Shown here: positions 1-64,000 of the stretch, piece by piece
How positions within the stretch are numbered: the first letter of the stretch is position 1
Layout: each line of letters begins with the position of its first letter
Virus record (IMG/VR): IMGVR_UViG_3300006750_000004
Coordinates: 1-64,000 of that record
Source of the DNA: a virus
Strand: one strand, 5' to 3'
DNA length: 64,000 bases
The notes under the pieces: generated by a model
Databases searched by the model: none
What the model was told of the DNA's origin: nothing
Seen by the model: only the letters and a program-made list of their open reading frames with translations
Program-made: the position numbers and the translations under genes

Positions 1-406
1 CTCGTACCCAGGCATAAATAAGGTTATCGCCAAATTTTGGGTGTTTGACGCTATTCCACTTGTCTGGATTGTACATCGGGTGTGGTGCTAGAACAAGGTC
101 GTATCCAGATTGAGATATCTGGGGCGGGATTGTTAAAGTAAGGTGGAGTGCTGATTGTTTGGTGTCTGCCTTATAGGTGACTAGGTTGTTGATTAGCGGA
201 TTATTGGCGAAGGCTGAGACGTAATAAGTGGAGGTGTGGACATCCAGCACACAATCATCAAAGTGATTCTTGATGGGTCCGAACATCAAGGTACTATTGA
301 TGTTGTCGCCCCAGCTACCAGTTTGGATCAGGCAGATTTTCTTCCTGGTGTCCTTTTGGCTATACTTTGGCTGTTTGGTAGTAGGAGTAGCTTTAGCCAC
401 TTCCAC
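1..406 (-). CDS. GT9/GT-B-like glycosyltransferase, runs off the window edge
   Basis: Manual translation of the minus strand: ...RKKICLIQTGSWGDNINSTLMFGPIKNHF...SAFANNPLIN, a GT9-like GD motif. GTG start (406 or 400) follows AAGGGG. Not in the ORF track because it is truncated. Confidence 0.6.
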   Translation of the reverse strand, partial: MEVAKATPTTKQPKYSQKDTRKKICLIQTGSWGDNINSTLMFGPIKNHFDDCVLDVHTSTYYVSAFANNPLINNLVTYKADTKQSALHLTLTIPPQISQSGYDLVLAPHPMYNPDKWNSVKHPKFGDNLIYAWVR

Positions 407-443
407 TTTCCCCCTTGGTTCACGACGGACAATTGGTTCTTTT

Positions 444-1157
444 TTAACCTTTTGTCGCTTTAAGTTTGGATTTATCTTCTTCAAGGTCAAGATCTCGATA
501 TAGGGTACCGTTTTTATCGAACCGCATCTCTAGAGACTTGTTGTGGCGGAAATATAACACCAGATCTTCTTTAATCAATCCGAATTGTTCACCACCAGCT
601 TTCCATTTTTCCCATAGGCGTGCATCCCCTATCACACGATAATCGCCGAAATATCCATATTTTTCGTGTAATTCTCGACGCCATATAGGGCATGGTCCAG
701 CTGATGATTGAGGGTATGCTTTGAATGGCATTTTGCGTTTCCATTGCCATGTGGTGTGATCTGGTTGATTAGGTTTCTGTGTAACCAGCACACTAGAGGA
801 AACGCAAGCATACTCAGGATGTGAATCTAGCCAGCCACAACATCGTTGGACATAGCTGGGGTGTAACATATCATCCACATTGCTATTCAAGATAAATCGG
901 GAGGATGTGCCCAGTATGCCATCATTCCAAGTTGGATATAGATTAATGTGCTTGGAATACCTAATGTCGATAACATTGGGATTATCAACCAGGAATTCGT
1001 TGTAGATCAAGGCTTCCTTGTCGTGATTCTCACAATTGAGCAATACGACCCAACAATCCTCAAATCCTTCTAGAGCACGCAGATTCTCGAGCTTGGCTTC
1101 CAGGAATCGACCAGCTTTCCACAATGCAATGAGTATAGTTGCTAGCTTTTGTTGCAC
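444..1157 (-). CDS. GT2-family (GT-A) glycosyltransferase
   Basis: LYPTWNDGI, NSNVDD (DxD), IWRRELHEKYGYF, GDARLW; paralog of 2664..3389. Confidence 0.8.
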   Translation of the reverse strand: MQQKLATILIALWKAGRFLEAKLENLRALEGFEDCWVVLLNCENHDKEALIYNEFLVDNPNVIDIRYSKHINLYPTWNDGILGTSSRFILNSNVDDMLHPSYVQRCCGWLDSHPEYACVSSSVLVTQKPNQPDHTTWQWKRKMPFKAYPQSSAGPCPIWRRELHEKYGYFGDYRVIGDARLWEKWKAGGEQFGLIKEDLVLYFRHNKSLEMRFDKNGTLYRDLDLEEDKSKLKATKG

Positions 1158-1969
1158 TTAATAAACCCTAAAACGTCACTTAATTCTGCTGGGTTATGGA
1201 CCCATGTAATCTGGTTATTCCACTTCACTTCGGACAGTCTCTTTTCATATCTATATAAGTTGTCTGTCCAGAGACAGATGGTATTCTTGGGTTGGTGTTT
1301 TTTAGGGAGTGCGAGGGAAGCACAGAAGAAACCGGAACCAACTGAAAAGAAGTATTTGCATTTGGATAGTGCCATGATGCATTGGCGACGGGTATACCGC
1401 AGCATATTATCCACTGTGTGGTGTTTTGCTTTACCGACTGGACATCCCTCGTTACTGAGCCATAGGACACGGTGGGTGTCGCCGAAATGCTCTAGAATTT
1501 GAGTGAAATGGTTTGGCTTGGCCCAGCTTTGTGCTGATGTGTAGACACTCTCGATAGCAATTATTGGCCGTTCATCTTGTATCTCGTCTGCAACAGACAA
1601 TTCTTGTTCTGTCGGGATAAATATTGGCCGTTGATCGAAATTGTCGATTCCTAATTGATGACCAGTTAGTAATGGTGTGTCGATTAATGAATGGTTTGGG
1701 TCATGTTGTCGGAATTCGAAGAATTTTATGTTCTGAGTAATTTGGAAAACCGGTTTGCAATTGAGTCTCTTTAATTCATGAATTCCTTGGTTCATTTGCT
1801 TGATATCAATTATTTTGCTTATCCATGGCGTGTTGTATAATGCGTCTTTACAATGTGTCCTGGCTGCTACCCAAACCTCATCATTGTATTTTTTCTTCAA
1901 CTCACGAATCAAACTTAGGTTAAAACATAAGTCACCAAAACCGTGAGCTGATTCGATTCCAATGGGCAT
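1142..1969 (-). CDS. GT9-like (GT-B) glycosyltransferase
   Basis: HGFGDLCFNLSLIRELKK, LYNTPWI, FFSVGSG; heptosyltransferase-like layout. Confidence 0.65.
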   Translation of the reverse strand: MPIGIESAHGFGDLCFNLSLIRELKKKYNDEVWVAARTHCKDALYNTPWISKIIDIKQMNQGIHELKRLNCKPVFQITQNIKFFEFRQHDPNHSLIDTPLLTGHQLGIDNFDQRPIFIPTEQELSVADEIQDERPIIAIESVYTSAQSWAKPNHFTQILEHFGDTHRVLWLSNEGCPVGKAKHHTVDNMLRYTRRQCIMALSKCKYFFSVGSGFFCASLALPKKHQPKNTICLWTDNLYRYEKRLSEVKWNNQITWVHNPAELSDVLGFIKCNKS

Positions 1970-2669
1970 ACCTATTTCTCCAAAATCAAGGCATAAGCGG
2001 TTACCGATTGGTTTAAAAATCGGCAGATTGGTTATTACCTCTGAACCGTATAAGCGTAGTCTTAAGAGACATGATATTTTCTATGATTGTAAATGTGATT
2101 GTGGTGTTGTTAAGACAATAAGATCACAATATTTAAGCAATGGTGACGCAGTATCTTGTGGATGCCGGATGAGGGAAACTCAAATAGAGAACGGCTCCAA
2201 TAATATGTTGAAGCATGGTTTTAAACGCAGGAAATTAGTGCATCCACTTTACCAAACTTGGTATGGTATGAACAAAAGATGCTATAATAAAAATAACCAC
2301 TCTTACAAACGATACGGTGCAAGGGGTATTACTGTTTGCGAAGAATGGCGTAATAATCCTGACGTTTTTATCGAATGGGCAATTGCTAATGGTTGGGAGC
2401 ATGGTTTGGAAATCGATCGAGAGAACAACGACGGTTCGTACTCGCCAGAAAATTGTCGTTTTGTGACTAAAAAACAAAATTGTCGAAATCAACGATCGAA
2501 TCGTCTGATCACAATTAATAGCAGTACTAAAACAATGGTCGAATGGTGTGAAATTTATGATCGTTATTATCGAACTGTGAATGCTAGAATCAATTCGTAT
2601 GGCATGGACCCAGCTAAAGCTGTTTTATTACAGACCAAACGAGGATTTTGCGGTACATCGCATTCATAA
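1962..2669 (+). mobile_element. Free-standing phage HNH-type homing endonuclease
   Basis: GRLVI...CKCDCG, KHG, WYGMNKRC...YGARGITVCEEW, IDRENNDGSYSPENCRF...N; antisense to the surrounding operon. Confidence 0.8.
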
Positions 2670-3389
2670 TTTCCCTACCTTGTATCGACCTACTTTTCTG
2701 TGATATAGTCGCCATTCTTCTTTATTCACCTTTTGATACCATAAATTCTGGCCTTGTCGCCATAGGTATAGTGCTAAATTTTGGTTTACCCACAATAATC
2801 GTTTCTTAGAGACAAAATGAATTCTGGCCCACCAATCTGCGTCTGCCAATGCTTGGAATTCGGTATCAAATAGACCGATTTGATCATGGAGGTTTCTCCT
2901 CCAAAGTGGGAAGTGTCCTACTCCAGCAATATCGATGTTCCCATTATAGTTTCCAGGTTTTCCATCTGGTGATGCTGATGTCAGATTATCCCATGTCTGG
3001 TTTGGTTTGCTAGCTGTAAACCAACTACAATATGTTAGTCCAATACCTGGTCCTGATCGCTCCAGGTTGTTTATTAAAATTTGGTAACATTTTGGGGAGA
3101 CGAGATCATCAGTGTTAGCGTTGGTGATAAACTGACTATTAGAATTTTGAATTATATGATTCCATGCCTCGTAGACTGAAATTCTTTTGTCGAGTCGTTC
3201 ATATCGTATTTGTTTGTGTTTTTTGGCAAATGCTGTTGGGATGTTGTGATCTCGTTCATCTGGGCTGTCAGCGTTGACGCACCATATTTCTATATCCTTC
3301 AGAATATTACATTGTAGTAGATTTTGGAGCCTGTTTTTGATCCAATCCCCACTGTTATACATGGAGACCATGACAGTGAGTTTAGTCAT
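2664..3389 (-). CDS. GT2-family glycosyltransferase
   Basis: VMVSMYNS, YEAWN, NANTDD, LWRRNLHDQIGLFD, ADADWW. Confidence 0.85.
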   Translation of the reverse strand: MTKLTVMVSMYNSGDWIKNRLQNLLQCNILKDIEIWCVNADSPDERDHNIPTAFAKKHKQIRYERLDKRISVYEAWNHIIQNSNSQFITNANTDDLVSPKCYQILINNLERSGPGIGLTYCSWFTASKPNQTWDNLTSASPDGKPGNYNGNIDIAGVGHFPLWRRNLHDQIGLFDTEFQALADADWWARIHFVSKKRLLWVNQNLALYLWRQGQNLWYQKVNKEEWRLYHRKVGRYKVGKL

Positions 3390-3873
3390 TTTGTCCCCGG
3401 TTACGTTCGTTGTGCTCTTTTACTAATCTATTGCATTCTTCGACGTGATTAACATCTTTGGCCTCATAATCTGTGTAGGATTTTTCTTCCCGGATATCTG
3501 AGTCGAAGAATTCGTTGATTTCTTTCTTGATACGTGCTCGTTCATCGTTGGTCAGGTATACGGATCGTGCTAATTGGACGAATTTATCTCCGAAGTCTTG
3601 ACGCCGTTCGCAGTCTCGGATTTTGTCTTCGATGTCCCAAATTTTTTCGTTTATTTGGCGGAGTTTGGTTATGGCGGAGTTCAAAGCTTTTGAGTTGGCA
3701 ATTTTATTACCAGCAACCCATTCATGGAGTTTGCTAACTGATTTTTTGAGGATTGCTTGTTCGTTTTTGACGAATACGATTTTAGTATTGTCTTTGATCT
3801 TTTCGAGTTTGATTCCCAGGATTGTTAGTTTATCGAACAGCTCTCCTGGGGCTATTTCTACTTTGATTCGCAT
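3382..3873 (-). CDS. DUF6165-like protein
   Basis: GELFDKLTILGIK...INEKIWDIED.IR...FVQLARSVY.TND.RARIKKEIN...EEKSY. Confidence 0.75.
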   Translation of the reverse strand: MRIKVEIAPGELFDKLTILGIKLEKIKDNTKIVFVKNEQAILKKSVSKLHEWVAGNKIANSKALNSAITKLRQINEKIWDIEDKIRDCERRQDFGDKFVQLARSVYLTNDERARIKKEINEFFDSDIREEKSYTDYEAKDVNHVEECNRLVKEHNERNRGQND

Positions 3874-3885
3874 TGTTCGTACCAG

Positions 3886-5327
<1,442 letters not shown>

Positions 5328-5355
5328 ATCGGCTTCTAATCGGCCTCCACAGTTG

Positions 5356-5550
5356 TCAAACAGAATCAGGGGGTGAATTTTCCTTTGCGTTTTTCATGAT
5401 CGCCTCATAGACTTCCCGGCGGTGGACTGGGATTTCTTTTGGGGCTTCAACACCCAAACGGACTTTGTCCCCTCTGATTTCAACAATGACAATTGTGATG
5501 TCGTTGTTGATAACGATGGACTCATTTTTCTTTCGCGACAGTACTAACAT
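5356..5550 (-). CDS. csrA: Carbon storage regulator CsrA (64 aa)
   Basis: MLVLSRKKNESIVINNDITIVIVEIRGDKVRLGVEAPKEIPVHRREVY; ATG at 5550 with AAGGA SD (the track ORF is over-extended). Confidence 0.96.
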   Translation of the reverse strand: MLVLSRKKNESIVINNDITIVIVEIRGDKVRLGVEAPKEIPVHRREVYEAIMKNAKENSPPDSV

Positions 5551-5581
5551 TTCGTACTTCCTTGCCGGGATGTTAGGACTG

Positions 5582-6397
5582 CTAGGACTGCTCGTAGCCG
5601 TTCTTTGTGAGATTGGTTCGCTCTTTGTCGAGGTCTTTGACCGCAAACCAGGGCCGTTCTCGTTTACCACCTGTGACGGCTGTGTCGGAGAGGAATTCGG
5701 CGGTATAGAGGGCTTGCGATTTTTTGCCGAGAGCACCATTGTAAGTGTTAAAACAATACTTACGCGGTGTGGCGTTGGTGAGGAGCAGGCAGTGTGCACG
5801 CACATCTACTTCGGGGTGGTCGAATTTGACGTTCTTTTTCGTCCATAATTCGCAGCCGTCGAGGGCTTTGAGGTCATCGAAGTTGACAAGGATTGGTTCC
5901 TTGGCCACTTTCTTGGCTTTGTCGGCCTTGGGCTTGTCTGCTTTCTTCGTGTCTTTGTCACCCTTGCCTGTAGCAGTGGTGGCTTCCTTTGTCGTTGTCA
6001 TCGGTTTGACTCCTAGCCAGTGTAAGTTGAACTCACCATCATTAGGACAAGTGATCCGTTCGCAATTTGGCTCAACATCGAATACGTTCCCACATTTTGG
6101 GCAAACTGCACGGTATTTATCACTCGATTCAATGACAGTGGCTTTGCCATCTGAGTTGAGTGGTAAGATCCTGCGGAAATGCACTTTGCAAGTACGTGTG
6201 CCATCTCGTTCGCGGAGGGGGACGTGACCTTTCCGGTCGGCTCTGACGAAGTCTGGTTTGTTGGTATTGGGATCTTCGTCGTCAACCGGTTCTGGCTCGA
6301 CAACGTAGATCTTGGGCTCGATGATCCCTGTCAACAACAATACCTGCACTTCTTGGCTTATGGGGAATTTCTCTCGTCCACCCGAATTCTGCGTCAT
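5582..6397 (-). CDS. Hypothetical protein with Zn-ribbon-like CPKC..CPND and a Lys-rich linker
   Basis: 271-aa ORF, GGAG SD. Confidence 0.65.
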   Translation of the reverse strand: MTQNSGGREKFPISQEVQVLLLTGIIEPKIYVVEPEPVDDEDPNTNKPDFVRADRKGHVPLRERDGTRTCKVHFRRILPLNSDGKATVIESSDKYRAVCPKCGNVFDVEPNCERITCPNDGEFNLHWLGVKPMTTTKEATTATGKGDKDTKKADKPKADKAKKVAKEPILVNFDDLKALDGCELWTKKNVKFDHPEVDVRAHCLLLTNATPRKYCFNTYNGALGKKSQALYTAEFLSDTAVTGGKRERPWFAVKDLDKERTNLTKNGYEQS

Positions 6398-6522
6398 AAT
6401 CTAGTCTCCAGAGTCGAATACGTTGCAACTCTCCAAGTGTTACTAACGGACCAGCCTCTGTTAATGAGGACTAAAATTGGTATCTTTTTAAATACAGGAA
6501 AATATTCGTGGAGAACACCTAA

Positions 6523-6795
6523 TTATGGAAGACGGAGTCCATCTCGGAGAACGGGATCAAACCGATCTGGAAGAACGACATCCGTACCTTCAATGTATGG
6601 GATTTGGTGTTGTAGACGCTCCACCAGAGCTTCTAACTGTTCTTGGACCATGGCGAAAGACGCAGAATCGAGCGGACCCATGCTGAGGAATTCTAGGACT
6701 ATTATGTTCCGCTTGTAACCGCCGGTCTCTTCGACTGTTTTGTAACTTGGTGGGAATCCTGGGTATGGTTTACGCGGCACGTCAAGATTCTCCAA
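6523..6795 (-). CDS. Hypothetical protein
   Basis: 90-aa ORF overlapping the stop of the upstream gene. Confidence 0.5.
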   Translation of the reverse strand: MENLDVPRKPYPGFPPSYKTVEETGGYKRNIIVLEFLSMGPLDSASFAMVQEQLEALVERLQHQIPYIEGTDVVLPDRFDPVLRDGLRLP

Positions 6796-7177
6796 TAATT
6801 CCTGTCACCTTGCGTACGTGTCCCTTAATAATATCTCCGCCCCTGCGATCGAACAACTGCTGGAGAAGTGCTAGATAACTCTCTTGTTCCAATTTACCAG
6901 ATGAAAACATCCAGACAAGATCATTATTCTTTTTAATATTCTTACAATCTTTGCAAGAGGGAAGAATATTAGCTGGGATGTTGGGTGCAACTATTTTCAA
7001 TGGGAATGGATGATCTAGAGTTTCCGCTGCACTACCACAATACGCACATTGATTTTTGTAACATTCGATGATTTCTTCAACATCTGAAATCTCCAAATCA
7101 CTGTAGATATCTTGTCGTTTTGCACGATATCTCGATTGTCGGATCCAGCTGCTTATTGTTGCTCGTTCCATGGACAT
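6782..7177 (-). CDS. HNH endonuclease (McrA-like)
   Basis: CAYCG...LDH.FP...NILPSCKDC; start set to MSMER to avoid overlap with the divergent gene. Confidence 0.75.
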   Translation of the reverse strand: MSMERATISSWIRQSRYRAKRQDIYSDLEISDVEEIIECYKNQCAYCGSAAETLDHPFPLKIVAPNIPANILPSCKDCKNIKKNNDLVWMFSSGKLEQESYLALLQQLFDRRGGDIIKGHVRKVTGIIGES

Positions 7178-7201
7178 ATTTCCAATGCCTGGGAGGCTCT
7201 G

Positions 7202-8314
7202 ATGTTTGGAAGAATTTTCCATAATATCTTCGCGACTAGCCGTCGACGCGAAATAGGTGTTGAGAATTTTAATCATTGTTCGTCGATCTGCCAACATGGT
7301 GATGGCACAATGCTGGCCTGGTACTCTGGGTCGGGCGAATGCCGCGATGATCAGAGCGTCTATATTAGCTTTTGTAATGCTAAAGGCGAGTATACGGACC
7401 CTGTTCGTGTCGGGGACAAAACCGGTAATCCAGTAATTTGGTCGCATAGGGGGCATATTTACCTTCTATGGTCTAAATTCGAGGATACTGGTGACATTCG
7501 TAGCATTGTCGATCGTTGGAAGTTTTGTAGTCTTTGGATACAGAGGGTGGAGCTCCAAGACGAAATCACACTTGTCGACGAACCGGTGATGATAGCGTCG
7601 CCAGAGAGCCATCTTCTTGGCAGATGCAACCCATTATTTCTTGGCCAAACTTCCTGGTCTACTGATGAAGGCCCCGGCACATTGCATGCTGATTCCGCAT
7701 GCGATTATCTACTGCCACTGTACGATGAAGTAACGCGAAACGGAGTTATTTACAAAGTTCGAATAGATGATGTGACTGAAAACCAACTAGATCCAGTGCA
7801 CAAACGAGTCATCCATACCACCAGAACCGGAAATATTGGTATTGACATGATTCAGCCAACTCTCTGGCTTGGTAAGGCAGTTTTACCAAGCTATCCGCAA
7901 CGGGTGCATTCACTTAGCAGGAACTTTGGTGCAAAGACCTTCAGACGAACGAGATGCAAATATTGCTACTCAGACGATTCAGGCGAGACATGGTCAGAAC
8001 CACAAGAAACAGACATCCCCAATAGAAACAGCTCATTACATGCTATTCATTATAATGGATACGACCTACTTTTGTGGAATGACACAAATGGTCTTAGTCG
8101 GATAAATCTACGATTAGGTAAACTGTCATTTATAGACGATATTCCGGAAGTGGAGATGATCGCAACGATTGGAGAAGCCGGAGGATATCCCTCAATGTGC
8201 GTAGATGCTGCAGATAATCTTCATATGACATTTTCCAATAGAAAAAGAAAGATTGAACATCATGTCTGGAACACCAAACAGTTCGATACCATTAGCCAGA
8301 GAAATATCTCTTGA
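7202..8314 (+). CDS. BNR/Asp-box beta-propeller, exo-alpha-sialidase-like
   Basis: NHCSSI...LAWYSGSGE, GNPV, IQPTL, Asp-box YSDDSGETWS, PNRNS, GYPS; ATG 7202 after GGGAGG. Confidence 0.8.
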   Translation: MFGRIFHNIFATSRRREIGVENFNHCSSICQHGDGTMLAWYSGSGECRDDQSVYISFCNAKGEYTDPVRVGDKTGNPVIWSHRGHIYLLWSKFEDTGDIRSIVDRWKFCSLWIQRVELQDEITLVDEPVMIASPESHLLGRCNPLFLGQTSWSTDEGPGTLHADSACDYLLPLYDEVTRNGVIYKVRIDDVTENQLDPVHKRVIHTTRTGNIGIDMIQPTLWLGKAVLPSYPQRVHSLSRNFGAKTFRRTRCKYCYSDDSGETWSEPQETDIPNRNSSLHAIHYNGYDLLLWNDTNGLSRINLRLGKLSFIDDIPEVEMIATIGEAGGYPSMCVDAADNLHMTFSNRKRKIEHHVWNTKQFDTISQRNIS

Positions 8315-8483
8315 TGATCTGCCAGATGAGGAGGAAATTTCCCTTGATCTGCCAGATGAGGAAGAGATTATTATAGTTGATGAGATGCCAAAAGACAGGG
8401 TGCCACTCTATTTCGAATGCTCACCAGAATTTGGAGCATTCTCTGGCGACTATGTCGAGGATAAAGAATCTTCTAAATCCTGA
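8253..8483 (+). CDS. Small acidic hypothetical protein
   Basis: Duplicated (D)LPDEEE peptide, 30-bp period at 8315/8345. Confidence 0.4.
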   Translation: MNIMSGTPNSSIPLAREISLDDLPDEEEISLDLPDEEEIIIVDEMPKDRVPLYFECSPEFGAFSGDYVEDKESSKS

Positions 8484-8842
8484 ATCACGTTGGCAATTTG
8501 GAGCATCTCGTCGCGAGGTTTGACGCCCGCCTCTACAGCACTCTGATTAAGTCCTTGAGGGGGTGACGGGTCAAAAATTATTGTGGTGACGTCTGGTGCA
8601 ATCGACATTATTACCATTAACATATCTCTGGCATGCTCTTTTTTGCTACACACCTGAGTCGATAATTGGCGTTGATCGCCATGTTCCTTAATTACCTTCT
8701 GCATTCCATTACAGAATTGTGAAGCAATTACTGGATCACTAAATACAGGGAATAGAGGTATTCCTTCATTTTCATAGAGAAATAACTTCTTCTGGTCCGC
8801 ACCGAACGCCCCATAACTTATGACTATAAGTGGGAACTTCAT
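8450..8842 (-). CDS. Hypothetical protein
   Basis: 130-aa ORF; IPLFPVFSD..A..F is weakly SseB-like. Confidence 0.6.
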   Translation of the reverse strand: MKFPLIVISYGAFGADQKKLFLYENEGIPLFPVFSDPVIASQFCNGMQKVIKEHGDQRQLSTQVCSKKEHARDMLMVIMSIAPDVTTIIFDPSPPQGLNQSAVEAGVKPRDEMLQIANVIQDLEDSLSST

Positions 8843-8921
8843 TATTTCAATCTTTCTACTCTAGTCTATCAATGGCATAGAACCCCTGTTGGGTTTCTCA
8901 GAGATCAAGCAAAATTAAATT

Positions 8922-10727
8922 ATGAAATTGGCAAAGATTATAACCCTAGATGACCCGTACTACCTCCAATTGCGACGGTTGTTGGATGGAGCACGGCCAA
9001 TGGTTGTAGAACACACAATTCTCAAACTCAAAAACGGCACTGGCCGAGCTTATCAAGAGCCACAGCCAATACCCTATATATTCATCGAATCCGTGCTTGA
9101 TAGCAATGTGATGAGTGAGGGCGGTCTTGGGGAATTGTTTAAAACAGGGGTTGCTAAACTCAAAGCCGCCCTAACACCAGGGCCTAGTGGGGACCTAGAA
9201 ACATTACTGACGTTTATGGCTCCCAGCAGTGGTGGTCTCCAACAAATCAACCAATTAATCCAACAGGCCAGTAAAGCCGAAGGATCTCTCCTAGACCCCG
9301 CCAATAGCGCTTGGTGGGAAGAACTCTATGGTGCATTTGGGGTAAACGATCAAGAGACTAAGACCGCCGTCCAACAACAAGTCCAGCAAGATCTCTTAAA
9401 TCCTCAACCTGAAGAGCAACCTGAAGAGCAAGCAGATCCCACGGGTCAAGAAGGAACTAACACTGGTGCCGGAGGTGGTAAACAAGCCGCAGTCCAACAT
9501 CGATTACAAATGCTCATAAAGAGGATGCAAGAATTAAAGGCCAAAGCTCAACCCGAACCAGCTCAACCCGAACCAGCTCAACCCGAACCAGCTCAACCCG
9601 AACCAGCTCAACCCGTCGCAAAAGAACTGACCAAGAAGGAAATTCATGACCATATTGCTCGTCTTCGAAAACTGAACCGAGAGGGAAACCTAAGTCAAGA
9701 AGGACAGGAAACCCTCACTCAACTCATCAATCAGCGCAACGCGCCAGCCGACGACGAAGAGCACTTGAACAAGAAGCAAATAATTATGCCTGGAGATACT
9801 CAGCACAGTATGCCGGAAAACCGGATTGTTGCTGAATTGGCTCTCTCACTTTTAACTGAACGATGTGTCAGAAATAATATTGGTATTATTGCGAACTTGA
9901 TGCTCCGGAAAATTGGCTCACCCCAATCTGTGAGGATGCCACTTATCAGTGAAGCCGGTCTAGTCAGTAAACTGAAAGACGCCATCGGCGGTATTCCCAA
10001 TAAATTATCAAGAATGGCAAATACTGCCACAGATATGGTGTCGAATCCGCAATATGCCCAACAGCAACTTGCTGCTTCTGGTGCTAGTAGTAATAATGAA
10101 CGTGCTGCTAAACAAGCAGTGCGGATTTTGACGGATAACTTGAGAGGCCAATTCGAATCTAAGTTGTCTGCAAATGGTCTGACTCCCGACCAAATTCAGA
10201 CTACTTTAGCATCATGGCAGAAATTGAGGCCACAGGCTGAACGTGGCGAAGAAAAAGCTTTGCAACAATACAACATTGCTGCCGAAACCTTGAAGAAAGC
10301 ATTCAAACTCTTCAATGTGGCTGATGGGTCAGAACCCGATGACTACAGCAGCGTCACTGGTGGTTTCGAATCATTGGAACCAGTCGGTGCGCCAGGGAGT
10401 GGTACCCAAATCAGTGGTGTCCAACCAGCTAAATATGGATTCGAGGAACAGGGGATTCCTGCAACATATCTCACTGGAGGTATGACCATGGAACAAACAG
10501 CTCAATTACAAGCCATATTAGCCCACGATCGGTTGGATGTAAATCAATCTTTAATCGTTTGGCGATTAATTACTGGTCGATCACCTGACATGGATAAATT
10601 CCGAGCTGCAATACAAAAAACTGGTAATTCTATACCAAAACCAAAACTCATCAAAGCAGCCAAAAATACTGCAGACAAGATTAGAGCAGCCAACTACGAT
10701 CGTGATAATCCTGTGACCGGATTTTGA
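8922..10727 (+). CDS. Large helical Q-rich protein, putative internal head protein
   Basis: 601-aa ORF; MKL start; several (L/I/M)xE sites (VMSE, LLTE, LISE); AQPEP repeats. Confidence 0.6.
   Translation: MKLAKIITLDDPYYLQLRRLLDGARPMVVEHTILKLKNGTGRAYQEPQPIPYIFIESVLDSNVMSEGGLGELFKTGVAKLKAALTPGPSGDLETLLTFMAPSSGGLQQINQLIQQASKAEGSLLDPANSAWWEELYGAFGVNDQETKTAVQQQVQQDLLNPQPEEQPEEQADPTGQEGTNTGAGGGKQAAVQHRLQMLIKRMQELKAKAQPEPAQPEPAQPEPAQPEPAQPVAKELTKKEIHDHIARLRKLNREGNLSQEGQETLTQLINQRNAPADDEEHLNKKQIIMPGDTQHSMPENRIVAELALSLLTERCVRNNIGIIANLMLRKIGSPQSVRMPLISEAGLVSKLKDAIGGIPNKLSRMANTATDMVSNPQYAQQQLAASGASSNNERAAKQAVRILTDNLRGQFESKLSANGLTPDQIQTTLASWQKLRPQAERGEEKALQQYNIAAETLKKAFKLFNVADGSEPDDYSSVTGGFESLEPVGAPGSGTQISGVQPAKYGFEEQGIPATYLTGGMTMEQTAQLQAILAHDRLDVNQSLIVWRLITGRSPDMDKFRAAIQKTGNSIPKPKLIKAAKNTADKIRAANYDRDNPVTGF
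9546..9615 (+). repeat. 15-bp tandem repeat GCTCAACCCGAACCA, about 4.7 copies (AQPEP)
   Basis: Perfect copies read directly from the sequence. Confidence 0.95.
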
Positions 10728-10813
10728 TGCTTGGTGATCATGTGTCATGAGTGGATCGAGAAGCAACGCCGATTCGCACTAGGGTGTATACGGACCGGTA
10801 TAGAGAGGAACCA

Positions 10814-11068
10814 ATGGCTGATTCAAACAAAGACGACACAAACAACCCAGGCTTCAAGACTACTGAGCTATGGCTCACTACTATAACTGGTCTCGTCAGT
10901 ACTATTCTTGGTACGACGGCACCCAGCGAGACGACTACTGTTCTGATTGTCTGTCTTACAATCGCGGCCGTGACATATCTTCTATGCCGTACCGTGTTTA
11001 AGGTAGCCAAACTTAAGTATCGTCCATCTGACGCTGTCTCATTCGCCACACAAAAGGCAGAAGAATAA
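10814..11068 (+). CDS. Small 2-TM holin-like membrane protein
   Basis: PGFKTTELWLT followed by two hydrophobic helices and a basic tail; GAGG SD. Confidence 0.55.
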   Translation: MADSNKDDTNNPGFKTTELWLTTITGLVSTILGTTAPSETTTVLIVCLTIAAVTYLLCRTVFKVAKLKYRPSDAVSFATQKAEE

Positions 11069-11087
11069 CTCGATTAGGTGGGCAGCT

Positions 11088-11546
11088 ATGGATAGTCGCC
11101 ATACACAGGTGGGCCGTATGGCAATCAAAGACCCTAGCCATCCTCTCTGGTCCATCACACGACTAGTCATCTATATGGGAGCGTTGACCTTCCTCCTTTG
11201 GCTCAACGCATCCAACTTCGACGTCACAGAACTGCGGACAATCGTCCTAATGTTCCTAGCTGGCGGAATTGCTGCGGGCATCGGACAAATTATCAATGTT
11301 GTCCGGAAGAAAGAGAAAGCCCCAACAGACCCAATCCACCCATTGTGGGGCATGATCCGCCTCGCCATCTTGGGCACCCTCTGTTTCATTCTCTGGTTGA
11401 ACGCCTCTCACTTCGACAAGACTGAAGATAAGACTATTATGTGGATGTTCGTAGTCGGTGCAGGATCTGAGGGTCTTGGACAGCTTCTCAGTAAGCTCCA
11501 AGTGACCGTTCTACCTAGCGGTCCGGAAGTGACAGATGACCCGTAG
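11088..11546 (+). CDS. 4-TM membrane protein made of a duplicated 2-TM unit
   Basis: DPxHPLW..RL...LWLNASxFDxTE..TI occurs twice. Confidence 0.7.
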   Translation: MDSRHTQVGRMAIKDPSHPLWSITRLVIYMGALTFLLWLNASNFDVTELRTIVLMFLAGGIAAGIGQIINVVRKKEKAPTDPIHPLWGMIRLAILGTLCFILWLNASHFDKTEDKTIMWMFVVGAGSEGLGQLLSKLQVTVLPSGPEVTDDP

Positions 11547-11554
11547 ATACGGGC

Positions 11555-12187
11555 ATGCTTTCCTCGTTTTCTCTTTACTTCCGTGGGTCCGTCAGATATG
11601 AAGGTCGGGCCTTGGGCCTCCTTGGGCCTGGAGACTTTCTTCTGCTAAGGAAGAACGACGGAAGCGTATCCATCCATGGCGGTACCGGAATAGGTGCCAG
11701 GAATTACATGGGTGCCGGTACCAAGATGCAGGGTGCTATCACCCCTGGTGAAGGCATACTCTCGTTCTTACGTAAGGGTGAGACCATCGAAGTGAAGATG
11801 GATGAAATCCACTTCATGGAGCAAATGTTGGACTGGTCAGAGGATGAAGTAAAACTCAGGAAGACAGAGAAGGAATTAGTCCAGAAAATCTTCTGGAACT
11901 GGCCGGACTACGTGGATGTCCAGTGTGAGATAATAGAAATGGAGTACCACACCGATGTGGGTCCATTCGATCTGATTGGGTTCGCCACCCACGATATCCA
12001 CATCATAGAAGTAAAGAGACGTAAAGCCTCTATCCCTGATGTCACTCAGCTTAAGAGGTACGTGGACTACATGCGGAAGCGGTCCACAGTCTATGGGTAC
12101 CTCGCTTCTCCAGAGATAGGCACTAAAGCTCTGGAGTATCTCGAAGAGCACGGGTTCCACTGGCTGTATGTGGACTTTGATATCTAG
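11555..12187 (+). CDS. nucS: Mismatch-specific endonuclease NucS/EndoMS
   Basis: YEGRA..L.PGDFLLLRK.DGSVSIH, NY, TEKEL, EY.T.VGPFDL, IEVKR, QL.RY, LASP. Confidence 0.88.
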   Translation: MLSSFSLYFRGSVRYEGRALGLLGPGDFLLLRKNDGSVSIHGGTGIGARNYMGAGTKMQGAITPGEGILSFLRKGETIEVKMDEIHFMEQMLDWSEDEVKLRKTEKELVQKIFWNWPDYVDVQCEIIEMEYHTDVGPFDLIGFATHDIHIIEVKRRKASIPDVTQLKRYVDYMRKRSTVYGYLASPEIGTKALEYLEEHGFHWLYVDFDI

Positions 12188-12227
12188 TCAAATTGGGAAA
12201 GACTGCATGTCTATCCCTGTTTCGTTC

Positions 12228-12497
12228 CTAGGCACCCGCCACATCGTCAACCGGATCGGTAGTATACCATTCATTTGGACTGATTCCGGGTAATCTAATG
12301 AATGATTGCTGCCCAGCTTTGGACCCTCGAGAGCGGCCTGACCCGAGGGATAGGTGCTTTTGCTCTGATCCGGCGATCAACCCCAGTGCTTCGGTGGGTG
12401 TAACTCGTGTCTTATCTGTCTCTTTGTTCGGTGGGACTTGTACGAAGTCGTTGATTACTTGAAAATCGCGGTGGATTTTAATATCTTGGAATGACAT
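12228..12497 (-). CDS. Hypothetical protein
   Basis: GAGG SD; directly downstream of the adhesin gene. Confidence 0.6.
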   Translation of the reverse strand: MSFQDIKIHRDFQVINDFVQVPPNKETDKTRVTPTEALGLIAGSEQKHLSLGSGRSRGSKAGQQSFIRLPGISPNEWYTTDPVDDVAGA

Positions 12498-12507
12498 AAT
12501 GACCTCT

Positions 12508-15500
12508 CTACGTGAAGCTGGCTTCTGGCCAGGTGAATCGTGCTGGGAGAATTTCTCTGTGCTGGCTGATATGGTTCAGGACTCTGGATCGTCCCTTAAG
12601 AGAATCTAAATTGTTCTCGATAAGGACGAAACTTAATTTGGTCTCAATTGTTCTTGACCAAGTTGTCTCTTCCAGGGTGCCAGTGTTGAAATTCCTTTCG
12701 TACGGTGTATATTCGCCGACATTAATTCCCTTGACTAAAGCAAGATCTCGCAGAGTTAGTCGTTTACCATTGACCATTCTGTTTGGATCGAATAGATCTC
12801 GTTCGATCTGTAGTCGACGTGATACATTAGCCTCGCTGGTGATCGTCTCATTGTCACAACAATCTACTTCAAGGACTGGTTCATCACTATCACCCGGACG
12901 ACATAGTAATGGCCCAGATTGGCAAGAGAGATCGCTGAGATCATCACACCCAGGTACTGGGTATGGGTACGGCCCAGGATCAATTGGTGGTAAGATCAAT
13001 GGATTGCAGAGTAATGTTTCCTGGAAATCCGCCACCAACAATGGGATGTCTCCAAAGATCCTCTGGAACACAATGATATAGGACGTATTGATTGGGTCTG
13101 GAGGAAGCCCTAATGGGTACTCGTCGACTACCGAAATCTGACCCGGTGTGTTGAAGAATACTAATTGTAAGAGTTGGGCTTCGAGACCTTCCGCTGTGGT
13201 GTTCCACGGGATAGCAGTAGTAGTATCAGTCACACCATCAAGAGTCAGTGATAATTTGAATGATCCACCAGTAGCTCTGATGATTTGCAATCTTTGGCGT
13301 TCGTTGGAACCAGATCCATTGGTTACCTCAAGGATTTCGATTGGGGCTCCGGTTAGTTGTGACCCACTTGGGTCTGTCTGCATTTGTGGGATATCAGTTC
13401 TGGTGAAGGAACCAGTCCAGAACACATTCCATTGATATTCATCTACGGGGGAGCCAGACACTTTCGTGACCGCTATATCCGTTGTAGCCAGCCATGATGC
13501 GGCAGCTACAATTGCTGCTTCTACTTGTGTGGCGGACGCGTTGAATGGGATGGCTCCTGTATCAGCAAAAGCATTCCCGCCCTCGAGATTACTTGGGTCT
13601 GCAACTATTGTTTGCCAGTTCTTACTACCATCAGTTCCAGCAAATGTGATTGTGTATGTGACATTGGAGGGCAGTGTGCCAGATGAAGTGACAGTGACTT
13701 CTGATAAGTTCACCAGTGCGTTCAACGCATTTTGCACGCTGGTGGCTGAGGCGTTGAATGGAATATCGGCGGTTCTTTCACCTTCGACGATGAGTGCAAA
13801 TGTTCCAGCAACAGGGGAGCCAGTGAGTGTTACTGTCTGAACTTCATTAACGGCCCCTGTCAATTGCTGAGCAGCAACGGAGATATCTCCAACTGTAACT
13901 GCTGATGCTAGCTCTAAGTAAGTTTTGATAGCAGCCGAACTGTCGGTGCCCGTGACCAAATTGCTAGGTGCGACTGTATCCAGAATATCGACAAATACAG
14001 CATCACTTGGAGTAGTTAGTCCAAATGGGGTACCGAAACCAGTAACGGGGCCATTCCATTGGAAGCAATGGCGTTGGATTTCTGGATCCGTACCGCCTTG
14101 TCTAATATTTTGTAGTGTGTGGGTGAAGGTATCTGGCACACCGGGGAAGAAGGTGTTGTTGTCGATATTGGTGCTGCCAAGAGTACCACTAAATGTGATG
14201 TCATAACAATCTGTGTCGCTAATTCCACCTTCTGTGGTTGTATCAACTTCGATTCCGGGTGCTGTCCCGCCAACGTCGAATACCCGTAGGACAAACGTGC
14301 CCCCAGATGCTTGGACCGTGATGAGTTGATTCTCATCAATGCCACCAGCTGGTGGGGCTCCGCCCATCCAATCTTGCGTGACGGTGTATAATGATGACGG
14401 GCTTACCGTTGCCAGTTCGACATTTTGACCGCCGAATGATCCGATGAATTTAATTCTTAGTGGCCCAGTATATGCGTCATCTCTGCCAGTGGTGTCACCT
14501 GTGACTGAGATATTACCAGCACCAATGCTAGTAAGACCTTCAAGAGCTGATTGAGCTTCATTTAAGGTCCTATTGAATGCGAGAGGTGTGGTGGTCTGCC
14601 CACCGAATGAGATTAACAAATCAGCAAGGACTGTGTCATTGTTTCTAGAAATTGTTTGTTGTTCGTTGATTGTACCATTAGTGACAGTGGTAACAAACGC
14701 AGTTGCAGACCCAGTGAAGTTGTCTCCATTGCCGACTAAGATATTGTGGTCTCTAGCACCAAGGGTACCAACGAACGTGATTAAGAATGGGTTGGCAGTC
14801 GTGCCTGACCCAGTCACCCCCACGTTAGCTTTATCACCAATATTGGCCAAGCTTGCTAATCGATTTCGGACTTGCTCGGCACTAGCATTCCATGGAATAT
14901 TGGTGGTTGTCTCGACTGTACCAAAATCGAAGGTTAATGTCCATGTGCCGCCGGATGGGGATGGCAGAACGACCGATTGGACTTCGTTGACTGCTGATCC
15001 TGGTGACAGGTCGGTGATTAAAATTTCTGCTAAGCATGAATCAGTAAAGACACCTCTATTATTCTCAAATGCGAATTCTGGGAAAGTGAGGATACCTTCT
15101 CCAACCGCAGTGAAGAACAGGGCTGTGGTACACTGATCAAGACCACGCCCATCAACATCATCTAGAACAAATTCGAAACTCTCCCATCGTGCCGATGATC
15201 CTTTGAGGCCGTTATCTAGTGCTGAAACAGTGTCCCATGGTAGTCCAAGAGTAAAGTCATCACTCTGTTGCCAAACATCATTTTTATCGATTCGTTGTGT
15301 AAATTCACGTTGTAGACTCTTACTGTTCTTATAGCGGATTGAGATTGTGAGTTCTGAAGCAGGGTCAGGTTCACACGTAAATGGTCCTGGATTTTCTGGC
15401 GATGAATCAGCACCACTAGGGAGGACATGATTAGCTAGAAGAAAAACTTCAACATTTTCAATCAATCCAGCAGGTGGATCTTGGAACGCAATTGATAAGA

Positions 15501-18500
15501 CGTCTTGGACTCCTGATGACGTCGAAGCAGATGGGATATCCCAAATCCAGTTAGTTCTAGTTGCTACGCTTGCGAAATCACCTTTAGCAATTGAGTCGGC
15601 AAGAGATGGTGTTAGTCCAAATCCAAGGACACCTGATTGTGGTGTGCCACCTTGTCCTTGTTGTTTCCACATATCACATGAGGAAACTCCTAATACACCC
15701 TCGTCTGTAGCAATGTGTGTAGAAGTGGAAACGCTGAATGGGTCATCTGGGTCTCGGATAGTGTACCGAACGATAGCATTAAACAGGTTGGTTGGTTTAC
15801 GTGGAATCCCATCCCATTCGACCAGGACTTCTAGATCAGTAATGCTACCATCACATGGTGGTGCGTCTTGAGCACACACCAAAATATCATCTAAGTTGGC
15901 GTCGAAGATCGCCAAGTTCTTGATCAAAATCGTGACTTTATCATCTTGTACGATCGATGAAAACGTCTTGATTCCAGGTGTGCCATCAGTAGTGAATTGG
16001 TCAATAATATCGCCAGAATGAAACTCGATTTTGAATGTTCCGATACCGTCTGGGCTATTGAGAACATTGAAGCTGAGTTGGGCTGTAATACCTGGTTCTA
16101 GTGCTGTAAAAGTCTGGCTAAGAGTATCGTCTCCATTGGTTGCTTCTAATGTTACCAACTGGTCGACTGCGTCATGTGTCCCACCAGCCCAGGCACCTCT
16201 ATTTTCTGAAAAATCGTCAAATGACAATTTTTCGAATCCTGGGTCACAATCCCCAGATGTGTCACATAATAGGATATTACGAATTTTGGCAACGCCGCTG
16301 GTTATACCGCTTTTAAAGGAGACTGTCACTTCACCATCGGCCGGTGCGACGAAGTCTAACTGTAGTCTTTCTGGTGGGCTAGTATCGGCTGCGGTGACTG
16401 ATGATGTGGCGATCACCGCTCCGGTGCTGCTATAGATCGTATAGATCAATTCAATTGTGGTAATCACAGCTGGTTCAAGCGATGTTAACTCGAAGTTTAG
16501 GCTATAATTATTACCAGGCTTTAAATCTATGAGTGTGGTTCTTACTTCTGGTTCACCAGTAAGACTGACGATGATAGCATTTAGAAGGCTGTCCCATACA
16601 TCCTCATCATCGGTGGGTGTGATTGGTATATCGGCTGCATCATCCCAAAATTGAACTCCGGTTTCGAAATTCGGGTTCGAAATTAAGTTGCGTGTACCAG
16701 GACCGCAATCATCTTCTTTCAGAATGCACAATAGAACGTTGTCGACATAGAATGGTGAATCCTCGCCAGTTTCAGCATCGAAGAATACCTCTATTTCGCC
16801 ATCGAGCCCAATGGTGGTGAACAGGTCAAATCGTTGTGAATTGTCTTGGCCTGGCGGTTGTAGTTCAGCTTCTGTGACTGTGCCTGACGCTAGTGTGGAC
16901 CCAGATCCGTTGCGGAGTTTGTAGTTGAGGATGCTTTCGACTGGCGGGATGTCGTCGCCAATACATAACGAAGTTGCGAAAATTCCGGCTGTTGCCATTT
17001 CTTCTGGGTCAGCAATTAATCGGACGCATGCCGAAATTTGCTCGCTGATCGGCACGGTAGCAATTACTGAGAAAGTACCGCTTCCATTTATCGTTTCTGC
17101 CAGGATTAATGGGCCATCTAATAGTTGGATAGCTACTTGTCCTAGGGAAACGGTGTCTACATTAACTAATAGTTGGACGTCATCACCTGGGGTCAGATCT
17201 GTGAATGTCTTGTATGCCGACATTGAATTGGCGGACATCCTGGCAATACCGGTGAAGTTGGCGGTGAAATCGGGGAACAATTGATTTCTATTGTCACCAT
17301 CTAGTTCGTAGGTAAAGACAGTATTTTTCCCACTGTCTGCTAAGCAAATACGGCCAGCTGCTGTGTCTACTATCAGATCGTCACCGGTAGCAGTGGTTCC
17401 AATAACTGAGTAATTACTACCGTCCAAATCCATTTGGATTAATTCACCAGTTGTTGAGGCGTAAAGTTTTCCACTGTTGTAGTCGATGCCTATTCCACGA
17501 ACATTGGCTATTGTTGGTTGTGTGGATTCGTCTACAATGATTACGATGTTGGAGCCATCTAGATTGGATCGATATACTGTGCCATCAGTAGATGAGTTGG
17601 ATCCAGTCCAATAAACATGATCATTCTCTATATCTAACGTAATTCGCACAACCCTCTTTGGGCTGTTTGCTATGACTGTACTACCAGATCCATCGAAGTT
17701 GATTCTGAGAATTTGTGGTGTGATGGAGGTACCGTAGTAAATGTGTTGGTTCACTACGTCTAATCGGATGCCTAGTGATTCGTCAATATCTGCAATCTTG
17801 GCTTTGTTAGATCCATCAATGTTGACTCTGTAAATTGCGTCTTCAGTTCCCGCGAATTGGCTGATCTCCATCCAATAGATGTGTTTGTTAATAACATCAA
17901 CGTCGATGTCTCTGGCATTACCGGATCCTGTCACTACATCAGCTAAATTGGATCCATCAAGATCCGATGTCTTGATCTTATCACCTGCAGTCATAAACAA
18001 TTTGTCGGTGAAACTACCAGATCCCCCAGTTTCATTAGAGCTAATTAATTTCAAAGTACTTGTGGATATCTCAACCCCACTACCGGCCCATCCTTGTAGA
18101 GAAGTATTTCCTTCGCTCCAATCATCTGCGTCCACTAGAGACCATCCAGATGGGCAGGAAGGGGCTGCTTGTGGGGCGATAGCGGCTGCAGCGGCGGCGG
18201 CTGCTGGGGTTGTGTCTACATGGACACTAAATCCTAAAATGGCTAAGTCACCGGGTGTGAGACCAGAAATTGTCTGGCCTGCTGCACCATTTGTCTGCAA
18301 AGCCTGAAACCCGCTATTCCATGATGTGCTGCGGCCACTAACAGTGCTAAGATCCGTCCAATTGGCGATGCTCGTTTCGAATTTGCCGTTGAGAATTTTG
18401 TCTTCGCCGCCAGGACATTCTGGCGTTTGTGATGATTCACACACGCTTAGGATGAAACTAGTCATCAGTGCGAGGATATTATTCCCGGCTTGTGCGTGTA

Positions 18501-19500
18501 CCCAAAACCCATTAGTTCTTGTGGTTAGATCGTTGAACCATTCTATTTGTTTAGAGCCAAGAAGATGACTGGTCCATATGATGGCCAATCTGACGCCGCA
18601 TCGGTTCATTTCGTCAGCGGCGGTTCTTGCTGCTTCTATGTCGATTGGTGCTTCATCTGTGATAATAAATAGGATTCTAGCGTCGCTATCTTCGCGGTAT
18701 GTCCATTCATTGAACCAGTTGTATGCAATTGATGTGAGAGCTTGGTCCCATGGTTCGTAACCGCCATCAAGATCCATTTGGGCTGCGGCGGCTTGAAATG
18801 CTACTAGGTTTTGGCATGGCTGATTTGTTAAGTCGAGCCTAGTAATTACCCCTCCCCTATTTTCAGCTTGTCCGAATGTTTGCAGTGCGAATCGGTAACT
18901 TCCATTGGATACGGTAGTAATTAGGTTCGCCATTGCGGCGATGCCTGTTTGGACCTTGGTGATAGATTGCCCCATACTCCCACTATTATCGATGGAGAAG
19001 ACCGCGTCGATGTTACAATCGCTTTTGGGGCAATTGGCTGGGTTGATTATTGGTGCATTATTACCCGAGATCATGGCACAATTATCTGCTTGTGGACTAG
19101 CAAATCCGCTTAGTGGTACAACTTCTGGATCATTAATGATCATTTTGTTGAAGTCGACACTAGCTTTGGCCATTCCTAACCCGACCACTTTTTCTTGGTA
19201 TGCTTGGGCTCCTTCGCTTGTGATGGCATATTTGGCGGCGGCGATTTGGGCATCTAGGGTTTGTTGGGTTATTGCTTGGAATACTCCTGGTTTTCGCATT
19301 TCTGGGAGTTCGACGGGTGATTTACCATATGCAAGTATCCTCAGGGCCGTTCCAACGTCTGGGTTGGGGCCACTGGTAGCTCGGGTAATTACTTCTCGAG
19401 CCCAGATGAGTTCAGCGAATGTTGGTTGCCCGATTTCTACGAATTCACCACAAATGGGTCGTTTGATGTCTTCGTACGGGTCTTGTAACGTACCTGTCAT
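12508..19500 (-). CDS. 2330-aa virion tail/adhesin protein: VWA domain, CBM-like jelly-roll domains, YWTD-like beta-propeller, tail-protein repeats
   Basis: MIDAS IDNSGSM and ITDE; NGKFE/NPNFE..W; IYWM/VYWT and DGSN repeats; repeated NExQ...GGTFxL...IPxNASA units. Confidence 0.8.
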   Translation of the reverse strand: MTGTLQDPYEDIKRPICGEFVEIGQPTFAELIWAREVITRATSGPNPDVGTALRILAYGKSPVELPEMRKPGVFQAITQQTLDAQIAAAKYAITSEGAQAYQEKVVGLGMAKASVDFNKMIINDPEVVPLSGFASPQADNCAMISGNNAPIINPANCPKSDCNIDAVFSIDNSGSMGQSITKVQTGIAAMANLITTVSNGSYRFALQTFGQAENRGGVITRLDLTNQPCQNLVAFQAAAAQMDLDGGYEPWDQALTSIAYNWFNEWTYREDSDARILFIITDEAPIDIEAARTAADEMNRCGVRLAIIWTSHLLGSKQIEWFNDLTTRTNGFWVHAQAGNNILALMTSFILSVCESSQTPECPGGEDKILNGKFETSIANWTDLSTVSGRSTSWNSGFQALQTNGAAGQTISGLTPGDLAILGFSVHVDTTPAAAAAAAAIAPQAAPSCPSGWSLVDADDWSEGNTSLQGWAGSGVEISTSTLKLISSNETGGSGSFTDKLFMTAGDKIKTSDLDGSNLADVVTGSGNARDIDVDVINKHIYWMEISQFAGTEDAIYRVNIDGSNKAKIADIDESLGIRLDVVNQHIYYGTSITPQILRINFDGSGSTVIANSPKRVVRITLDIENDHVYWTGSNSSTDGTVYRSNLDGSNIVIIVDESTQPTIANVRGIGIDYNSGKLYASTTGELIQMDLDGSNYSVIGTTATGDDLIVDTAAGRICLADSGKNTVFTYELDGDNRNQLFPDFTANFTGIARMSANSMSAYKTFTDLTPGDDVQLLVNVDTVSLGQVAIQLLDGPLILAETINGSGTFSVIATVPISEQISACVRLIADPEEMATAGIFATSLCIGDDIPPVESILNYKLRNGSGSTLASGTVTEAELQPPGQDNSQRFDLFTTIGLDGEIEVFFDAETGEDSPFYVDNVLLCILKEDDCGPGTRNLISNPNFETGVQFWDDAADIPITPTDDEDVWDSLLNAIIVSLTGEPEVRTTLIDLKPGNNYSLNFELTSLEPAVITTIELIYTIYSSTGAVIATSSVTAADTSPPERLQLDFVAPADGEVTVSFKSGITSGVAKIRNILLCDTSGDCDPGFEKLSFDDFSENRGAWAGGTHDAVDQLVTLEATNGDDTLSQTFTALEPGITAQLSFNVLNSPDGIGTFKIEFHSGDIIDQFTTDGTPGIKTFSSIVQDDKVTILIKNLAIFDANLDDILVCAQDAPPCDGSITDLEVLVEWDGIPRKPTNLFNAIVRYTIRDPDDPFSVSTSTHIATDEGVLGVSSCDMWKQQGQGGTPQSGVLGFGLTPSLADSIAKGDFASVATRTNWIWDIPSASTSSGVQDVLSIAFQDPPAGLIENVEVFLLANHVLPSGADSSPENPGPFTCEPDPASELTISIRYKNSKSLQREFTQRIDKNDVWQQSDDFTLGLPWDTVSALDNGLKGSSARWESFEFVLDDVDGRGLDQCTTALFFTAVGEGILTFPEFAFENNRGVFTDSCLAEILITDLSPGSAVNEVQSVVLPSPSGGTWTLTFDFGTVETTTNIPWNASAEQVRNRLASLANIGDKANVGVTGSGTTANPFLITFVGTLGARDHNILVGNGDNFTGSATAFVTTVTNGTINEQQTISRNNDTVLADLLISFGGQTTTPLAFNRTLNEAQSALEGLTSIGAGNISVTGDTTGRDDAYTGPLRIKFIGSFGGQNVELATVSPSSLYTVTQDWMGGAPPAGGIDENQLITVQASGGTFVLRVFDVGGTAPGIEVDTTTEGGISDTDCYDITFSGTLGSTNIDNNTFFPGVPDTFTHTLQNIRQGGTDPEIQRHCFQWNGPVTGFGTPFGLTTPSDAVFVDILDTVAPSNLVTGTDSSAAIKTYLELASAVTVGDISVAAQQLTGAVNEVQTVTLTGSPVAGTFALIVEGERTADIPFNASATSVQNALNALVNLSEVTVTSSGTLPSNVTYTITFAGTDGSKNWQTIVADPSNLEGGNAFADTGAIPFNASATQVEAAIVAAASWLATTDIAVTKVSGSPVDEYQWNVFWTGSFTRTDIPQMQTDPSGSQLTGAPIEILEVTNGSGSNERQRLQIIRATGGSFKLSLTLDGVTDTTTAIPWNTTAEGLEAQLLQLVFFNTPGQISVVDEYPLGLPPDPINTSYIIVFQRIFGDIPLLVADFQETLLCNPLILPPIDPGPYPYPVPGCDDLSDLSCQSGPLLCRPGDSDEPVLEVDCCDNETITSEANVSRRLQIERDLFDPNRMVNGKRLTLRDLALVKGINVGEYTPYERNFNTGTLEETTWSRTIETKLSFVLIENNLDSLKGRSRVLNHISQHREILPARFTWPEASFT

Positions 19501-19547
19501 GGTCTCGTCTACTCCAGAATCTACAGTAGATTTGTGTAGATCTGAGG

Positions 19548-20018
19548 CTATAGATCCGAGACCTTTGTGACATCATCATTGTTGTCCAGCTCTTCCATAA
19601 TCGCTGTTTTTCGCGATTCTCTGACCTGGGTCACGACTTCACTGACTTCGATGGCACCAGATTTCATTTGTTTGGTGTACTCTTCGGTCAGTGCGATTTG
19701 GTCGTGTGACGCCACGAGAAGTGGATCAATATTCCTCATTCTAGATACGGCGACATTTAATTGTATTCTGAAATAATCATCCTCTTCCTCCCAACGTTCT
19801 TTGAGGAGAGGCATACCTGTTTCTTTCAAGCATTCGATGAATACTTTATATTTCACCGTCTCTTCGACCATTTGCTCCCATTCTTCACGTTCGACCTGGG
19901 TATGCAGGGTCAACATGGATCCCTCTTCATAAAAGAGGATAGTACCTTCTAATATGAATAATGTGGGATGATTCTCTTGCTTACGTTTGGGTTTCTTCTT
20001 GGATTTCTTTTTACCCAT
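19548..20018 (-). CDS. Hypothetical protein with basic N-terminus
   Basis: 156-aa ORF coupled to the upstream gene. Confidence 0.6.
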   Translation of the reverse strand: MGKKKSKKKPKRKQENHPTLFILEGTILFYEEGSMLTLHTQVEREEWEQMVEETVKYKVFIECLKETGMPLLKERWEEEDDYFRIQLNVAVSRMRNIDPLLVASHDQIALTEEYTKQMKSGAIEVSEVVTQVRESRKTAIMEELDNNDDVTKVSDL

Positions 20019-20322
20019 GGATTTCTGGTAGCCTCCTAGCTTTGTCGTCGATCAAGTGATCGTAATATGGTTTGTCTAATCGGAGCTGGTAGTATTTACA
20101 ACCCCACTGTTTCAGTTGTCGTTCCGTCAGTGAACGCCAATTAATGCCTGTTTTGGCACCGCGTGACGTCCAATAAATAACCGTGTGGCCCTGGTCGAAG
20201 ATCTCGTTGATTTTGTCTATATTATCTTGGCATGGAACTGAATTTTTGTAATCTGGCATTCCATCCTTGGTTGGTGTAAAACAGATGGTCATATCGATGT
20301 CGACATAGTATTCTTGCATCAT
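20011..20322 (-). CDS. HAD-family (capsule-biosynthesis-type) phosphatase
   Basis: VDIDMTIC, YWTSRG, KPYYDHLIDDKA; start trimmed to MMQEYY after GGAGG. Confidence 0.8.
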   Translation of the reverse strand: MMQEYYVDIDMTICFTPTKDGMPDYKNSVPCQDNIDKINEIFDQGHTVIYWTSRGAKTGINWRSLTERQLKQWGCKYYQLRLDKPYYDHLIDDKARRLPEIHG

Positions 20323-20342
20323 CCCCTCCAGGACTAAGTACC

Positions 20343-21020
20343 ATGAATTGGCTATTACCAAAAGATGCGAGCCCAGCTGATGTAATTCAATTTGTCCAAG
20401 AACATGGTATTGCAGTCCTAGAAGGATATGTCTCAGATCAGGACTTATTGAATAAAGCAAAAGATGAAGCTTTGGCTGAATCACTTAAAGCTAAGAGTGG
20501 TTATAAATTTGGGAAGGCTATGCGATACGGGCCACACCACATTAATGGTCCTGTGGAAAAATTACTAGCAATTAGTAATATTCTGGCAGATCCTAATTGT
20601 TTAGAGATAGAGAAACTCTCTGGTAAGAAACGCCAGGAAGTATTCATTACTCATGAGTATATCCAGAGTCCCGAACCAGAACGTAATGGATTCTTACATT
20701 TTGATAGGAATAGTACATTCAAACTCATATTCTACTTGATGGATGTGAACGAACAGTGTGGCCCGTTTCGGGCTATAATGGGCACACACATTTTGGGACG
20801 GGAACTTCGTACTAAGGAATGGAAGAGGACGCGAATCAATTCGTCAATCAAGAATAGACTAGCTATTGATTATCCGGAATTAGGATATACTGAGAATGAC
20901 GGTAATCCTGTGATTGGCCCAGCAGGTACATTAATTGTGCTTGATACCGATACCCTGCATAAGGGAGGATTGGTGGAATCACAACATCAGCGACTAATTT
21001 TGAGGACTCACTGCAGATGA
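20343..21020 (+). CDS. PhyH-like 2OG-Fe(II) dioxygenase
   Basis: LHFD, FYLMDV...GPF...GTH, GPAGTLIVLDT..LHKG, terminal R. Confidence 0.82.
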   Translation: MNWLLPKDASPADVIQFVQEHGIAVLEGYVSDQDLLNKAKDEALAESLKAKSGYKFGKAMRYGPHHINGPVEKLLAISNILADPNCLEIEKLSGKKRQEVFITHEYIQSPEPERNGFLHFDRNSTFKLIFYLMDVNEQCGPFRAIMGTHILGRELRTKEWKRTRINSSIKNRLAIDYPELGYTENDGNPVIGPAGTLIVLDTDTLHKGGLVESQHQRLILRTHCR

Positions 21021-21655
21021 TTATTGAACATGTTTCTCCAAAACTTGAAATATCAAAAAACCTGGCTATTGTTGGTTCTTGTGCTAAATTGAAGTTGTCT
21101 AAGTACGGAGATGAAATAGACAGTTTTGACGATGTTCTCAGATTTAATAGGGCACCAACTGAAGGATACGAAGAGATCGCCGGTAGTAAGACTACGGTGC
21201 GTATTACTAATGGCCATGTCTTCATGAGTATGCCATTTACGCGATGGGAAGAGGACCAGAATTTCGTACGGAGGCTACGGGATACACGGCTCATCGTTGC
21301 TCGGGGTCCAGAATTAATACCTCGTCGCGATGAGGCTATTGATAAGAGTATCGAGTTGTTTCAAATTACTCAGTCATTCGATCAGATTCTCAAACCGGAA
21401 GCGCCACATGTTAAGATGCTGCGACCACGGCGGCTCAAGATAACAGTGCCCACTGTTGGTTTAATGGGAATCATGCTTATGGTGAATTCTGGTCTCCGCC
21501 CTGTCGTCTATGGGTGGAGCACGTCAGCCGATGAGCCGATGAGTCATTATTTCAATAATCGGTCTCCCACGACCAGTAATTATCATAAGTGGGAGACGGA
21601 AATGGCGTTAGTACAGCACCTAATCAAGACAGACAAGATAGAGGTCCGCAAATGA
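21017..21655 (+). CDS. GT29 sialyltransferase-like protein
   Basis: Sialylmotif L AIVGS...YGDEIDSFDDVLRFNRAPTEGYEEIAGSKTT; motif S PTVG; motif 3 HYF; VS HKWETE. Confidence 0.85.
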   Translation: MIIEHVSPKLEISKNLAIVGSCAKLKLSKYGDEIDSFDDVLRFNRAPTEGYEEIAGSKTTVRITNGHVFMSMPFTRWEEDQNFVRRLRDTRLIVARGPELIPRRDEAIDKSIELFQITQSFDQILKPEAPHVKMLRPRRLKITVPTVGLMGIMLMVNSGLRPVVYGWSTSADEPMSHYFNNRSPTTSNYHKWETEMALVQHLIKTDKIEVRK

Positions 21656-22317
21656 AGATTGTCATTCTTGGTGATAGTCACACTAGGGCGTTCGCCCATA
21701 GAAAGGATGTGTATCCATTCTTCTTGGGACCTGGTGGGTCTATTAATCTAAAGTGCGGGACGGAAATTATTAAGCAGAAATCACATGATGTTTTAGAGTC
21801 GCTCCAATTGACTGAAAACGATTGGGTTTTCTTCCATCTTGGCGAACCAGATTGTCGCGTACAACTTGGTAGGGGCTGGCATCCTCACAAACTACTGGAT
21901 GTAGCCGAGACGGTGGACAAGAGATTCCTCGAAGAGTGCATAGTCAATTATATGTCTATTATTACTGGAACGCACGCCCCCAATAAAGGTGTGATTGGGG
22001 CGGCTACGGCTTACCCACCAGCGTTTGGAGCTGTGAAGTATTTCAATAACTGCTTGCAGAAACGTTTCGCCAACTACTTTGATATTTTTAATCACGTGTT
22101 CGATGGCACACGTGTTAAGCCGGAATATTGTGATCCAGATCCCAAACGTGATCCACTTCACTTGAATTCCACGATTGCTGGATTTTTTATTAGGCAATTG
22201 GCTAAGGCTGGTATTACTGCGGTTAAGAATCATCCACCGACTAGAGATCCATTTAATGTAATGGATGTCAAAAAAGATTTTAATGTCAGCCGATTTGGGA
22301 GTTTAACAATCAAATGA
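21652..22317 (+). CDS. SGNH/GDSL-like hydrolase or acyltransferase
   Basis: ILGDSH, LGEPDCR, DPLHLN; ATGA overlap with the GT29 stop. Confidence 0.7.
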   Translation: MKIVILGDSHTRAFAHRKDVYPFFLGPGGSINLKCGTEIIKQKSHDVLESLQLTENDWVFFHLGEPDCRVQLGRGWHPHKLLDVAETVDKRFLEECIVNYMSIITGTHAPNKGVIGAATAYPPAFGAVKYFNNCLQKRFANYFDIFNHVFDGTRVKPEYCDPDPKRDPLHLNSTIAGFFIRQLAKAGITAVKNHPPTRDPFNVMDVKKDFNVSRFGSLTIK

Positions 22318-23126
22318 AAATTGCGCTTTGTCTATTCGGAAATGTGGGTCATCAACTATGCCAGGGTGAGCGGAAACAGAAAAAGGGGCATGACCCATTT
22401 GAGGAAGCGTTTAAACCAAAGGGGAAGGGTTGGACTAATCCCACTCTTGGTGCAAATGCTTTCAAGAAGCATGTTATGGGTGGACACGATGTAGATGTCT
22501 TCTTGCATTCTTGGTCTGTTGATTACAAACAAGAACTGCTAGACATCTATAAACCAGTTGATCATGAGATAGTCGTCCAGACACAGTTTGGGTCAGACCT
22601 GGCAAAATATGGTCTTGTCGGTACAGACATGAGCAAATGGGAAATGTCTGAATTTGCGAAAAAGTCGTATGACTTATTACTACCAAGCCGTGGTTCAGCT
22701 CAAGCCATTATCGATGAGCTGAGGGAGTTGAGTTTTCGGACAGAAAGCAGATGGTGGAGTAACAAACGGGTTTTGGAACTCGCTAAAGCCCATGAGGCCA
22801 AGCACGGGATCGAGTACGATTTCATTTTGGTCTCTCGGTTTGATAATGTCTTTACCACGCCGTTGCCGTTCTCTGATCTTGACCCAACCAAATTCTATGG
22901 CAGTAGACGGTTTGGCAGACCAGATGAGAATTATTCGTATTTCGACTACTGGTTTGTCTCAGGCTCGGAGAACATGGGCAAATTCGCTGGTCTGTATGAT
23001 AATCGTTTCAATTATTCTATCCGTCCCACATTCGCCTGCCGCGAACATGTGGTTCAGACTATGGGTGTGGACGCTGTTGCTTTCTTATTCAAAAACGCCA
23101 AAGATTATCTCCTTGGGACCAGATAA
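22314..23126 (+). CDS. Putative glycosyltransferase (large-virus type)
   Basis: MKIALCL.G, DVFLHSW, YDFILVSRFD, DYWFV. Confidence 0.6.
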   Translation: MKIALCLFGNVGHQLCQGERKQKKGHDPFEEAFKPKGKGWTNPTLGANAFKKHVMGGHDVDVFLHSWSVDYKQELLDIYKPVDHEIVVQTQFGSDLAKYGLVGTDMSKWEMSEFAKKSYDLLLPSRGSAQAIIDELRELSFRTESRWWSNKRVLELAKAHEAKHGIEYDFILVSRFDNVFTTPLPFSDLDPTKFYGSRRFGRPDENYSYFDYWFVSGSENMGKFAGLYDNRFNYSIRPTFACREHVVQTMGVDAVAFLFKNAKDYLLGTR

Positions 23127-23139
23127 CCGGAGTGCTTAA

Positions 23140-24072
23140 ATGTTAACTGTCAATTTCAATAACCTACGGACTATTCGAGTACAACAACCCAAAGTCTTCG
23201 TGGAGACTGGTCTCCAACATGGGGAAGGTGTAAAACAAGCGTTGAATGCTGGATTTGAAACAATTTACAGTATTGAACTTCGAAAAGTGAGTTGTGATGA
23301 GGGTGAGAAGAAATTTGCACAACAGAGGAAAGATGGTAAAGTACACATAATCCATGGCAGATCGGAAGAACAACTTGGGCCGGTAATCAGTAAGATTAAT
23401 GAACCAATTACGTTTTGGCTTGATGCACATTTGGCTCCAGGGCATCTTACGACAATTGGTACGGATGAATATGGTGTATGGTGTCCTTTATATTCAGAAT
23501 TGGAGCATATCGCCAGGCACCCAGTTAAGAACCACATTATTCTGATCGATGATATCGATCGTCTTGATGAAGAATATAATTGGACTGAAGAAGTAAAACT
23601 GGATATCATCAAGTCCAAGGTTCTCGAGATTAACCCACATTACACCATATCTCTTATTTGTGGTGGGTCTATTCTTTATGCCCGTCTAGAGGCTAAGACT
23701 ATAGCATTCGACATAGATGATGTTATCTGTTTTCGGGACGAAACATCATCAGCCGAATTCATAATCGGTCCTGAAAAATATGAAGGATGCTCTCCCAACC
23801 AAGATAAGATACGGTTGGTGAATGAATGCTACGATGCTGGGTATATAATTATTCTATACACTTCACGTGGTATGGGTCAATTCAATGGAGATTCTGAGAG
23901 GTGTGAACTAGAACTTACTGAGGTGACCACCAGACTCTTGAATGAATGGGGAGTGCGGTATCACCAAATTGTTTTCGGTAAGATTCATTTCGACTTGTTG
24001 GTCGATGATAAGACACGAGATTCTAACGATATACACACTCTTAACGATGTGAAAGTCGCCTTAGGTGATTAA
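23140..24072 (+). CDS. SAM methyltransferase-like domain fused to a HAD phosphatase
   Basis: FVETG..G.G, SIE, FWLDAH, ILIDD; then AFDIDDVIC, YTSRGM, GKIHFDLLVDDK. Confidence 0.78.
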   Translation: MLTVNFNNLRTIRVQQPKVFVETGLQHGEGVKQALNAGFETIYSIELRKVSCDEGEKKFAQQRKDGKVHIIHGRSEEQLGPVISKINEPITFWLDAHLAPGHLTTIGTDEYGVWCPLYSELEHIARHPVKNHIILIDDIDRLDEEYNWTEEVKLDIIKSKVLEINPHYTISLICGGSILYARLEAKTIAFDIDDVICFRDETSSAEFIIGPEKYEGCSPNQDKIRLVNECYDAGYIIILYTSRGMGQFNGDSERCELELTEVTTRLLNEWGVRYHQIVFGKIHFDLLVDDKTRDSNDIHTLNDVKVALGD

Positions 24073-24845
24073 TGAAGCTGATCCCAAACAAACTTCGGCA
24101 GACAGTCCTAACGATGGTGCATGGTAACGGATCCGGGCACATCGGCGGCAGTTTCTCCATAGCAGAGGCAGTAGCTTATCTCTACTCCAATTTCAACCTT
24201 ATAGAGGGCGATGGAGATAAACTCGTTTTGTCTAAAGGCCACTCAATCCCGATTGTCTATGCGGCCCTATATGAATTGGGCCTCATATCGGACGACGACT
24301 TGAAGAAATTTCGCCAGATCGATTCACCGTTACAGGGCCACCCACATAAGCTAGCATTACCATATATCCATGCTTCCACCGGATCCCTTGGTCAAGGGCT
24401 AAGTATTGCTATCGGGCATGCGATGGGGATGAGGATGAGGGGTCAGACCACCAAATCATTTTGTATTATAGGTGATGGCGAGTCGCAGGAAGGGCAGATC
24501 TGGGAAGCTTTGATGTTAGCACCGAGACATAAACTTGGAAACCTGGTTTGTTTTATTGATCGGAACGGTGGTCAAGGAGACGGGCCTGTAGATGATATCC
24601 TGAGTTTGGGAGATCTGCATGCTAAAGTGAAAGCGTTCGGTTGGAACACCCGGACTATTAATGGTCATGATGTTTGGGAGATTGACCAAGCGGTGAATTC
24701 TGTTAAAGCTGATACTCCGACTTGTATTATATGCAATACAATTAAAGGTCGTGGAGTATCGTTCATCGAGGGTGGCTGGCATGCGAGAGTCCCGAATGAT
24801 GATGAATACAAGATGGCAATGGAGGAATTAGATGAAGGCAACTAG
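24072..24845 (+). CDS. Transketolase, N-terminal (ThDP-binding) subunit
   Basis: SGHIGGS, LSKGH, LQGHP, TGSLGQG, GDGE.QEGQIWEA, TIKG.G, WH. Confidence 0.93.
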   Translation: MKLIPNKLRQTVLTMVHGNGSGHIGGSFSIAEAVAYLYSNFNLIEGDGDKLVLSKGHSIPIVYAALYELGLISDDDLKKFRQIDSPLQGHPHKLALPYIHASTGSLGQGLSIAIGHAMGMRMRGQTTKSFCIIGDGESQEGQIWEALMLAPRHKLGNLVCFIDRNGGQGDGPVDDILSLGDLHAKVKAFGWNTRTINGHDVWEIDQAVNSVKADTPTCIICNTIKGRGVSFIEGGWHARVPNDDEYKMAMEELDEGN

Positions 24846-25773
24846 AGATGGCTTTGGTGATCAACTCGCTGCAATGGCTAATATCAAAACCCTGGTGGTC
24901 CTCAATGCGGACTTGGCGGACGCTACGCGTCTGAAGAAATTCGCAGCTGCCGCTCCTAATCGATATATGGAGATTGGCATTGCTGAGGCTAATATGATCG
25001 GTATTGCTGCTGGTTTATCCGAATATGGGTATAAGGTGGTCATTCCATCATTTGCTGCCTTCATTACTGGGCGGTACGATATTATCCGGTGTTCTCTAGC
25101 ATACCAGAACAAGCCGGTCTTGGTGGTTGGAACACATGCTGGGATGGCGATTGGTAAAGATGGTGTGACTCAGATGGGGTTGGAAGACATTAACCTCATG
25201 CGTGGTCTGCCTAATATGAATATCATCCAACCAGCCACTTATTATGAGGCAATGCGGGCTACCGAGTATGCAATCAATTCAGACAAGCTCATCTATTTGA
25301 GACTGGGTCGGCAACCGGTGAAAGAGATGTTCGATGAAGATTGCGAATTTAAATTTGGTAAAGGTCAGGTGTGTCTAGAGGGATCACATATTACGGTTAT
25401 CTCTAGTGGGTGTACTTTAGAAATGGCTCATAATGCGGCCACCAAGATGGGTGCATCATTAATCAACATGCCCACACTCAAACCCATCGACAAGGATATT
25501 ATCAAGATTTACGCCAGGACATCTAAACTCATTGTAACCGTGGAAGATCACACAATCGTGGGTGGTCTTGGCTCAGCCGTTGCTGAAGTCCTTGCTGAGG
25601 CTTACAACTGTTCATCGCAATTGTTGCGGATAGGGATTCAGGACGAGTTTGTTGAGTCAGGACCACCGGCCGATCTTTATGACAAGTATGGTCTTACTGC
25701 CGATAGTATTGTGAACCAAATAAATAGGTTAAGCTTCAGCCCCGAAAGCTCTAACCACTCGTCGCTTAAGTAA
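24832..25773 (+). CDS. Transketolase, C-terminal subunit
   Basis: ADL, GIAEANM, DG.TQ...ED, YLRLGR, TVEDH..GGLGSAVAE. Confidence 0.93.
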   Translation: MKATRDGFGDQLAAMANIKTLVVLNADLADATRLKKFAAAAPNRYMEIGIAEANMIGIAAGLSEYGYKVVIPSFAAFITGRYDIIRCSLAYQNKPVLVVGTHAGMAIGKDGVTQMGLEDINLMRGLPNMNIIQPATYYEAMRATEYAINSDKLIYLRLGRQPVKEMFDEDCEFKFGKGQVCLEGSHITVISSGCTLEMAHNAATKMGASLINMPTLKPIDKDIIKIYARTSKLIVTVEDHTIVGGLGSAVAEVLAEAYNCSSQLLRIGIQDEFVESGPPADLYDKYGLTADSIVNQINRLSFSPESSNHSSLK

Positions 25774-26394
25774 ACCTGTCGCGATATGCGATAGTTTGCC
25801 GACGCAATCCTCGAAGTGGAAGTTGTTGTTATTCCCACCAGTCTGCCCTGGGAAATTTGAATTCCCAGCGATGACGATGCCGTGATCGGCTAACTCTATA
25901 GCTGGTGTATCGCTGAATTTAGCGATAGCAATTGTCTTCATGCCGATCTCTTTGGCAGTCTTGATCGCCTGGACAATGTTCTTGGATGTACCTGATCCTG
26001 TGATTCCGATCAACAAATCACCAGATCCGCCGCCAAATCGGAGCTGTTCTGAGAAGATATGCTCTGGACCGATATCGTTCATAATAGCTGTGATTGACGA
26101 CCCGGATTCACATAGGTTAATAGCGTGTAGTCGCTTGGGAACCACCATTGGGGTGCTCTTGTCCTCAGATACAAATGGATGCATATTGAGGTCGGTGATT
26201 AGATTCCCAACAAAGGCCGCATTCCCGCCATTTCCGCAGGCGTAAACTTTAGCACCGGCTTCATAAGCATCGATGATCATATGAACGAATTTAGTGATGG
26301 CATGATCATCAATCTCACTGAAGACCTTATTAGCTTCGCGTTTGTAAAGTTTTACCAGCTCTTCTGTTGATGGAGGTCCCATTAGCACCATCAT
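25729..26394 (-). CDS. SIS-domain sugar-phosphate isomerase (GmhA-like)
   Basis: CGNGGNAA, TAIMND, GDLLIGITGSGTSKNI, FED. Confidence 0.85.
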   Translation of the reverse strand: MMVLMGPPSTEELVKLYKREANKVFSEIDDHAITKFVHMIIDAYEAGAKVYACGNGGNAAFVGNLITDLNMHPFVSEDKSTPMVVPKRLHAINLCESGSSITAIMNDIGPEHIFSEQLRFGGGSGDLLIGITGSGTSKNIVQAIKTAKEIGMKTIAIAKFSDTPAIELADHGIVIAGNSNFPGQTGGNNNNFHFEDCVGKLSHIATGLLKRRVVRAFGAEA

Positions 26395-27932
26395 CGTCCC
26401 CTTAAACATTGTGTTAGTCGTAACTTGCCAAACAAGAACAGGAACTCCCTGTACTTGGTATCATCGTACAAACTGGCAATAGTTATATATTGGAGAGCAC
26501 CAAGCATCTCAACATGTTTCCAATCGTAATCCTGTGATCTACAAAATTCTTCCAACTTATTCATCAACAGCAATAGATTGTATCTACTGTCAATATTGAC
26601 AAAAGCATTCCAGCCACGGATTTCGAGAGAATATTTGCCGTCTACGATGTTGGTTCCGTTGACGATCAAGGCGTGGTGCAACTTCCCTAGGTCGTAGTAA
26701 AGATCGCCAACCGTTGTGCTTCTACCAAAGGAGTCACGCCAGTCTAGGAGAGTAACACACTCCCGGTCTATGACGATATTTTCTGGTTGATAATCACCAT
26801 GGAAATGGAAGGGGATGGCCTTGTCGCAGATGCCCCACCAATCCACGATGTCTAATAACTCGGCAATAGGGCGTACCCCGATGCCATTGATTGTTACAAT
26901 ATTATCGACTTCTGTGCCGACGAAGGATTGTGCTCTTATTCTGGTCTTTTTCTCGTACATCTCCTGGCATGATTTGTTGAACTCATCGCCAGATTCTATC
27001 GGTAGTTCAACAAAAAAATCGCCACAAAACTGAATGAACTTGTCGAGCACTTTCTCATCGTAGGTGTGGGAGAGTAGATTCCCTATCACATATTCATAAC
27101 CGTATTGGTGGTCGCTCAATCGGGTAATTCGTGGTACTTTGCCAGCTAAAATTGTTGCTCTCTCACATCGGTGGCCGACTATCTCACTATCTGAGAAGAA
27201 TTTGACGACTTTGCCGTTGTCGATGTAGAGGACCTCTTCCTTTTTAGCTATGGTTACTGGTTGTGGGAAGTGTTTGAGAGTATTGTCGTATCGCTCATCT
27301 GTCCCGGTGTCCTGCCACCGAAATCTCTTGGCGGTCAATGGGACAGATGAGAATCCATTGATCACTTGGTGCTCATTGTTGATCGTGCTCTTGTCGGATA
27401 AACCGCCCCAGAACGCTTCATAATCGTGGATTCCGGCTATCCCGATGAAGACATCGTTGCCAAGTCCTTGGGCTGGGTCGTAGTAAAATCTCTTGACGTA
27501 CTCGTTGGGGCCTATATCCACTAGGCAGTATCCGGTTAGTTCGTCCCTTGGTCGTTGATCTACTCCCACCCAGTTATTAGTGGGTGCTTCTAATTTGGCG
27601 TTGAAAAGTGTGTCGATAGATGTGAACACGAATGGGCAACTGAGGTGTTCACGGCATGATAATAAGCTCAATCCAGGACCTGATCCTGGGCCGTCGTAGT
27701 TGTCTACTGTCACGAATGTGAAATTGTGATTTGGGTAGATGTACTCCAAGTAGGATTGGAGCTGATCGTGTAAGTGGCCCAATGCGATGACCACCTCAAC
27801 TGATGGATCCACACAATCTAGGATATATGAGATTGCGGGACGGTTGGCTAGTGGGAGGAGAGCTTTGTGGAGGTTGTGGAAGCGATCATTTCTAGTGCCG
27901 CGTCCTGCTGCCATTAGGCAGAGTTTAAACAT
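26391..27932 (-). CDS. Sugar nucleotidyltransferase fused to a choline/aminoglycoside-kinase-like domain
   Basis: AAGRGTR...HKALLP, WQDTG; HGDYQPENI, LLDWR, YYDLGKL. Confidence 0.85.
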   Translation of the reverse strand: MFKLCLMAAGRGTRNDRFHNLHKALLPLANRPAISYILDCVDPSVEVVIALGHLHDQLQSYLEYIYPNHNFTFVTVDNYDGPGSGPGLSLLSCREHLSCPFVFTSIDTLFNAKLEAPTNNWVGVDQRPRDELTGYCLVDIGPNEYVKRFYYDPAQGLGNDVFIGIAGIHDYEAFWGGLSDKSTINNEHQVINGFSSVPLTAKRFRWQDTGTDERYDNTLKHFPQPVTIAKKEEVLYIDNGKVVKFFSDSEIVGHRCERATILAGKVPRITRLSDHQYGYEYVIGNLLSHTYDEKVLDKFIQFCGDFFVELPIESGDEFNKSCQEMYEKKTRIRAQSFVGTEVDNIVTINGIGVRPIAELLDIVDWWGICDKAIPFHFHGDYQPENIVIDRECVTLLDWRDSFGRSTTVGDLYYDLGKLHHALIVNGTNIVDGKYSLEIRGWNAFVNIDSRYNLLLLMNKLEEFCRSQDYDWKHVEMLGALQYITIASLYDDTKYREFLFLFGKLRLTQCLRGR

Positions 27933-28570
27933 GGGTAATCTTTCCCGGTGTATAACTTAAACTGCTCTGCCGCCTGGATTGAGGCTAATCTTTGTCCCAT
28001 GGGCGTAGTGATCAGACAATCAATATAATGGTTGGATGGAACCGGTCGAACTTGTCTCTTCTCTAATGGAGTGCAATTGAATATAACAGATTGAGAAAGA
28101 TCCTGTATGCGGCCCCAATTGGTCCGTGTAATGAGTTCAAATTCCATCTCTAGGGTTTTACAGGCATATTGGACGGCTTGCGAATAACCACCATTACCTA
28201 GGATGTAGATTGTGTTTGACTGATGTCCTTTAAGAAACCATTCGGCTGCGATCCAGTCGGTATTGTAGGCGATTAGGTGTCCATCATTATTGATGATGGT
28301 GTTTGCGGCCCCGATATCCCTTACCGGGCCGGAGCATGCATCAACATGACTGATGACTTTCTTCTTGAAGGGCATCGAGATCCCGGCACCAGAAATCCCA
28401 AGTACACGCATTGCATCTAGTGCTTCTCTGATATTGTCGACACCGAATGATCTATAAATAGCATCGATCCCGAGATTTTGGAATCCTCTATTATGGAATC
28501 GGCAACCCCAGTTACCAGGTTCCTTGGAAAAGGACCCATAGATCTTAGTCTTCTTGTTGATGTTCGTCAT
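27914..28570 (-). CDS. Shikimate dehydrogenase-like (SdhL-type) oxidoreductase
   Basis: FHN, SMPFK, GAANTI, YNTD, LGNGG, NCTP, QAAEQFKLYTG. Confidence 0.85.
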   Translation of the reverse strand: MTNINKKTKIYGSFSKEPGNWGCRFHNRGFQNLGIDAIYRSFGVDNIREALDAMRVLGISGAGISMPFKKKVISHVDACSGPVRDIGAANTIINNDGHLIAYNTDWIAAEWFLKGHQSNTIYILGNGGYSQAVQYACKTLEMEFELITRTNWGRIQDLSQSVIFNCTPLEKRQVRPVPSNHYIDCLITTPMGQRLASIQAAEQFKLYTGKDYPCLNSA

Positions 28571-29003
28571 CGATCCTTCCGCTCGGCCGGTTAGTATCAT
28601 CCTCGTACCGCACCACATCATCTAAATGCGGAGTGGATGCTTCGATAGCCGTGTATGAGGTTTTGGCTACAACGCGGTGCTTGCGTCCGGTCGGGACAGA
28701 CCATCCGTTCCCGACTTTGTAAACCCGTGATTGGAGTACACCGTCTGCATCTTCTAGTAGAACTTCGGCCTCTCCTTCGATCACGAAGTTGGTCTCGTAC
28801 TTGTCTTCGTGCGATTGTAAGCTGCTCTGGTTCCCAGCGTCCATCTGGATGAGCTTCAACACGTAAAATTCATTGATCTCCATCCAGATTTCATAACCCC
28901 AAGGTTTCTTTACCCGGTAGGAACTGACGGTTAACTCATCCGGCTTCTGGTCTGCAATAAGCTGTCCGTAATCGGCTATGGCTTTGGCGATGAGGGGATT
29001 CAC
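28545..29003 (-). CDS. Cupin (mannose-6-phosphate isomerase type II-like)
   Basis: KKPWGYE, SLQSH..K.ET, HR, EASTP.LDDVVR.ED. Confidence 0.85.
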   Translation of the reverse strand: MNPLIAKAIADYGQLIADQKPDELTVSSYRVKKPWGYEIWMEINEFYVLKLIQMDAGNQSSLQSHEDKYETNFVIEGEAEVLLEDADGVLQSRVYKVGNGWSVPTGRKHRVVAKTSYTAIEASTPHLDDVVRYEDDTNRPSGRIDDEHQQED

Positions 29004-29722
29004 TTAGTTATCTCCACGTAAAGGCTGAAAGGTTGGCGGTTCGGCTTCCAGGAGTCGAACATGCCGCTCTCGAGCATGGTTTTTGAGTTCGATCTTTGAT
29101 ATTGACTTTCGTGGATGTCGACAAACCCTGCCTTTGTTAAAAGGGTTGAGAATTTATCGAAATTCCACCAGTTAATGTGTTGTGTGGTCACTTTAGGATC
29201 GTCTTTAGGTACCAGTCCTTGTGCCCATTCGCAAAATGCTTTAATTCCAAATGTAGCTTTTAATTTGACTTCCTGTTCTGGGATGCCCATTGGAGGTCCA
29301 CGGTAAAATCCCTTTGGACCTTGGTAGTCATAGTTAGCTACCCAGTGGAGCAGAAGACTCGAAATAGTGTCTGGCACATCATATTTTGCCCATTCTGGGC
29401 GTGCACCCCTGATAGATCGAAACCATTTCTCATCATTTAGGCGATATTTCCGAATGAAAAATTCGAAATCTGGCACAACTATTCTAAATATACCACCTGG
29501 TTTCAGGACTCGGTAGGTTTCTTCAAACAGATGTAATGATGTTTTGTCGTCTACATGTTCAAAGAAATGGGACGAATATGCATTTTCGACTGAATTGTCG
29601 GCGAATGGTAGAATAGTCTCTGCATTGAGAAAGTCGCCACATATCTTATCGATCCCACGCCAACCGGTTAAATTCCAGCTATCTCCTGATCCTAGATTTA
29701 TTCCTTTAACCATATTAATCAC
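29000..29722 (-). CDS. SAM-dependent methyltransferase
   Basis: NLGSG, LPFADNS, SHFFEH, RVLKPGG.FRIVVPD. Confidence 0.85.
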   Translation of the reverse strand: MINMVKGINLGSGDSWNLTGWRGIDKICGDFLNAETILPFADNSVENAYSSHFFEHVDDKTSLHLFEETYRVLKPGGIFRIVVPDFEFFIRKYRLNDEKWFRSIRGARPEWAKYDVPDTISSLLLHWVANYDYQGPKGFYRGPPMGIPEQEVKLKATFGIKAFCEWAQGLVPKDDPKVTTQHINWWNFDKFSTLLTKAGFVDIHESQYQRSNSKTMLESGMFDSWKPNRQPFSLYVEITK

Positions 29723-30347
29723 GGAGCGACAGAATTACGAATCCCAGTTTGATATCTGGTTGATTGTGTTGCTCTTCCTCGTAGTACTTGATTGTATATT
29801 TCTTAGTGAATGGGTCTAGAAAGTCTCTATTTGACAAAATTAGACCATTAGTATAATTGCTCCTGTAATTTGGTGATTCGATTGTTGTTGCACCAAGTTT
29901 GGTTTGGATTACCATGGTTGGCACAGCAATCGAATTCCAAATAGTCGCTATTTTCTTCCAATATTCATGGGTTGGGAAATGATGAATAACACTATAACAC
30001 ACTAGCAGGTCTGATTGTGTATCTGGTATTTGAGCATCTGGGTCTGAGAATTCGATTGTCTGAACAACCTTTTCACCGACGTAATCTGACGCTTCTTGGA
30101 GACTTTCTGAGGCAATGTCTAATAAAATAAGGTCTGAAAACTCTGAGATCATCTTCGCTAGCAATCCACCACCACACCCCCAATCAAGTGTCGTATTTAT
30201 AGCATCTGTGTCGATTTGGTCTAAAGCATGTTGCTGGAATCGGCCGATCAGCACTTGTTTCTTTTTAGGTCCTATCTTCTTTCTGAAGTGTTTATGTCCA
30301 TCACAGACTTGGCCCCTCCAGAATCGTTGTAAATCATTTGGTTCCAT
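29715..30347 (-). CDS. Class I SAM-dependent methyltransferase
   Basis: LDWGCGGG, LDI, YSVIHHFP; likely start MEPND in the second copy of the 40-bp repeat. Confidence 0.8.
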   Translation of the reverse strand: MEPNDLQRFWRGQVCDGHKHFRKKIGPKKKQVLIGRFQQHALDQIDTDAINTTLDWGCGGGLLAKMISEFSDLILLDIASESLQEASDYVGEKVVQTIEFSDPDAQIPDTQSDLLVCYSVIHHFPTHEYWKKIATIWNSIAVPTMVIQTKLGATTIESPNYRSNYTNGLILSNRDFLDPFTKKYTIKYYEEEQHNQPDIKLGFVILSLRD

Positions 30348-30404
30348 ACAATGCCTCGACCAATCGTTGTAAATCATTTGGTTCCATACAATGCCTCGAC
30401 CAAT
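30322..30404. repeat. Perfect 40-bp tandem duplication across a gene junction
   Basis: AATCGTTGTAAATCATTTGGTTCCATACAATGCCTCGACC at 30322 and 30362. Confidence 0.95.
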
Positions 30405-31060
30405 TGGACATCTTCAATCGTGTCGATGTCCAGAGACCGTGTTTTAGGCATTGAATATGCCCTTACTCGGCCTTTATAGAAATTCGGGCTTTTCTTAAAT
30501 GAGTCGGTCCACCGCAGGTATACGGCACCGTTGGGGCGGTAAATACCACTATGGTCTTGGGATCGTGTATTTCCTGTTAACCATGGTAGGCTGTGGTCGG
30601 AACAGTGAAGTAAACCATCTGGGTCCAGACACAAGCCTAAAGTTGGTGGGAAATCATAATCAGTAATACTTATTACGCCATCTATATTCTTATCAAGCAT
30701 GGCGATAGCACATTCGATGTCTTCTGTGCTTCGTAGCGGGCAAGTGGGAAGGAACTGGCCTACATAATCATATTCAGCAGCCATCCCTCTGTCAATAATA
30801 GCGTGAGTAAGAGAATCTAGGACGGTTGACTTGTCTGTGACAGTGCTGGCTGGCAGCATAAAAATCTCTGGATTGCAAGAATGCTTCTCAGCTATTTTGG
30901 TAATTTTATCATCATCAGTAGCTATGACGATCTTGTCGAATATTGGTGCCAAGGTATCGAGTGTGTGATGAATAAGGGGTCTGCCAAGTAGTGTGATAAT
31001 ATTCTTGTTTCGCAGCCTTTTCGATCCACCACGTGCTGGGACAAATGCTACACCCTTCAT
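30374..31060 (-). CDS. Acylneuraminate/ulosonate cytidylyltransferase (NeuA-like)
   Basis: PARGGSKRL.NKN, TDD, PTCPLR, NGAVY, SLDIDT.ED. Confidence 0.9.
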   Translation of the reverse strand: MKGVAFVPARGGSKRLRNKNIITLLGRPLIHHTLDTLAPIFDKIVIATDDDKITKIAEKHSCNPEIFMLPASTVTDKSTVLDSLTHAIIDRGMAAEYDYVGQFLPTCPLRSTEDIECAIAMLDKNIDGVISITDYDFPPTLGLCLDPDGLLHCSDHSLPWLTGNTRSQDHSGIYRPNGAVYLRWTDSFKKSPNFYKGRVRAYSMPKTRSLDIDTIEDVQLVEALYGTK

Positions 31061-31830
31061 GAGATCGCTACCTCACTGATTTTATCGAAGCGATTGAGTA
31101 GTCTAGCCCAATCTTTTAGCGGAATCTGGCAATCCGCGTCTGAGTAGGCTTGTGACGGATTTGGATGGACTTCAGCGAAGATGCCGGTGTATCCGAAAAT
31201 AGGGGCGGCTAGCATATATTTCATAGCTAATTCTCGGTCACCGCCAGTGAAATCGCCCTTGCGTTGTTGGGTCGAGTGGGTACAATCTAGAAAGACACGG
31301 TCCCCATAATCAGCCATTTCTTCGACAGCACCAAAATCGACGAACAACTTCTCATACCCGTGATTAGAACCACGGTCCGTAATCCAGACTTGTGCGTTGG
31401 GGTTTTGGCTTCTGATTTTCCCGGCGAAGTGTTTGGTGTTTTCTGGACTGACCCATTGGCCCTTCTTGACATGGACGATATCAAAGTGCTTGCCGCATTC
31501 GATAAGCAGGTCTGTTTGACGGCATAAGAAGGCAGGCACCTGGATGACGTCGATTAGGTCTTTGAGTGGCTCTACTTGATGGACTTCGTGGATATCAGTG
31601 GTAAGTCGTAGGTCTGGGAATTTTTCTTTGGCGGCGGCTAGTAATTCGAGTCCCCTTTCCCAACCTGGGCCACGTCGCCCTTGTACGGCGGATCTGTTGG
31701 CTTTGTCGAATGATGCTTTGTAGTACCAGTTACGGCCTTGCATCAGGTTGTTGAGTTTTTCAGCTGTGTTTAGATAGAGACTTTTTGTCTCCATTCCGCA
31801 TGGTCCGACTATCCATACAATATCCAGCAT
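31057..31830 (-). CDS. kdsA: KDO8P synthase (metal-dependent type)
   Basis: GPC..E, KASFDKANRS, TDIHE, QVPAFLCRQTDL, KKGQ, D.THS, EVHP.P..A.SD. Confidence 0.92.
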   Translation of the reverse strand: MLDIVWIVGPCGMETKSLYLNTAEKLNNLMQGRNWYYKASFDKANRSAVQGRRGPGWERGLELLAAAKEKFPDLRLTTDIHEVHQVEPLKDLIDVIQVPAFLCRQTDLLIECGKHFDIVHVKKGQWVSPENTKHFAGKIRSQNPNAQVWITDRGSNHGYEKLFVDFGAVEEMADYGDRVFLDCTHSTQQRKGDFTGGDRELAMKYMLAAPIFGYTGIFAEVHPNPSQAYSDADCQIPLKDWARLLNRFDKISEVAIS

Positions 31831-33590
31831 TAAAGACCTTCTTTATCCAGTCTGGATTCGATCAGCTGTAGAACTGCTTTGACTGCTTTGACGTGTTCTG
31901 GTTTCGCTTCACCAAATGATATCCTGTTGGTTGTTTTTAGTAGACCTTTTACGTTCAAGGCAATTTGGAGTGCGCGGTGCCATCCAATAGGTCCGAAGAC
32001 CGCGAATAGTGGGTCTTCGTACCGTTCTACTATTTTGTGGGCGGTGGTGGTGAGACCTTCTTTCATGGCGATGTAGAAGGCTTCTTCGATCTGTGGATAA
32101 ATATTGCCGATTCCACCGAGGAAATTTTGGGCTCCGGCGGGTTGAGTAAGCAAGTATCGACGACAACTACCTCCCGCCGGGAAGATGAGAAATTTGTGAT
32201 CAGCTTGGCGGCTTACTTTATAGGCCATTTCATAGGAGGTGCTCTCCTCCTTCATGCCGATAATATTATCGTGTTTCTTGAGTTTGGCGACAATCTCGGG
32301 TGTGAAGTTGTATGTGCCACCGGCTACCGCGTTCCGCATGAACATGCCGTGAACCATTACTGGCACTTTTAGTTTGTCGGCTGCCCTGAAGAAATAACCA
32401 CACACATCCTCGTCTGAGTAGTACCTGTCTGGGTACATGAGCATAACAGCGTCGGGTTCCCAACTATTGGCGTGGTCAATCCATCTACTTAATAATTTAT
32501 CTGGAACCGGGGGTAGCCCGAGAATCTTTGTACCTTGGAATTGGTTGCACGAGGCGTTGAGTGCCTCTATTTCATGGTTCGTCAACATGTTGAAGCGGGC
32601 TGTGCCAGCTGTCACCAAGATGATTTTAGCACCGTTCTTATGTAGGTGTTCCAGATAATTTTCGACGGCTACTTGGTCGAAGTCGCCTTGGCTGTCGAAT
32701 GCTGGTGGAATTGGGTAGATGACACCGCTGGTGAATTTTTCTGGGAACATTTCTCGTTTGATTCTGTCTGATATCGTCCAGGGGTATTGTTCGTGCTCGT
32801 AATAGTTGAATAATTCGTCGATTCCTGGTGGGATTTGTAGTTCGTCGGATTCTAGGACTGCGGGGATGTTGTTGGGTTTGCGGTCGTTGTCTGGTCGGAC
32901 GCATATTTTGGCGTCGATGAGTTTTTCGAGTGGTTTTTTATACGTACTAAAATACTTACTGTGCATGTCATACCCGTAGAATTGGGCTTTCATCGCCACT
33001 TTCTCGAGGTCCATTATTGAGTAGTGATGGCGGATTCCGATTTCTTTGGGTACGGGCCGGATGTCTTTTGGTGCACTACCGCGAATGATTTGTGGTCGGT
33101 GGATTAGGACCAGGCCCTGTTTTTTCTTGTGGATTCTGGCCGGTCTGTTCCAGAATTTCTTGGTGCCATCTTTAGCCACCACTACGTTGTAATATCTATA
33201 GTAATAATATTCGTGGTGTGAATAATTGAGTGTTTGAGTTTTGTCGATGTAAGCTCTTGTACCCTCGATACATTCTGGGGTATAGAATTCATCTGCATCG
33301 ATGTGCCAAACATAATCACCTGTGGCTTTGTTATAATAGGCAGCCACCATAGCATCCTTACCGACCCATGTATCTTTAGTGATAAGGATAATTTTATTAT
33401 CTGGATCTGGGAAGTCCCTGATTATCTGTAGGGTCTTATCCCTGGTCTTGGGGAACTTGTCACCTAGTTCTGTCGATCGCCCTTCGACTATAATTATTTC
33501 ATAGGCGTGGGGGTACAGATTAATAAGCTGTTGACGTATCAGATATGCCTCATTATAACAAATGAGACAAAATGAAATTCGCATTTTCAT
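31830..33590 (-). CDS. GT2-like glycosyltransferase fused to a DHDPS/NAL-family class I aldolase
   Basis: ICYNE, HIDADEFY, HHY; then PIPPAFD..G..D, NIIGMKEES. Confidence 0.8.
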   Translation of the reverse strand: MKMRISFCLICYNEAYLIRQQLINLYPHAYEIIIVEGRSTELGDKFPKTRDKTLQIIRDFPDPDNKIILITKDTWVGKDAMVAAYYNKATGDYVWHIDADEFYTPECIEGTRAYIDKTQTLNYSHHEYYYYRYYNVVVAKDGTKKFWNRPARIHKKKQGLVLIHRPQIIRGSAPKDIRPVPKEIGIRHHYSIMDLEKVAMKAQFYGYDMHSKYFSTYKKPLEKLIDAKICVRPDNDRKPNNIPAVLESDELQIPPGIDELFNYYEHEQYPWTISDRIKREMFPEKFTSGVIYPIPPAFDSQGDFDQVAVENYLEHLHKNGAKIILVTAGTARFNMLTNHEIEALNASCNQFQGTKILGLPPVPDKLLSRWIDHANSWEPDAVMLMYPDRYYSDEDVCGYFFRAADKLKVPVMVHGMFMRNAVAGGTYNFTPEIVAKLKKHDNIIGMKEESTSYEMAYKVSRQADHKFLIFPAGGSCRRYLLTQPAGAQNFLGGIGNIYPQIEEAFYIAMKEGLTTTAHKIVERYEDPLFAVFGPIGWHRALQIALNVKGLLKTTNRISFGEAKPEHVKAVKAVLQLIESRLDKEGL

Positions 33591-33598
33591 GGCCTATC

Positions 33599-34042
33599 TT
33601 AAGTGGACTGACTAGTTGCCCATTTCCTAAGTAGCCTCATGATGCGGTTTCGTTCACGACGGGCCGCGATATCAGTACAAAAGAGACTAGATTCGGGCAT
33701 CCATTCATCGTCAGAGTTTGAATAGAAAAATTCCGCAGTGTCCCGGCTTCGTATAACCTCTACAATAGTAAATGGTTCGACTCGGAATTCTGAGGTCAAT
33801 AAAGACGTCATAGCCGCAAAGTCCATGTGTTGCAATTTGGGCAACTTAGCTTTGCTGTTCCAAAGTCTCTGGTATGGACCGCGTTCATAGAGGACTTTTG
33901 GATGATAACTTACCATCCATTTTTGTTCTTCATCTAAGTCCGGAATGGAGTCTTTGTTGCGAAAGACTACCCACCAGACTGTTTCACCTGTCTTATAGCG
34001 AGACAACTCTAGGACCGATGAAATCCGTTCTTTTCGAACCAT
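33599..34042 (-). CDS. Hypothetical protein
   Basis: 147-aa ORF in a minus-strand run. Confidence 0.6.
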   Translation of the reverse strand: MVRKERISSVLELSRYKTGETVWWVVFRNKDSIPDLDEEQKWMVSYHPKVLYERGPYQRLWNSKAKLPKLQHMDFAAMTSLLTSEFRVEPFTIVEVIRSRDTAEFFYSNSDDEWMPESSLFCTDIAARRERNRIMRLLRKWATSQST

Positions 34043-34070
34043 TTGGAATGGCCTTGTATGAGCAAGGTTA

Positions 34071-34286
34071 TTATCCGAGAATAACCCTGTTGGTCGCCTG
34101 GCTGATAATATCTTCTGCGATTTTCTTGCTGATTCCTGACGCGACCGCAGTCCAAACCCCGGCCTGGTTTATCTCGATCTGATAATTGCCAGAATTTACA
34201 TTCTGACCAGGCATTGGGATCGCTCGGACTGCAGCAGTACCAGCTGCTTTGATTTTTTGAATTGCTTCGTTAACATTTACAGCCAT
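34071..34286 (-). CDS. Hypothetical protein
   Basis: GGAG SD, 71 aa. Confidence 0.6.
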   Translation of the reverse strand: MAVNVNEAIQKIKAAGTAAVRAIPMPGQNVNSGNYQIEINQAGVWTAVASGISKKIAEDIISQATNRVILG

Positions 34287-34324
34287 GGGTTACTCCAGGG
34301 TCCTGTTCTAGATTAGTTTTGACA

Positions 34325-35155
34325 CTATTCTATAAGGGCATCGAACGCGTCCAAAGCCATCTGAAACGTCTCCTGTTTTGTGTGGGCGTCTCCATGGCGT
34401 CTTCCGAAGGACGGTTCCATTATATACCAGCCATTGTACCCGTTGCCGATGGCGTCTTTTACAGTATAGTCAATCTTGGAGTCCCCAAAACCTGCTGGTT
34501 TGAATCCTTTACCTATCTTCAAATCCCGAACATCGATCGCAGCAACACTGGATTTCAATAATGTCCAATATTTTACGAATGGGTTTTGATTCTTCCTTAG
34601 GATAAATTGGGCTGGGTCATAAAGCAATTTCCAACGTTTGTGTTTGCGGAATTGGTTGGCTAATGCACTAGGTGTATCAAAATATGAATCAAATGTGATT
34701 TCGCACACAGGAGTTATATTGGCAGATATAGCTTTGGCAGATATCTTGCTCATCCACTCATCAACGAGGGATGTACATTCTTGCTGACATTGTTTACCAA
34801 TACCAATTCTGACCATTGGGGCCTTAAAATAGGCTGCCAGATTGAAGATATGATCAATCCGTGATTCACTGATTCGACTCAGGTTATTTGCCGCCTCGTC
34901 GCCCAAATCGCTGGCGATCATAATTACTGTCATATCCTTGTCGGTTATGATCTTACGTAATTTCTGGCAGGCGGTATCGGCGAGTGTGCCGATATTCCCG
35001 GTCCAGATATGTTTTAGAGCTATGTAGTGAATTCCGAAACCTAGGAGGTTGTCGCAGGAGATGCTAGGGTCTTCTCCGGCTTCCTCAAGATAAGAGGCGA
35101 CTCGGAGAGTATCACGCACTCTTCCTGGTTTAGTCGGTATTGTTTGCTTATCCAT
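34325..35155 (-). CDS. Xylose-isomerase-like TIM-barrel sugar isomerase/epimerase
   Basis: YDPAQF, DVRD, GFGD, GYNGWYIMEP. Confidence 0.75.
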   Translation of the reverse strand: MDKQTIPTKPGRVRDTLRVASYLEEAGEDPSISCDNLLGFGIHYIALKHIWTGNIGTLADTACQKLRKIITDKDMTVIMIASDLGDEAANNLSRISESRIDHIFNLAAYFKAPMVRIGIGKQCQQECTSLVDEWMSKISAKAISANITPVCEITFDSYFDTPSALANQFRKHKRWKLLYDPAQFILRKNQNPFVKYWTLLKSSVAAIDVRDLKIGKGFKPAGFGDSKIDYTVKDAIGNGYNGWYIMEPSFGRRHGDAHTKQETFQMALDAFDALIE

Positions 35156-35260
35156 TCTATCGGGAACACTCCTGGTGTCTCAATGTTTGTGAGGATGTTA
35201 CCTGCCCAACACCAACTATATACAGTGAGACTGCAGTCGCGTACGAGATTACCTGGCATC

Positions 35261-36430
35261 TTAATCCAGGAAGCAAACATGGTTGTTTTGTGGACCGGTT
35301 CCAACAATTGTGACTGGAATACCAGCAATATCTTCAACCATATGTATGAAATCCGTCACCTTTTTAGGTAGTGCACCATATTCGTTGGTGCCATAGCACG
35401 ACCAATCAATATAATTGGCGAAATTCAGAGCTATTTTGTTAGCTCCGTTGACGAGAGCAGCTTCTTTGAGCTGTTTCTTCGAGAACGTGAATACACGTCG
35501 TAATCTCTTGGTAACGGTGGTTAGTTCGCCTTTCATCACTTCTGGCGGGGCGTTTGCCTCTCGTGCTATGTTCTCCCACGATGTTTCTTCGTGGTCGTCG
35601 TAGTGGCCACCAGAGTGTCCAACCGTCTTACCGTCTTCGATGACATTGCCGACACGGATTGGTGCGGGTCTGATTACTAAATAGACGTCACCCATAGCAG
35701 TATGTGGTAAGCCCATGTCCGCCAAGTTCTGAATGGCGGTAGTACCCCGACTAGTGCATTGTGGGTAATGTGAGCCATGATTAATGTCGAGAGAGAACCC
35801 TTGGGCTCCTTCATGTAGGATAGTAACCCCGAAACGTTCCATAAGGACCATCAGCGTTTGTGGCAGGCTCATTCCTTGAACGTAATCAGAAATTTCTGGG
35901 TCGACATTATCAATCTTCTTGCCTATAGCCGATGGCATGTAACCAGATAGGGCATCATAATCTCGAGCAAGTTTAAGTTCCCTCTTACGCATGATTTTAT
36001 CTGCGAGAAAGGACCCACAACCCTGCATTGTGCTGGCTAGGTGTTTAGTACCAGTGGTTAGGTTGCCTTCGGCTTCCTTGTGGGCGTCTGTAATAACTCC
36101 AGCTCGTTCGTGGATTGTGAGTTGATAGCTGGATTCGGTTTCCTGGATCTCTTTATGCATCTGCTCAATGGTGAATGCTGCACTACACCCCACGACGATG
36201 TGTGGATCATATTCTTTGATCCACTTGCGAAGAATAGCTGCAGAGGGAAGAGCTTTTGCTACAAATTCGTCTTTGCCGTTTTCGTGAACGGCGGTATGGC
36301 CCGCATTAGCCATATTCGTAGTTGAGATGATTCCGGGGCGATAACGTGATGCTATGGCGGTACAAATAAGACCTTTGCCGCAACTACCCCAAGATCCGTC
36401 AGTTACTACATTAAATCGCCGGTCTTGCAT
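35261..36430 (-). CDS. purZ: PurZ-type 2-aminoadenylosuccinate synthase (PurA paralog)
   Basis: DGSWGSCGKG (Ser where PurA has the catalytic Asp), NMANAGHT, EGAQGFSL, YPQCTSR, ELTTVTKRLRRVFTFS, LNFANY (NFxN in place of TKxD), GTGP. Confidence 0.82.
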   Translation of the reverse strand: MQDRRFNVVTDGSWGSCGKGLICTAIASRYRPGIISTTNMANAGHTAVHENGKDEFVAKALPSAAILRKWIKEYDPHIVVGCSAAFTIEQMHKEIQETESSYQLTIHERAGVITDAHKEAEGNLTTGTKHLASTMQGCGSFLADKIMRKRELKLARDYDALSGYMPSAIGKKIDNVDPEISDYVQGMSLPQTLMVLMERFGVTILHEGAQGFSLDINHGSHYPQCTSRGTTAIQNLADMGLPHTAMGDVYLVIRPAPIRVGNVIEDGKTVGHSGGHYDDHEETSWENIAREANAPPEVMKGELTTVTKRLRRVFTFSKKQLKEAALVNGANKIALNFANYIDWSCYGTNEYGALPKKVTDFIHMVEDIAGIPVTIVGTGPQNNHVCFLD

Positions 36431-36505
36431 TTTCGTCTCCGTAGTTGTGTTGCGTTTTCATCACAGCATCTCAATACTGTGATGACTCGAAAACTTAACA
36501 TACAA

Positions 36506-36892
36506 CTATGTGGTGCGGAGAGCTCTAGATCCTGGAATATCATAGCCATCTTTATCCCAACCATAGACTTGGGCGGCAACATTTACTTCGTCTAGAGTAT
36601 CGACGGCTGGTTTTAGCAGTTGTTGTAGTGCATCGGGTAGATTCATTATCCGTATGACTATATCAACAACTTTTCCCTCACTGGAGCGAATAAGTTGCTG
36701 CACGGCTACCAAATTCTTCTGTTGCAACAATCTTTTTATACGTTGAGCCAGCAAGACTGCCCGAAGTTCGGTCGCCTTTTGTTCTAGATCACCTTGTAAG
36801 GCATTCCTTTGCGTCTCAAGCCAATCATCGTGTCGTGCGAGTAAGTCGGCATCCTCGCCCAACTCATTGATCTGAGTCAGCAAGTGATTCAT
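36506..36892 (-). CDS. Hypothetical helical protein
   Basis: 128-aa ORF. Confidence 0.6.
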   Translation of the reverse strand: MNHLLTQINELGEDADLLARHDDWLETQRNALQGDLEQKATELRAVLLAQRIKRLLQQKNLVAVQQLIRSSEGKVVDIVIRIMNLPDALQQLLKPAVDTLDEVNVAAQVYGWDKDGYDIPGSRALRTT

Positions 36893-37232
36893 CGATTTTC
36901 CTTACCCAATCTTCTGGTACCCATAGCCTCTTCCCCAGAATTTCGAGATGATAATGTTTGTGTTTACGGCCACAAATGAGGGCAATTTCATTGTGCCAAG
37001 GATGTTCTTCATTTACCAGGAGAACAATTTCTCCTTCTTCCAATACTGGGAGAATGATTGAGAGATTAACTGATCCAGTCTCCTGGATCGTAACGGCGTT
37101 TTCTGAAGTCAGTACGAAGGGTTTGTTGCAATGGTAACAATGGTAGGGACCGGCAAGATCAGTCCTAATAAATTCCCAACCTATGTTTCCACCGCAATGT
37201 GGGCAGGCAATATATTTATTGTGTGGTATCAT
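36864..37232 (-). CDS. Zn-ribbon plus SH3-like hypothetical protein
   Basis: CPHC...CYHC; small beta-rich C-terminus. Confidence 0.6.
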   Translation of the reverse strand: MIPHNKYIACPHCGGNIGWEFIRTDLAGPYHCYHCNKPFVLTSENAVTIQETGSVNLSIILPVLEEGEIVLLVNEEHPWHNEIALICGRKHKHYHLEILGKRLWVPEDWVRKIDESLADSDQ

Positions 37233-37932
37233 TTTCGTTCCCCAGCAATCGCCTTAATTCTTCAGGCTGTTGTTGGAGTTCTTTCACCACATTTTTGGCC
37301 TGCAGAAGATTTACAGCGAAGCGGGCCGCGTCATTGCAAGACGTAATAGTCCTGACGTTATTTATATTGCCACTTAGTTTTATTGGCACCTTAACAATGC
37401 TACGGATTGTTTCCATAATTTTATTATGGATATCAGGATTGGCCTTACTAACCTGAAGTTTCAGTTGAATATCAGTCCTGACATAAGCTGGCGTCCTGAC
37501 ATCCAACAATGCTTCACACAACGCTTTAATATTATCATCATCACGGCCATTAACTCCTAGCACAAAACGGACTTCTAAGGATTCGGCGAGATGAGTCTTG
37601 ATGAATTCTGTGAGTGCTTTAGCTTCGTTGCGGGAATCTATTTTATTCTTTCCGCCAGTCAGTAAGATTTCGAAGCCATCTGCATCTAGGGCATCTGTGG
37701 ATAGCCCACGCAGTTTGTTCTGACCGAAAATTTCCCCTTTAGGCCAATCAATAGGTGTGATTAAAAAATATCGTCCACCCGCCCTACCGCGATAGATCTG
37801 GGCTTCGGATGCTAGATCTGGGTGCACCACTAGTGCTGGTATTTTGTGTTTTGCGGCAAGTTCTGACGCTTCTGCAAGTTCGTTGGCTTGCATGACGTCG
37901 ATTTCAAGTCGATTGAGGATTGCTCCGCCCAT
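37216..37932 (-). CDS. Divergent DeoC-like (deoxyribose-phosphate aldolase fold) protein
   Basis: ALVVHP, TPIDWPKG (cf. TVIGFPLG), DADGFEI (cf. GADEID), YVRT (cf. FVKT), IKLSGNI (cf. IKASGGI). Confidence 0.55.
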   Translation of the reverse strand: MGGAILNRLEIDVMQANELAEASELAAKHKIPALVVHPDLASEAQIYRGRAGGRYFLITPIDWPKGEIFGQNKLRGLSTDALDADGFEILLTGGKNKIDSRNEAKALTEFIKTHLAESLEVRFVLGVNGRDDDNIKALCEALLDVRTPAYVRTDIQLKLQVSKANPDIHNKIMETIRSIVKVPIKLSGNINNVRTITSCNDAARFAVNLLQAKNVVKELQQQPEELRRLLGNENDTTQ

Positions 37933-38338
37933 ATTTAGTATCCAAGTAATCAAGAGTAAATTGAACGGCTTTATCCTCGTCCCTAAATCGGGAAACAATT
38001 GGCCGATTCTGGACTTCTGGTAAGAAATAGAATGTTTTCTTCTCCCCCATGGTGTCTTGTTCTGTAAGCAAGACGATCTTGACACCAAAAGCTCTGGCTA
38101 AACCCAGTTCACAATGTGAACCTTTACGAGCCGGGAACACCATAAAGAATACATCGGCGTTCTTAACACCAGTTTCTTCTGCGAGTCCATACTCTGCCAA
38201 TTCTTCATCGCTATATACTTGTCCGTGTGTGGTCCAATCATAAGTTATCTCACATCCAGCTTTTTTGAACCTGGCTTGGAGTTCGTTTGCTCTTTTAGCA
38301 TTTTGTAGGCTTGTGCCTATATAGATTCTACCACGCAT
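37904..38338 (-). CDS. Nucleoside 2-deoxyribosyltransferase / nucleotide N-hydrolase-like protein
   Basis: IYIG, TYDW, GVKNADVF, GSHCELGLA (catalytic Glu position). Confidence 0.72.
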   Translation of the reverse strand: MRGRIYIGTSLQNAKRANELQARFKKAGCEITYDWTTHGQVYSDEELAEYGLAEETGVKNADVFFMVFPARKGSHCELGLARAFGVKIVLLTEQDTMGEKKTFYFLPEVQNRPIVSRFRDEDKAVQFTLDYLDTKYGRSNPQST

Positions 38339-38400
38339 TTTGCTTTAATACAACGATTGAGAACGGAACGGCTAATATATTTTAGTTATCGCTATTATGA

Positions 38401-39033
38401 TTAAGCCTTCAAGTATTCATAGCCTGGCCAATCACGCACATCTTGTAATAAGATCTTTATTTTATTGTGCTCAATAGTCTCTCTAGTATATCCAACATTC
38501 CAATCAGGACCGATTTCGGGATCTGGATAAAGATTTAGGCCATCAATATCGACTTCAAGCATAGAACAATTCCCGCACATACAAGGATGGTGTGGACTAC
38601 CCACAGCACTAGGCATATGAGGATCTATAAAGTGACCGAGAAGATTATTAACAGCTTGTTTATCTAAAAACAAATAAATGCGGCCTTTTTCATTGGGTCT
38701 CAGACCTTTGGTTTTGATAGATGATAAATTTTCGGTTGGTGTGATATGGAATGCAAAACCGGTTGTTTGGAATGATTTAGTATCAGTAATCACAATTCGT
38801 AATGAATAATACTTCTTGGGTCCGCCAGAATGATATGGATTTGTTAACTCTTCCGATCCGATTAAATCCCAACCAATTTTGGTTAATTCTTGGCCCAATG
38901 CCTTCGTAGGGGGCGACTCAGAATTAACCCATATGTGGTCATCAAATGAACCCTTGATAAGAACTTTACCAAGATGTCTCTTGATAATTTCTAAAGCATC
39001 ATTCTTAGATTCACAAATACTTCGTAGTTTCAT
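38401..39033 (-). CDS. Tpt1/KptA-like ADP-ribosyltransferase-fold protein
   Basis: FHIT..ENL.SI.TKGLRP, RIYL, LEVD, LYPDP; N-terminal MKLRSICES. Confidence 0.6.
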   Translation of the reverse strand: MKLRSICESKNDALEIIKRHLGKVLIKGSFDDHIWVNSESPPTKALGQELTKIGWDLIGSEELTNPYHSGGPKKYYSLRIVITDTKSFQTTGFAFHITPTENLSSIKTKGLRPNEKGRIYLFLDKQAVNNLLGHFIDPHMPSAVGSPHHPCMCGNCSMLEVDIDGLNLYPDPEIGPDWNVGYTRETIEHNKIKILLQDVRDWPGYEYLKA

Positions 39034-39036
39034 ATT

Positions 39037-39996
39037 TTACAGCTTCGCTGCATGTTCCAAGATTGCGTCAACGTTTTTATGGCTCATTTTACCAAACTCG
39101 TTGACAAATCCCCAAGGATTATACTCTGTACAGAAAGTAAATTTTGCACGTTCATCTGGGGATAAGATCTTGGCGGCTGTGTCGTAGTGTTCTGCTTCTT
39201 TCTGGAACCTGTCCGCTCGGTTCTTTGGTTCTACATCGGGATTATCACCGTAGAAGTGTAGTTTCCCGTCTAGACCGTCTGGGTTCATATCACATCCGAA
39301 AATATAGATGTGTTCATATCCCATCCAGAGAGCAATTTGCATCGAAGCATAGACTGAGGACCGTCCGATATGCAATCCTTTGGACATATCGCGACTGAAG
39401 CCGTTGCCGCCCAAATTCTTGAACTGCATGGACTTCTCTTTTTGCTTTTTAATGGCTGTGCTATTAAAAACAAAGCCATTAAAATTTGTCCATAGGTCCT
39501 CATGTCTCCGCATTTGAGACCCGTCAAAGAATGACCAATGTGATGTTGGCCAAAGTCTTGCGTCTGGTTTGTTGATCGACAGAGTGTCGACGTTGGGAAT
39601 ATTGCGGAGTTTCTCGAGTGGTGTTTCGTTTAGAGATGGCCCATTGCCGACGATGATTAGGATTTTTCCTTTACCAATATTCCTGATCGAGTTGACTTTG
39701 GCAATAGATTGGGGGGATACACCTCTAGAGACGTATCGAACTTTGGTCGCTCGCCTGATACCACGGCGGTTTTTGTGGACTACCGCTCCTGATGGTGGTA
39801 TTTGTTGTTGTGGTGGCTGTGCTTGTTGTTTAGCACTTTGCGACCGGATGCGGACTTGCTTCAGTTGCTTTGGTTCAGCAACTTTGGGCTTGCCAACACT
39901 TTTGACTACTACTTTGACGGTCGGGGGGACCCGAACGATGGCCCTTTTACGGACTAGTTGTGGTTTTAGTCGAGATGTTACAACTTGTTTTACCAC
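39037..39996 (-). CDS. Maf/DUF115 (MptE-like) glycosyltransferase-like protein with basic N-terminal extension
   Basis: IIVGNGPSL, SINK, SSVYASMQIALWMGYEHIYIFGCD, HFY. Confidence 0.7.
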   Translation of the reverse strand: MVKQVVTSRLKPQLVRKRAIVRVPPTVKVVVKSVGKPKVAEPKQLKQVRIRSQSAKQQAQPPQQQIPPSGAVVHKNRRGIRRATKVRYVSRGVSPQSIAKVNSIRNIGKGKILIIVGNGPSLNETPLEKLRNIPNVDTLSINKPDARLWPTSHWSFFDGSQMRRHEDLWTNFNGFVFNSTAIKKQKEKSMQFKNLGGNGFSRDMSKGLHIGRSSVYASMQIALWMGYEHIYIFGCDMNPDGLDGKLHFYGDNPDVEPKNRADRFQKEAEHYDTAAKILSPDERAKFTFCTEYNPWGFVNEFGKMSHKNVDAILEHAAKL

Positions 39997-40213
39997 GGCT
40001 TGTCTGCAATAATTGTTGCAGAAGCGTTGGGAGGTAAGCCGCCAGTCGGCTTGGCTCTCCTAACTTCATGAAACATGTTATTGTAGATTCGCCTTCAGTG
40101 GCTGTGTCTGGGTCTAAGAGCAAGACGAGTGCCTCTTGATGCTCTCCCAGAAGTGCTCGAACTGATTCTGATGGCTGGTTAGCCTGTCCCTCCGTGGGTT
40201 TTTGATCTTTCAT
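39947..40213 (-). CDS. Hypothetical protein
   Basis: 88-aa ORF. Confidence 0.45.
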   Translation of the reverse strand: MKDQKPTEGQANQPSESVRALLGEHQEALVLLLDPDTATEGESTITCFMKLGEPSRLAAYLPTLLQQLLQTSRGKTSCNISTKTTTSP

Positions 40214-40369
40214 TGGAGGAACCCTCTAGTGTTATCATTGATCTCTTCTCCTACATCTATAATACGTTTGCTAGTATTCCCACCAACATGTCATATTAGA
40301 GGGTTGGTGTCCGTGAGAGGTTCTGATGTCATAGACAAAGCATACTCTATAGATCTTGACAGAAAGATT

Positions 40370-41152
40370 TCAACGTGTTCTAATTGGGCGTCGTGTCGGC
40401 GTACGTAGAGACCTTTGCGAATCGGGGAGAGTGCCCGCTTGGGCAGCTTCAAGCAATCTTGCTTGCCCCTGTTTTCTATTAGACCGCCGATTCATAATTG
40501 AATACATACAGCGGTGAATTGTCGTGGTGAGAAGGTTAAAAACGGGTGCTTTGCCCGGAATATACACAAGCTTTCCTTTAACAAGCTTGTTGGTAACTTG
40601 CAAAAGGGCCTCGTTGGCAAGATCCAACCGCTCTTCATCTGTAGGTTGCTTAAACTTCATTGCGATCCCTTGGCACATTTTATCGATGTCTCTCAACATC
40701 GCATGCCAGGACACCTCTTCTGGAACCTCTCGCACGTACCCGTTCACTTCGATATGTGGGAGTGTCACATGTTGATTCAACGGGTTCTCCAAATTATGCA
40801 CCCACGAATCCGAAAGGAGATGCAACTCACTGACCAGGGATTCTATTTCGATCGGTTTATGATGACCATCAATGAACACAGTCCCCGAAGATTGCGGAAC
40901 ACCACTATAACTGCTCAAGTATACTGGATGCCCCAAAGCAATGCAATGGGCTCTTGTCGGATACGACGGGTCCAAAAGCGGTATCCCACGACGACAAATC
41001 TCTGTGTCGTCATCCCGTCTAACGGTGCCAATCACCTTTGTCCACAGCACCCCCGCCTTCCGGAAAGCCTCCAGTGTTGGTACGGACGAAGACAGCAACC
41101 AGTTAAACCAGTTCTGTTCCAAAATCTTGGTGTCGCAATATTGACTCATCAT
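40370..41152 (-). CDS. Sigma-factor-like protein (region 2 only; gp55-like)
   Basis: IAMKF...RLDLANEALLQV...YIPGKAPVFNLLTTTIHRCMYSIM resembles sigma regions 2.2-2.4. Confidence 0.5.
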   Translation of the reverse strand: MMSQYCDTKILEQNWFNWLLSSSVPTLEAFRKAGVLWTKVIGTVRRDDDTEICRRGIPLLDPSYPTRAHCIALGHPVYLSSYSGVPQSSGTVFIDGHHKPIEIESLVSELHLLSDSWVHNLENPLNQHVTLPHIEVNGYVREVPEEVSWHAMLRDIDKMCQGIAMKFKQPTDEERLDLANEALLQVTNKLVKGKLVYIPGKAPVFNLLTTTIHRCMYSIMNRRSNRKQGQARLLEAAQAGTLPDSQRSLRTPTRRPIRTR

Positions 41153-41277
41153 ATCCCTTTTGTAACAAGATTACCGGATGGTTCTCCCCACAATACGGAT
41201 CTATCAGTGGGGCGTTCCAATAACTATCATGACAAGTGCAACGTTTCAAGGACGTTTTATCCCAATCGGAGGAATTC

Positions 41278-42591
41278 ATGGCACTCGTACGCCAAATGCC
41301 GGAACTTTATCTTAGAGGTTCACTCGCAAATGTGACCATGGTCAACCTGACACCTGACGAAAAGCAACACGTCGAGTTTATTGTTGATTACGTCGCCAAG
41401 CACCCAGGAATGTCACGGCACCGAGCCGGGATTATGGAAGAGCTTGGAAACACGATTGGAGGCGACTACGCCAGCGACAAACGCTGCGGAGAAGCCGAAT
41501 TCCAAATCGCCATCTGGAAGGCCACGGTGGAACTCTACCACCACCGACAATATACCTTCTGCTGCAAAGCCTGTGGTTCCAACTCCTGGATCACTCAACA
41601 AGGCATCTCCCGCCAAATCAATCGCCAAAAATTAGATTGCCCCAACTGTAAACAAGTCCGCGTCACCGACCCAGGTGACACCAACCTCGTGAAGAACACA
41701 TACGTTCCCTTCACAGTCTTCCAGAACAGTTACAAATATTTCACCCCTGTCCAAACAGCTCCTAAATGTGAATCACCAATCTATTATATTCCAGGAGTTA
41801 AGAAATACTTAGACCCCGACAAAATCATCAATTGCGACACGCAGCTAGTCAAATTCTTCGGAGAATTTGTCTGGAATTACTTCCGGCAACAACTCGCAGA
41901 AAACGGCCGCAAAGAACACCGTAAAGAGCCCCAAAAAATCTGTGGACGGGCCGACGAAATTATCACGGAAGAGCTGTTATCGCTCTGTCAACGGCTCAAA
42001 ATTGATTATAATCACAGCACAAGAGACCAACCGTCTAATGGTTATTACTCCATCGCCGTTGTTGGTTTACTCACACCACCTGAATTCACAGCAGAGTTCG
42101 CTGTATTACGACAAAAAGCAAAAAATCACTCAGTTGAGATTAATTGCACGCCGTCCGAGATTCGGGTCATCGAAAATTCCGACGCTGGAGAATTAGAAGC
42201 ATACGTCTCAAAGCCGGAACACGTCCTGATTCTCGATAACCACACCAAGAGCGGAGATGATGAGGGAAGCGATTTCACAATCAGCCAACTCTCGTTTCGC
42301 ACTATCGGAGCACAAAAGATGGATCAAGACGACCACGTCGCAACAATCGACGCAACAGACGTAATGATTGCAGTACGAGAATCACTCCCAGAAGGCGATT
42401 GCCAAAGTATCTTCGATATCCAGTGCGGACTCGGAGACATCTACAACGAATTCTCCAACGAATATGGCGATGACCGGCCACGAAAAAACCATATTTCCAA
42501 ATTCCTCGGAATTACGGTACGATCGGTCACCATCTATATGGAGAATATTAGGACCGTCTGCCTAGCCCACGGATTAGTACCACAGAATTAG
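41278..42591 (+). CDS. Sigma-70-like protein with inserted Zn ribbon and C-terminal HTH
   Basis: EFQIAIWKA, CKAC...CPNC, FGEFVWNYFRQ, C-terminal ISKFLGITVRSV; GGAGG SD. Confidence 0.5.
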   Translation: MALVRQMPELYLRGSLANVTMVNLTPDEKQHVEFIVDYVAKHPGMSRHRAGIMEELGNTIGGDYASDKRCGEAEFQIAIWKATVELYHHRQYTFCCKACGSNSWITQQGISRQINRQKLDCPNCKQVRVTDPGDTNLVKNTYVPFTVFQNSYKYFTPVQTAPKCESPIYYIPGVKKYLDPDKIINCDTQLVKFFGEFVWNYFRQQLAENGRKEHRKEPQKICGRADEIITEELLSLCQRLKIDYNHSTRDQPSNGYYSIAVVGLLTPPEFTAEFAVLRQKAKNHSVEINCTPSEIRVIENSDAGELEAYVSKPEHVLILDNHTKSGDDEGSDFTISQLSFRTIGAQKMDQDDHVATIDATDVMIAVRESLPEGDCQSIFDIQCGLGDIYNEFSNEYGDDRPRKNHISKFLGITVRSVTIYMENIRTVCLAHGLVPQN

Positions 42592-43154
42592 GTACCATAT
42601 CCCGAGCGGTTGAATTGTTGCGGCATTCCACGGCCACCATAAGCCTGACCTGGCTCACCAATCGGGCGAGTCCCAGGAGCAAGATCGATATATCCAGCCT
42701 TATGATCACCCAACACTCGCGTAATAAACGCCACAATCCTGCGAGGAGTAGTCTGACGGCGAGCAGTGGACCCTAAAGTCTCTTCTGGCATAATAATACC
42801 AGTCTTGACCTGCCTTGCCAAATCCTGCAGATTATTGTGGTACGTTTCTCCCAGGTACATCCGTTGATTCCCTAGGATAAACATATTCCACCCAAGGACA
42901 GCCTTCCCAATCGACGTGTCGATCTCCTCAGCGTGGGGGACTACCTCAATCTTATTCGACAAAGCCGGGATGACCATCGGCAAATCCTGAATCAACCCAG
43001 GATACATCTGACGATCGAAACTCTCTACGAATCCCTTATCGACAAAATACTTAATCATCAAACGCCGAATAACCTCGGTGTTTGAGACCTTTTTCAACTT
43101 ATCAACTGTGCAGGAGTCCATAGGATATATTTGCTTTACCTGAACCAATTCCAA
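42588..43154 (-). CDS. Hypothetical protein
   Basis: 188-aa ORF. Confidence 0.6.
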   Translation of the reverse strand: MELVQVKQIYPMDSCTVDKLKKVSNTEVIRRLMIKYFVDKGFVESFDRQMYPGLIQDLPMVIPALSNKIEVVPHAEEIDTSIGKAVLGWNMFILGNQRMYLGETYHNNLQDLARQVKTGIIMPEETLGSTARRQTTPRRIVAFITRVLGDHKAGYIDLAPGTRPIGEPGQAYGGRGMPQQFNRSGYGT

Positions 43155-43192
43155 AGGCTAATATCCGTGATTGGTCAAGGCCCACCAAAAAT

Positions 43193-45019
43193 CTACACCA
43201 CTTCGGTAATCTGAGAAAACCGATTGGTCCGAGTGACCCGAAGTTCCTTAGGGAATGTATCATACATCAAGTTCCGGTGAGAGATAATTAGAATTGTCTT
43301 CACCTTGGGAGCCAGATCATTCTTGATGATGTTGATGAGCGAGTCAATGCCGTCATCATCAAGACGGCCATCCACCTCGTCCAGCACTAACATATTGCAC
43401 TGACGACCATACATTTGTTCATGAAAATCGAACATTGCCAACATAAACGCGACATCCGTTCTTTTTCTCTCACCGCCTGATTCGAATTCATATCCCCACA
43501 AATTACTGGTAATACCCAACGCGGGCGTCAATTCAATCTGGACATCAAGCCCGAACACGTCCAGATAATGACGTAGTCGACTATTGATAAATGGAACATG
43601 TTCCTGGAATACAAAACTCTTGATCTTAGTTCGATCATTGTATGCTTTATAAATATAAGCATAATGCCGATTCAAGAAGGTCTCTTGTTCAATGTCCTTC
43701 TCTAGTTTAGTGATATCCTCACCATGCTCCTCTACGGATTTCTTGGTTTCGGCAATAGTAACAGTATGTGGGTTCTTTTCTTTCTGGATTTTAGCGGCGT
43801 CGGCCTTAAATCGGGCCATGGCTTTATCGTGGCGTTCCCACGATGAATGGGTGTCCTTGGCGGCCCGTATGGTTGTCTTGGGCTTTTTATCAGCCAATTG
43901 ACCTTCAGCCAATTTAATGGTTTGGTGGGTTTTAGTGAGATCTTCCTGGTGCTTTGCGAGTTTGGTCTTCTCTTCCACCAATAATTTCTTAATCGGATCA
44001 ATCTTAGAGGCTGTGTGGGCTGTTGGTACTTCCTGTTCGCAGGCATTACATATCTTCCCTGCTTTAGCCCCCCAGGTTTTGATCTTCTTACTTAGTGATT
44101 CAACAGTTCCTTCAATAGTAGCAATTAGACGGGTTGTGACATTGAGTTTGGTCCGAAGTGAGCCGACGTATTCTTCGACTTTTTTAACCACGTCCCATTT
44201 GGCTTGTAATTTTTCCAGGTTTGGTCGCTCGATGGCGTCTCGTCTCTTTTTCTCGTCTATAGCGGTCTGGAGTGATTCAGTGACTCGACGGTCACGGTCT
44301 TTACCATAATTCTCGGATGCGGCGGTTAGACGTTCTATCTCTTGGTTGAGCCGCACGATATTTTGGTTGAGCGTATTAATCTGACCACGTTTAGTGTCGA
44401 TACTACTATCAAGTTGACCACACTTACCTTTAGCATTCTTGGCGTAATAGGCGAACCGGTCTACATGAAGCACTCTTTCAATCGCTTTTTTACGTGTTGA
44501 ATCAGCCATCTCCATCCACGGTTTACCGTATTGGTTGAAGAATATGGATCCACAGAATACTTCCCAATCCAGATTGAATTCTCGATTGAGCTGTTTTTGT
44601 TGATTCTTCTGAGTGGATAAAGTCTCACTCGTCAAAGTGATCTCATTGCCGTCTTTAACGAAGTGTAACTCATTGTGGCCGCCAGATTTTCTAGTCCTGG
44701 TTATAAAGTCGCCGTTGGTGAATTCTAGACGTGCTACACAGTCTTTACCGGTGAAATAATTGACTATTTTATCACCAGGACTGCTAGAGTGCATGGTCCG
44801 ACCAAAAAGGACCCATTGAATAGCATTAACTACCGTAGACTTTCCGGCACCATTGGATTTGGTGATTTGTAGATTGGCACTATTATCGTATAGTGACTTA
44901 TCACCATCCACCACCTCTCCGGTAATGAGGCATTGGCCTAGTTCGTCCAGGTTTAGTACCGTCTCGTAATCGCCATACGACATGAAATTCTGCCAGGCGA
45001 CTGTCTTCAGCTCAAGCAT
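43193..45019 (-). CDS. sbcC: SbcC/Rad50/gp46-like recombination ATPase
   Basis: NFMSYG, Walker A SNGAGKS, Zn-hook CNAC, coiled coils, signature ESGGE, Walker B LVLDE, ISH. Confidence 0.92.
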   Translation of the reverse strand: MLELKTVAWQNFMSYGDYETVLNLDELGQCLITGEVVDGDKSLYDNSANLQITKSNGAGKSTVVNAIQWVLFGRTMHSSSPGDKIVNYFTGKDCVARLEFTNGDFITRTRKSGGHNELHFVKDGNEITLTSETLSTQKNQQKQLNREFNLDWEVFCGSIFFNQYGKPWMEMADSTRKKAIERVLHVDRFAYYAKNAKGKCGQLDSSIDTKRGQINTLNQNIVRLNQEIERLTAASENYGKDRDRRVTESLQTAIDEKKRRDAIERPNLEKLQAKWDVVKKVEEYVGSLRTKLNVTTRLIATIEGTVESLSKKIKTWGAKAGKICNACEQEVPTAHTASKIDPIKKLLVEEKTKLAKHQEDLTKTHQTIKLAEGQLADKKPKTTIRAAKDTHSSWERHDKAMARFKADAAKIQKEKNPHTVTIAETKKSVEEHGEDITKLEKDIEQETFLNRHYAYIYKAYNDRTKIKSFVFQEHVPFINSRLRHYLDVFGLDVQIELTPALGITSNLWGYEFESGGERKRTDVAFMLAMFDFHEQMYGRQCNMLVLDEVDGRLDDDGIDSLINIIKNDLAPKVKTILIISHRNLMYDTFPKELRVTRTNRFSQITEVV

Positions 45020-45061
45020 AATCGCGTTCCCCAGGTATAGAAATATACCTTAAATACGCGA

Positions 45062-45535
45062 TTACTCGTCTGGATGAGCAATACTACCATACAACTCTTG
45101 CATAGTATCAGCAACCACCATGCTGTCGAATTGTTTCTGTTGTTCTATAGCCCATTCTGGAAAGATTGCTTGGCGATTATTTCCATGAATAGCGTAGATC
45201 CAACAGTCGTTATGTTTGGCAAGCCTAGAAAGAATGCCGATTATGGATTCTTTGGACCATTGATCGGGTTCAGATTGGTGGCAGATAATCGCCAGACCTA
45301 ACGGAGTGTTGTGGATATCAATGATACAACCAAGCTTGTCTGGTCGAAGCTCTTTTGGCACAGACTCATCAGATCTCCATTGACATTGGTAAGTCCGACA
45401 TTCTTTGGGTTTGCTTATGTGGATATCACATCCACCTTCGCACTGATGCTTACATCGTTGGTGAGGGTGTTTGACTAGTTCTTGAACACCGATTAGCATA
45501 CAACAGAGTTGGCAATCACCACATTCTCTAGCCAT
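45062..45535 (-). CDS. YkgJ-like cysteine-cluster protein
   Basis: CGDCQLCC...C.H...C.I...P.EC..Y.C.W...LRPD. Confidence 0.75.
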   Translation of the reverse strand: MARECGDCQLCCMLIGVQELVKHPHQRCKHQCEGGCDIHISKPKECRTYQCQWRSDESVPKELRPDKLGCIIDIHNTPLGLAIICHQSEPDQWSKESIIGILSRLAKHNDCWIYAIHGNNRQAIFPEWAIEQQKQFDSMVVADTMQELYGSIAHPDE

Positions 45536-45730
45536 TGAGTATACTCTCTATCCTTGCGAATAATTTCGGATAACCCGAAGAAGAGCTTCTACTGGTTCAA
45601 CTTCCTTAGTTAGAGTCCACCAAAACACACGCTCCTTGAAAATGACTCCAGACGCATGTCCGTTTTGTACTGAATTTGTTGGAAAAAGTGCAACCGACGA
45701 ACCAGGTATCAACCCATATATAAAATTGAG

Positions 45731-47551
45731 TCATTTGTTCTGGATAGCTTCCAAGAACCAATCTGGTAACATATTCTTCGCAACCTTGAGGAAACGATCG
45801 ATTGCTTCATCAAGAATAAAAGTGTCCGCGTAATCGTCGACACTACGGACACTACGGCCATAGGATTGAACCAATTTGAGAGCAGTTAGCCACTCATAAT
45901 ACTTTCGGTCGATCTCTACTCGCCGGGCCAATTGCTCATTATCAAAACAATTTGGATAAGGCACCTTACAGATAATCTGAAACCGGCTCAAATCACCAAC
46001 TAAATCAATCCCCTCATGCATCGCCGGAGCAATCAACACATTGCCCGGAGTTCTAGCATGATAGATCAACATGTCAGCCTTATCCCTGAAACTACGCTGA
46101 TGACAAAGTCGAGCTCTGGTAGTTGCATGACATTTGGTCAGAATATTGTCCATAATAGCGAAATTGTGAGTGTGAATAATACCCTTATCATTTGGATATT
46201 CAGCCACGATCTCATCTACACGACGCACCACCTTAGGCATCCACCCACCCATTTTCGCCTTGCCGCCAGTCATTTTGGCGACACGATCCAAATAAATTGG
46301 GCGATTCTTAGCTGGGAACCGGTTTTTCATTCGGAACGCAGCCACATCTTTCCGATCGATACCAAGCGATCGACACATCACACCAACATCCAACACCGTA
46401 GCACTCAACATCAGAATCTTATCTGCATATTGAAATAAGAGATCCTCTGGAAAATTCATCGCATACACCGGGCGTAATGTCACAGTCCGATGTGCCACAC
46501 CGCCCTTACCATCTGCCTTCTCCTCATATTCACAAACCCATTCAGCACCAGTTTTAGTGACATGGTTCATAAACATCTCATATTTCTTCAAAGTCCTAGA
46601 CAGTTCATCCACGACCTTGTTCTTTTCATCCACTTGAGCCTGTTTGATGATCTGGATTAGAGTCTGTTCAATCTTGGCGTCGCTGAAGAATAGAGCATAC
46701 GCATCAGCAGTCTCCAACTCCGGAATAAAAATCCCGTGATCCTGTAATTGCATATCGTTGATTGTCAACGAAACAAAATCCAACAAAATAGGCTCGACAT
46801 TATGACACTCGTCGATCACCATCAAATTACGCGGCGTGTTGAATCGTGGCGTGAGACTGGTCTGGAACAAGAAACTCGAAAAATTCATCACACATTTGCG
46901 GCCGTAGATCGCCTTAAAAACCTGCTCGTAATACGGACACGTGCTATAATCGTATCCTGGCGGCAGATGATCTAATTCACCAGGTGGAACAATAACTCGA
47001 GGAGGTGGTGCTGCCGAATCTTTATGTGCTTCAAAGCATTTATTGCATTTGTGTTTACGGATTTTCTTCTTACCTGGCTCCTGATTCCATTTGGTGCGAC
47101 AGAACCCATCTGCACAAGTACCATGATCCTTTTTGAAATTAGTAAGGTCTGATTGACTCCAAAGTTTTTTGTTGATATAATTCTGACCATACCTGTCCCA
47201 GAAAGTGCACGAATAAGCATTCCGGCCTTTCAACTCTACAATAGGATCATGATAGCCGGAATCCTCGCCAAAATCGCCTGTTAGCTGATCCTGCAGGATT
47301 TTAGTAATAGTGAGATAGTATGAATCCTTCACCATATCTGCGAGAGTCATGGCAACAGGCGACTTACCGCTGCCTGTGGGTGCCTCGATGATGACGATCT
47401 TTTTGCCGCTATTAAATGCGTTGGCGGCATATTCAATAGCGGATTTCTGTCCTTCCCGATATTCTTCCATCGGGAAATGATCGTCTATAGCATCCACATC
47501 GAAATGGACAGAGGGACGGAGCATTGGCTCCGTAGCGGTATCAATTGCCAT
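45731..47551 (-). CDS. DinG/XPD-like superfamily 2 helicase
   Basis: Q motif REGQ, APTGSGKS, KGRNAY.C, DECH, SAT, EGID, K.PYP, QSYGRSVRS..D, ILD. Confidence 0.9.
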   Translation of the reverse strand: MAIDTATEPMLRPSVHFDVDAIDDHFPMEEYREGQKSAIEYAANAFNSGKKIVIIEAPTGSGKSPVAMTLADMVKDSYYLTITKILQDQLTGDFGEDSGYHDPIVELKGRNAYSCTFWDRYGQNYINKKLWSQSDLTNFKKDHGTCADGFCRTKWNQEPGKKKIRKHKCNKCFEAHKDSAAPPPRVIVPPGELDHLPPGYDYSTCPYYEQVFKAIYGRKCVMNFSSFLFQTSLTPRFNTPRNLMVIDECHNVEPILLDFVSLTINDMQLQDHGIFIPELETADAYALFFSDAKIEQTLIQIIKQAQVDEKNKVVDELSRTLKKYEMFMNHVTKTGAEWVCEYEEKADGKGGVAHRTVTLRPVYAMNFPEDLLFQYADKILMLSATVLDVGVMCRSLGIDRKDVAAFRMKNRFPAKNRPIYLDRVAKMTGGKAKMGGWMPKVVRRVDEIVAEYPNDKGIIHTHNFAIMDNILTKCHATTRARLCHQRSFRDKADMLIYHARTPGNVLIAPAMHEGIDLVGDLSRFQIICKVPYPNCFDNEQLARRVEIDRKYYEWLTALKLVQSYGRSVRSVDDYADTFILDEAIDRFLKVAKNMLPDWFLEAIQNK

Positions 47552-47552
47552 A

Positions 47553-48131
47553 TCACTTTTTCTCGGCCAGGACTAAGCCGACGCTAATCGGCTTTGTGAG
47601 TGTTTGTAGTATTCGCCACCCCGTATGCTTTTCGAGATATGGGCGTAGCTTTACACATTTTTCTGCGACTACAATACGCTCGCCATCATTGTGTTCTATT
47701 CTGTCCCAGTCATGACAGGCAAACCATGACCCAGATGCCATTCTAGTTTCTAAGAGTTTGAAATCCGAAAGTGATAAGTCCGCATCATTTGGGCCATCAA
47801 AGAAAGCAAAGTCTGGATTCAAGGTTGGAATAACCTCTGTCGATGGTTTCAAGAGGCATGTAACATGTGGTCGCCAATGATCCGTATTGAATATTTTTTT
47901 GGCTTCTGTATAGAGTATTGGGTCTACTTCGCATGTGGTGAGATGGCCTCCCACATTCGCATCACGGATAGCATTAGCTATTTGCCAAGTTGAACCACCG
48001 CCCTTCCAAGTTCCAACTTCTAACACAACTTTGGGTTGGGATTTCTTGACCCATTCATACAGACTTTGCCGCTCTCGCGGCTTTAGTTGTCCTTGCATAT
48101 TTGGCCTATTTAGATCTTGTGACTTTACCAT
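47553..48131 (-). CDS. Class I SAM methyltransferase (Methyltransf_24-like)
   Basis: LEVGTWKGGGST, FFDG, HDW. Confidence 0.8.
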   Translation of the reverse strand: MVKSQDLNRPNMQGQLKPRERQSLYEWVKKSQPKVVLEVGTWKGGGSTWQIANAIRDANVGGHLTTCEVDPILYTEAKKIFNTDHWRPHVTCLLKPSTEVIPTLNPDFAFFDGPNDADLSLSDFKLLETRMASGSWFACHDWDRIEHNDGERIVVAEKCVKLRPYLEKHTGWRILQTLTKPISVGLVLAEKK

Positions 48132-48636
48132 GAATTGTTTCCGGTGCCACAGAAGCCTGAGCTATCTGTTTTGGTGTTGTGGAGTCCACTCCGGGCTGCA
48201 CCGCTGAGGTGATACCCTTTCTTCTTGGATCAGGTATTATTAAACTAGTTACGTTGGTGTCATGGGTAATAAATGTGCCCTGTGGACAAGACCATGCCAT
48301 TTGCCCAGCAATCCCGTTCCTTCTAGTAAAGAATTCTGGGATACCCAACCGCTCCCAACTCTCATAAGAAATCAAAGATGCCGGTCCATAAATAATGTCT
48401 CCATCCAACACCAACGAATCGGTGTGAAAGAATCCATTATTCCGTGTCCTGGTGAGATGGATCACCTTAATCTTCCAGTGGTGGACCACGACACATTTGT
48501 TATCTGCGAAGAAACACCCAGTCCAATTCTCGAAGATGAGTGGGACATTATGCTTTGCAAGATCATCCGCCTCACAGATTTGGACATGCTCATAAGATTG
48601 TCCATCACCAAGAGAAATAAGTTCAGCATTAAACAT
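48106..48636 (-). CDS. Hypothetical protein
   Basis: GGAGG SD, 176 aa. Confidence 0.6.
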   Translation of the reverse strand: MFNAELISLGDGQSYEHVQICEADDLAKHNVPLIFENWTGCFFADNKCVVVHHWKIKVIHLTRTRNNGFFHTDSLVLDGDIIYGPASLISYESWERLGIPEFFTRRNGIAGQMAWSCPQGTFITHDTNVTSLIIPDPRRKGITSAVQPGVDSTTPKQIAQASVAPETIHGKVTRSK

Positions 48637-48918
48637 GATAAATCCTCCGCAGTATTTTTAATGAGCAATAGCGTAACTAATGTCAAATCCCTCATTAATC
48701 CGATCCGGGAGGCTTACATTCTGTGTCCTTAAATAGGGCATCTTGAGTCTGGATAGAGCCAGGGGGCATGAAACCAGACGCAGGTTTCCTTTAGCAATAC
48801 CACGTTTGAGTTGGATGATGTTCCAGGTGCACCAAGTAATGGGAGCCTAGAGCTGTTCATGTATTGTCCGTAAATAAATGTTACAAATTCCAGAACCACT
48901 GTTAATAAAGACAAACAC

Positions 48919-50016
48919 ATGTCAAAAGTTGCAATTACCGCCGATGTTCATTTTGGCGTCACAGACAAGTTAATGGATACCCTATGGGCATGCAGAGTAA
49001 TGCGAGAATATTGTCAAGCAGCCAATATTGACACCGTACTCGTTCTCGGAGATCTCTACCACGATCGTACGTCAATCGGAATTGACGTACTCTCACATGT
49101 TGCAAAATTCTTCGAAGATACAAAAGAGAAATACAACCAAACCTGGATTGCCTTCCCAGGTAACCACGACATGTTCTTAAGACATTCGTGGGGTGTCAAT
49201 AGTCTGGACATCATGCGGCGGCACATGACTGTTATTGATGATGTTAAATTATTAACACTGGATGACCGCCGATTCTGGGTTCTACCCTTCATTACTTATG
49301 AGAAATCATTTATGAAGGTGCTTTATGAAATTGAAAAACAAGTGGAAGACGGGGATTGTCTTCTAACCCATATCGGGGTTAAAGGAGCATTGTATAATAC
49401 ATGTTTTCTACTCCAGGATTGGTCCGTCGTTAATTTCGAACGTACCCCATTCAAACGGATTTATACCGGGCACTTCCACAGCAAACAACAAATTGGAGAG
49501 AATTGTTGGTATCCAGGATCACCAATTCCCTTTAAATTCGACGAGGGAGATGTTGCTCATGGATTTTATGTATATGATCTAGAGGCGGATTCCCATAAAT
49601 TCATCAACATTTGGAAAGCTGGTGCTAAATTCTTCCCAGATGAGGTAGCACCACCTCAATTTCACACATTCTTAGATGAACTTCTGGAAGAAAAAACTGC
49701 GGCCGATGTGTCCAATAATATGATTCGCGTTGGTCTCCAGCGAGAATACACTATAGACGAGAAGCATAGTATACGTAAGTCGTTAATGGATAAGGGGGCC
49801 AGAGTCGTCCGCTGGTGGGATCTAATCACGAAAAAGGAAGAGAAATCCCAAATTACTAAGGGTATCGATTCATCTCAACACAACAGTCTATTTAATGCAT
49901 TCTTATCAGCAGACACCAAAGGAACGAAAGAGTTGAATCATGAGATACTTCTCAAAAGGCACTCAGAAGTGATCAACGAGGGTGATCACGAGTATACTAT
50001 AGAGGAATCAGAATAA
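48919..50016 (+). CDS. sbcD: SbcD/Mre11/gp47-like nuclease
   Basis: D.H, GDLYH, GNHD, TH, GHFH, YPGS. Confidence 0.9.
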   Translation: MSKVAITADVHFGVTDKLMDTLWACRVMREYCQAANIDTVLVLGDLYHDRTSIGIDVLSHVAKFFEDTKEKYNQTWIAFPGNHDMFLRHSWGVNSLDIMRRHMTVIDDVKLLTLDDRRFWVLPFITYEKSFMKVLYEIEKQVEDGDCLLTHIGVKGALYNTCFLLQDWSVVNFERTPFKRIYTGHFHSKQQIGENCWYPGSPIPFKFDEGDVAHGFYVYDLEADSHKFINIWKAGAKFFPDEVAPPQFHTFLDELLEEKTAADVSNNMIRVGLQREYTIDEKHSIRKSLMDKGARVVRWWDLITKKEEKSQITKGIDSSQHNSLFNAFLSADTKGTKELNHEILLKRHSEVINEGDHEYTIEESE

Positions 50017-50098
50017 GATTCAGAAGTATCAAATAACTCAAAAATACGATAGACATCCAAAAAGCAAGGAGGCTATAGATCAGACAAGGGGTCAAAAC

Positions 50099-50329
50099 AT
50101 GATCCAAAATATCATCAAACAGTTCGGGCGAGGTGAAATCACTCTCACAGAAATGTGGAAACAAATCGACAATATATTAGACATTCATAATTATCATAAG
50201 ACCTTTACAATTTCTTCTGAATTAGATGGTTCATTCACCAGAAGAAATCGCACACTAATTAGTGACACCCATATGGCATTGGCTCCTGATGACATGCCTG
50301 ACATGCCTGACATTTCTGCACAGACGTGA
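50099..50329 (+). CDS. Hypothetical protein
   Basis: 76 aa, AAGGGG SD; 9-bp repeats (DMP) at the C-terminus. Confidence 0.45.
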   Translation: MIQNIIKQFGRGEITLTEMWKQIDNILDIHNYHKTFTISSELDGSFTRRNRTLISDTHMALAPDDMPDMPDISAQT

Positions 50330-50348
50330 TCAGAGCCGAGACTTAAAC

Positions 50349-51632
50349 ATGAATTACTTTGAACTTGAATTATCCCGTGTGCTTGGGGAAGCATTACAAG
50401 ATAGTGGTCTGGTTGCACAAAAACTTGGCATAGATCTAGAAGTATTGCAACAGATCTTGGATAAAACGGACCCAACTGCGCACGGCAAGTATGCACAATT
50501 TATTGCTAAGTTGATGCTGCGAAAGCTTGTAAATCTTCCAAAAGATCGTGAACGAGTGTACCAAGCTCTAAGTGCGTTCGATAAGTTTAAAAAACACATT
50601 AAGCTCAAGGATATCAATCAATACAAATCTCTAGAAGATCTTGAAAAAACAGTTGACCCTTTCTTAGCAAAGATCTCTAACCGAAAAGGTGGTTCTGGAG
50701 ATATCTTTGGGCTTTCTGGAGTGACCCAAATCGATCGAGAAGGTGATTTCAGTCTGACAAAAGTTAGTAACCGCCGGTCACTAGAAGAAATTTCGAAAAA
50801 CACTAAATGGTGCACAAAAGCAAAGCTTGGCAAAGCTTTGACGTATCTCAAGACGTATAATCGCCTCTATCATGTTTTTTATAAAAACAAACCTGTCTTG
50901 ATGCTTACTCCGGACCTCTCCCAAATCATGGATCATGATAATGAGCCATATAATTTCGAAGATAAGAGAGTAAATCGGCTTATTTCATTTCTCAAGCCTT
51001 CCTGGTTACCAGAGGGGGTAGGTGAATATGCGACGTATTCTGTCTTTGCTGATGTAAGTCCTGAATTCATTCAGCAATATATTGTACTAGAGATACAGGA
51101 CGAGGTCGCGAATAGCATCAAGCGGTTCAATCAGGCACAGGAAAGGATGACCCCCGGCCCAGCGAGCCGTGAATCGCATGTGGGGCTACCTGTTGGGCCG
51201 AGGTGGAAAAGGACAATGCAATGGTCTGACTCGCATGATCGCATAGTGGAATCTTGTACTCCGAAAGCCAAGCATATAATATATAAAAAATTCAAATTTT
51301 TTGCGTACATGAGTACGGATGGCCAGCCAGCCCACGTCAATGGCTGGAGAAGCCCATCACGCCCGGTGGATGTGGCGGTTGGACTCAATCGATTCTACAT
51401 TCTCAATTATGCTTCTATGCCTCTTTATAAAGCACTCGTAGAAGCTGGTGTCCCTAATGATGAATTGCCGCGTTTTCGGAATAGGGCTCGGTCGGCTTGG
51501 AAACCTTATAAAGCACTCGTAGAAGCTGGTGTCCCTAATGATGAATTGCCGCGTTTAGAAGAGTCTAACTTTAGTCTTTCCGGAGAGCGCTGGTCGCTCG
51601 TGAATGCGCGCCCGCGCGCGCGCGGCTACTGA
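50349..51632 (+). CDS. Large-phage family protein (DPT..KY / KDINQYKS / TKWCT motifs)
   Basis: Motifs recalled from a multicopy jumbo-phage family; C-terminus has a duplicated peptide. Confidence 0.6.
   Translation: MNYFELELSRVLGEALQDSGLVAQKLGIDLEVLQQILDKTDPTAHGKYAQFIAKLMLRKLVNLPKDRERVYQALSAFDKFKKHIKLKDINQYKSLEDLEKTVDPFLAKISNRKGGSGDIFGLSGVTQIDREGDFSLTKVSNRRSLEEISKNTKWCTKAKLGKALTYLKTYNRLYHVFYKNKPVLMLTPDLSQIMDHDNEPYNFEDKRVNRLISFLKPSWLPEGVGEYATYSVFADVSPEFIQQYIVLEIQDEVANSIKRFNQAQERMTPGPASRESHVGLPVGPRWKRTMQWSDSHDRIVESCTPKAKHIIYKKFKFFAYMSTDGQPAHVNGWRSPSRPVDVAVGLNRFYILNYASMPLYKALVEAGVPNDELPRFRNRARSAWKPYKALVEAGVPNDELPRLEESNFSLSGERWSLVNARPRARGY
51425..51556 (+). repeat. Two perfect 51-bp direct repeats separated by 30 bp
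   Basis: 51425-51475 equals 51506-51556; encodes YKALVEAGVPNDELPR twice. Confidence 0.95.
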
Positions 51633-51840
51633 TGAAATCCTATCGCGCTCCTCAATGGGCACGCCCCTAGCGACGTCCTAAATACGGACGTGCTTCTTCT
51701 TGAATTCGGGCGTTGCCGATAGTGGTGTCAGTCTTGATTAGATCAATGGCTATCAAGACCATGGTTGGACATTGCTTGAATTTAACCAGTACGAATCCGC
51801 TGCAACAATGTAGAAACTTAACTTTCGTACAGGAGATCCT

Positions 51841-52629
51841 ATGGGCTTTTTCAGAATGCCGGATATTTTCTATACCAAACCGGCACCGCCAACTCTCTTC
51901 AAGGAACGCTACGGCAAGAAGCCGATGCAGACCATCAACGTCCGAATCCCGGACGGCGACGGCCCCTTCCCCACGATCTTTCTTATCCACGGAGGCCAAT
52001 GGAAGAAAGCCTACACTCACAAGCAGATGGAATACCTGGCCGAAGAACTAAAAGCCCAAGGAATCACTACCTGCAACCTCGAATTCAAAAGACTCGGACA
52101 CATTGACGGCGGATATCCAGGCACCTTCCGCGACCTCCTAGATGGCATAGCATACTGCCTCCAACACGCCAACGAATGGAAGCTAGACACTAATAAGCTC
52201 TCAATTCTTGGTCACTCATCAGGAGCCCACCTAGCATTCTGCCTATGCGGAGCTAAAGACTTCGACGGGCATGCCCTCAGCCCCGACAGTGCCTTAGGCT
52301 TCACCCCTTACTCTGCGATCGGCATCGCTGGTGTCTACGATCTGCGAAACGCCAGAGAGGGCTTACAGACCCCGATCAACGATTTCTTCGGCGATCACCC
52401 CAAGCTCTCACCAATTGAAATGCTGCCGACCGGAATCCGGCAACGGCTCATTGTCGGCGACCAAGATAAGCTGACCGAGCAAGCCCTCAGCTACGTCGAA
52501 GCAGCCCAAGAAGCTGGAGAAGACATCACCTTCACTCTGGTCAAAGGTTGCTCACATTTTCGGGTCATTGATCCAACATTCGAAGGATGGGCGACCATCC
52601 TAAACGCCATCACCGAAATAACCAAGTGA
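51841..52629 (+). CDS. Alpha/beta hydrolase (HSL-like esterase)
   Basis: IHGG.W, GHSSG, GDQD, HF; AGGAG SD. Confidence 0.88.
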   Translation: MGFFRMPDIFYTKPAPPTLFKERYGKKPMQTINVRIPDGDGPFPTIFLIHGGQWKKAYTHKQMEYLAEELKAQGITTCNLEFKRLGHIDGGYPGTFRDLLDGIAYCLQHANEWKLDTNKLSILGHSSGAHLAFCLCGAKDFDGHALSPDSALGFTPYSAIGIAGVYDLRNAREGLQTPINDFFGDHPKLSPIEMLPTGIRQRLIVGDQDKLTEQALSYVEAAQEAGEDITFTLVKGCSHFRVIDPTFEGWATILNAITEITK

Positions 52630-52859
52630 GAACTTACATCTACGAAATAGCCGGAATCCACGCTGTCGTCGTCGCACCCAACTCGGTGGCAGCGTGGAAG
52701 AAGGTCCGTACCAAATACCAAGCATCGCCGAGATTGTTATGGAGCACCGACTTACCCACCGACGAGGCGGAGGTAATCTGCCAGATTACTACGACGCCAC
52801 ATGGCACTATATCGTGCGAGAGTGGAAGCATGATGGCCCCAACGAGTACCTCGCAATAG
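52626..52859 (+). CDS. Hypothetical protein
   Basis: GTGA overlap with the hydrolase stop. Confidence 0.4.
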   Translation: MRTYIYEIAGIHAVVVAPNSVAAWKKVRTKYQASPRLLWSTDLPTDEAEVICQITTTPHGTISCESGSMMAPTSTSQ

Positions 52860-52974
52860 CCACAGATGGCTGCACCGACAACATTAACACAGCATACCAG
52901 ATCTGTAACAGTTCCAATAGGCCAAGGCACATTTTTGACACCCGGCAAGACAAAATCATCTACAGGAGCTACTG

Positions 52975-53190
52975 ATGAAAACTTCTGACGACGAACTGGC
53001 TGTCCGTAAAGTGAGTGAAGAGTTGCTCGACGCAGCCGTCCTCACTGAGAGCGCACTAGTCCACTTCGAAGACATCATCGTATCAGAACCAAGCGACAGT
53101 TTCGCCGCCGCTGTGATCCTCGCCCTCAAATCCGCTCATAACGTAATGAGCAAAGCATCCGACGATCTGACGAAAGTAGTGGGAGAATGA
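52975..53190 (+). CDS. Hypothetical helical protein
   Basis: AGGAG SD, 71 aa. Confidence 0.6.
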   Translation: MKTSDDELAVRKVSEELLDAAVLTESALVHFEDIIVSEPSDSFAAAVILALKSAHNVMSKASDDLTKVVGE

Positions 53191-53616
53191 TCAATATGCG
53201 ATTTCCTGGAATCCCTGCCATTGTTGCCAGCTAATAACATTCCAATTATCGCCATAATTGATTAGCCAAGATACACCATATGTGTCAGTTACCCAAATCA
53301 CAAATAGATCGTTAGTGAAATTTGGATCGCGTCCTGGAGTTATAACACGTCCAACTGGGAGGGTGGCGAAGTAACTGGGTACGACTGGAACGTCCTGATC
53401 CAACTCACCAAATCGACGACCATCAGGAAGTCCTTCTAGGATCCCATGTTTGTCGACAATATTGATCACGCCATTATTCTCTATTGCTTTGATACCCTCT
53501 TGATGGAAATAAGCAGCTATTTGTTCGGCTTCTTGTCGATTAGAACCATCATCGAATTGGTCGTTGTCTTCGAGACCGTCGTAGTCGGATGATTCGGTGA
53601 TATATTTAAGTTTCAT
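53191..53616 (-). CDS. YxGLED-tag family protein (1 tag)
   Basis: MKLKYITESSDYDGLEDNDQF followed by a unique domain. Confidence 0.75.
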   Translation of the reverse strand: MKLKYITESSDYDGLEDNDQFDDGSNRQEAEQIAAYFHQEGIKAIENNGVINIVDKHGILEGLPDGRRFGELDQDVPVVPSYFATLPVGRVITPGRDPNFTNDLFVIWVTDTYGVSWLINYGDNWNVISWQQWQGFQEIAY

Positions 53617-54422
53617 TAGTACTCGGCTGCACTGAAGATGTCTAATATTGCTTGGATGTCTTCTTCTTTGAGTTCTGGGCCGTTCCAGTCGTACCCAGTT
53701 ACTTCGTCACCCTGAATGGCCAGCCAGCCCACGTCAAGGCGGTCGTAGTAGAGAGTTAATCTACCTATGAATGGTTTGAAAGTTGGGTCAGGACTTCCTG
53801 CTTCTTGAGTAGCCAATAATTCAGCTTTTCTGGCTGGGTCTATATCCACGGGCTCGGGGTCTGCCGCATCACCGCCAGCTAGGGCATCGCCAGCTACGCG
53901 CGCGCGAATATTATCCACCATTGTGGTGCCGGGTTGTCCGGCTACTTGTATTTCAATAATCCAGGATCGTGATCCTTCTTCATTCTGGTCTTCTGGAACT
54001 GATGTTACATCTATTTGAACCCACCTGTCCATCATGTCGACAAGATGGAGACCCTCTTCACCGTGTGGGTCGTAGAATCTGTCGTTGTCTTCGAGACCGT
54101 CGTAGTCGGATGATTCGGTGAGCTTCGGACGCTTACGGAGATCCGAAGGGAACGCTGATTTTATACATTTTTTACATTGTCCAGATGACCCGAAACTCGG
54201 CAGTTCGCCACAAAATCCACAAAACAGATAATCACATTCAGTACAAGAAGCAAGGGATCGTTCATAACCACTCACATCACAATAATCACAATTTTCCATT
54301 GTATCTTGATCATCGTCATCTGGTTCCTCGATGAATTCGTCGGCGTCTTCGAGGCCGTCATAATCAGATTCGTCCGGATCTTCCGAAATCATTCTGGCTA
54401 TTTTTTTAGGGTCAATTTTCAT
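53616..54422 (-). CDS. YxGLED-tag family protein (2 tags; Zn finger plus second cargo)
   Basis: MKIDPKKIARMISEDPDESDYDGLEDADEF, four CxxC, KLTESSDYDGLEDNDRF. Confidence 0.75.
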   Translation of the reverse strand: MKIDPKKIARMISEDPDESDYDGLEDADEFIEEPDDDDQDTMENCDYCDVSGYERSLASCTECDYLFCGFCGELPSFGSSGQCKKCIKSAFPSDLRKRPKLTESSDYDGLEDNDRFYDPHGEEGLHLVDMMDRWVQIDVTSVPEDQNEEGSRSWIIEIQVAGQPGTTMVDNIRARVAGDALAGGDAADPEPVDIDPARKAELLATQEAGSPDPTFKPFIGRLTLYYDRLDVGWLAIQGDEVTGYDWNGPELKEEDIQAILDIFSAAEY

Positions 54423-54459
54423 ATCCGTCTCGTCAGTAAGCTTCAATGTTCTTGGCGTA

Positions 54460-55953
54460 CTATCGCCCGTCATCTCGTCGTCGCCAATCGAGTCGCTCTG
54501 CCTCCTCACAATTCGGACATCGCTCGCAGAAGGGACCGTGGATACAAGAACAAGAGAGAGGTAAGGCCGTAGTGCACCATTGACAATTCCAAAAATCACT
54601 TTGTTCTTGTTTTTCTACACATACATCGCACCACATTGTGTTGCAGGAGGCGCAATAAACACCGTGATTAATTATTGCAAGGGGGGAATCCCCCGTAGAT
54701 TCATCTTCTACTGGTGTGCCACACGTCGTGCATGGTGCACTATACCCTTCCGCATCGCTAAACTCATCGGCATCTTCAAGCCCCGCATATTCGCCAGACT
54801 CTCTAATATTGCTCTCGCGGGCGAAGTCTTCATCAGCTATGCAGTCTTGGCAGATATCAAGCGGGGATATTCCCCGCCATCCTGCATGTGAAGTACAATC
54901 GTCACACATTGATTGATTGCATTTGTAGCAATGTGTGACACGATCCCCTTCTTGCCAGGCAGTTCCACACCAACAAAAAGAATTATCTTGAAATTCATCG
55001 GCATCTTCAAGCCCGGCATATTCATTGGCATCTTCATTCACATTTTCAGGTCCAAGAGAACCATGTCCTTGGCAGTAGTCAGTCCGCTCCCCACAATCCG
55101 GACACGTCTCGCAGTATTCCGCATCGGGATCGCAAAATTCGTCGGCGTCCTCGAGTCCCTCGTATGATTCGTTTACGTTGCGTTTATTGGCGGAAGAGAT
55201 CCATTGTTGACGATTTGAGCGTCTAAAGAATCCTAATGGCCCTTCCCGTCCGTTGAATTCTTCCACATCCTGGTCGTTGGCGACCAGAAGTGCGCCGAGG
55301 TTCTGAATGAATTCTTCACTGTCCAAGTACTCTTTACATGATCGACAATATTGATCGTCCTGCTCTAGATCGTTAGTTCCACACACGCCGCAAACATTTG
55401 GTTCGCCGAATTCGTCGGCGTCCTCGAGTCCGGCATAGTCGGATTCGGTAATATGCTTGAGTTTCATTGGAGACCGACGCGCCTCGGACAACTCGCCGTC
55501 GTTCCAGAGATCCATATCTGGCGGCACAGTTTCCTTATAGTGAGCGAAAGCAATATCTTGGATGGCATCTCTTAGGATAGAGGGCTTTGATCCCAATTGG
55601 GGATTTTGGTTTTGGAACCATTGTTCATATTTGGGGTATTCGGCGAGAATAGCGTCTTTAATGCTATCTAGTTCTGAACACCAGCGACATTTGTCAAGGT
55701 CGTAGTCATTTCCGACAGCCCAAATTGGTGGGCCTGTACGAACTGGCTTTTCGAATGCTTCCGATCTGACGAAGATTATTACACTGTCAATATCCCTACT
55801 TTCTTGTTCGTACATGGTGTGAGCAGTGAAGAGATATGGTCCTACTTTCACTGGGCCATAATTATCTTGTTGCCATTCAGCTACGTCGTCAGTGAATTCG
55901 TCGGCGTCTTCGAGGCCGTCGTAGTCGGATTCGGTGATGTGGCGAAGTTTCAT
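54460..55953 (-). CDS. YxGLED-tag polyprotein (5 tags, multiple Zn fingers)
   Basis: Five Y[DAE]GLEDADEF motifs; internal MKLKHITE; many CxxC pairs. Confidence 0.8.
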   Translation of the reverse strand: MKLRHITESDYDGLEDADEFTDDVAEWQQDNYGPVKVGPYLFTAHTMYEQESRDIDSVIIFVRSEAFEKPVRTGPPIWAVGNDYDLDKCRWCSELDSIKDAILAEYPKYEQWFQNQNPQLGSKPSILRDAIQDIAFAHYKETVPPDMDLWNDGELSEARRSPMKLKHITESDYAGLEDADEFGEPNVCGVCGTNDLEQDDQYCRSCKEYLDSEEFIQNLGALLVANDQDVEEFNGREGPLGFFRRSNRQQWISSANKRNVNESYEGLEDADEFCDPDAEYCETCPDCGERTDYCQGHGSLGPENVNEDANEYAGLEDADEFQDNSFCWCGTAWQEGDRVTHCYKCNQSMCDDCTSHAGWRGISPLDICQDCIADEDFARESNIRESGEYAGLEDADEFSDAEGYSAPCTTCGTPVEDESTGDSPLAIINHGVYCASCNTMWCDVCVEKQEQSDFWNCQWCTTALPLSCSCIHGPFCERCPNCEEAERLDWRRRDDGR

Positions 55954-56004
55954 TGATGCTCCAGAATTTCATTGTATCTTCGCCCAGATGGTGCCGGTAT
56001 TTAA

Positions 56005-56625
56005 CGAGTGACGGTAGCCCAACTGCCGTCGACATAGTGGTGACGTTTACCACGAATGATTTCTGCTAATCTTGATCGGTTGGAGCATCGGTTCTTATGG
56101 TGTTCTTGTGGCTTCCTTCGGGGAGTCCGGGTCTCGACAAAGTCGGGTCACCTGCTTCCAACCACCTTACAGGACGTAAGGCTTAAAAGAAACACTGGGC
56201 CTATCTGATAATGATTATCGGCTGCCCGAGATTAAGATGACCGCAGGCTTGGTGAGAACATTGTTGGGGTTACCCAGTGTACCAGCAGACAGATTTGAGC
56301 GTCTAAAGAATCCTAATGGCCCTTGTGCAATTATTCAAGATAGTCCGAAGCTCAAGCGTAAAGTCTGTAAGCATTGGCAGTTGTAATATTTCATCAAGTA
56401 ACTCGACGTCCTTGAGAATGCCGAACCTGATAGAGCATTCGGACTCCCTGGCGGGAGTTGATGACGGCAAGGATATGGACCAGGGGTCGACCAGCACAAT
56501 TCTCCCCAAATCGATTTTAGTGTTGGAGCTTTCCTGAAATCTGAGAGCGGCAAGTCCGCTAACCCGCTTAATTTGTCAGAGACTAAATGAAAGTTTTTGG
56601 CGGTTAGGACGGGGGGAAACGATGT
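56005..56625 (+). ncRNA. Candidate large structured non-coding RNA (~620 nt)
   Basis: No credible ORF; more than 10 helices, a C(UUCG)G tetraloop, long-range pairs; G-U pairs favour the + strand. Confidence 0.6.
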
Positions 56626-56644
56626 CTATCTATAATACTTTCAA

Positions 56645-56791
56645 ATGACTAAAATCCAGAAATTGGAAGCCCCTGACTTTCTAATAGCTCTAAAGCTCAC
56701 ACTATTAATATCAGACCACGCTGGGGCAATCGCTGACACGTTGTTTTTATTGGACAAAGCTGGGCAATGTGCAGTCTATCGAAGGGACTAG
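56645..56791 (+). CDS. Small hypothetical protein (48 aa)
   Basis: MTKIQKLEAPDFLIALKL...; TATAAT at 56631; below the track cutoff. Confidence 0.35.
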   Translation: MTKIQKLEAPDFLIALKLTLLISDHAGAIADTLFLLDKAGQCAVYRRD

Positions 56792-57081
56792 CCATTATGA
56801 TTCTGCTCGATCCTCGCCAAATCATCCTTGAAGTACTGCTGGCAGGAATGGCAGACAATCAGTTGGCCAGATGGATCTTTTAGATTGAAATTGCTGATAC
56901 AATCGCTGCAGAAGTATGCATTTCGGCATCCATCACAACGGAACAACATATGTATTCCGAGTCCGCATGCGTCACATGTTTCCTTATCAACGAACTTGTC
57001 ATCGTCTTCGAGGCCGTCATAATCAGATTCGTCCGGATCTTCCGAAATCATTCTGGCTATTTTTTTAGGGTCAATTTTCAT
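56788..57081 (-). CDS. YxGLED-tag family Zn-finger protein
   Basis: MKIDPKKIARMISEDPDESDYDGLEDDDKF plus four CxxC. Confidence 0.75.
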   Translation of the reverse strand: MKIDPKKIARMISEDPDESDYDGLEDDDKFVDKETCDACGLGIHMLFRCDGCRNAYFCSDCISNFNLKDPSGQLIVCHSCQQYFKDDLARIEQNHNG

Positions 57082-57550
57082 GAATTATACGCCTATTTAT
57101 CGGAGGTTCGCCGGGGAGCCAACCATGATCGTCGGCATACCAAGCACGACCACCTGCCCCGTTTTTGGTCACAATGGCCCATTCATTTTCATTATCGATT
57201 TCTATTTCATAAGTATTATCGATCCCCCAATGTTCGTTTTTAGGATTATCTATTGTTGTTATATAACTATCTGGTTCTGACACCTCGTCTTCGTCATCTC
57301 CAGAAGGGAAATCAGCATCTATATATAATACTCCAAGCTTACCATGGCCCGCTGATACATATCCAGCTTCAACATTATAATGATTGAGAAAGTCTGCAAA
57401 GTTACCATTTTCATCCCCAAACTCATCGGCATCTTCAAGCCCCGCATATTCGTCATCTTGTTTGTTAGATATGTATTCATCGGAGCGATCACTAGGAATA
57501 TTCGGATCTTCCGAAATCATTCTGGCTATTTTTTTAGGGTCAATTTTCAT
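57071..57550 (-). CDS. YxGLED-tag family acidic protein
   Basis: MKIDPKKIARMISED...EYAGLEDADEF. Confidence 0.75.
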   Translation of the reverse strand: MKIDPKKIARMISEDPNIPSDRSDEYISNKQDDEYAGLEDADEFGDENGNFADFLNHYNVEAGYVSAGHGKLGVLYIDADFPSGDDEDEVSEPDSYITTIDNPKNEHWGIDNTYEIEIDNENEWAIVTKNGAGGRAWYADDHGWLPGEPPINRRIIHEN

Positions 57551-57639
57551 TTGCAAGCCTTATAATATAGAACTTTTTGATCACCAAGGGCCTGCTTCTC
57601 TAGACCATCTTTCCCAGGTACCCTCTTCTATTTCGTATT

Positions 57640-58143
57640 TCACACACGGTTTGTGCTGGCGGCAAGTTGTGCTGCGACGATTCGTGCTGCAATAATATTG
57701 GCAGCTACTGTGGGTTTGGTTCTGAGTGATGCTTGTGCTTGGGAGGTGAAATTAGCGACTATATTATCACCAATTTGTTGGAATTTATCGATTCCGGCTA
57801 GTCCATTATCAGCTCCGGCTGGAGAGCCATCCCGAAGTCGATTCCCGCCGATTCCATATGCTTGGCATGATTTAGCTAATTCATGTTCGATTAATTTTTC
57901 TAGTTTGATTGTCATTTCTTCTGGTGATTTGTTGATTATCCATTCGCGTAGTGGTCGGTCTTCGATACAATCGGTGCATACTTCTTCTGGTTCATGTTGC
58001 CGATGGGAGTATCGCCATCGTATTATATCTGCTGCATTAGATCCTATTCCGCAATCGACACATCCATCCGAGAATTGGTCATCGTCCTCGAGACCATAGT
58101 AGTCGGATTCTTGGTCGTTTTCGATTATGTGTCGTAGTTTCAT
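57640..58143 (-). CDS. YxGLED-tag family protein with Zn ribbon
   Basis: MKLRHIIE...DYYGLEDDDQF, CVDC..CTDC. Confidence 0.72.
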   Translation of the reverse strand: MKLRHIIENDQESDYYGLEDDDQFSDGCVDCGIGSNAADIIRWRYSHRQHEPEEVCTDCIEDRPLREWIINKSPEEMTIKLEKLIEHELAKSCQAYGIGGNRLRDGSPAGADNGLAGIDKFQQIGDNIVANFTSQAQASLRTKPTVAANIIAARIVAAQLAASTNRV

Positions 58144-58183
58144 ATTCTAATTTTGGCGGGATGTAGATAAAAGATATGATGAA

Positions 58184-58227
58184 ATTTTGTGTGAGAAATG
58201 AGTATATTTTGTGTGAGAAATGAGTAT
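58184..58227 (+). repeat. 22-bp tandem duplication spanning a start codon
   Basis: ATTTTGTGTGAGAAATGAGTAT twice. Confidence 0.92.
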
Positions 58228-59971
58228 GGCAGATAGTTGTGAAACCAAACCATTCCTGCCACGAAAGGGATCTGAAGGGGATGAGGTTTGTGACAAGTAC
58301 GGGAATCGTTGGAAGTATGATCTAGAGAGTAATGGTTGGATTTCTTCTGGCACGATTACTGATACTCCATTAGTCACAGAGAAGATAGATGGATTGATTA
58401 CATCTGATGCTTTTTCCAATCTTCGGAAATTGCAGACGTACGTTGATCTGGATCCGGACCTCAACACCTTTAAGATGCTCCCTGGTAGGGATGCATATTG
58501 GTACTATTTCCGATCCAGCGATAAGCTCTTCCGGTTTAGGCAGGAAGGAGAAGATTGCCTCCGTGTCGAGGTGGATAAGGGGCGGTTTTTTCAAATTTTG
58601 ATGAAGGAGGTGTGCCCCGGTACTAAGGGGCCAAAGGGAGAGAAGGGCGATAAAGGATTGCCGGGTAATGTTGGGACGGCGGAGGTTTGCTTTACTCCGT
58701 CAGCGATTAATGGCGATCAGATGGATTTCGCCATTTTTACCCCGACTCCGTTGGTTGAGAATGGTCCGATATCCCTGCCCGGTGGTGTTGTGCCTAATGT
58801 CTCTGTTCGGTTGTTTGAAGCAACTATCCCGATTGGTGCGACAGCTACGCAACAAGACCAGATGCAAGATCTGGCTATCTTCTTCAACAATCATGATCCA
58901 CGAGACGAGATACTTCCCAAATTCCAGGCTACTAGGGATTTGTTGCGGAAACGCAGTATGGGAATTATTGCTCAGGATAGTTTGTGCCAGATTCCTTTGA
59001 GTCAGGTTGCTGTTTTACCGTCTGGCACTACGTTAGCTGCTGCACCAAGTGTTACGGTTGAGGTGAATCCGGCAAATCCGTCTCAAGTCACTATTAGTGG
59101 TACTATTCCGGTTGATAATGTCCGTACTGCTAATTCGATTCAGTTTGATCCAGAAACGAATATTGCATGCGGTTCTATTATTTTGGAGCCAGGTAATCAA
59201 TGGTCTGACTTGGAAGCTGATGATTGGTGTATCAAGTCTCGTCAGAAAGGGCCGAATGGTCTGAAGGGGGATGCTGGAGAGTGTCGTATCAAGATCGTTG
59301 AGTGTTTGATCGATGATACGAATATTCGTGCTACGTGTCCTATTGTTAATGCGAGACTCGATTGTGATCGTGAGATAATTTATACCTTATGTTCTGATTT
59401 ATTGACAGAAATCTGTGTCGATAAAGTTAGTTTGCTCCCTGAGTCGACGACACTGGCGAATACCAATGCTTTTAAGAGTGTTTTTGCTGCGGCAGAGATG
59501 ACTCTTGAGGAATGTAAGAGAATCAACCGCTACAAAGTGGGATTAGAGGCGGATGAGCTGCCTGAACTTGATTTGTTGCATTGGGACCCACAACCAGGTT
59601 GTTCTACAAGGAGGCATTATGACAGACACAAGTTTAATTGGATTCCGGACACTGACCTTCCAGCATGTGATTCAACCGCTGCTTGGTTTGGGCCTGATAC
59701 GGTTCGATCTGGGAAGTATCCGCATGAGATTGTCATACCTCCAGAACCGCCAGTTGACGAGTGTTGTCAGGATGAATTCTTCTATTGTCCCAATGTTCAG
59801 GAAGCACCATGCACTGATGACCCGCCATCACCGCCATCACCGCCATCGCCACCGTCATCGCCGTTAGCGGCAGCAGCGGGTCGTGCGGAGGTAGGCGATA
59901 TACCGCTTGGTGGGAGACCCTCTTCTCCTCAACTTCAAATGGGTACGCGTAAGTGGCAGGTAAGGACTTAG
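58220..59971 (+). CDS. Cys-rich virion structural protein with short collagen-like segments
   Basis: GTKGPKGEKGDKGLPG, KGPNGLKGDAG; DKYGNRWKYD; PPS repeats. Confidence 0.65.
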   Translation: MSMADSCETKPFLPRKGSEGDEVCDKYGNRWKYDLESNGWISSGTITDTPLVTEKIDGLITSDAFSNLRKLQTYVDLDPDLNTFKMLPGRDAYWYYFRSSDKLFRFRQEGEDCLRVEVDKGRFFQILMKEVCPGTKGPKGEKGDKGLPGNVGTAEVCFTPSAINGDQMDFAIFTPTPLVENGPISLPGGVVPNVSVRLFEATIPIGATATQQDQMQDLAIFFNNHDPRDEILPKFQATRDLLRKRSMGIIAQDSLCQIPLSQVAVLPSGTTLAAAPSVTVEVNPANPSQVTISGTIPVDNVRTANSIQFDPETNIACGSIILEPGNQWSDLEADDWCIKSRQKGPNGLKGDAGECRIKIVECLIDDTNIRATCPIVNARLDCDREIIYTLCSDLLTEICVDKVSLLPESTTLANTNAFKSVFAAAEMTLEECKRINRYKVGLEADELPELDLLHWDPQPGCSTRRHYDRHKFNWIPDTDLPACDSTAAWFGPDTVRSGKYPHEIVIPPEPPVDECCQDEFFYCPNVQEAPCTDDPPSPPSPPSPPSSPLAAAAGRAEVGDIPLGGRPSSPQLQMGTRKWQVRT

Positions 59972-59999
59972 CGTACGTAGTTGGAAACATGAGGATTCA

Positions 60000-61418
60000 A
60001 TGGCATCACTTATTGTCTATCTTGCGGATACCAAGTATATTGGTCGTACGTTGGCTGAAATAGCTGACAAAACACCACCGTACTTGCTTGAAGACTTAAT
60101 CATCTGCAATGACACCGGACAAGAATACGAAAATGATCGTGCTCTAGTGATCAATTCAGATAGGATTGGTCGATCTAAATGCTGGAACGAGGCTGCCAAA
60201 CAAGCTACGTCTGACGAATTGGTGTTCCTACGTGATACTACCAAACTGAGTAAGGACTGGTTGCAACCACTTATTTCGAGGGTGAAAGGATCTAACTCCT
60301 TGGTGAGTCCTAGAATTCACACTTTAAATACTGATTTCTGGAGTACCGAGAATGAGTCGTGGCGGCGATTTGGGTGGAGATGGGATCTGTCTTTATATAG
60401 TCGCCAAATGCTTCGGAATTCTGAATCTCCGGCGGTATCTTCTAATTGTATTGCTGTGACAGCTGATTGGTTTGAGCATCTTGGTGGGTTTGATGAGGGG
60501 ATGGTTGCTGGGGTTGGTGAGGATATTGAGCTGTCGATTCGGTCTTGGTTATTCGATGGGAAGGTCGAGGTTGAGGATGATAGTTTGATTGCGGTTCGGT
60601 CTGAGATAGACAATAGTCGGCATACGATTAACAATTTGGCGAGGATTGTTGAGATTTGGATGCCAAAATATTCCAGCCGGTTTTATTCTGCCAGGGATGT
60701 GAAGCCGAGTGAATTGGATACAGGTAAGTTGTCTAATCTGATGATGCTTCAAGATAGACAAATCCACAAGATTTCATGGTTTCTTGAGCGTTGTCAGCCA
60801 GAGCTTGGTGATGTATATGACTTGAGGGGGACGGCGTCTGGCAAGTCTGTGGCGGTTATTGGTCCTGGTGCTTCGGTGGATTTGATTGATCCGTCATTGA
60901 TTTATCGTCATGATTTAATTATCTCTGTAGATTATATGGGGATGGCGTTTGAGTCTGATTATGTGGTTACGGATTTGTCGCATGTGGCGGTTGAGTTGAG
61001 GTCGCGGTATCGGGACAGGCAGTTTGTGTTGCCATTGGCTTTGGCGGATCGGACTTCGGCGGAGTTTATTGCTGCTGGTGAGGTGGTGGTTGATTGCTAT
61101 CAGTTTGAGTTGTCTGGTTTGCGTGGTAGAGTGATTTCTGATTCTCCTCCATTTTGCAATTTTGAGCAGTCGTTGCATTCGGCCGTGAATTTTGCTTTGT
61201 TTTTGAACCCTAGGACAATTTCATTATTCGGGTGTGATAATAAAATTGTGGGGGATAGGAGTCATTCGGCGAAGATAGAATATTATGATGATGGTAGGTT
61301 GTGGCCGGATTCTGATGCTACTCGGCGGAAGTTTGCGTATTCCGAGTTTGGTATCGGCCAGCTTGGGAACCTTGCTTATTCTTTGGGTATTCCACTAATC
61401 CGGATGAATCATACATAA
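60000..61418 (+). CDS. GT-A glycosyltransferase (ppGalNAc-T-like) fused to a Maf/DUF115-like domain
   Basis: VSPRI, LGGFDEGM...GEDIELSIRSWL.DG, NLARIVEIWM; then AVIGPGAS, AVNFALFL....SLFGCD. Confidence 0.72.
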   Translation: MASLIVYLADTKYIGRTLAEIADKTPPYLLEDLIICNDTGQEYENDRALVINSDRIGRSKCWNEAAKQATSDELVFLRDTTKLSKDWLQPLISRVKGSNSLVSPRIHTLNTDFWSTENESWRRFGWRWDLSLYSRQMLRNSESPAVSSNCIAVTADWFEHLGGFDEGMVAGVGEDIELSIRSWLFDGKVEVEDDSLIAVRSEIDNSRHTINNLARIVEIWMPKYSSRFYSARDVKPSELDTGKLSNLMMLQDRQIHKISWFLERCQPELGDVYDLRGTASGKSVAVIGPGASVDLIDPSLIYRHDLIISVDYMGMAFESDYVVTDLSHVAVELRSRYRDRQFVLPLALADRTSAEFIAAGEVVVDCYQFELSGLRGRVISDSPPFCNFEQSLHSAVNFALFLNPRTISLFGCDNKIVGDRSHSAKIEYYDDGRLWPDSDATRRKFAYSEFGIGQLGNLAYSLGIPLIRMNHT

Positions 61419-61420
61419 CC

Positions 61421-61744
61421 ATGGTAGATATTGTAGTTTCAATCTTTTTGATGGGGACCTTGGTGTGTGAGATCGCTGTTGTGGTTTTGGCTTACCGGGT
61501 CGTGTCTAAGATTGGAAGTATTCCCGCCAGTACTTTGAGAGACATAGCAAATGCCTGGAGCGAACGACGAGTTGCTCCGGTCGATGAAGCATCAACTGGA
61601 TATAACGAGAGCGAAAGCAGACAGCGAGCAGCCACAAAAGTCGAAGAAATCCCGCCAGAAATCTTCGCACCAAGTCTCAAAAAACCGCCAAGGCCCGAAG
61701 GTGGTTTCGGCTCTCGTGTCAGTAAAGATGATGGCGATCCATAA
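61421..61744 (+). CDS. Single-TM hypothetical protein
   Basis: N-terminal hydrophobic helix. Confidence 0.55.
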   Translation: MVDIVVSIFLMGTLVCEIAVVVLAYRVVSKIGSIPASTLRDIANAWSERRVAPVDEASTGYNESESRQRAATKVEEIPPEIFAPSLKKPPRPEGGFGSRVSKDDGDP

Positions 61745-63257
61745 TTTTTCCAAAAAGATAAGAGTCCAAACCCAAGAAGTAAAGGTAGTACAATGCGAGA
61801 CGAAACCGTTAGCCGAGATGCCGCAGCTAAAAGCGAGTGCTGTGGTGGAGCCGAGAGTCAAGAAACTCCCCGAGAGGAAGAAGGCTGTTGCGGCAGAAAA
61901 GCTTCCAACCAAGAAGCCGATTCTGGGTGTTGTGGAGATGACCCCACTCCTACCAAGCTCCAATCCAAAACTTCCACAGACACCACTCCCACCAAGCTCC
62001 AATCCAAAACTTCCACAGACACCAAGTCCAAGCCCGGTGGCTGACGCCCTTTCAAGCGATAGCCGAGTTTCGGCTAATCCGAACTATCAAGTATACAGGC
62101 TCGGTGATGTCTTCACCGGTAGGAGAATATTGATGAAACAATTAGGGATTGATATCGGGACCAAAACTGTTGTCGTTGCCTATCGAGGTGATGACGGGGA
62201 AATTGGATATATCTCCGAAATCAATGGATGGTGGCCATTCGAGCGAGCCACAAAGTTCATTGAGAAACTTCTGGCCGATCCGACTAAAGTCCGATCTGAT
62301 GGTACGCAACGACCAGCTCGTTGGATTAAGATGCCAGAAACCAATCAAATCGTCGTATTAGGTAAAGACGCGGAAGAATTTGCGTATGCTAAGAACGACA
62401 CCCTACGCCGCCCTATGGCCGAGGGCGGTATCTCTGCAGACGAAGAGGCGATGATTATTCTTGCTAGTATCGTCCAAGGTCTTATGGAAATGGCGGAGAC
62501 TGAGTTAGGTGAATTTGGTGATTCAGTAAAGATTACTTATTGCACCACTGCCCCAGCCATCAATAAGAGATCCTCTAATGTAGAGTATCACGAGAGAGTC
62601 GTGAACTTGATCATCGAAGGATATGAAACCAAGGCCAAAGTTGAGCTGGTTGGTCCATACGACGATCATCAAGGTGCTATAAAAGAATCGCACGCTATCG
62701 TCCTGGATATGGACGATCAACACGGCAATGAAGGTACTGGCATTGGCATCTCGTGGGGGGCTGGTACCGTCACAGTCAGTTACGTGAAATGGGGAGAGGA
62801 AATCTATTCGTTCTGTTGGGTTGGTGCTGGTGACTGGATTGATAATGAAGTGGCTAAACGGCATGGGTACGAGCCTGATGTTATGAGTATAATGAAAAAG
62901 GCTAAGGAAACACCTACTACCGTTGCCAAGCGGAAAGAGACAGTTGACCTAACCCCAGGAATAGAACCAGAAGATCGCGTTGGCCTAGATATTGTGCTAC
63001 ATTATGACGTGCTCATCGCCAAAGTCATTGAAGGTGTGGTAGCCGGATTTGTAGAGAATGAAGACAGAGCCCGTATTGATGGTGCTGTCAATATTTATAT
63101 GGCTGGTGGTACTAGCTCCCCACAAGGATTCGTGGAACGTGTGGCTGCCAAGTTTGACGAGAAAGATCTACCGTTCGAAATCGGTCAGATTTTCAAATCT
63201 GATAAGCCTCTCTATTGTGTGGCTACTGGTTGTCTCAAGGCAGCTGAAATGTTCTAA
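61728..63257 (+). CDS. Actin-like ATPase (MreB/ParM superfamily); core starts at 62133, with an in-frame Pro/Lys-rich extension
   Basis: GIDIGTKT, LRRPM..G, ESHA, GISWGAGT, AGGTS, PLYCVATG. Confidence 0.82.
   Translation: MMAIHNFSKKIRVQTQEVKVVQCETKPLAEMPQLKASAVVEPRVKKLPERKKAVAAEKLPTKKPILGVVEMTPLLPSSNPKLPQTPLPPSSNPKLPQTPSPSPVADALSSDSRVSANPNYQVYRLGDVFTGRRILMKQLGIDIGTKTVVVAYRGDDGEIGYISEINGWWPFERATKFIEKLLADPTKVRSDGTQRPARWIKMPETNQIVVLGKDAEEFAYAKNDTLRRPMAEGGISADEEAMIILASIVQGLMEMAETELGEFGDSVKITYCTTAPAINKRSSNVEYHERVVNLIIEGYETKAKVELVGPYDDHQGAIKESHAIVLDMDDQHGNEGTGIGISWGAGTVTVSYVKWGEEIYSFCWVGAGDWIDNEVAKRHGYEPDVMSIMKKAKETPTTVAKRKETVDLTPGIEPEDRVGLDIVLHYDVLIAKVIEGVVAGFVENEDRARIDGAVNIYMAGGTSSPQGFVERVAAKFDEKDLPFEIGQIFKSDKPLYCVATGCLKAAEMF
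61944..62024 (+). repeat. 39-bp near-perfect tandem duplication (PLxPSSNPKLPQT twice)
   Basis: Read directly from the sequence. Confidence 0.9.
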
Positions 63258-63281
63258 ATCGATAGGATTCTGTAGGACTTA

Positions 63282-64000
63282 ATGTTTACAGATGAAGGCG
63301 AACCTCTCTGTACCGCCCCTTTCACCAGCTTCCTTGTAGACGTCAACAAAGGTGTGAGGCCATGCTGTGTCTGGGAAGGACCATATCTAGGAAATCTCAA
63401 AGACTCCGGTATTCGTGATATAATTAACGGAGCCGAATGGGTCAAACTCCGGCGACAAATGATGATGGGTCTCTGGCCCGACAGTTGCTTAGAATGTCGT
63501 CATCGTGAAGAAAAGACCGGATGGAGCGTCAGGAAAGAATTCCTAAAAGGAGGAATTTTCCATAGCGACAATTGGAAAGAGATAACCTATATAGAATTCA
63601 GTGATTCTAATGTCTGCAATCTCGCTTGTATGCATTGTTCCGCCGGATTCAGCAATAGCTGGATACAACAAGAGAAAATTTTCCAAGACATATTACCCGA
63701 TCGACAAAGCCCAGAAGACAACACTAGATATAGAACCCATGAAGTCCATGCACCAGATGAATCAGTAATAAACGATATTGTGTCCAAAGTAGAGCTTGGT
63801 TATCTTGAACAAATCATGATCAAGGGCGGTGAGCCGATGCTCAACAGTGATGTGGCATTACTTCTAGAGCAATTGGACGCGGCCGGTATCCTAGCACTGA
63901 TTAAGGTCAACATGGTTACCAATGGGACACGCCCACATTCAACTCTCACCGACAGAATTTATAACTTGTTAACTAAAGCTCGCGAAGTGCACTTCGACGT
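63282..64000 (+). CDS. Twitch/SPASM-domain radical SAM protein, truncated by the window edge
   Basis: Manual translation: CTAPF...RPCC...C.EC, SNVCNLACMHC (CxxxCxxC), KGGEP, VTNGT. Confidence 0.88.
   Translation, partial: MFTDEGEPLCTAPFTSFLVDVNKGVRPCCVWEGPYLGNLKDSGIRDIINGAEWVKLRRQMMMGLWPDSCLECRHREEKTGWSVRKEFLKGGIFHSDNWKEITYIEFSDSNVCNLACMHCSAGFSNSWIQQEKIFQDILPDRQSPEDNTRYRTHEVHAPDESVINDIVSKVELGYLEQIMIKGGEPMLNSDVALLLEQLDAAGILALIKVNMVTNGTRPHSTLTDRIYNLLTKAREVHFD

Follow-up and report, generated by a model that had tools for sequence, protein, structure and literature searches.

PurZ catalyses the first step towards the DNA base 2-aminoadenine (Z). The locus described here raises the question of how a phage manages its nucleotide pool when purZ has an NDT-like and a DeoC-like gene as neighbours in place of DatZ and MazZ, an arrangement for which a preliminary description had proposed an alternative route of adenine exclusion. 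The stretch of DNA analysed (the window, 64,000 nt) comes from a 95.7-kb contig of an uncultured marine phage; the contig covers about 26% of a genome that would measure about 350–410 kb. For comparison we surveyed the 36 IMG/VR records that carry the DERA-like family found in the window, made up of a close set (24–25 loci or records) and a distant set (11 loci). The phages bearing this module are related jumbo phages of 320–410 kb.

A minus-strand gene block around purZ

The genes named in the preliminary description all exist and all lie on the minus strand, as do the other window ORFs given with coordinates below; one conserved member of the same block, an MptE-like gene (39037–39996), was missing from its list. 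From this gene the block runs through genes of the NDT and DeoC/DERA folds, a pair of small conserved ORFs and purZ to a xylose isomerase-like TIM barrel. In all close relatives synteny is long on both sides of the module, from an SbcC-like gene to a giant protein of 1600–2300 aa. Since all module-bearing records come from related jumbo phages with such long conserved synteny, adjacency within the block partly reflects common descent. A large sugar-biosynthesis island lies next to the module in the window.

The MptE-like/DUF115 protein (319 aa; the first 100 or so residues are basic and of low complexity) matches PF01973 just short of the cut-off (E = 1e-7), and the nearest clusters in the ESM Atlas are MptE-like and mostly viral. 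Its N-terminal GNGPS weakly matches CstII sialyltransferases, and the protein is a candidate pyrophosphokinase-like or GT42/Kdo-transferase-like enzyme. Of the 36 records, 35 have the gene no more than 8 kb from the DERA-like gene. Between it and the NDT-like gene sits a 210-aa ORF (38401–39033) whose cluster occurs in the window’s locus alone, outside the conserved module, and which gave no match in a family search.

Both small ORFs upstream of purZ are real and conserved: a variable module member of 122 aa with weak Zn-ribbon Pfam matches (36864–37232; its cluster is present in 11 of 24 loci) and, between the DERA-like gene and purZ, a 128-aa protein without a match in a family search (36506–36892; 20 of 24 loci). 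The TIM barrel (34325–35155; 276 aa) belongs to a family in which 10 of 14 members match PF01261 (best E = 1.7e-12), with weak PDB profile matches to AsbF and a sugar isomerase; it is kept in the closer sub-clade only (21/24 close loci vs 0/11 distant loci). Two further small conserved ORFs of 71 and 147 aa (33599–34286; clusters in 13/24 and 18/24 loci) form the end of the syntenic block, and family searches with them returned no matches.

PurZ and the missing accessory genes

The protein encoded at 35261–36430 (389 aa) appears to be a PurZ-like succino-aminodeoxyadenylate synthetase, an identity that we base on residues and tree placement. It matches PHROG 1211 at 1.8e-54, its top PDB match is phiVC8 PurZ (1e-35), and the best NCBIfam model is PurZ, at 200 bits (below the cut-off of 300), followed by archaeal-type PurA at 187 bits. 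The motifs GSCGKG, LTTVTK and LNFANY agree with the PurZ determinants S14, T262, F295 and Y298, the P-loop placing Ser at the position of PurA Asp13. In the tree the window protein is sister to the phiVC8/SH-Ab/BCSR129 clade, and the phages surveyed hold two deeply divergent PurZ-like clades, both with the P-loop Ser (GSCGKG, GSTGKG, GSSGKG). The close scores of the two NCBIfam models, the depth of this divergence and the lack of all known Z accessory genes would also suit a PurZ-like enzyme that does not lead to Z-DNA, such as an auxiliary PurA making AMP or dAMP, or one serving another purine modification finished by the neighbouring genes. We consider this very unlikely: phage PurZ has Ser for the catalytic Asp13 in 147 of 147 sequences while PurA keeps Asp13 in 99%, equivalents of T262, F295 and Y298 are retained, and phiVC8 PurZ is the best relative in the structural database.

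The P-loop Ser and the LNFxNY motif are shared with phiVC8, S-2L and Acinetobacter phage SH-Ab 15497, phages that combine PurZ with DatZ and MazZ or DUF5664-DUF550; unlike in that set, purZ here has no adjoining PolA-type DpoZ. The accessory genes differ as well. The preliminary description had seen no HD-domain dATPase or MazG-like gene, and none is present in the whole 95.7-kb contig. Since this contig holds only some 26% of the genome, we looked for these genes in complete relatives. Five complete genomes lack HD_3 or YfbR-like HD (DatZ-type), MazG, DUF550 and DUF5664 domains, and four further relatives (91–100% complete), searched for YfbR-like DatZ, lack that protein. The controls phiVC8, SH-Ab 15497, BCSR129 and Wayne were matched in the DatZ, DUF550 and DUF5664 searches. 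The relative G015 does have an HD protein, 40 kb away, but it is YhaM-like and unrelated.

NDT-fold and DERA-fold partners

The NDT-superfamily protein (37904–38338; 144 aa, ‘ITYDWT / GSHxELG’ type) is a predicted (deoxy)nucleoside 5’-monophosphate N-glycosidase or transferase. Its Pfam match to PF05014 falls short of the cut-off (E = 3.7e-4), while its family profile reaches E values of 5e-6 to 4e-5 with BlsM and MilB, both CMP N-glycosidases. The AF2 model (pLDDT 88) is closest to BcmB, MilB, DNPH1 and NDTs, the first three being the top Foldseek matches. The catalytic triad Y6, D62 and E77 is intact and invariant or nearly so across the family. With the CMP (hydroxymethyl-CMP) N-glycosidases MilB, BlsM and BcmB and with DNPH1 the protein shares the fold and the G(T/S)HxE(I/L)G nucleophile motif (GSHCELG here, GTHVEIG in MilB and BlsM). 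It differs from them in being about 20% identical, in an ITYDWTxHG motif unique to the phage family, in an Arg where the S-x-G-T phosphate motif has Ser, and in its purine (PurZ) context, as opposed to cytosine-nucleoside antibiotic synthesis.

A precedent for such an enzyme beside PurZ is DmtZ of the PurZ0 actinophages, an NDT-fold enzyme shown in 2026 to convert dAMP to adenine and deoxyribose-5-phosphate (dR5P) and to transfer dR5P from dAMP to Z (PMC12884076). Both systems combine a PurZ-family synthetase with an NDT-superfamily enzyme in place of DatZ, both enzymes have a Tyr/Asp(Asn)/Glu triad and DNPH1 and MilB as closest solved folds, and both genomes hold a dUTPase-family gene. At the same time, the window protein resembles DmtZ in fold but not detectably in sequence (hhalign probability 1.6%), the PurZ of the window groups with phiVC8-type PurZ and not with PurZ0, there is neither fusion nor adjacency to a Dut-like gene and no DUF5664, the hosts are marine organisms, and the genomes are of 320–410 kb, as against about 45 kb. 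The obligatory DERA-fold and MptE-like partners seen here are absent from the actinophages, and the DmtZ paper does not mention them as phage genes. In aquatic viromes, too, NDT-family genes show a statistical link with phages predicted to have Z-DNA, and one purified NDT, in assays on nucleosides, prefers dA as donor (Yang et al., bioRxiv 10.1101/2025.10.22.683976). Compared by description only, those genes share the link to Z phages but co-occur with DatZ and PolA, do not adjoin PurZ, and have no aldolase-like partner reported (10.1101/2025.10.22.683976).

The DeoC-like gene (37216–37932; 238 aa) shares 29 nt with the NDT-like gene; its start is the ATG at 37932, a TTG at 38088 having been discarded. 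Sequence searches of Pfam, PHROG and PDB gave no match. Its AF2 model (pLDDT 88.6), however, has the whole-domain fold of DeoC/DERA (PF01791), with Z 23.4 and rmsd 2.2 Å over 201 of the 217 residues of B. halodurans DERA; among the structure matches listed, the first 48 are all DERAs or designs derived from them, and those that follow reach only Z 16. The family is distinct from DeoC and small (about 212 clusters at 50% identity). Lys185 (in PIKLSGN; K201 of E. coli) is retained, and the D102 position is still acidic (E88). On the other hand, identity to DERA is 13–15%, neither Pfam nor HMMER links the two families, SGN replaces GGV in the altered Gly-rich phosphate loops, and Arg stands at the K137 position in 43 of 47 members and apparently at that of the Schiff-base Lys, K167, in 45 of 47 (Arg152 in the window protein). 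Ordinary aldol cleavage is thus unlikely, and the link to dR5P is one of fold and context only; if this protein handles a released sugar, as had been suggested, it would not be by ordinary DERA chemistry.

All 36 viral records carrying the DERA-like family also have a PurZ-like gene. In 33 of them the gene immediately upstream of the DERA-like one is of the NDT fold, and among the 25 close records 22 have an ITYDWT-type gene there. An NDT-fold protein is tied to purZ in this setting, but ITYDWT-type relatives (24–34% identity) also occur in nine viral records without PurZ. Those PurZ-less records, the long flanking synteny, the CMP substrates of MilB and BlsM as closest solved relatives, and the adjoining sugar island would be consistent with a general jumbo-phage recycling role, in which the NDT-fold, DERA-fold, TIM-barrel and MptE-like proteins turn host nucleotides into bases and pentose phosphates for reuse and stand beside purZ by block inheritance, not for adenine exclusion. 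We find this improbable, as the DERA-like family was never without PurZ, even where the two genes are 25–175 kb apart (G035, G039), and was absent from 50,697 GenBank phage records, PurZ-less jumbo phages included. Moreover, in one locus (L006) purZ has been swapped in place for a divergent allele while all neighbours remain of the other lineage, so that the slot was retained, and the slot upstream of the DERA-like gene is filled by two unrelated NDT families, the ITYDWT type and a YLAGPVEH/GTFEE type matching PF15891 and PF05014.

The DERA-fold and MptE-like proteins might instead act within Z-nucleotide synthesis itself and not on waste sugar, which would leave the NDT-fold protein with an accessory part in salvage or clean-up. 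One such scheme would have the DERA-fold protein bind succino-amino-deoxyadenylate by its deoxyribose-5-phosphate part and release fumarate as PurB does, the MptE-like protein being a dZMP (pyro)phosphokinase. These two (36/36 and 35/36) are the partners that stay with PurZ even across the deepest divergence, and in G020 and G021 the MptE-like, DERA-like and PurZ genes are consecutive with no NDT-fold gene detectable; the upstream position of an NDT-fold gene in 33 of the 36 records nevertheless favours a pairing of the NDT-fold and DERA-like proteins. A substrate without a free carbonyl, for instance an intact nucleotide, would fit the loss of the Schiff-base Lys, and the conserved charged residues (R122, R152, K73 and K185; E10, D62, E/D88 and E103) would suit an anionic ligand, but neither reaction is known for any enzyme of this fold. 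PurB (Lyase_1) is absent from the five complete relatives, yet host PurB and host kinases suffice for small Z phages. Inteins, which are often seen in conserved nucleotide-metabolism genes, occur in both PurZ and the MptE-like protein of L003, while MptE-like proteins are at least equally likely to be Kdo- or sialyl-type glycosyltransferases. On balance we hold such a role in synthesis to be doubtful.

A putative nucleotide-pool pathway

In the reading that we prefer, PurZ would join dGMP and aspartate to succino-amino-deoxyadenylate, as its residues suggest, and host adenylosuccinate lyase would complete dZMP, a host enzyme being assumed because no phage PurB was found. The NDT-fold enzyme, by analogy and from its intact Tyr6/Asp62/Glu77 triad, would split a deoxynucleoside monophosphate, most likely dAMP, at its N-glycosidic bond, giving adenine and deoxyribose-5-phosphate, and, like DmtZ, may hand the sugar phosphate on to free Z. 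The DERA-fold protein, judging from its fold, the retained K185 and its obligatory adjacency, may bind deoxyribose-5-phosphate, either as the released product or as part of a nucleotide, with no Schiff base formed, and convert or remove it; the MptE-like protein is a further member of the module. As cleavage acts on dAMP, a dATP-to-dAMP step is still required, and the sole candidate, a weak one, is a second, divergent dUTPase paralogue found 14–43 kb away in relatives, which is not nearer to DutZ than the canonical paralogue is.

The proposed alternative route of adenine exclusion thus gains from the absence of DatZ and MazZ, the intact NDT triad and the DmtZ precedent, and loses in that the NDT-fold protein is not a DmtZ relative by sequence and in the part given to DeoC. 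The Z content of these genomes is a prediction from their genes. With a probability of roughly 0.45, the block would be the nucleotide-pool part of a 2-aminoadenine DNA pathway, with an accessory set that differs from both known ones.

The purZ gene block and its linkage

All of the genes that the preliminary description had reported are present on the minus strand, and only one gene of the block had been overlooked, that for an MptE-like/DUF115 protein whose N-terminus is extended by a basic stretch (39037–39996). It is followed by a 210-aa ORF specific to the window (38401–39033; N-terminus MKLRSICE), whose cluster occurs in one phage only, and then by the genes for a 144-aa NDT-superfamily protein (37904–38338) and a DERA-fold protein (37216–37932, with the start at 37932 supported by homologues), a Zn-ribbon ORF (36864–37232), a conserved 128-aa ORF (36506–36892), purZ (35261–36430), a gene for a xylose-isomerase-like TIM barrel (34325–35155) and, next after it, two small conserved ORFs, all on the minus strand. 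When the block was scanned for promoters and terminators, no minus-strand terminator lying between its genes was convincing. The barrel was also considered as an endonuclease IV and rejected as such, its profile matches being AsbF and sugar isomerases.

The 95,725-bp IMG/VR viral contig of which the window is positions 1–64,000 is about 26% complete (CheckV) and its relatives, several of them complete (such as IMG/VR UViG 3300000976_000008, 3300013121_000020 and 3300014208_000001) or with terminal repeats, reach 320–410 kb, so we regard the contig as a jumbo-phage fragment; being fragmentary, it does not by itself allow the absence of genes to be deduced from the window. Near-identical DNA was seen in marine metagenomes (20 runs, 15 studies), with no RNA runs among them. 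Upstream of the module, 43193–47551 encodes an SbcC/Rad50-like ATPase (608 aa) and a DEAD_2/Helicase_C_2 helicase (606 aa), the SbcC-like gene being kept in 19 of 24 loci. A sugar-biosynthesis island at 25729–33590, between a conserved 147-aa ORF and the giant-protein gene, is specific to the window, with any part of it shared with only 1–2 of 24 related loci; it encodes a SIS isomerase, a nucleotidyltransferase-kinase fusion, a shikimate-DH-like protein, a cupin, two methyltransferases, a CMP-sugar cytidylyltransferase, a KdsA-type DAHP_synth_1 protein and a GT2 fused to a DHDPS-family lyase. A giant 2330-aa ORF occupies 12508–19500 (minus strand), and its homologues of 1600–2350 aa end the conserved block in most relatives.

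Searching IMG/VR with the DERA-like family yielded 23 loci, to which one was added through an NDT search and eleven from a distant subfamily (30–38% identity); for the related-loci search a subfamily alignment (A7) was used in place of the family alignment (A3), which was too diverse. Every record with a DERA-like gene also has a PurZ-like gene (36/36), lying within 8 kb of it in 34 records and 25–175 kb away in the other two (G035 and G039). In 35 of the 36 an MptE-like gene is found at a distance of no more than 8 kb, and in 33 the DERA-like gene is directly preceded by an NDT-fold gene. These phages are all related and have long synteny in common, which qualifies the counts. In these records the genomic association with purZ against which the preliminary description's proposal could be checked is seen. 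The reading in which these genes form a generic salvage block, only syntenic with purZ, appears unlikely to us. The gene directly upstream of the DERA-like gene is itself of two kinds: in the close clade it is of the ITYDWT type, and in the eleven distant loci it belongs to another family of 180–220 aa with the motifs YLAGPVEH and GTFEE, backed by Pfam matches (PF15891 and/or PF05014) in nine of the eleven and by the motif only in the other two. Only the close clade has the xylose-isomerase-like barrel. A role for the MptE-like protein in a CMP-sugar pathway was rejected, as a CMP-sugar synthetase is present in only three of five complete genomes and is far from the module.

The DERA-fold and NDT-fold proteins

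The DERA-like protein gave no match to Pfam (PF01791) or PHROG, none to the PDB DERA sequences at E values up to 10, and none by tblastn in 50,697 GenBank phage records. Its AF2 model (pLDDT 88.6), on the other hand, matches DERA structures with Z 23.4 and an rmsd of 2.2 Å over 201 residues, and the first 48 structural matches shown are DERAs or DERA-derived designs, with the next entries at Z 16 only; the BFVD viral fold library returned generic TIM barrels only (TM ≤0.59). When 1.84 billion proteins were searched with its profile, the family came to only 212 clusters at 50% identity, far below what would be expected for the DeoC superfamily, which argues that the two are distinct.

Across 47 diverse members, E10, D62, K73, G86, E/D88, E103, R122, R152, K185, N189 and Q211 are conserved. 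When the motifs AYVRTD and PIKLSGN are mapped onto DFIKTS and GFKPAGG of DERA, R152 falls on the Schiff-base lysine K167 of the E. coli enzyme (end of strand 6), R122 on K137 and K185 on K201. Position 152 is arginine in 45 of the 47 members, and the equivalents of the proton relay are largely kept (K185, for K201, in 43/47; an acidic residue, E/D88, for D102, in 46/47); both of the members with K152 lack K185 and R122. The pairing of R152 with K167 is based on the motif, on strand position in the model and on a greedy low-confidence profile alignment rather than on 3D superposition, and for this reason replacement of the Schiff-base lysine by arginine is likely but not proven. The greedy alignment alone pairs R152 with K167 and K185 with K201, and when the DERA-like profile was compared by hhalign with E. 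coli DeoC, either singly or together with its close homologues (all ≥80% identity), the probability stayed below 1%. Should the replacement hold, ordinary class I aldol cleavage by this protein would be unlikely. What had been called a DeoC-like gene does encode a DERA fold, and its product shares with DERA the barrel and the K201/D102 equivalents, but apparently not the Schiff-base lysine, and it has no sequence match to DERA.

The NDT-like protein is recognised only weakly by Pfam alone (3.7e-4), and a profile built from 15 homologues matches the CMP N-glycosidases BlsM (5e-6), BcmB and MilB (2e-5 to 4e-5). The nearest structures to its AF2 model (pLDDT 88) are BcmB, MilB, DNPH1 and NDTs, with MilB/BlsM-type folds at Foldseek ranks 1–5. 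The superfamily triad Y6, D62 and E77 is conserved in the alignment, in keeping with the DmtZ-type triad (Tyr / Asn-or-Asp / Glu), and GSHCELG resembles the nucleophile motif G-T-H-x-E-I-G of MilB and BlsM; both the NDT fold and a motif of this kind are shared with NMP N-glycosidases of the MilB/BlsM type. Strand 1 is followed by a loop of sequence TSLQN, where N13 is conserved; this loop is not reliably alignable to Asp12, the residue connected with dAMP specificity in DmtZ. Relatives of the ITYDWTxHG type, at 24–34% identity, were also found in nine PurZ-less viral records of 9–137 kb (L052–L056, L058, L059, L061 and L062), one of them complete, which have no neighbour in common.

The preliminary description had proposed that adenine is excluded by N-glycosidic removal of dAMP. 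Chemistry of this kind is already established in principle, since PurZ0 actinophages have an enzyme of the NDT superfamily, DmtZ, that specifically hydrolyses dAMP (Poubanne et al., NAR 2026; PMC12884076); it passes the dR5P from dAMP to 2-aminoadenine (Z), and acts downstream of DutZ or DUF5664, both of which convert dATP to dAMP (PMC12884076). The enzyme for which this is established is, however, a different one, non-homologous to the NDT-like protein: hhalign of the NDT-like profile against Wayne DmtZ-DutZ gave a probability of 1.6%, and tblastn found no match to the NDT-like protein in the 50,697 GenBank phage records, Wayne-like phages included. As judged from sequence, the NDT-like protein is outside the monophyletic DmtZ group. 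The two also differ in setting, DmtZ adjoining DutZ or being fused with it, whereas the contig here has no dUTPase-family gene and the nearest ones in the relatives lie 14–43 kb from purZ.

PurZ and the accessory genes

The PurZ of the window matches PF00709 (5e-33) and PHROG 1211 (1.8e-54), and its closest PDB relative is phiVC8 PurZ (6FM1, 1e-35), with E. coli PurA at 2e-15. Its P-loop, GSCGKG, aligns to GSTGKG of phiVC8 and has serine at the position of the PurA catalytic Asp13, as do all of the jumbo-phage sequences in our PurZ tree, in agreement with the Ser-for-Asp13 rule for PurZ (PMC12884076). Of the phiVC8 residues reported for the dGMP 2-amino group and ATP (F12, S14, T262, F295 and Y298), the window protein has counterparts in W14 (aromatic, for F12), S16, the T of LTTVTK, and the F and Y of LNFANY. 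In a maximum-likelihood tree without archaeal PurA, it groups with other jumbo-phage sequences in a clade whose sister (89/87) is that of phiVC8 / SH-Ab 15497 / BCSR129, with PurZ0 placed elsewhere; jumbo-phage sequences of another, strongly diverged clade have the P-loop GSSGKG. The NCBIfam PurZ model NF038379 is the top match at 200 bits, below its cut-off of 300, with the archaeal-type PurA model at 187 bits. A reading in which this PurZ-like enzyme has no part in making Z-DNA we consider very unlikely.

At one locus (L006; IMG/VR UViG 3300010413_002638) purZ (11478–12659) is 65% identical to that of L016, a member of the divergent GSSGKG clade, and only 38% identical to that of L009, of the window's clade, while its neighbours are all of the window lineage (44–64% identity); purZ was thus replaced in place with its slot kept. 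In another (L003; IMG/VR UViG 3300045256_000294), PurZ is encoded by a 1212-aa ORF (11720–15355) with two intein/homing-endonuclease insertions (Intein_splicing, LAGLIDADG_3, Hom_end), and the MptE-like gene (7507–9552; 682 aa) has one intein. Among the two closest GenBank matches to PurZ is that of the cultured 55-kb Bacillus phage vB_BpsS-140 (L035, MH884512.1; 34% identity, E 4e-56), which has no HD_3, YfbR-like, DUF550 or DUF5664 match and may therefore also have a non-canonical accessory set.

To our knowledge, two accessory sets of Z genomes have been recognised, DatZ with MazZ or DUF550 and, since 2026, DutZ with DmtZ and DUF5664, each of them from phages with genomes in the range of about 40–80 kb. 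No DatZ, MazZ, DUF550 or DUF5664 domain was found in the 95,725-bp contig. The preliminary description had pointed to a canonical datZ elsewhere in the genome as a thing to look for, and five complete relatives (G004, G009, G015, G016 and G019) gave no match to HD_3, YfbR-like HD, DUF550, DUF5664, Lyase_1 (PurB) or MazG; the first four models matched the positive controls phiVC8, SH-Ab 15497, BCSR129 and Wayne, with MazG having no phage control. In four further relatives of 91–100% completeness (G034, G035, G039 and G043), searched with the YfbR-like model alone, no YfbR-like DatZ was seen, and the phiVC8 DatZ protein had no match in 24 jumbo records in a search run without a positive control. 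G015 and G016 have a single generic HD protein each, and these were rejected as DatZ, the former being YhaM-like and the latter RelA/SpoT-like. The DERA-like and MptE-like proteins might themselves work within Z-nucleotide synthesis, a reading that we consider unlikely.

The complete relatives have two dUTPase-family genes each. The second paralogue, conserved in the jumbo clade (L027:303–878, L028:326–976, L029:482–1036, L030:301–861), is 184–216 aa long, has some 40 residues inserted in its N-terminal part, behind motif I, and scores around the NCBIfam dUTPase cut-off; in the window phage it probably lies just past the left end of the contig. It was rejected as a DutZ orthologue, the canonical paralogue being at least as close to Wayne DutZ. 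In G009 the canonical dUTPase has a fused N-terminal extension, which brings it to 292 aa.

A possible variant of the Z-DNA pathway

The reading that we favour, at slightly less than even odds (about 0.45), is a variant of the Z-DNA pathway in which an NDT-fold N-glycosidase or transferase would have been recruited independently to a DmtZ-like role, and a DERA-derived protein that does not form a Schiff base would act on deoxyribose-5-phosphate or a deoxynucleotide. NDT domains have also been tied to dZ-enriched aquatic contigs (Yang et al., bioRxiv 2025; 10.1101/2025.10.22.683976). Jumbo phages, and phage partners of the aldolase-like or MptE-like kind, are reported neither in that study nor in PMC12884076, and literature searches that combined PurZ with the words aldolase, jumbo or MptE turned up no account of the module.

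More speculatively, and doubtful at present, the MptE-like, NDT-fold and DERA-fold (Lys to Arg) proteins together with PurZ could form a self-contained, undescribed third solution to making a Z genome, with new non-Schiff-base DERA chemistry, in widespread jumbo phages of 320–410 kb. The DERA-derived enzyme might then recycle the dR5P of destroyed dAMP into dZMP or, alternatively, take over a PurB-like lyase step.

The families tied to PurZ by their genomic context are a putative DERA-fold pseudo-aldolase seen only with PurZ, two NDT-fold families in one slot and an MptE-like protein. The DERA-fold, NDT-fold and MptE-like proteins are small and probably soluble, and so open to direct expression and assay, and a DERA scaffold without the Schiff-base lysine would be of interest to enzymologists and to those engineering Z-DNA synthesis. 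If the pathway is as proposed, Z-DNA would here occur in jumbo phages for the first time; the module would be a third accessory set beside the two known, and the range of Z-DNA would come to include jumbo phages met repeatedly in marine metagenomes.

What the first reader, a model, noticed from the sequence alone, without database searches (positions are those of the whole stretch)
35261..36430. ATP-type PurZ in a huge phage: possible 2-aminoadenine (Z) genome
Seen: a PurA-fold protein with GSCGKG rather than GDEGKG, NMANAGHT, ELTTVT and NFANY. Known: PurZ differs from PurA by Ser for catalytic Asp13, Thr for Gly298, and NFxN for the GTP-specifying TKxD; it makes the dZMP precursor from dGMP. 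Characterised Z-genome phages have much smaller genomes. Oddity: the Arg303-equivalent position (TTVTK-R) is Arg as in PurA, whereas I recall Leu there in phiVC8-type PurZ, so sugar specificity or lineage may be intermediate.
Basis: partly seen in the sequence, partly recalled or inferred. Interest (0 to 1): 0.82.

Follow-up and report, generated by a model that had tools for sequence, protein, structure and literature searches.

The report
PurZ gene in marine jumbo phage
An uncultured marine giant phage carries an intact PurZ-type enzyme, which small phages use to replace adenine with 2-aminoadenine (Z) in DNA; here it has different helper genes and a bacterial-type replicase, so Z-DNA is plausible but has not been measured.

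Summary
The ORF at 35261-36430 (minus strand, 389 aa) is real. It is a PurZ-clade adenylosuccinate-synthetase homologue. The best solved relative is phiVC8 PurZ (E 1e-35), and every diagnostic PurZ residue is present: Ser16 for PurA Asp13, the TTVT loop, and NFANY. All 119 close homologues keep these residues.

In trees it sits in a strongly supported subclade inside PurZ, apart from PurZ0 and E. coli PurA.

The contig is a 95.7-kb fragment (CheckV 26% complete) of a phage whose relatives are 230-440 kb; one is complete at 356 kb.

Arg at the PurA Arg303 position is the majority state among PurZ-like proteins; phiVC8 has Lys, and S-2L and SH-Ab 15497 have Leu.

The usual helpers (DatZ, MazZ, DUF550, DUF5664, DpoZ) are absent. 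PurZ instead sits in a conserved block with an NDT-superfamily N-glycosidase (DmtZ-like), a DERA-fold protein and a sugar-phosphate isomerase-like protein. The replicase is DnaE-type.

A complete 427-kb relative lacks that block and has a DatZ-like HD protein instead.

Z-DNA is plausible but unproven. This scan has already found the same thing on several other jumbo-phage genomes.

The parts
35261..36430 (-). PurZ-clade synthetase (N6-succino-2-amino-2'-deoxyadenylate synthase homologue), 389 aa
   Evidence: PF00709 and PHROG 1211 match. The best PDB sequence hit is phiVC8 PurZ at 1e-35. All diagnostic residues are present and invariant in 119 homologues. It sits inside the PurZ group in trees.
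37904..38338 (-). NDT-superfamily N-glycosidase-like protein, 144 aa, a candidate analogue of DmtZ
   Evidence: PF05014 matches weakly. A profile of orthologues hits BlsM, BcmB, MilB and NDTs in PDB. The AF2 model has pLDDT 90, and Foldseek returns BcmB, NDT, MilB and DNPH1. Y6, E54 and E77 are invariant. hhalign against Ghobes DmtZ gives E 7e-4, with a shared WTxHG motif. It lies next to PurZ in 12 related records.
37216..37932 (-). DERA (DeoC)-fold TIM-barrel protein, 238 aa; chemistry not established
   Evidence: The AF2 model has pLDDT 84.7. All listed top Foldseek PDB hits are deoxyribose-phosphate aldolases or an enzyme designed on that scaffold, with TM 0.65-0.81. There is no sequence hit in PDB or Pfam. 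It is conserved beside PurZ. Arg152 is invariant where the beta6 Schiff-base Lys is expected; K158 and K185 are invariant.
36864..37232 (-). Small zinc-ribbon protein, 122 aa, conserved in some relatives
   Evidence: Weak zinc-ribbon Pfam hits. Orthologues occur in L003, L005, L006 and L007.
36506..36892 (-). Conserved 128-aa protein of unknown function directly upstream of PurZ
   Evidence: No family hit. Orthologues occur in 8 related loci at the same position.
34325..35155 (-). Sugar-phosphate isomerase/epimerase-like (xylose-isomerase-like TIM barrel) protein directly downstream of PurZ
   Evidence: PF01261 scores 27.5 bits, below its cut-off. The ESM Atlas gives feature score 0.96 and structure TM 0.85 to PF01261 clusters. 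Orthologues lie downstream of PurZ in 12 of 13 related loci.
33599..34286 (-). Two small conserved ORFs (71 aa and 147 aa) that end the conserved block
   Evidence: The 147-aa ORF has orthologues in 12 of 13 related loci and the 71-aa ORF in 8. Neither has a family hit.
39037..45019 (-). Upstream part of the conserved block: MptE/DUF115-like protein, a 260-aa ORF, a 451-aa ORF (plus strand), a 188-aa ORF and an SbcC-like nuclease subunit
   Evidence: Synteny across 13 loci, kept also in G007, whose PurZ is only 34% identical. PHROG 77 SbcC-like at 3e-78. MptE-like match.

Best explanation
The gene encodes an active PurZ-type enzyme. By homology it condenses dGMP with aspartate, using ATP or dATP as phosphate donor, to give N6-succino-2-amino-2'-deoxyadenylate. 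Host PurB, guanylate kinase and nucleoside-diphosphate kinase would then convert that product to dZTP; no phage copies of PurB or guanylate kinase were found. The phage's DnaE-type replicase would incorporate dZTP opposite T, so the DNA of this marine jumbo phage lineage would contain 2-aminoadenine in place of at least part of its adenine. Shown here: the gene is intact, carries every PurZ-specific and catalytic residue, belongs to the PurZ clade, and is under strong constraint in hundreds of large-phage contigs. Inferred: substrate use, the fate of the product, and incorporation into DNA. Adenine removal is proposed to run not through DatZ but through the conserved neighbours. An NDT-superfamily nucleotide N-glycosidase, analogous to DmtZ, would split dAMP into adenine and deoxyribose 5-phosphate. 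DERA-fold and sugar-phosphate isomerase-like proteins would then handle the sugar phosphate. This last part is the weakest link.
For: Domain and family hits. The closest solved proteins by sequence are phiVC8 PurZ at 1e-35 and S-2L PurZ at 6e-29, against E. coli PurA at 1.8e-15. All dGMP-pocket, ATP-pocket and catalytic residues named for S-2L and phiVC8 PurZ in PMC8342488 are kept or conservatively replaced, apart from Gln224 at the variable S-2L Tyr203 position. S16, T304, V306, F337, N339 and Y340 are invariant in 119 homologues of 58-85% identity. A careful ML tree places the window in a 100/98 clade within a 100/100 clade inside the PurZ group (91/66), apart from PurZ0 (100/100). The AU test disfavours joining it to PurZ0 (p 0.042). 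Homologues sit on contigs of up to 439 kb. Some carry inteins, which is typical of important genes of replication and nucleotide metabolism. An NDT-like gene lies beside PurZ in 12 related records, and a DERA-fold gene is next to PurZ in these records. NDT-family enzymes are already tied to dZ phages experimentally (PMC12884076; bioRxiv 10.1101/2025.10.22.683976). A complete 427-kb relative lacks the NDT-like and DERA-fold genes and instead has a DatZ-like HD protein with the Y20/S22 variant that the bioRxiv paper reports on dZ-enriched contigs. Expressing the S-2L Z-cluster in E. coli puts Z into chromosomal DNA (PMC8342488 abstract), so a DnaE-type replicase can use dZTP.
Against: There is no chemical evidence for dZ in this or any related jumbo phage. 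No DatZ (HD_3, YfbR-like), MazG/MazZ, MazG-like or DUF5664 was found in the fragment or in the complete 356-kb relative, and DUF550, searched only in the fragment, was also absent. Nor was any DpoZ-like PolA found. No enzyme that turns dATP into dAMP or dGTP into dGMP has been identified. The dUTPase-family genes look canonical or dCTP-deaminase-like, and NUDIX genes are only generic candidates. The NDT-like protein does not conserve DmtZ's Asp12 or Asn77. The DERA-fold protein seems to have Arg where the Schiff-base Lys should be. The PurZ group node has only moderate support, and no archaeal PurA could be included in the tree.
Confidence: 0.6

Rival explanations
1. The enzyme is an active PurZ, but Z replaces adenine only partly. 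Alternatively, the pathway mainly remodels the host dNTP pool (draining dGMP and dATP) rather than producing a fully Z-substituted genome.
For: No dedicated dATP triphosphohydrolase or Z-selective polymerase was found in a complete relative. S-2L PurZ itself consumes dATP (PMC8342488, section 7). The replicase is a general DnaE type.
Against: All characterised PurZ or PurZ0 phages described in the papers read here are reported as fully substituted. The conserved NDT-like partner suggests active adenine removal. A sister jumbo phage has a DatZ-like gene.
Confidence: 0.2
2. The PurZ-like enzyme and its neighbours (NDT-like, DERA-fold, sugar-phosphate isomerase-like, MptE-like) make a different purine nucleotide or a further modified base. 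For example, they could act on a ribonucleotide or feed a base-exchange reaction, rather than making plain dZ for DNA.
For: The neighbourhood is unlike any described Z-cluster. The NDT-like protein's closest solved relatives are CMP N-glycosidases of antibiotic pathways. The insertion after Val260 is 10 residues longer than in phiVC8.
Against: Every residue that contacts dGMP, aspartate and ATP in solved PurZ structures is conserved, apart from Gln224 at the variable S-2L Tyr203 position. This includes the Val that clashes with a 2'-OH.
Confidence: 0.12
3. It is an ordinary PurA-type auxiliary gene that boosts AMP synthesis during infection.
For: Large phages often carry nucleotide-metabolism genes, and the Pfam name is adenylosuccinate synthetase.
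Against: The catalytic Asp13 is replaced by Ser in all 119 homologues. The GTP-specifying Lys and Asp are replaced by Phe and Asn. Its score against E. coli PurA is far lower than against PurZ structures.
Confidence: 0.03

Closest known systems
PurZ of Vibrio phage phiVC8 (PDB 6FM1/6FKO), cyanophage S-2L (7ODX) and Acinetobacter phage SH-Ab 15497
   Same: They share the fold and Ser in place of PurA Asp13. They share the TTVT aspartate loop, the conserved Val next to C2' and the N-F-x-N/Q-Y adenine pocket. In trees the window protein falls on the PurZ side of the PurZ/PurZ0 split.
   Different: Identity is only 31-33%. The window protein forms a separate, strongly supported subclade found on 100-440 kb contigs. 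It has an insert of 30-50 residues around positions 150-200 and a longer insertion after Val260. There is no adjacent DatZ, MazZ or DpoZ, and the replicase is DnaE-type rather than PolA or PrimPol.
[quoted passage not shown]
   Same: An NDT-superfamily protein accompanies the synthetase, and the HD-type DatZ is absent. The NDT-like protein shares the catalytic Tyr, the Glu nucleophile and a WTxHG motif with Ghobes DmtZ.
   Different: The synthetase is PurZ-type, not PurZ0: it has Asn, not Asp, at EcD333, and the tree and AU test separate it. No DutZ-like dUTPase is linked to it. DmtZ's Asp12 and Asn77 are not conserved. The added DERA-fold and isomerase-like partners are not described for PurZ0 phages.
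E. coli PurA (adenylosuccinate synthetase)
   Same: Same fold, P-loop, His41, Gln224, Arg143, Thr129 and Arg305 equivalents.
   Different: Asp13, Gly298, Thr300, Lys331 and Asp333 are all replaced. The protein lacks the long C-terminal insertion of bacterial PurA.

Membership tests
PurZ (2-aminoadenylosuccinate synthetase) | Adenylosuccinate-synthetase fold and domain | tested here: met
   PF00709 at 5e-33; PDB sequence hits to PurZ and PurA structures.
PurZ (2-aminoadenylosuccinate synthetase) | Ser in place of the catalytic Asp13 of PurA | tested here: met
   S16 aligns with EcD13, VpS14 and S-2L S23. It is Ser in 119 of 119 close homologues and 125 of 126 representatives.
PurZ (2-aminoadenylosuccinate synthetase) | TTVT loop (Thr for PurA Gly298, Val for Thr300) over the reactants | tested here: met
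   T304-T305-V306-T307 aligns with S-2L T273-T276 and is invariant in close homologues.
PurZ (2-aminoadenylosuccinate synthetase) | ATP-type base pocket (N-F-x-N/Q-Y) instead of the GTP-specifying Lys331 and Asp333 | tested here: met
   N336, F337, N339 and Y340 are present. The PurZ0 references and E. coli PurA keep Asp at the N339 position.
PurZ (2-aminoadenylosuccinate synthetase) | Conserved Val plus a following insertion that disfavours a 2'-OH (PMC8342488, section 8) | tested here: met
   V260 is invariant. An insertion follows it, 10 residues longer than in phiVC8.
PurZ (2-aminoadenylosuccinate synthetase) | Phylogenetic placement with PurZ, apart from PurZ0 and PurA | tested here: met
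   Careful tree: PurZ group 91/66, PurZ0 100/100. AU test p 0.042 against joining it to PurZ0. Support is moderate, and no archaeal PurA was available.
PurZ (2-aminoadenylosuccinate synthetase) | dGMP + Asp + (d)ATP activity, and dZ in virion DNA | not testable with these tools
   Needs an enzyme assay and nucleoside LC-MS or an equivalent method.
Canonical Z-cluster (purZ with datZ and mazZ or DUF550, often dpoZ) | DatZ-type HD dATPase in the genome | tested here: not met
   No HD_3 or YfbR-like hit in G000-G005, G007 or G008-G012, including the complete G001. Only G006, a sister jumbo phage, has one.
Canonical Z-cluster (purZ with datZ and mazZ or DUF550, often dpoZ) | MazZ, DUF550 or DUF5664 (d)GTP/dATP pyrophosphohydrolase | tested here: not met
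   PF03819, PF12643, PF04447 and PF18909 all gave no hit. PF04447 was searched in G000 only. The PF18909 control rang nowhere, so that one search is weak.
Canonical Z-cluster (purZ with datZ and mazZ or DUF550, often dpoZ) | DpoZ (Z-selective family A polymerase with exonuclease domain) | tested here: not met
   tblastn with the phiVC8 and Bm1 polymerases found nothing. Only a short PolA-like ORF of about 400-450 aa is present, alongside a split DnaE.
DmtZ (dAMP N-hydrolase/transferase of the NDT superfamily) | NDT-superfamily fold with catalytic Tyr and Glu nucleophile | tested here: met
   AF2 pLDDT 90. Foldseek returns BcmB, NDT, MilB and DNPH1. Y6 and E77 are invariant.
DmtZ (dAMP N-hydrolase/transferase of the NDT superfamily) | Asp12 (adenine recognition) and Asn77 of Ghobes DmtZ | tested here: not met
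   The aligned columns vary among orthologues. Asn13 and Glu54 are invariant nearby.
DERA/DeoC (class I deoxyribose-phosphate aldolase) | TIM-barrel DERA fold | tested here: met
   All listed top Foldseek hits are DERA or an enzyme designed on the DERA scaffold, TM 0.65-0.81.
DERA/DeoC (class I deoxyribose-phosphate aldolase) | Schiff-base Lys on strand beta6 and second Lys on beta7 | tested here: inconclusive
   Judged by strand position, beta6 carries invariant Arg152, Lys158 follows in the loop, and beta7 carries invariant Lys185. No residue-level structural alignment was available, and hhalign against E. coli DeoC covered only the N-terminal 47 columns.

The most novel reading that the evidence does not exclude
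A widespread lineage of marine and freshwater jumbo phages (about 230-440 kb) that replicate with a DnaE-type polymerase has Z-substituted DNA. It excludes adenine by a route not yet described. A nucleotide N-glycosidase of the NDT superfamily would destroy dAMP, and DERA-fold and sugar-phosphate isomerase-like enzymes would dispose of the deoxyribose phosphate. This route would be interchangeable in evolution with a DatZ-type dATPase.
Probability: 0.3. Interest if true: 0.85.

Novelty: new variant of a known kind. Interest (0 to 1): 0.62.

Why it matters
In the phage collection searched here, every isolate with a PurZ or PurZ0 homologue has a genome of 83 kb or less, apart from very weak hits (about 25% identity) in a few larger, mostly unannotated records. 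Every described Z system uses DatZ/MazZ or DutZ/DmtZ helpers, with a PolA- or PrimPol-type polymerase. If this lineage really uses Z, three things follow. Z-DNA would extend to genomes five to ten times larger. A family C (DnaE) replicase would be copying a Z genome in nature. There would also be a third helper set for clearing adenine. The lineage is abundant in metagenomes: hundreds of protein clusters, and this contig alone is found in marine runs of at least 15 studies. Existing dZ-enrichment and PacBio-kinetics methods could therefore test the idea directly, without an isolate.

Tried and rejected
- **Archaeal PurA outgroup.** The single-protein scan found no relative in 185,579 species genomes. 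A search seeded with Ghobes PurZ0 returned only PurZ0-clade proteins. The tree therefore has only E. coli PurA as outgroup.
- **DNA similarity to known phages.** None was found for the neighbouring SbcC/helicase region.
- **DatZ, DpoZ and primase.** tblastn with the phiVC8 and Bm1 proteins found no hits on the contig.
- **dUTPase-family genes as DutZ candidates.** They are canonical dUTPases (one fused to thymidylate kinase) or dCTP-deaminase-like. They are only 27-34% identical to Ghobes DutZ, so they were not claimed as DutZ.
- **DERA-fold protein against E. coli DeoC.** hhalign gave only a weak N-terminal alignment. The profile found no PDB sequence hit.
- **HD-like ORF beside PurZ in G014.** The match is too weak to call.
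- **Sequencing runs.** No RNA holder was listed.
- **PurZ structure.** No structure was predicted for PurZ itself, because the sequence match to solved PurZ structures already fixes the fold. Both prediction jobs went to the unannotated neighbours.

Full report
**Observation.** The ORF listing finds a 389-aa ORF at 35261-36430 on the minus strand. The family matches are:
- Pfam Adenylsucc_synt, E 5e-33.
- PHROG 1211, annotated as the PurZ family, E 1.8e-54.

Against all PDB sequences the hits rank as follows:
- phiVC8 PurZ (6FM1, 6FKO, 6TNH), about 1e-35.
- The short archaeal PurA of Pyrococcus horikoshii, 5e-31.
- S-2L PurZ (7ODX), 6e-29.
- E. coli PurA and the PurZ0-type 7VF6, only about 1e-15.

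The start codon is supported by homologues that begin with the same M-x-x-x-(K/R)-F-N-V-V motif.

**Residues.** I aligned the protein with relatives, with PurZ of phiVC8, S-2L, Bm1, SH-Ab 15497 and vB_BpsS-140, with PurZ0 of Ghobes and Joann, and with E. coli PurA. I then mapped the residues named in the literature.
- All shared catalytic residues are kept: the P-loop Lys and the equivalents of EcN38, H41, T129, R143, Q224, T239, V273 and R305.
- All PurZ-specific states are present: S16 for EcD13, T304 for G298, V306 for T300, F337 for K331, N339 for D333, and Y340.
- The PurZ0 references keep Asp at the N339 position, as PurA does, so the window protein has the PurZ (ATP/dATP) type of pocket. 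PMC8342488 (sections 7-8) shows that S-2L PurZ uses ATP or dATP. It attributes adenine recognition to the residues equivalent to N336, F337 and N339.

R309 is the EcR303 equivalent. At this position:
- phiVC8 has Lys267, as PMC8342488 also states.
- S-2L and SH-Ab 15497 have Leu.
- Bm1 has Arg.
- 126 PurZ-like cluster representatives have 85 Arg, 36 Lys and 5 Leu.
- All 119 close homologues have Arg.

PMC8342488 assigns deoxy-sugar selection to the conserved Val (V260 here) and the insertion after it. Both are present.

**How large the family is.** The word-indexed search found 556 homologues. The best 120 are 58-85% identical and sit on contigs of up to 439 kb. The exhaustive phmmer search found 254 clusters (at 50% identity) with E <= 1e-30 and 1172 with E <= 1e-10. 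Every diagnostic residue is invariant in the 119 close homologues, which argues for an active enzyme under selection. Several homologues of 750-1197 aa are PurZ genes interrupted by LAGLIDADG/Hint inteins.

**Phylogeny.** A 99-row quick tree and a 44-row careful IQ-TREE run, both rooted on E. coli PurA, give the same picture:
- The window groups with contigs of large phages: 100/98 for 11 rows, inside a 100/100 clade of 17 rows.
- That clade lies inside the PurZ group (91/66), which also holds classical PurZ (phiVC8, S-2L, SH-Ab 15497, Bm1; 99/99) and vB_BpsS-140.
- PurZ0 is a separate 100/100 clade.
- The AU test disfavours joining the window's clade to PurZ0 (p 0.042).

One limit applies: I could not obtain archaeal PurA sequences, so the root of PurZ is not tested.

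**What the DNA is.**
- The window is the first 64 kb of a 95,725-bp IMG/VR virus record. The record is linear and CheckV rates it 26% complete.
- Thirteen IMG/VR contigs carry a PurZ 56-79% identical. Those examined further: G001 is 355,825 bp with direct terminal repeats and rated complete. G002-G005 are 147-275 kb and 41-70% complete.
- Terminase hits occur in G002 and G003.
- On the same contig, outside the window, lie a DnaE-type polymerase split into three ORFs, RecA, a DnaB-like helicase, a gp32-like protein and a short PolA-like ORF.
- The window's DNA is present in marine metagenomes of at least 15 studies.
- In the isolate-phage collection, close and moderate homologues are all in genomes of 83 kb or less, and none exceeds 36% identity. 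The only hits in larger records are very weak, about 25% identity.
- My searches of the held library found no paper that links PurZ or 2-aminoadenine to jumbo phages.

**Helper genes.**

| Gene or family sought | Result |
|---|---|
| DatZ-type HD (HD_3, YfbR-like) | Absent from the fragment and from G001-G005 |
| MazG, MazG-like, DUF5664 | Absent from the same records |
| DUF550 | Absent; searched on the fragment only |
| PurB, guanylate kinase | Absent |
| General HD domain | Only in G001, beside DnaE |
| NUDIX | Present in 4 of 6 records |
| dUTPase family | Canonical, or dCTP-deaminase-like |

PurZ instead sits in a block conserved in order across the 13 loci. The order is: SbcC-like, 188 aa, 451 aa, 260 aa, MptE-like, NDT-like, DERA-fold, zinc ribbon, 128 aa, PurZ, sugar-phosphate isomerase-like, 71 aa, 147 aa.

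The three annotatable neighbours are:
- **NDT-like protein (37904-38338).** Y6, E54 and E77 are invariant. Its profile hits the nucleotide N-glycosidases BlsM, BcmB and MilB, and NDTs. Its model (pLDDT 90) matches BcmB, NDT, MilB and DNPH1. It aligns weakly with Ghobes DmtZ, sharing a WTxHG motif.
- **The next ORF (37216-37932).** It has no sequence-level family, but its model (pLDDT 84.7) matches deoxyribose-phosphate aldolases throughout the top of the Foldseek list. By strand position, however, invariant Arg152 occupies the place of the Schiff-base Lys. Aldolase chemistry is therefore not established.
- **The downstream ORF (34325-35155).** It is a PF01261 sugar-phosphate isomerase/epimerase-like barrel.

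**A phyletic pattern.**
- The NDT-like and DERA-fold genes are present in 12 records: G000-G005, G007 and G008-G012. G007 keeps the gene order although its PurZ is only 34% identical. None of these 12 records has an HD_3 hit.
- G006 is a complete 426,960-bp phage whose PurZ falls in the same 100/100 clade. It has neither gene, but it has an HD_3 protein that aligns with DatZ. That protein carries Tyr and Ser at S-2L DatZ positions 20 and 22. This is the variant that bioRxiv 10.1101/2025.10.22.683976 (section 6) reports on dZ-enriched contigs.
- This is one contrast only. It fits the idea that the NDT/DERA block and DatZ are alternative ways to remove adenine, in line with the functional convergence described in PMC12884076.

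**Reading.**
- Shown: the gene is an intact, constrained PurZ-clade gene in a marine jumbo phage lineage, with a conserved non-canonical neighbourhood.
- Inferred: dGMP- and ATP-dependent synthesis of the dZMP precursor, completion by host PurB and kinases, and incorporation by the DnaE-type replicase. The last step is feasible, because the S-2L Z-cluster puts Z into E. coli DNA (PMC8342488).
- Not shown: any dZ in the DNA, the route from dATP to dAMP, and the activities of the neighbours.

I put about 0.9 on membership of the PurZ family, 0.6 on the full statement that it feeds Z into phage DNA, and about 0.3 on the new adenine-exclusion route.

**Relation to earlier notes of this scan.** The same kind of finding (PurZ in DnaE-encoding jumbo phages, Z plausible but unproven) has already been followed up on several other genomes. 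My results were obtained independently and agree with them.

Noticed in passing
P0121, P0122, P0126, P0150 (homologues): PurZ homologues of 750-1197 aa are interrupted by one or two inteins with LAGLIDADG homing endonucleases (Intein_splicing, Hint, LAGLIDADG_2/3).
   Followed up: partly
G006 (IMGVR_UViG_3300028920_000001, 426,960 bp, DTR); L058:867-1550 minus strand: This complete jumbo phage has a PurZ of the same clade. It lacks the NDT-like and DERA-fold genes and carries a DatZ-like HD_3 protein, with Tyr and Ser at S-2L DatZ positions 20 and 22, about 200 kb from purZ.
   Followed up: partly
G000 68062-76417 (outside the window; L053:4062-12417): The DnaE-type polymerase is split into three ORFs (PHP plus N-terminal part; palm and fingers; HHH C-terminal part) with gaps between them. 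The same split occurs in relatives. Whether introns, inteins or true subunits separate them was not examined.
   Followed up: no
window 38401-39033 (minus strand): A 210-aa ORF with no family and no orthologue in any of the 13 related loci is inserted between the MptE-like and NDT-like genes of the otherwise conserved block.
   Followed up: no
window about 20000-33590: The sugar-metabolism island next to the block, which includes a GT2-DHDPS fusion at 31830-33590, has almost no counterpart in the related loci. It appears specific to this phage.
   Followed up: no
G010:C1:30647-31336 (record of L007): The DERA-fold gene of this relative contains one in-frame TAG.
   Followed up: no
L016:778-1896 (G003): A dUTPase is fused to an N-terminal thymidylate kinase domain (372 aa).
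   Followed up: no
PMC12884076, Results (section on dutZ and dmtZ): The paper says PurZ0 and PurZ prefer ATP and GTP 'respectively'. The alignment here shows that PurZ0 keeps the GTP-type Asp while PurZ has Asn or Gln, and PMC8342488 shows S-2L PurZ using ATP or dATP. The order in that sentence therefore seems to be swapped.
   Followed up: partly

Follow-up and report, generated by a model that had tools for sequence, protein, structure and literature searches.

What is achieved by six neighbouring phage genes that carry eleven copies of one short acidic peptide, each placed ahead of a different small domain? The question arises at positions 53191-58143 of the window, by which we mean the whole analysed stretch of 64,000 nucleotides, where six co-oriented genes on the minus strand contain 11 copies of Y-x-G-L-E-D-x-D-x-F. 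A sequence-only reading had described these genes as units of a tag and a variable cargo behind either of two leaders, and the six open reading frames, both leader types and all 11 tags lie exactly where it had placed them. When GLEDxDxF was searched as a degenerate DNA pattern, the 95.7-kb record yielded 14 minus-strand matches, 11 within 53191-58143 and 3 in one further gene beyond the window (82746-83738), which carries three more tags; the plus strand and a control pattern yielded 0 matches each. The array is best explained as a rapidly evolving family, comprising both small proteins and polyproteins, in which every unit joins an address module to a cargo.

The six genes, all on the minus strand, combine these units in different ways. 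The first (53191..53616; 141 aa) starts with the leader MKLKYITE, followed by one tag (residues 12-21) and a 120-aa Cys-free acidic cargo that shares 38% identity with unit 3 of gene 59199-60536 in the syntenic relative G001 and 40% with P0035; a homologue search with its product returned itself alone, and the ESM Atlas gave no usable match. It shares a TAATG stop/start overlap with the second gene (53616..54422; 268 aa from an ATG at 54422), which consists of the leader MKIDPKKIARMISE, a tag and an 8-Cys cargo, and then of a second unit with KLTE-SSD, a tag and a 152-aa Cys-free cargo. The third gene (54460..55953; 497 aa) comprises five tag-and-cargo units, with tags from residues 11, 173, 264, 312 and 389, and its second unit retains an internal MKLKHITE, which is a mark of gene fusion. 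The fourth gene (56788..57081; 97 aa) again begins with MKIDPKKIARMISE, its leader DNA being 94% identical to that of the second gene, and carries one tag (residues 21-30) and an 8-Cys cargo. The fifth (57071..57550; 159 aa from an ATG at 57550) has the leader MKIDPKKIARMISE, a 20-aa spacer, one tag (35-44) and a Cys-free acidic cargo, and no homologue of it was found in G001 or in the complete sister genomes G306 and G307. The sixth (57640..58143; 167 aa) has the leader MKLRHIIE, one tag (15-24, YYGLEDDDQF) and a 5-Cys cargo, and is 39% identical to its ortholog in G001 (57428-57856), against a genome median of 69%. For the second and fifth genes, the ATGs at 54422 and 57550 are the likely starts in preference to longer GTG/TTG reading frames.

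The cargos are as variable as the tag is constant. Seven of those in the window contain 4-13 Cys each, as had been claimed, and all in-window cargos are acidic, with net charges of -3 to -22. The cargo of the fourth gene matches zf-MYND in Pfam at 23.1 bits against a cut-off of 22.7, over a partial model (1-25 of 39); zinc-finger profile matches of the other cargos stay below the curated Pfam threshold, and relatives' cargos give weak IBR, B-box and HIT matches. In an AF2 model of the third gene product, the Cys-rich cores (~180-220, ~320-370 and ~430-450) reach pLDDT 73-92, and Foldseek returned PHD/FYVE fingers as weak best matches (E 0.1). From these marginal matches we infer that many cargos are probably two-zinc cross-brace fingers and the others acidic Cys-free domains. 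The 8-Cys cargos do resemble the MYND, PHD, FYVE, B-box and IBR fingers in their ~40-70 residues and four CxxC-like pairs, but those families are mainly eukaryotic and the matches here are all marginal. No cargo matched known anti-defence proteins, and the 'diversifying anti-defence library' proposed earlier is conjecture.

Cargo content differs between relatives: in the same slots, the cargo set of G001 is a different one and G306, a complete sister genome, lacks them altogether; the tag genes are accessory genes, inserted where slot content varies. Orthologous cargos are 35-51% identical, compared with the genome median of 69%. The same units occur as single genes in one genome and fused in another, which, together with the internal MKLKHITE, shows that a unit can function in either form. 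This variable content and low cargo identity resemble the internal-protein locus of T-even phages, which is hypervariable with the capsid targeting sequence (CTS) alone conserved (PMC3012670; PMC9026906).

Beyond this genome, tag-carrying proteins form 74 of 1.84 billion protein clusters, the tag being confined to one phage clade apart from a single bacterial gene, and position counts refer to the 69 of the 74 cluster representatives with strict tags, which hold 109 tag copies. The fuller form of the tag is (S/D)-x-Y-x-G-L-E-D-A-D-E-F, seven of its ten core positions are invariant among 39 aligned copies, and it is repeated up to five times per protein in this genome and nine times elsewhere. 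It always stands N-terminal to a variable cargo: 0/69 representative proteins have it at the C-terminus, at least 31 cargo residues follow the last tag in 68/69, and the first tag begins within the first 21 residues in 45/69. The tag as C-terminal tail of the preceding cargo was rejected, as no protein ends with it, and a 2A-like skipping peptide was rejected, since it differs in motif and the system is bacterial. The earlier statement that no described family has this tag held in searches of Pfam, PHROG and NCBIfam (no match), PDB sequences (no chain at E<=1) and the literature (no paper found); the phage is uncultured and has no cultured relative, and INPHARED phages contain no tag protein.

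Several observations could suggest that the tag DNA is mainly a recombination joint for cassette shuffling, its peptide having little function. Over stretches of 52-95 nt, the DNA of some tag/leader pairs is 92-94% identical, a probable sign of duplication or gene conversion not long ago; genomes have fused, split and exchanged units; and in assembly graphs the paths branch at tags and lead into further tag genes, which belong to co-occurring phages. We nevertheless consider such a joint highly improbable, since most copies combine 60-75% DNA identity with an invariant peptide. Copies differ at synonymous codons (GGT/GGC/GGG/GGA, CTC/CTT, GAA/GAG, GAC/GAT, TTC/TTT) and conservation therefore acts on the peptide; for the same reason, a pure DNA-level repeat was rejected.

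The second constant element lies ahead of the tag. The earlier description of an [ILV]-x-E site in front of each tag proved largely right across the 69 representatives, where such a site lies just upstream of 91-93% of the 109 tags against a background of 10-17%; within 9 residues it precedes 99/109 tags, compared with 10.5% of control windows from the same proteins, the copies being related and not independent. P3 is I, V or L, P1' is mostly S or N, and the spacing from x-E to the tag Tyr varies from 0 to 6 residues, which makes junction and acidic peptide separable. The leaders are of two types, MKLxxIxE or MKIDPxxIAxxI(S/T)ED, and homologous proteins of 575 and 653 aa bear either type. MKLxxIxE occurs throughout the clade to which this phage belongs, also on proteins without a tag: it stands at real ORF starts 3-8 times per record (reversed-pattern control, 0-2), and leader-bearing tagless proteins are unrelated ORFans, found in this phage (G000), G001 and G002 as well as in G306 and G307, two complete genomes without any tag. 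In one of them, P0317, a single-sequence AF2 model of low weight lets the leader start a confident helix of a folded domain, and the suspected ADP-ribosyltransferase half reaches pLDDT ~30.

In its MK...I-x-E shape this leader matches the T4 CTS, as the sequence-only reading had noticed. The T4 sequence is MKTYQEFIAE and is carried by highly basic internal proteins (PMC8442874); its targeting and processing residues are separable (PMC9026906), as are the two parts of the address module here. Like the CTS of IPI-III and Alt, which gp21 removes, the leader is short, N-terminal, begins with MK, ends in I-x-E and sits on otherwise unrelated, hypervariable, non-essential-looking proteins. Unlike the CTS, the junction is followed here by an invariant acidic module of 10-13 residues that is repeated internally to give polyproteins.

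The head machinery that such a signal would need is present in the clade, whose phages measure 350-410 kb and have a T4-type head with genes for TerL, portal, S77 protease, scaffold and a gp23-like capsid protein. We place G000 in this clade on the basis of DnaB, which shares 80% identity with its counterpart in the syntenic G306. The protease is absent from the G000 record, which is 26% complete, and is encoded by G306; in G002 it was recognised as a gp21-type prohead protease of Peptidase S77 (PF03420, 67.8 bits; phrog_207; PDB 5JBL, E 3.5e-8), so that the gp21-type enzyme invoked earlier is indeed encoded in the clade. As in T4, it is accompanied by a gp23-like capsid protein with a propeptide rich in I/L-x-E: the sites L-x-E, P-I-T-E, I-H-E and I-L-E are conserved within the first 95 residues in G002, G306 and G307, and five sites of this kind fall in these 95 residues against one in the remaining 445. 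In the scaffold alignment, V-T-E and T-L-x-E are invariant. We infer that the capsid propeptide and the scaffold would be cut at these sites. The treatment of G002 as a distant lineage (~29% identity) was withdrawn; G000/G001 and G002 represent different parts of related genomes, both ~57% identical to G306.

The explanation that we favour, tentatively and at somewhat below even chances, is a targeting and processing system like that of the T4 CTS, to which an acidic module for a putative partner has been added. The first part of the address module would be the hydrophobic-x-Glu junction, which at N-termini lies inside the leader and has the form both of the T4 CTS and of the sites cut by gp21/S77 prohead proteases; the second would be the acidic-aromatic peptide, which cutting would leave on each cargo as its new N-terminus. 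Tag proteins would be taken up by the prohead as it assembles, the head protease would cut after each I/L/V-x-Glu to free single domains, and these might enter the next host together with the DNA; the acidic peptide would act as a common handle for one partner. Since T4-type cleavage needs only I/L-x-E, the invariant acidic part must have a different function. For the earlier claim that the proteins are packaged and cut, the protease, the I-x-E capsid propeptide and the leader shape speak in favour, and the acidic cargos and the tagless sisters against: tags and cargos are acidic, the latter often zinc-finger-like in sequence, unlike the basic, DNA-associated internal proteins of T4, and G306 and G307 possess the leader and lack the tag. 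As their protease is 77-78% and their capsid protein 87-90% identical, the tag is not required by the head machinery. The position of the tag genes among replication and recombination genes in G000 and G001 also counts against the favoured reading, as does, with little weight, the modelled leader helix of P0317.

If leader and junction are a signal for capsid loading and clipping, the packaged and injected proteins of a widespread marine clade of 350-410 kb phages could become readable from sequence, and two features would be new for phage internal proteins, namely the polyprotein organisation and a second conserved peptide kept on each mature cargo. A more specific form, which we think improbable, has S-D-Y-x-G-L-E-D-A-D-E-F at the N-terminus of each freed domain as a portable docking handle, with a shuffled library of injected zinc-finger effectors acting on one conserved host or phage hub. 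If so, this phage would provide the first example of an effector library that is encoded as polyproteins and delivered by a capsid.

Docking could also occur without any packaging. Uncleaved cytoplasmic host-takeover proteins might use the tag as a short linear motif that docks on a single conserved hub of host or phage, multi-tag proteins being multivalent binders and the leader having another role or belonging to the motif; we judge this unlikely, though a serious alternative. The seven invariant core positions go far beyond the needs of a T4-type cleavage site, the cargos resemble cross-brace fingers, which are protein-interaction modules, and in G000 and G001 the tag genes have replication and recombination genes as neighbours. 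In the AF2 model of the third gene product, four of five tags have pLDDT <55 and the second (173-182) ~63-73, and the low-confidence tags are probably flexible stretches between compact domains, as is usual for docking motifs, although this suits the favoured reading too. Wherever context was visible, tag genes lie in marine huge-phage DNA, except for one gene of Novipirellula rosea, which starts MNEYDGLEDADEF and has no recognisable phage head context; this is, however, the only match in 301 genomes of its order, and a single match is close to the ~0.5 that we calculate for chance in a DNA scan. A free motif should, moreover, also occur C-terminally, which it does in none of the 69 proteins, and docking leaves unexplained both the upstream [ILV]-x-E and the independent, clade-wide MKLxxIxE leader. 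Should the peptide dock on a host hub, it would mark a conserved vulnerability of the marine host.

The junctions could instead be read by a dedicated, highly specific protease comparable to TEV or 3C, recognising the whole 13-residue tag in the cytoplasm and unrelated to the capsid. Such an enzyme would fit the extended, almost unvarying sequence at every unit junction, which looks like a recognition site, as well as the polyproteins of up to nine units and the N-terminal position of the tag in each unit, and G002 has a Trypsin_2-like ORF. This ORF is sub-threshold (23.4 bits against a cut-off of 27.6) and found in G002 only, Peptidase_C14 is absent, and no second protease is common to tag-bearing genomes, an absence that weighs little in records 26-41% complete. 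Most tagged genes, moreover, are single units with an N-terminal tag, which such an enzyme leaves unexplained, and we hold it to be decidedly improbable.

It is very unlikely, in our view, that the tag is no address and rather the recognition motif of a modifying enzyme, for instance one acting on the Tyr or the acidic side chains, or else that it aids solubility or binds metal. An invariant Tyr in an acidic context and the glycosyl- and methyl-transferase genes that flank the array would suit modification, and G000, G001 and G002 have a Methyltransf_24 gene that the tagless G306 and G307 lack; yet this co-occurrence amounts to two independent lineages versus two in incomplete records, Methyltransf_24 enzymes are common sugar or small-molecule methyltransferases, and nothing ties them to the tag. 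Across lineages, no recurrent non-tag gene family was found beside tag genes.

The favoured CTS-like system can be set beside other systems. The phiKZ-like giants SPN3US and 201phi2-1 package many proteins; the propeptides of their head and ejection proteins have stayed conserved even among paralogs that have diverged, and a gp21-related protease removes them, frequently with several cuts (PMC5694885). These phages share with this clade giant size, N-terminal propeptides and the protease family, but their propeptides exceed 100 residues and are family-specific, where a portable 20-residue cassette is seen here, and their S/A/G-x-E motif has a small residue at P3 and no acidic Y-x-GLED tag; no sequence relation to that propeptide system was found. 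Encapsulin shells have the HK97 fold, as do phage capsids. By analogy only, encapsulin cargo-loading and bacterial microcompartment encapsulation peptides are likewise short, conserved, flexible-linker peptides that send diverse cargo into a protein shell; unlike the tag, they are usually C-terminal, hydrophobic, Gly-rich or amphipathic, uncleaved and not in tandem. Being short, portable and sharply defined, the tag could be tried out for packaging or docking and could help to find effector genes in sequence searches.

All inter-tag pieces recur at 99-100% identity in Logan contigs from four marine metagenome runs of four studies; these contigs break at the repeated tags and thus neither confirm nor contradict the cassette order independently. 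Among the sequencing runs with array sequence none is listed as RNA, and a search for a shared promoter gave an AAAYATAGAGT-like stretch before many leader genes, too unspecific to date expression. A conserved non-coding element (55946..56617, no strand assigned) lies within the array, immediately upstream of where the third gene starts. An Rfam search of 52900-58300, which covers it, gave no match. It is 75% identical to G001 across 687 nt, with 57/59/56 mismatches per codon phase and indels that are not multiples of three, and a 150-nt core of it is present in the same slot of the tagless G306.

Six minus-strand genes of the window (53191-53616, 53616-54422, 54460-55953, 56788-57081, 57071-57550 and 57640-58143) carry 11 copies of the acidic peptide Y-x-G-L-E-D-x-D-x-F, the tag, which bears out the sequence-only reading of six co-oriented genes with 11 tags at 53191-58143. 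Over the whole 95,725-bp record, G000, a degenerate DNA pattern covering the final eight tag residues gave 14 matches on the minus strand and 0 on the plus strand, and a control pattern gave 0; the remaining three copies belong to a three-tag gene outside the window (82746-83738, minus strand). Synonymous third positions vary among the tag copies, and the peptide is therefore the conserved level. A few tag pairs are 92-94% identical in DNA across 52-95 nt, suggesting recent duplication or conversion; that the tag itself is a recombination joint nevertheless seems scarcely credible. Three of the genes begin with MKL(K/R)(Y/H)I(T/I)E and three with MKIDPKKIARMISE, so that two leader types stand at the gene starts as first perceived, and the MKLKHITE retained inside the five-unit gene is a leftover from gene fusion. 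The cargos, the variable domains C-terminal to each tag, also match their first description (at least seven Cys-rich, the others acidic): seven are Cys-rich with 4-13 Cys each, the remaining ones are Cys-free, and all in the window have an acidic net charge.

Outside this record, an exact DNA scan located Y-x-GLEDADEF in five further IMG/VR contigs, at 17 loci from metagenomes and in a single bacterial genome, and every listed sequencing run with the array carries a marine metagenome label. The database search with a tag profile that had been suggested earlier used 30 positions built from 39 tags, with Y, G, L, E, D, D and F invariant, and returned 74 matches at E<=0.001 among 1.84 billion representative proteins; 69 of them carry 109 strict tags, and one protein has nine copies of the variant E-S-E-Y-D-D-L-E-D-V-D-E-F. 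No family in Pfam, PHROG or NCBIfam matches the tag, no match was obtained among PDB chains, none was found in deposited phages and no paper describing it was found, in agreement with the initial view that no family with this tag had been described. At least half of the array 31-mers were present in 18 of 20 listed marine metagenome runs (15 studies in all), and every inter-tag piece was recovered at 99-100% identity in four runs from four studies. Contigs of these four runs branch at the tags and lead on into other tag genes, from co-occurring phages; the contigs thus confirm the cassettes, not their order. A copy in Novipirellula rosea (NZ_BAABGA010000008, L044:3949-4326, minus strand), a 125-aa ORF starting with MNEYDGLEDADEF, has an MBL-fold hydrolase on one side and WYL-type regulators on the other; it is the sole match among 301 genomes of its order and may reflect a planctomycete host, gene transfer or chance.

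The tag proteins follow strict rules of position. None of the 69 ends in a tag, in 68 the stretch after the last tag spans 31 residues or more, cargos between tags measure 37-201 residues, and the first tag starts within the first 21 residues in 45. A junction, [ILV]-x-E, lies at most 9 residues upstream in 99 of the 109 tags versus 10.5% of control windows, an association whose nominal p-values overstate independence because the copies are related. Its P3 position is occupied by I (55), V (24) or L (18), with S (50) and N (20) at P1'. The gap from x-E to the tyrosine varies from 0 to 6 residues, which shows the junction and the acidic peptide to be distinct, separable sub-motifs; that the tag is a dedicated protease site is unlikely, and an acidic peptide is not needed for T4-type cleavage.

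In an AF2 model of the 497-aa five-unit protein (27-row alignment, mean pLDDT 56), Cys-rich cores at about residues 180-220, 320-370 and 430-450 reach pLDDT 73-92, and four of the five tags lie in stretches below 55, the second (173-182) being at about 63-73. The best Foldseek matches are PHD and FYVE fingers (E 0.1), with which the marginal profile matches of the cargos (MYND, IBR, B-box, HIT) agree. Tentatively, the model suggests that the Cys-rich cargos are small two-zinc cross-brace fingers linked by flexible tag linkers. A tag displayed in this manner might also serve as an uncleaved docking motif, an alternative that we regard as somewhat improbable given the junction upstream of most tags.

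The record, whose first 64 kb form the window, is 26% complete by CheckV. Its genes include those for a split DnaE-type polymerase, UvsX, DnaB, SbcCD-like proteins and many enzymes of sugar pathways, which marks it as part of a huge-phage genome. G001, a syntenic tag-bearing relative, has 83 ORFs in common with it at a median identity of 69%. Two relatives with complete genomes, G306 (408 kb) and G307 (354 kb), are tagless; G306 is syntenic with G000 over at least 20 kb, and their DnaB proteins are 80% identical. The placement of G002, another tag-bearing record, as a distant lineage was rejected, as both G000 and G002 show about 57% median identity to G306; the two are fragments covering different parts of related 350-410 kb genomes. 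The head module of G002 comprises a large terminase, a portal, a 1019-aa protein at the core position, a Peptidase_S77 prohead protease (67.8 bits; PDB 5JBL, T4 gp21, E 3.5e-8), a scaffold-like protein and a gp23-like capsid protein, which is 87-90% identical in G306 and G307. In the capsid protein, L-x-E, P-I-T-E, I-H-E, I-L-E and I-(L/F)-E are conserved within the first 95 residues; the G002 protein has five such sites there versus one in the other 445 residues, and V-T-E and T-L-x-E are invariant in the scaffold alignment. Judged from homology and motif conservation, T4-like I/L/V-x-Glu maturation cleavage very probably takes place in this clade.

The leader is a signal separate from the tag and has a wider occurrence. 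MKLxxIxE heads tagless, unrelated proteins, among them those at 38401-39033 and 69546-70007 in G000 and several in G001 and G002, and 575-aa and 653-aa homologues of the latter two records start with either an MRLSDIAE-type or an MITEDPD-type N-terminus. In G306 and G307, neither the tag profile, which recovered the lone bacterial copy, nor six-frame regular expressions detected a tag, and leader ORFs on small unrelated proteins number 10 and 7, respectively. One conserved gene of about 80 aa (G000 82470-82700, minus strand; L009:2471-2701), with a GTG start, (M)KLRQINEN..., and the C-terminus GVP-x-KPR-x-RQYLGME-x-RPG-x-IRL, is a core leader-bearing gene, since it also occurs in G001, G306 and G307.

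The closest known system is the capsid targeting sequence of phage T4, MKTYQEFIAE (about 10 residues), which brings the internal proteins to the scaffolding core and is then removed by gp21 (PMC8442874). Its targeting and processing residues are separable, as Asp in place of the junction Glu abolishes processing and leaves targeting intact (PMC9026906), and it is carried by a hypervariable protein set in which it alone is conserved (PMC3012670). Because leader and junction match this picture and the clade has the protease family that such processing requires, we favour, with less than even confidence, capsid loading combined with head-protease processing: the leader would load the proteins into the head, where the protease would cut the polyproteins into units. 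T4 internal proteins, however, are basic, whereas tag and cargos are acidic, and the acidic peptide is missing from sister phages that have the same head genes. This invariant peptide must have its own partner or role, which capsid loading leaves unexplained; it could dock on a head component or a host hub, or be a protease specificity element or a modification site. Its acidity would suit a modification or solubility motif, a reading that we consider very unlikely.

The tag genes are accessory. In G306 a conserved 180-aa gene is directly followed by the 80-aa leader gene, and an insertion of the three-tag gene separates the two in G000 and G001, accompanied in G001 by a second tag gene. The main array slot, flanked by a Mre11-like gene and a collagen-like gene, holds a different, shorter tag-gene set in G001 and no tag gene in G306, so that cargo content, which the sequence-only reading had proposed to compare, varies between relatives. 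Between G000 and G001, orthologous cargos share 35-51% identity, versus the genome median of 69%. The same variable slot also contains, at 50262-52629, an alpha/beta-hydrolase esterase (BD-FAE, E 3e-17) and a 456-aa ORFan whose weak homologue occurs in G002 alone; neither gene is present in G001, G306 or G307.

Immediately upstream of the multi-tag gene, still within the array, about 670 nt of conserved non-coding sequence (55946-56617) form a candidate ncRNA or long regulatory leader. This element is 75% identical to G001, lacks codon periodicity, has indel lengths not divisible by 3 and has no match in Rfam; a 150-nt core is kept in the same slot of tagless G306. An exact 33-nt direct repeat has one copy inside this element (56292-56324) and the other inside the five-unit gene (55212-55244), and Logan contigs are interrupted at both copies. 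Many leader and tag genes show no Shine-Dalgarno sequence, and an A/T-rich AAAYATAGAGT-like stretch, present in all three lineages and too unspecific to be called a promoter, lies immediately upstream of the ATG (e.g. 58144-58160).

Among other genes, a 568-aa protein (61551-63257, plus strand), conserved in G001, matches the Pfam family Volactin (archaeal-type actin) with 121.5 bits. A Methyltransf_24 gene (G000 88573-89157, plus strand; L009:8574-9155) occurs in tag-bearing G000, G001 and G002 and is absent from tagless G306 and G307, a co-occurrence in 3 versus 2 genomes that is too few to be meaningful. In G002, a 511-aa ORF (43246-43770, minus strand; L063) with a sub-threshold Trypsin_2 domain (23.4 bits) lies a few kb from a 1312-aa protein that starts with three tags. 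Several leader-only proteins (window 38401-39033, L010:5546-6007, G306 78820 and G307 216864, all minus strand) carry motifs characteristic of ADP-ribosyltransferase-fold enzymes, namely H-x-T ... S-I ... G-L-x-P or Y-H-G-T. Pfam gave no match for them, the AF2 model is poor across the putative ADP-ribosyltransferase half, and their nearest named Atlas clusters (Arr-ms, Tox-ART-HYD1, DarT/PARP, RNA 2'-phosphotransferase) score only 0.87-0.88; if real, these proteins would parallel T4 Alt.

Follow-up and report, generated by a model that had tools for sequence, protein, structure and literature searches.

A sequence of 33 nt that occurs in a candidate non-coding RNA of a marine phage would be perfectly complementary to the mRNA of the adjacent polyprotein gene, which raises the question of how such a match came about. 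An earlier note on this DNA had put forward two possibilities: the RNA carries a guide or antisense segment that is aimed at the array of tags and cargos, or one of the two loci received a copied fragment of the other. The window analyzed here comprises 64 kb and represents the first part of a 95.7-kb IMG/VR virus record with a CheckV completeness of 26%; the source is therefore a large phage. The record carries SbcC-like and helicase genes, and the phage is present in marine metagenomes from 15 studies. No RNA data set is listed among its public runs, which carries no information on expression. Our analysis argues for copying: the sequence in the polyprotein gene is probably the scar of a templated insertion that stems from a hairpin of the RNA gene, and not the counterpart of a dedicated RNA guide.

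Occurrence of the 33-nt Repeat

The exact 33-mer is found twice in the window, at positions 55212–55244 and 56292–56324, in both cases on the + strand. The two copies (33 of 33 nt identical) are thus located on the same strand in direct orientation, at a distance of 1,080 nt. No further copy with up to three mismatches was detected in the window, and in the whole 95.7-kb virus record these two are the only copies. A search of IMG/VR for the 33-mer gave no exact match, and nothing was found when the region 53000–58300 was compared to GenBank phages by BLASTN. No such pair was seen in 100 shuffles, and none is expected by chance.

Four marine metagenomes, each from a different study, were considered in the form of their Logan contigs. 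All four unique flanks are present in these contigs, and the repeat copies show no differences. The contigs end at both copies of the 33-mer, as expected of a k=31 graph, and they cannot tell which flank joins which over a repeat of 33 nt. Linkage is provided by the original assembly and by L038, an independent metagenome contig of 1,194 nt (99.85% identical), which spans the RNA copy plus both its flanks. With two copies, the result of the shuffles, the four metagenomes and L038, the presence of the exact 33-mer at both places beyond chance, as claimed in the earlier note, is borne out.

The Second Copy Lies in a Predicted Structured RNA

The polyprotein gene starts at 55953 on the minus strand, and 835 nt separate this start from the next gene on that strand. 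The gap contains an element of ~640 nt (55990–56620, + strand), which has the polyprotein start on one side and a small + strand ORF on the other, and which is supported by homology, substitution pattern and consensus fold. A homologue stems from G001, a related phage record (146.8 kb, 41% complete) that was reached via the shared YxGLEDADEF tag. It shows 75% identity over ~650 nt and likewise lies beside a tag polyprotein. The substitutions between the window and G001 show no periodicity with respect to codon position (56/55/58). All 12 indels of the alignment comprise 1, 2 or 4 bases, none of them a multiple of three, and 103 transitions and 66 transversions were counted.

For the consensus fold, an energy of −188 kcal/mol was calculated on the + strand, with 172 pairs and 24 compensatory plus 26 one-sided changes, compared to −116 kcal/mol and 135 pairs on the minus strand. 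Shuffling of alignment columns resulted in z values of −10.6 for the + strand versus −5.1 for the minus strand, and the number of G-U cells was 59 for the + strand versus 25 for the minus strand. The informative fold is this two-sequence consensus of window and G001 only; when the entire intergenic region was folded as one sequence by itself, the result was not separable from shuffles (z of −1.3 for the + strand and −0.2 for the minus strand). The consensus supports the reading of the element as a putative + strand structured RNA of ~640 nt, opposite to the array genes. The segment would be antisense to the polyprotein mRNA, with perfect complementarity over 33 nt, if the RNA is read from the + strand, as favored by the consensus fold.

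In an Rfam scan of the window no family was matched, and the sole match in the region was at chance level (E = 8.6) and did not reach the gathering score. Promoter and terminator scans of 55700–57000 gave results at or under the level of shuffled sequences. Homologues of the RNA were sought with conserved 15- to 18-mers in collections of viruses, metagenomes and genomes; apart from chance matches, this returned G001 and the near-identical L038 only. A 15-mer scan of bacterial genomes, a pattern ill-suited to them, likewise gave chance matches only, and when 23 loci and 15 virus records with tags were scanned with a covariance model of the 5′ half of the RNA (R1), no new member was detected. 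Judged from alignment and fold, the ~640 nt represent a structured RNA that is conserved, does not code for protein and belongs to an unclassified family.

In the window as well as in G001, the RNA is followed by a conserved GGACGGGGGGA and then by the small + strand ORF. Since a small ORF follows the RNA in both phages, the structured element could also be a long leader of this ORF and not a free-standing RNA. The RNA itself ends in a conserved UUAGGACGGGGGGA ahead of the ORF in both phages (window 56600–56791; L025:1302–1520, minus strand), and the ORF has 48 aa in the window and ~62–72 aa in G001, where a NUDIX gene comes next. At 56165–56181 the RNA of the window forms a hairpin with the loop AGGAC, and its stem is kept in G001 by compensatory changes. 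This loop could be read as a CsrA site, but the loop in G001 is AUGAA, and the GGA is thus not conserved.

The second copy of the 33-mer is part of a variable hairpin domain that extends from 56285 to 56368 (+ strand), as given by the consensus fold and by conservation against G001. Two compensatory changes compared to G001 are found in the outer stem (56285–56290 with 56363–56368), one compensatory and one wobble change in the inner stem (56294–56299 with 56351–56356). The inner stem is closed by a weakly structured terminal loop. The 33-mer begins with 2 bases that are unpaired, continues through the 5′ arm of this inner stem (56294–56299) and includes the first 25 bases of the loop. Within the RNA, conservation is lowest at the tip of the hairpin, with 7–12 identities per 20 columns versus 13–19 over most of the rest. 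Homology to G001 is unbroken on both sides of the copy, and the loop has a length of ~51 nt in the window versus 47 nt in G001.

The First Copy Coincides with an In-Frame Length Difference

The tag-and-cargo polyprotein ORF (54460–55953, minus strand) encodes 497 aa with five YxGLEDADEF tags. The first copy of the 33-mer (55212–55244) is read on the minus strand, encodes E237–R248 and is located in cargo 2 (residues 163–261). As the earlier note had described, it lies near the end of a cargo and ahead of the next ESYEGLEDADEF tag; this is the third tag of the protein, and the distance to it is 14 residues.

By a search of protein collections we found P0003, a metagenomic polyprotein of 501 aa with 43% identity overall. 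It has the same cargo 2 (68 of 76 aligned residues identical, 89%), and its other modules differ. The alignment of cargo 2 shows exactly two gaps, of 10 and 18 residues. What P0003 lacks in the gap of 10 residues is exactly GPLGFFRRSN (30 nt, 55213–55242), and these 30 bases are the inner core of the 33-mer, which on the coding strand divides into 2 + 30 + 1. Position 55212 (1 base) and positions 55243–55244 (2 bases) would be common to the uninserted sequence. The one witness of this empty site, P0003, is known as a protein, and the microhomology at the junctions is deduced from the protein alignment. Exhaustive HMMER and word-index searches gave no orthologues of cargo 2 beyond P0003, and no related loci were found in viral contigs, neither with the polyprotein nor with P0003 as query. 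The insert is present in all four members of the 90% cluster of the window protein (contigs of up to 189 kb); it is fixed in these four protein variants and in all four metagenomes examined. Such fixation fits neutrality but selection as well.

The gap of 18 residues corresponds to a second in-frame length difference of 54 nt (55255–55308, minus strand), 10 nt from the 33-mer. This piece is flanked by a 10-nt direct repeat, TGAATTCTTC, at 55254–55263 and 55308–55317. A donor was sought in the record and none was found; the 54 nt could result from a slippage deletion in P0003 or from an insertion in the window phage. The 30 bases in the gene have no flanking direct repeat.

The neighboring genes show some further features. 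In G001 the polyprotein beside the RNA (L025:2141–3478) starts with a PF05618 domain (Zn_protease, RimB-like; E = 1e-33), which is followed by tags. This domain is absent at the window polyprotein and elsewhere in the 95.7-kb record. In the window the conserved ATGAAATTC start is retained at 55954–55975, and the polyprotein itself begins 15 nt downstream of it in another frame. A tagged protein of 97 aa (56788–57081) matches a MYND-type zinc finger (PF01753, E = 7.5e-5, just above the cut-off), and most cargos are Cys-rich and without a family.

The RNA Gene as Probable Donor of the Insertion

The borders of the repeat are the borders of the indel, and therefore one event accounts for both. 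The 5′ arm of the inner stem, which is part of the 33-mer, pairs and covaries with a 3′ arm that lies outside of it, which identifies the RNA gene as the original place of this sequence. Compared to its orthologue the polyprotein gene has 30 additional bases, and the RNA hairpin shows no length change compared to G001; therefore the RNA gene (56292–56324) is the donor and the polyprotein gene (55212–55244) the recipient. The donor locus is unchanged, with stem arms that pair and with homology to both sides. Of the two possibilities raised for this locus, the copying of a fragment is the one supported by these data, and its direction is from the RNA gene to the polyprotein gene.

Templated insertions of short pieces at microhomology have been described as a class of mutation (PMC8421209, PMC7954356, PMC11724301). 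We propose that during replication or break repair, synthesis at the linker of cargo 2 switched briefly to another template. This template would have been the sequence of the variable hairpin in the neighboring RNA gene, 1,080 nt off on the same strand. About 30 bases would have been copied before synthesis switched back at 1–2 bases of microhomology. The outcome would be an in-frame GPLGFFRRSN in a tolerant linker 14 residues ahead of the next tag, and the insertion is by now fixed in the population of this phage. With the RNA gene on the + strand and the polyprotein gene on the opposite one, such copying would create complementarity between RNA and mRNA. The perfect complementarity over 33 nt would then be a by-product, presumably without a selected function.

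The same repeat could have arisen in other ways. If the 30 bases were ancestral in cargo 2, the hairpin of the RNA would have received a copy of them from the gene, and a precise deletion would later have removed them in the lineage of P0003. The linker of P0003 may indeed be prone to deletion, considering the slippage-like difference of 54 nt nearby with its 10-nt direct repeat. However, this reversed direction requires two independent events that share identical borders, and around the 30 bases in the gene there is no direct repeat. In addition, the RNA loop shows no gain in length compared to G001, and the stem arm within the 33-mer has its pairing partner outside. We regard the reversed direction as very unlikely. 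Just as improbable in our view is an insertion templated by RNA, in which the abundant structured RNA itself served for repair of a break in the polyprotein gene. Such a process would be in line with the RNA gene as donor and with the copied part being its open loop, but a reverse transcriptase domain (PF00078) was not found in the 95.7-kb record, a DNA template at a distance of 1 kb explains the copy equally well, and two other patches in the region (see below) have protein-coding donors.

The two 33-mers might also be the ends of a mobile or duplicated block of 1,080 bp, as left by a target-site duplication or a recombination cassette, or they might result from an assembly chimera. Direct repeats at a distance of 1,080 bp, which is a multiple of three, would be compatible with this view, as would the break of short-read graphs at both copies. 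On the other hand, the homology of the G001 RNA passes the second copy and that of the P0003 cargo passes the first, so that neither copy bounds an inserted block. Because of this continuity across both copies, a cassette or a target-site duplication was rejected. A joint 55244–56325 was not reported in the four metagenomes, and L038 spans the second copy in its context. Taken as a whole, a block or a chimera is the least probable of these origins and extremely unlikely. A templated insertion from the RNA gene into the polyprotein gene is the origin that we prefer.

Further Short Repeats in the Same Region

Two further short ectopic patches are found in the same 5-kb region. One is an inverted repeat of 36 nt (94%, with an exact core of 26 nt) at 53360–53395 in a 141-aa gene and at 53678–53713 at the C-terminus of a 327-aa gene. 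The repeat is coding in both genes, which are adjacent, tagged and located on the minus strand. In the 327-aa gene the copy encodes the conserved TGYDWNGP; in the 141-aa gene it falls in a stretch that is variable compared to G001. If present on one transcript, the two arms would make a 36-bp stem around the gene junction. The other patch is an exact repeat of 22 nt at 51319–51340 (456-aa gene on the + strand, DGQPAHVN) and 53716–53737 (327-aa gene on the minus strand, LDVGWLAI). The latter copy is only two bases away from an arm of the 36-nt inverted repeat, and its GWLA is conserved in P0004. For both patches, the protein sequence at the copy of the 327-aa gene is conserved in P0002 and/or P0004, and this gene is therefore probably the source of both.

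Outside this region, and besides tags and tandem repeats, the only other dispersed exact repeats of at least 18 nt in the record are one 18-mer and a 22-nt inverted pair, which resembles a terminator hairpin. Elsewhere in the window, tandem duplications that are exact or nearly so are present inside ORFs at 30322–30404, 51425–51556, 61940–62024 and 9545–9619, with units of 40, 51 (spaced 81), 39 and 15 nt, respectively.

The patches suggest that short pieces have been copied from templates in this neighborhood before, in direct as well as inverted orientation. This agrees better with a process of mutation than with a dedicated guide. All three patches, including the 33-mer, would yield RNA-RNA complementarity with the array mRNA; as an argument against a scar, three out of three is weak, with a chance of about 1 in 8.

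Possible Pairing of the RNA with the Polyprotein mRNA

Irrespective of its origin, the match could be kept by selection. In a functional trans-antisense pair, the loop of the + strand RNA would bind to the polyprotein mRNA just before the third tag and would lower or cut the expression of the downstream cargo, e.g., through a host double-strand RNase. For the duplex of the window loop with the polyprotein mRNA an energy of −68.4 kcal/mol was calculated, versus −38.4 ± 2.4 kcal/mol for shuffled loops, and the 33 nt are perfectly complementary. The segment is exposed in a weakly structured terminal loop and represents the most variable part of a conserved RNA, the favored strand of this RNA is opposite to the array genes, and the match is fixed in the sampled population. 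A perfect match of 33 nt to a probably co-expressed neighboring RNA would also resemble a young antisense pair, and this weighs against a scar.

The sole homologous RNA does not show such a target. Within the 146.8-kb G001 record (41% complete), no second copy of at least 14 nt of the G001 loop was detected, the longest other match being 13 nt. The best duplex of the G001 loop with its neighboring polyprotein mRNA has −35.8 kcal/mol, compared to −38.5 ± 2.9 kcal/mol for shuffled loops, and thus no excess of pairing. A target of the window type in the adjacent array is absent in G001, and a distant target could exist there, as 41% of the genome is covered. In this one homologue, the data speak against a guide or antisense segment that targets the array. 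It had been suggested to look for a segment that varies and that tracks a target in each genome; the variability was found, whereas the G001 version has no partner in the 146.8 kb available.

Two further points speak against antisense function. The gene copy arose by insertion from the RNA gene, which means that the RNA did not evolve toward its target, and a gene for RNase III was not found in the 95.7-kb record, which represents 26% of the genome. We consider a functional antisense pair to be unlikely but not negligible, and there is a correspondingly small chance that the phage now makes use of the complementarity. Marginally less likely still is a recurrent partnership of the variable loop with the tag-cargo array, be it as a young antisense regulator, whose match stems from insertion of its own sequence into the target mRNA and is now maintained by selection, or as a preferred donor of short in-frame patches that diversify the linkers. 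The scar of a templated insertion remains our preferred explanation of the match.

Comparison to Known Systems

The insertion shares several features with templated insertions known from other organisms. In both cases tens of bases identical to a nearby sequence are found at an ectopic site, the donor is unchanged, and direct as well as inverted copies occur in the same neighborhood; the 1–2 shared bases per junction, as deduced here from the protein alignment, would agree as well. Templated insertions are known mostly from eukaryotic or cancer genomes or from induced breaks in yeast, whereas the present case stems from a marine phage and its mechanism is deduced from the traces that it would have left. 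Here the donor is the gene of a structured RNA, the recipient is a coding linker, and the copy is in frame.

CopA/CopT and RNA I/RNA II are trans-acting antisense RNAs that meet their targets via an exposed loop. The RNA described here has in common with them an unstructured hairpin loop that is fully complementary to the mRNA of a neighboring gene. In contrast to these systems, the complementarity arose by insertion from the RNA gene into the target and is absent in one homologous system. With ~640 nt, the RNA also has many conserved helices without any link to the target.

A non-coding template beside a variable protein gene and a common repeat are also typical of a diversity-generating retroelement. 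However, no reverse transcriptase (PF00078) was found in the 95.7-kb record, the match is exact and not adenine-mutated, and the repeat comprises 33 nt only and lies in a linker instead of a ligand-binding C-terminus. The bridge RNA of IS110 and the omega RNA of IS200/605 resemble our RNA in being structured and in having a variable loop that matches a nearby DNA site. They differ in several respects: our RNA has no Rfam match, no recombinase or TnpB-like gene is present among the neighbors scanned, the match comprises 33 contiguous bases, while those guides are short and split, and the homologue has no target.

Taken as a scar, the insertion adds a new case to a class of mutation that is already known, on a conserved RNA that is unclassified. 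It would illustrate that an exact match of an RNA gene to a neighboring mRNA, however striking, can arise through ordinary templated mutation. A simple test to distinguish a scar from a guide is to look for the empty site in an orthologue and for a length change at the donor. The more interesting object at this locus is the ~640-nt RNA of unclassified family. For the hypervariable tag-cargo genes of marine phages, short in-frame templated patches may represent one route of change.
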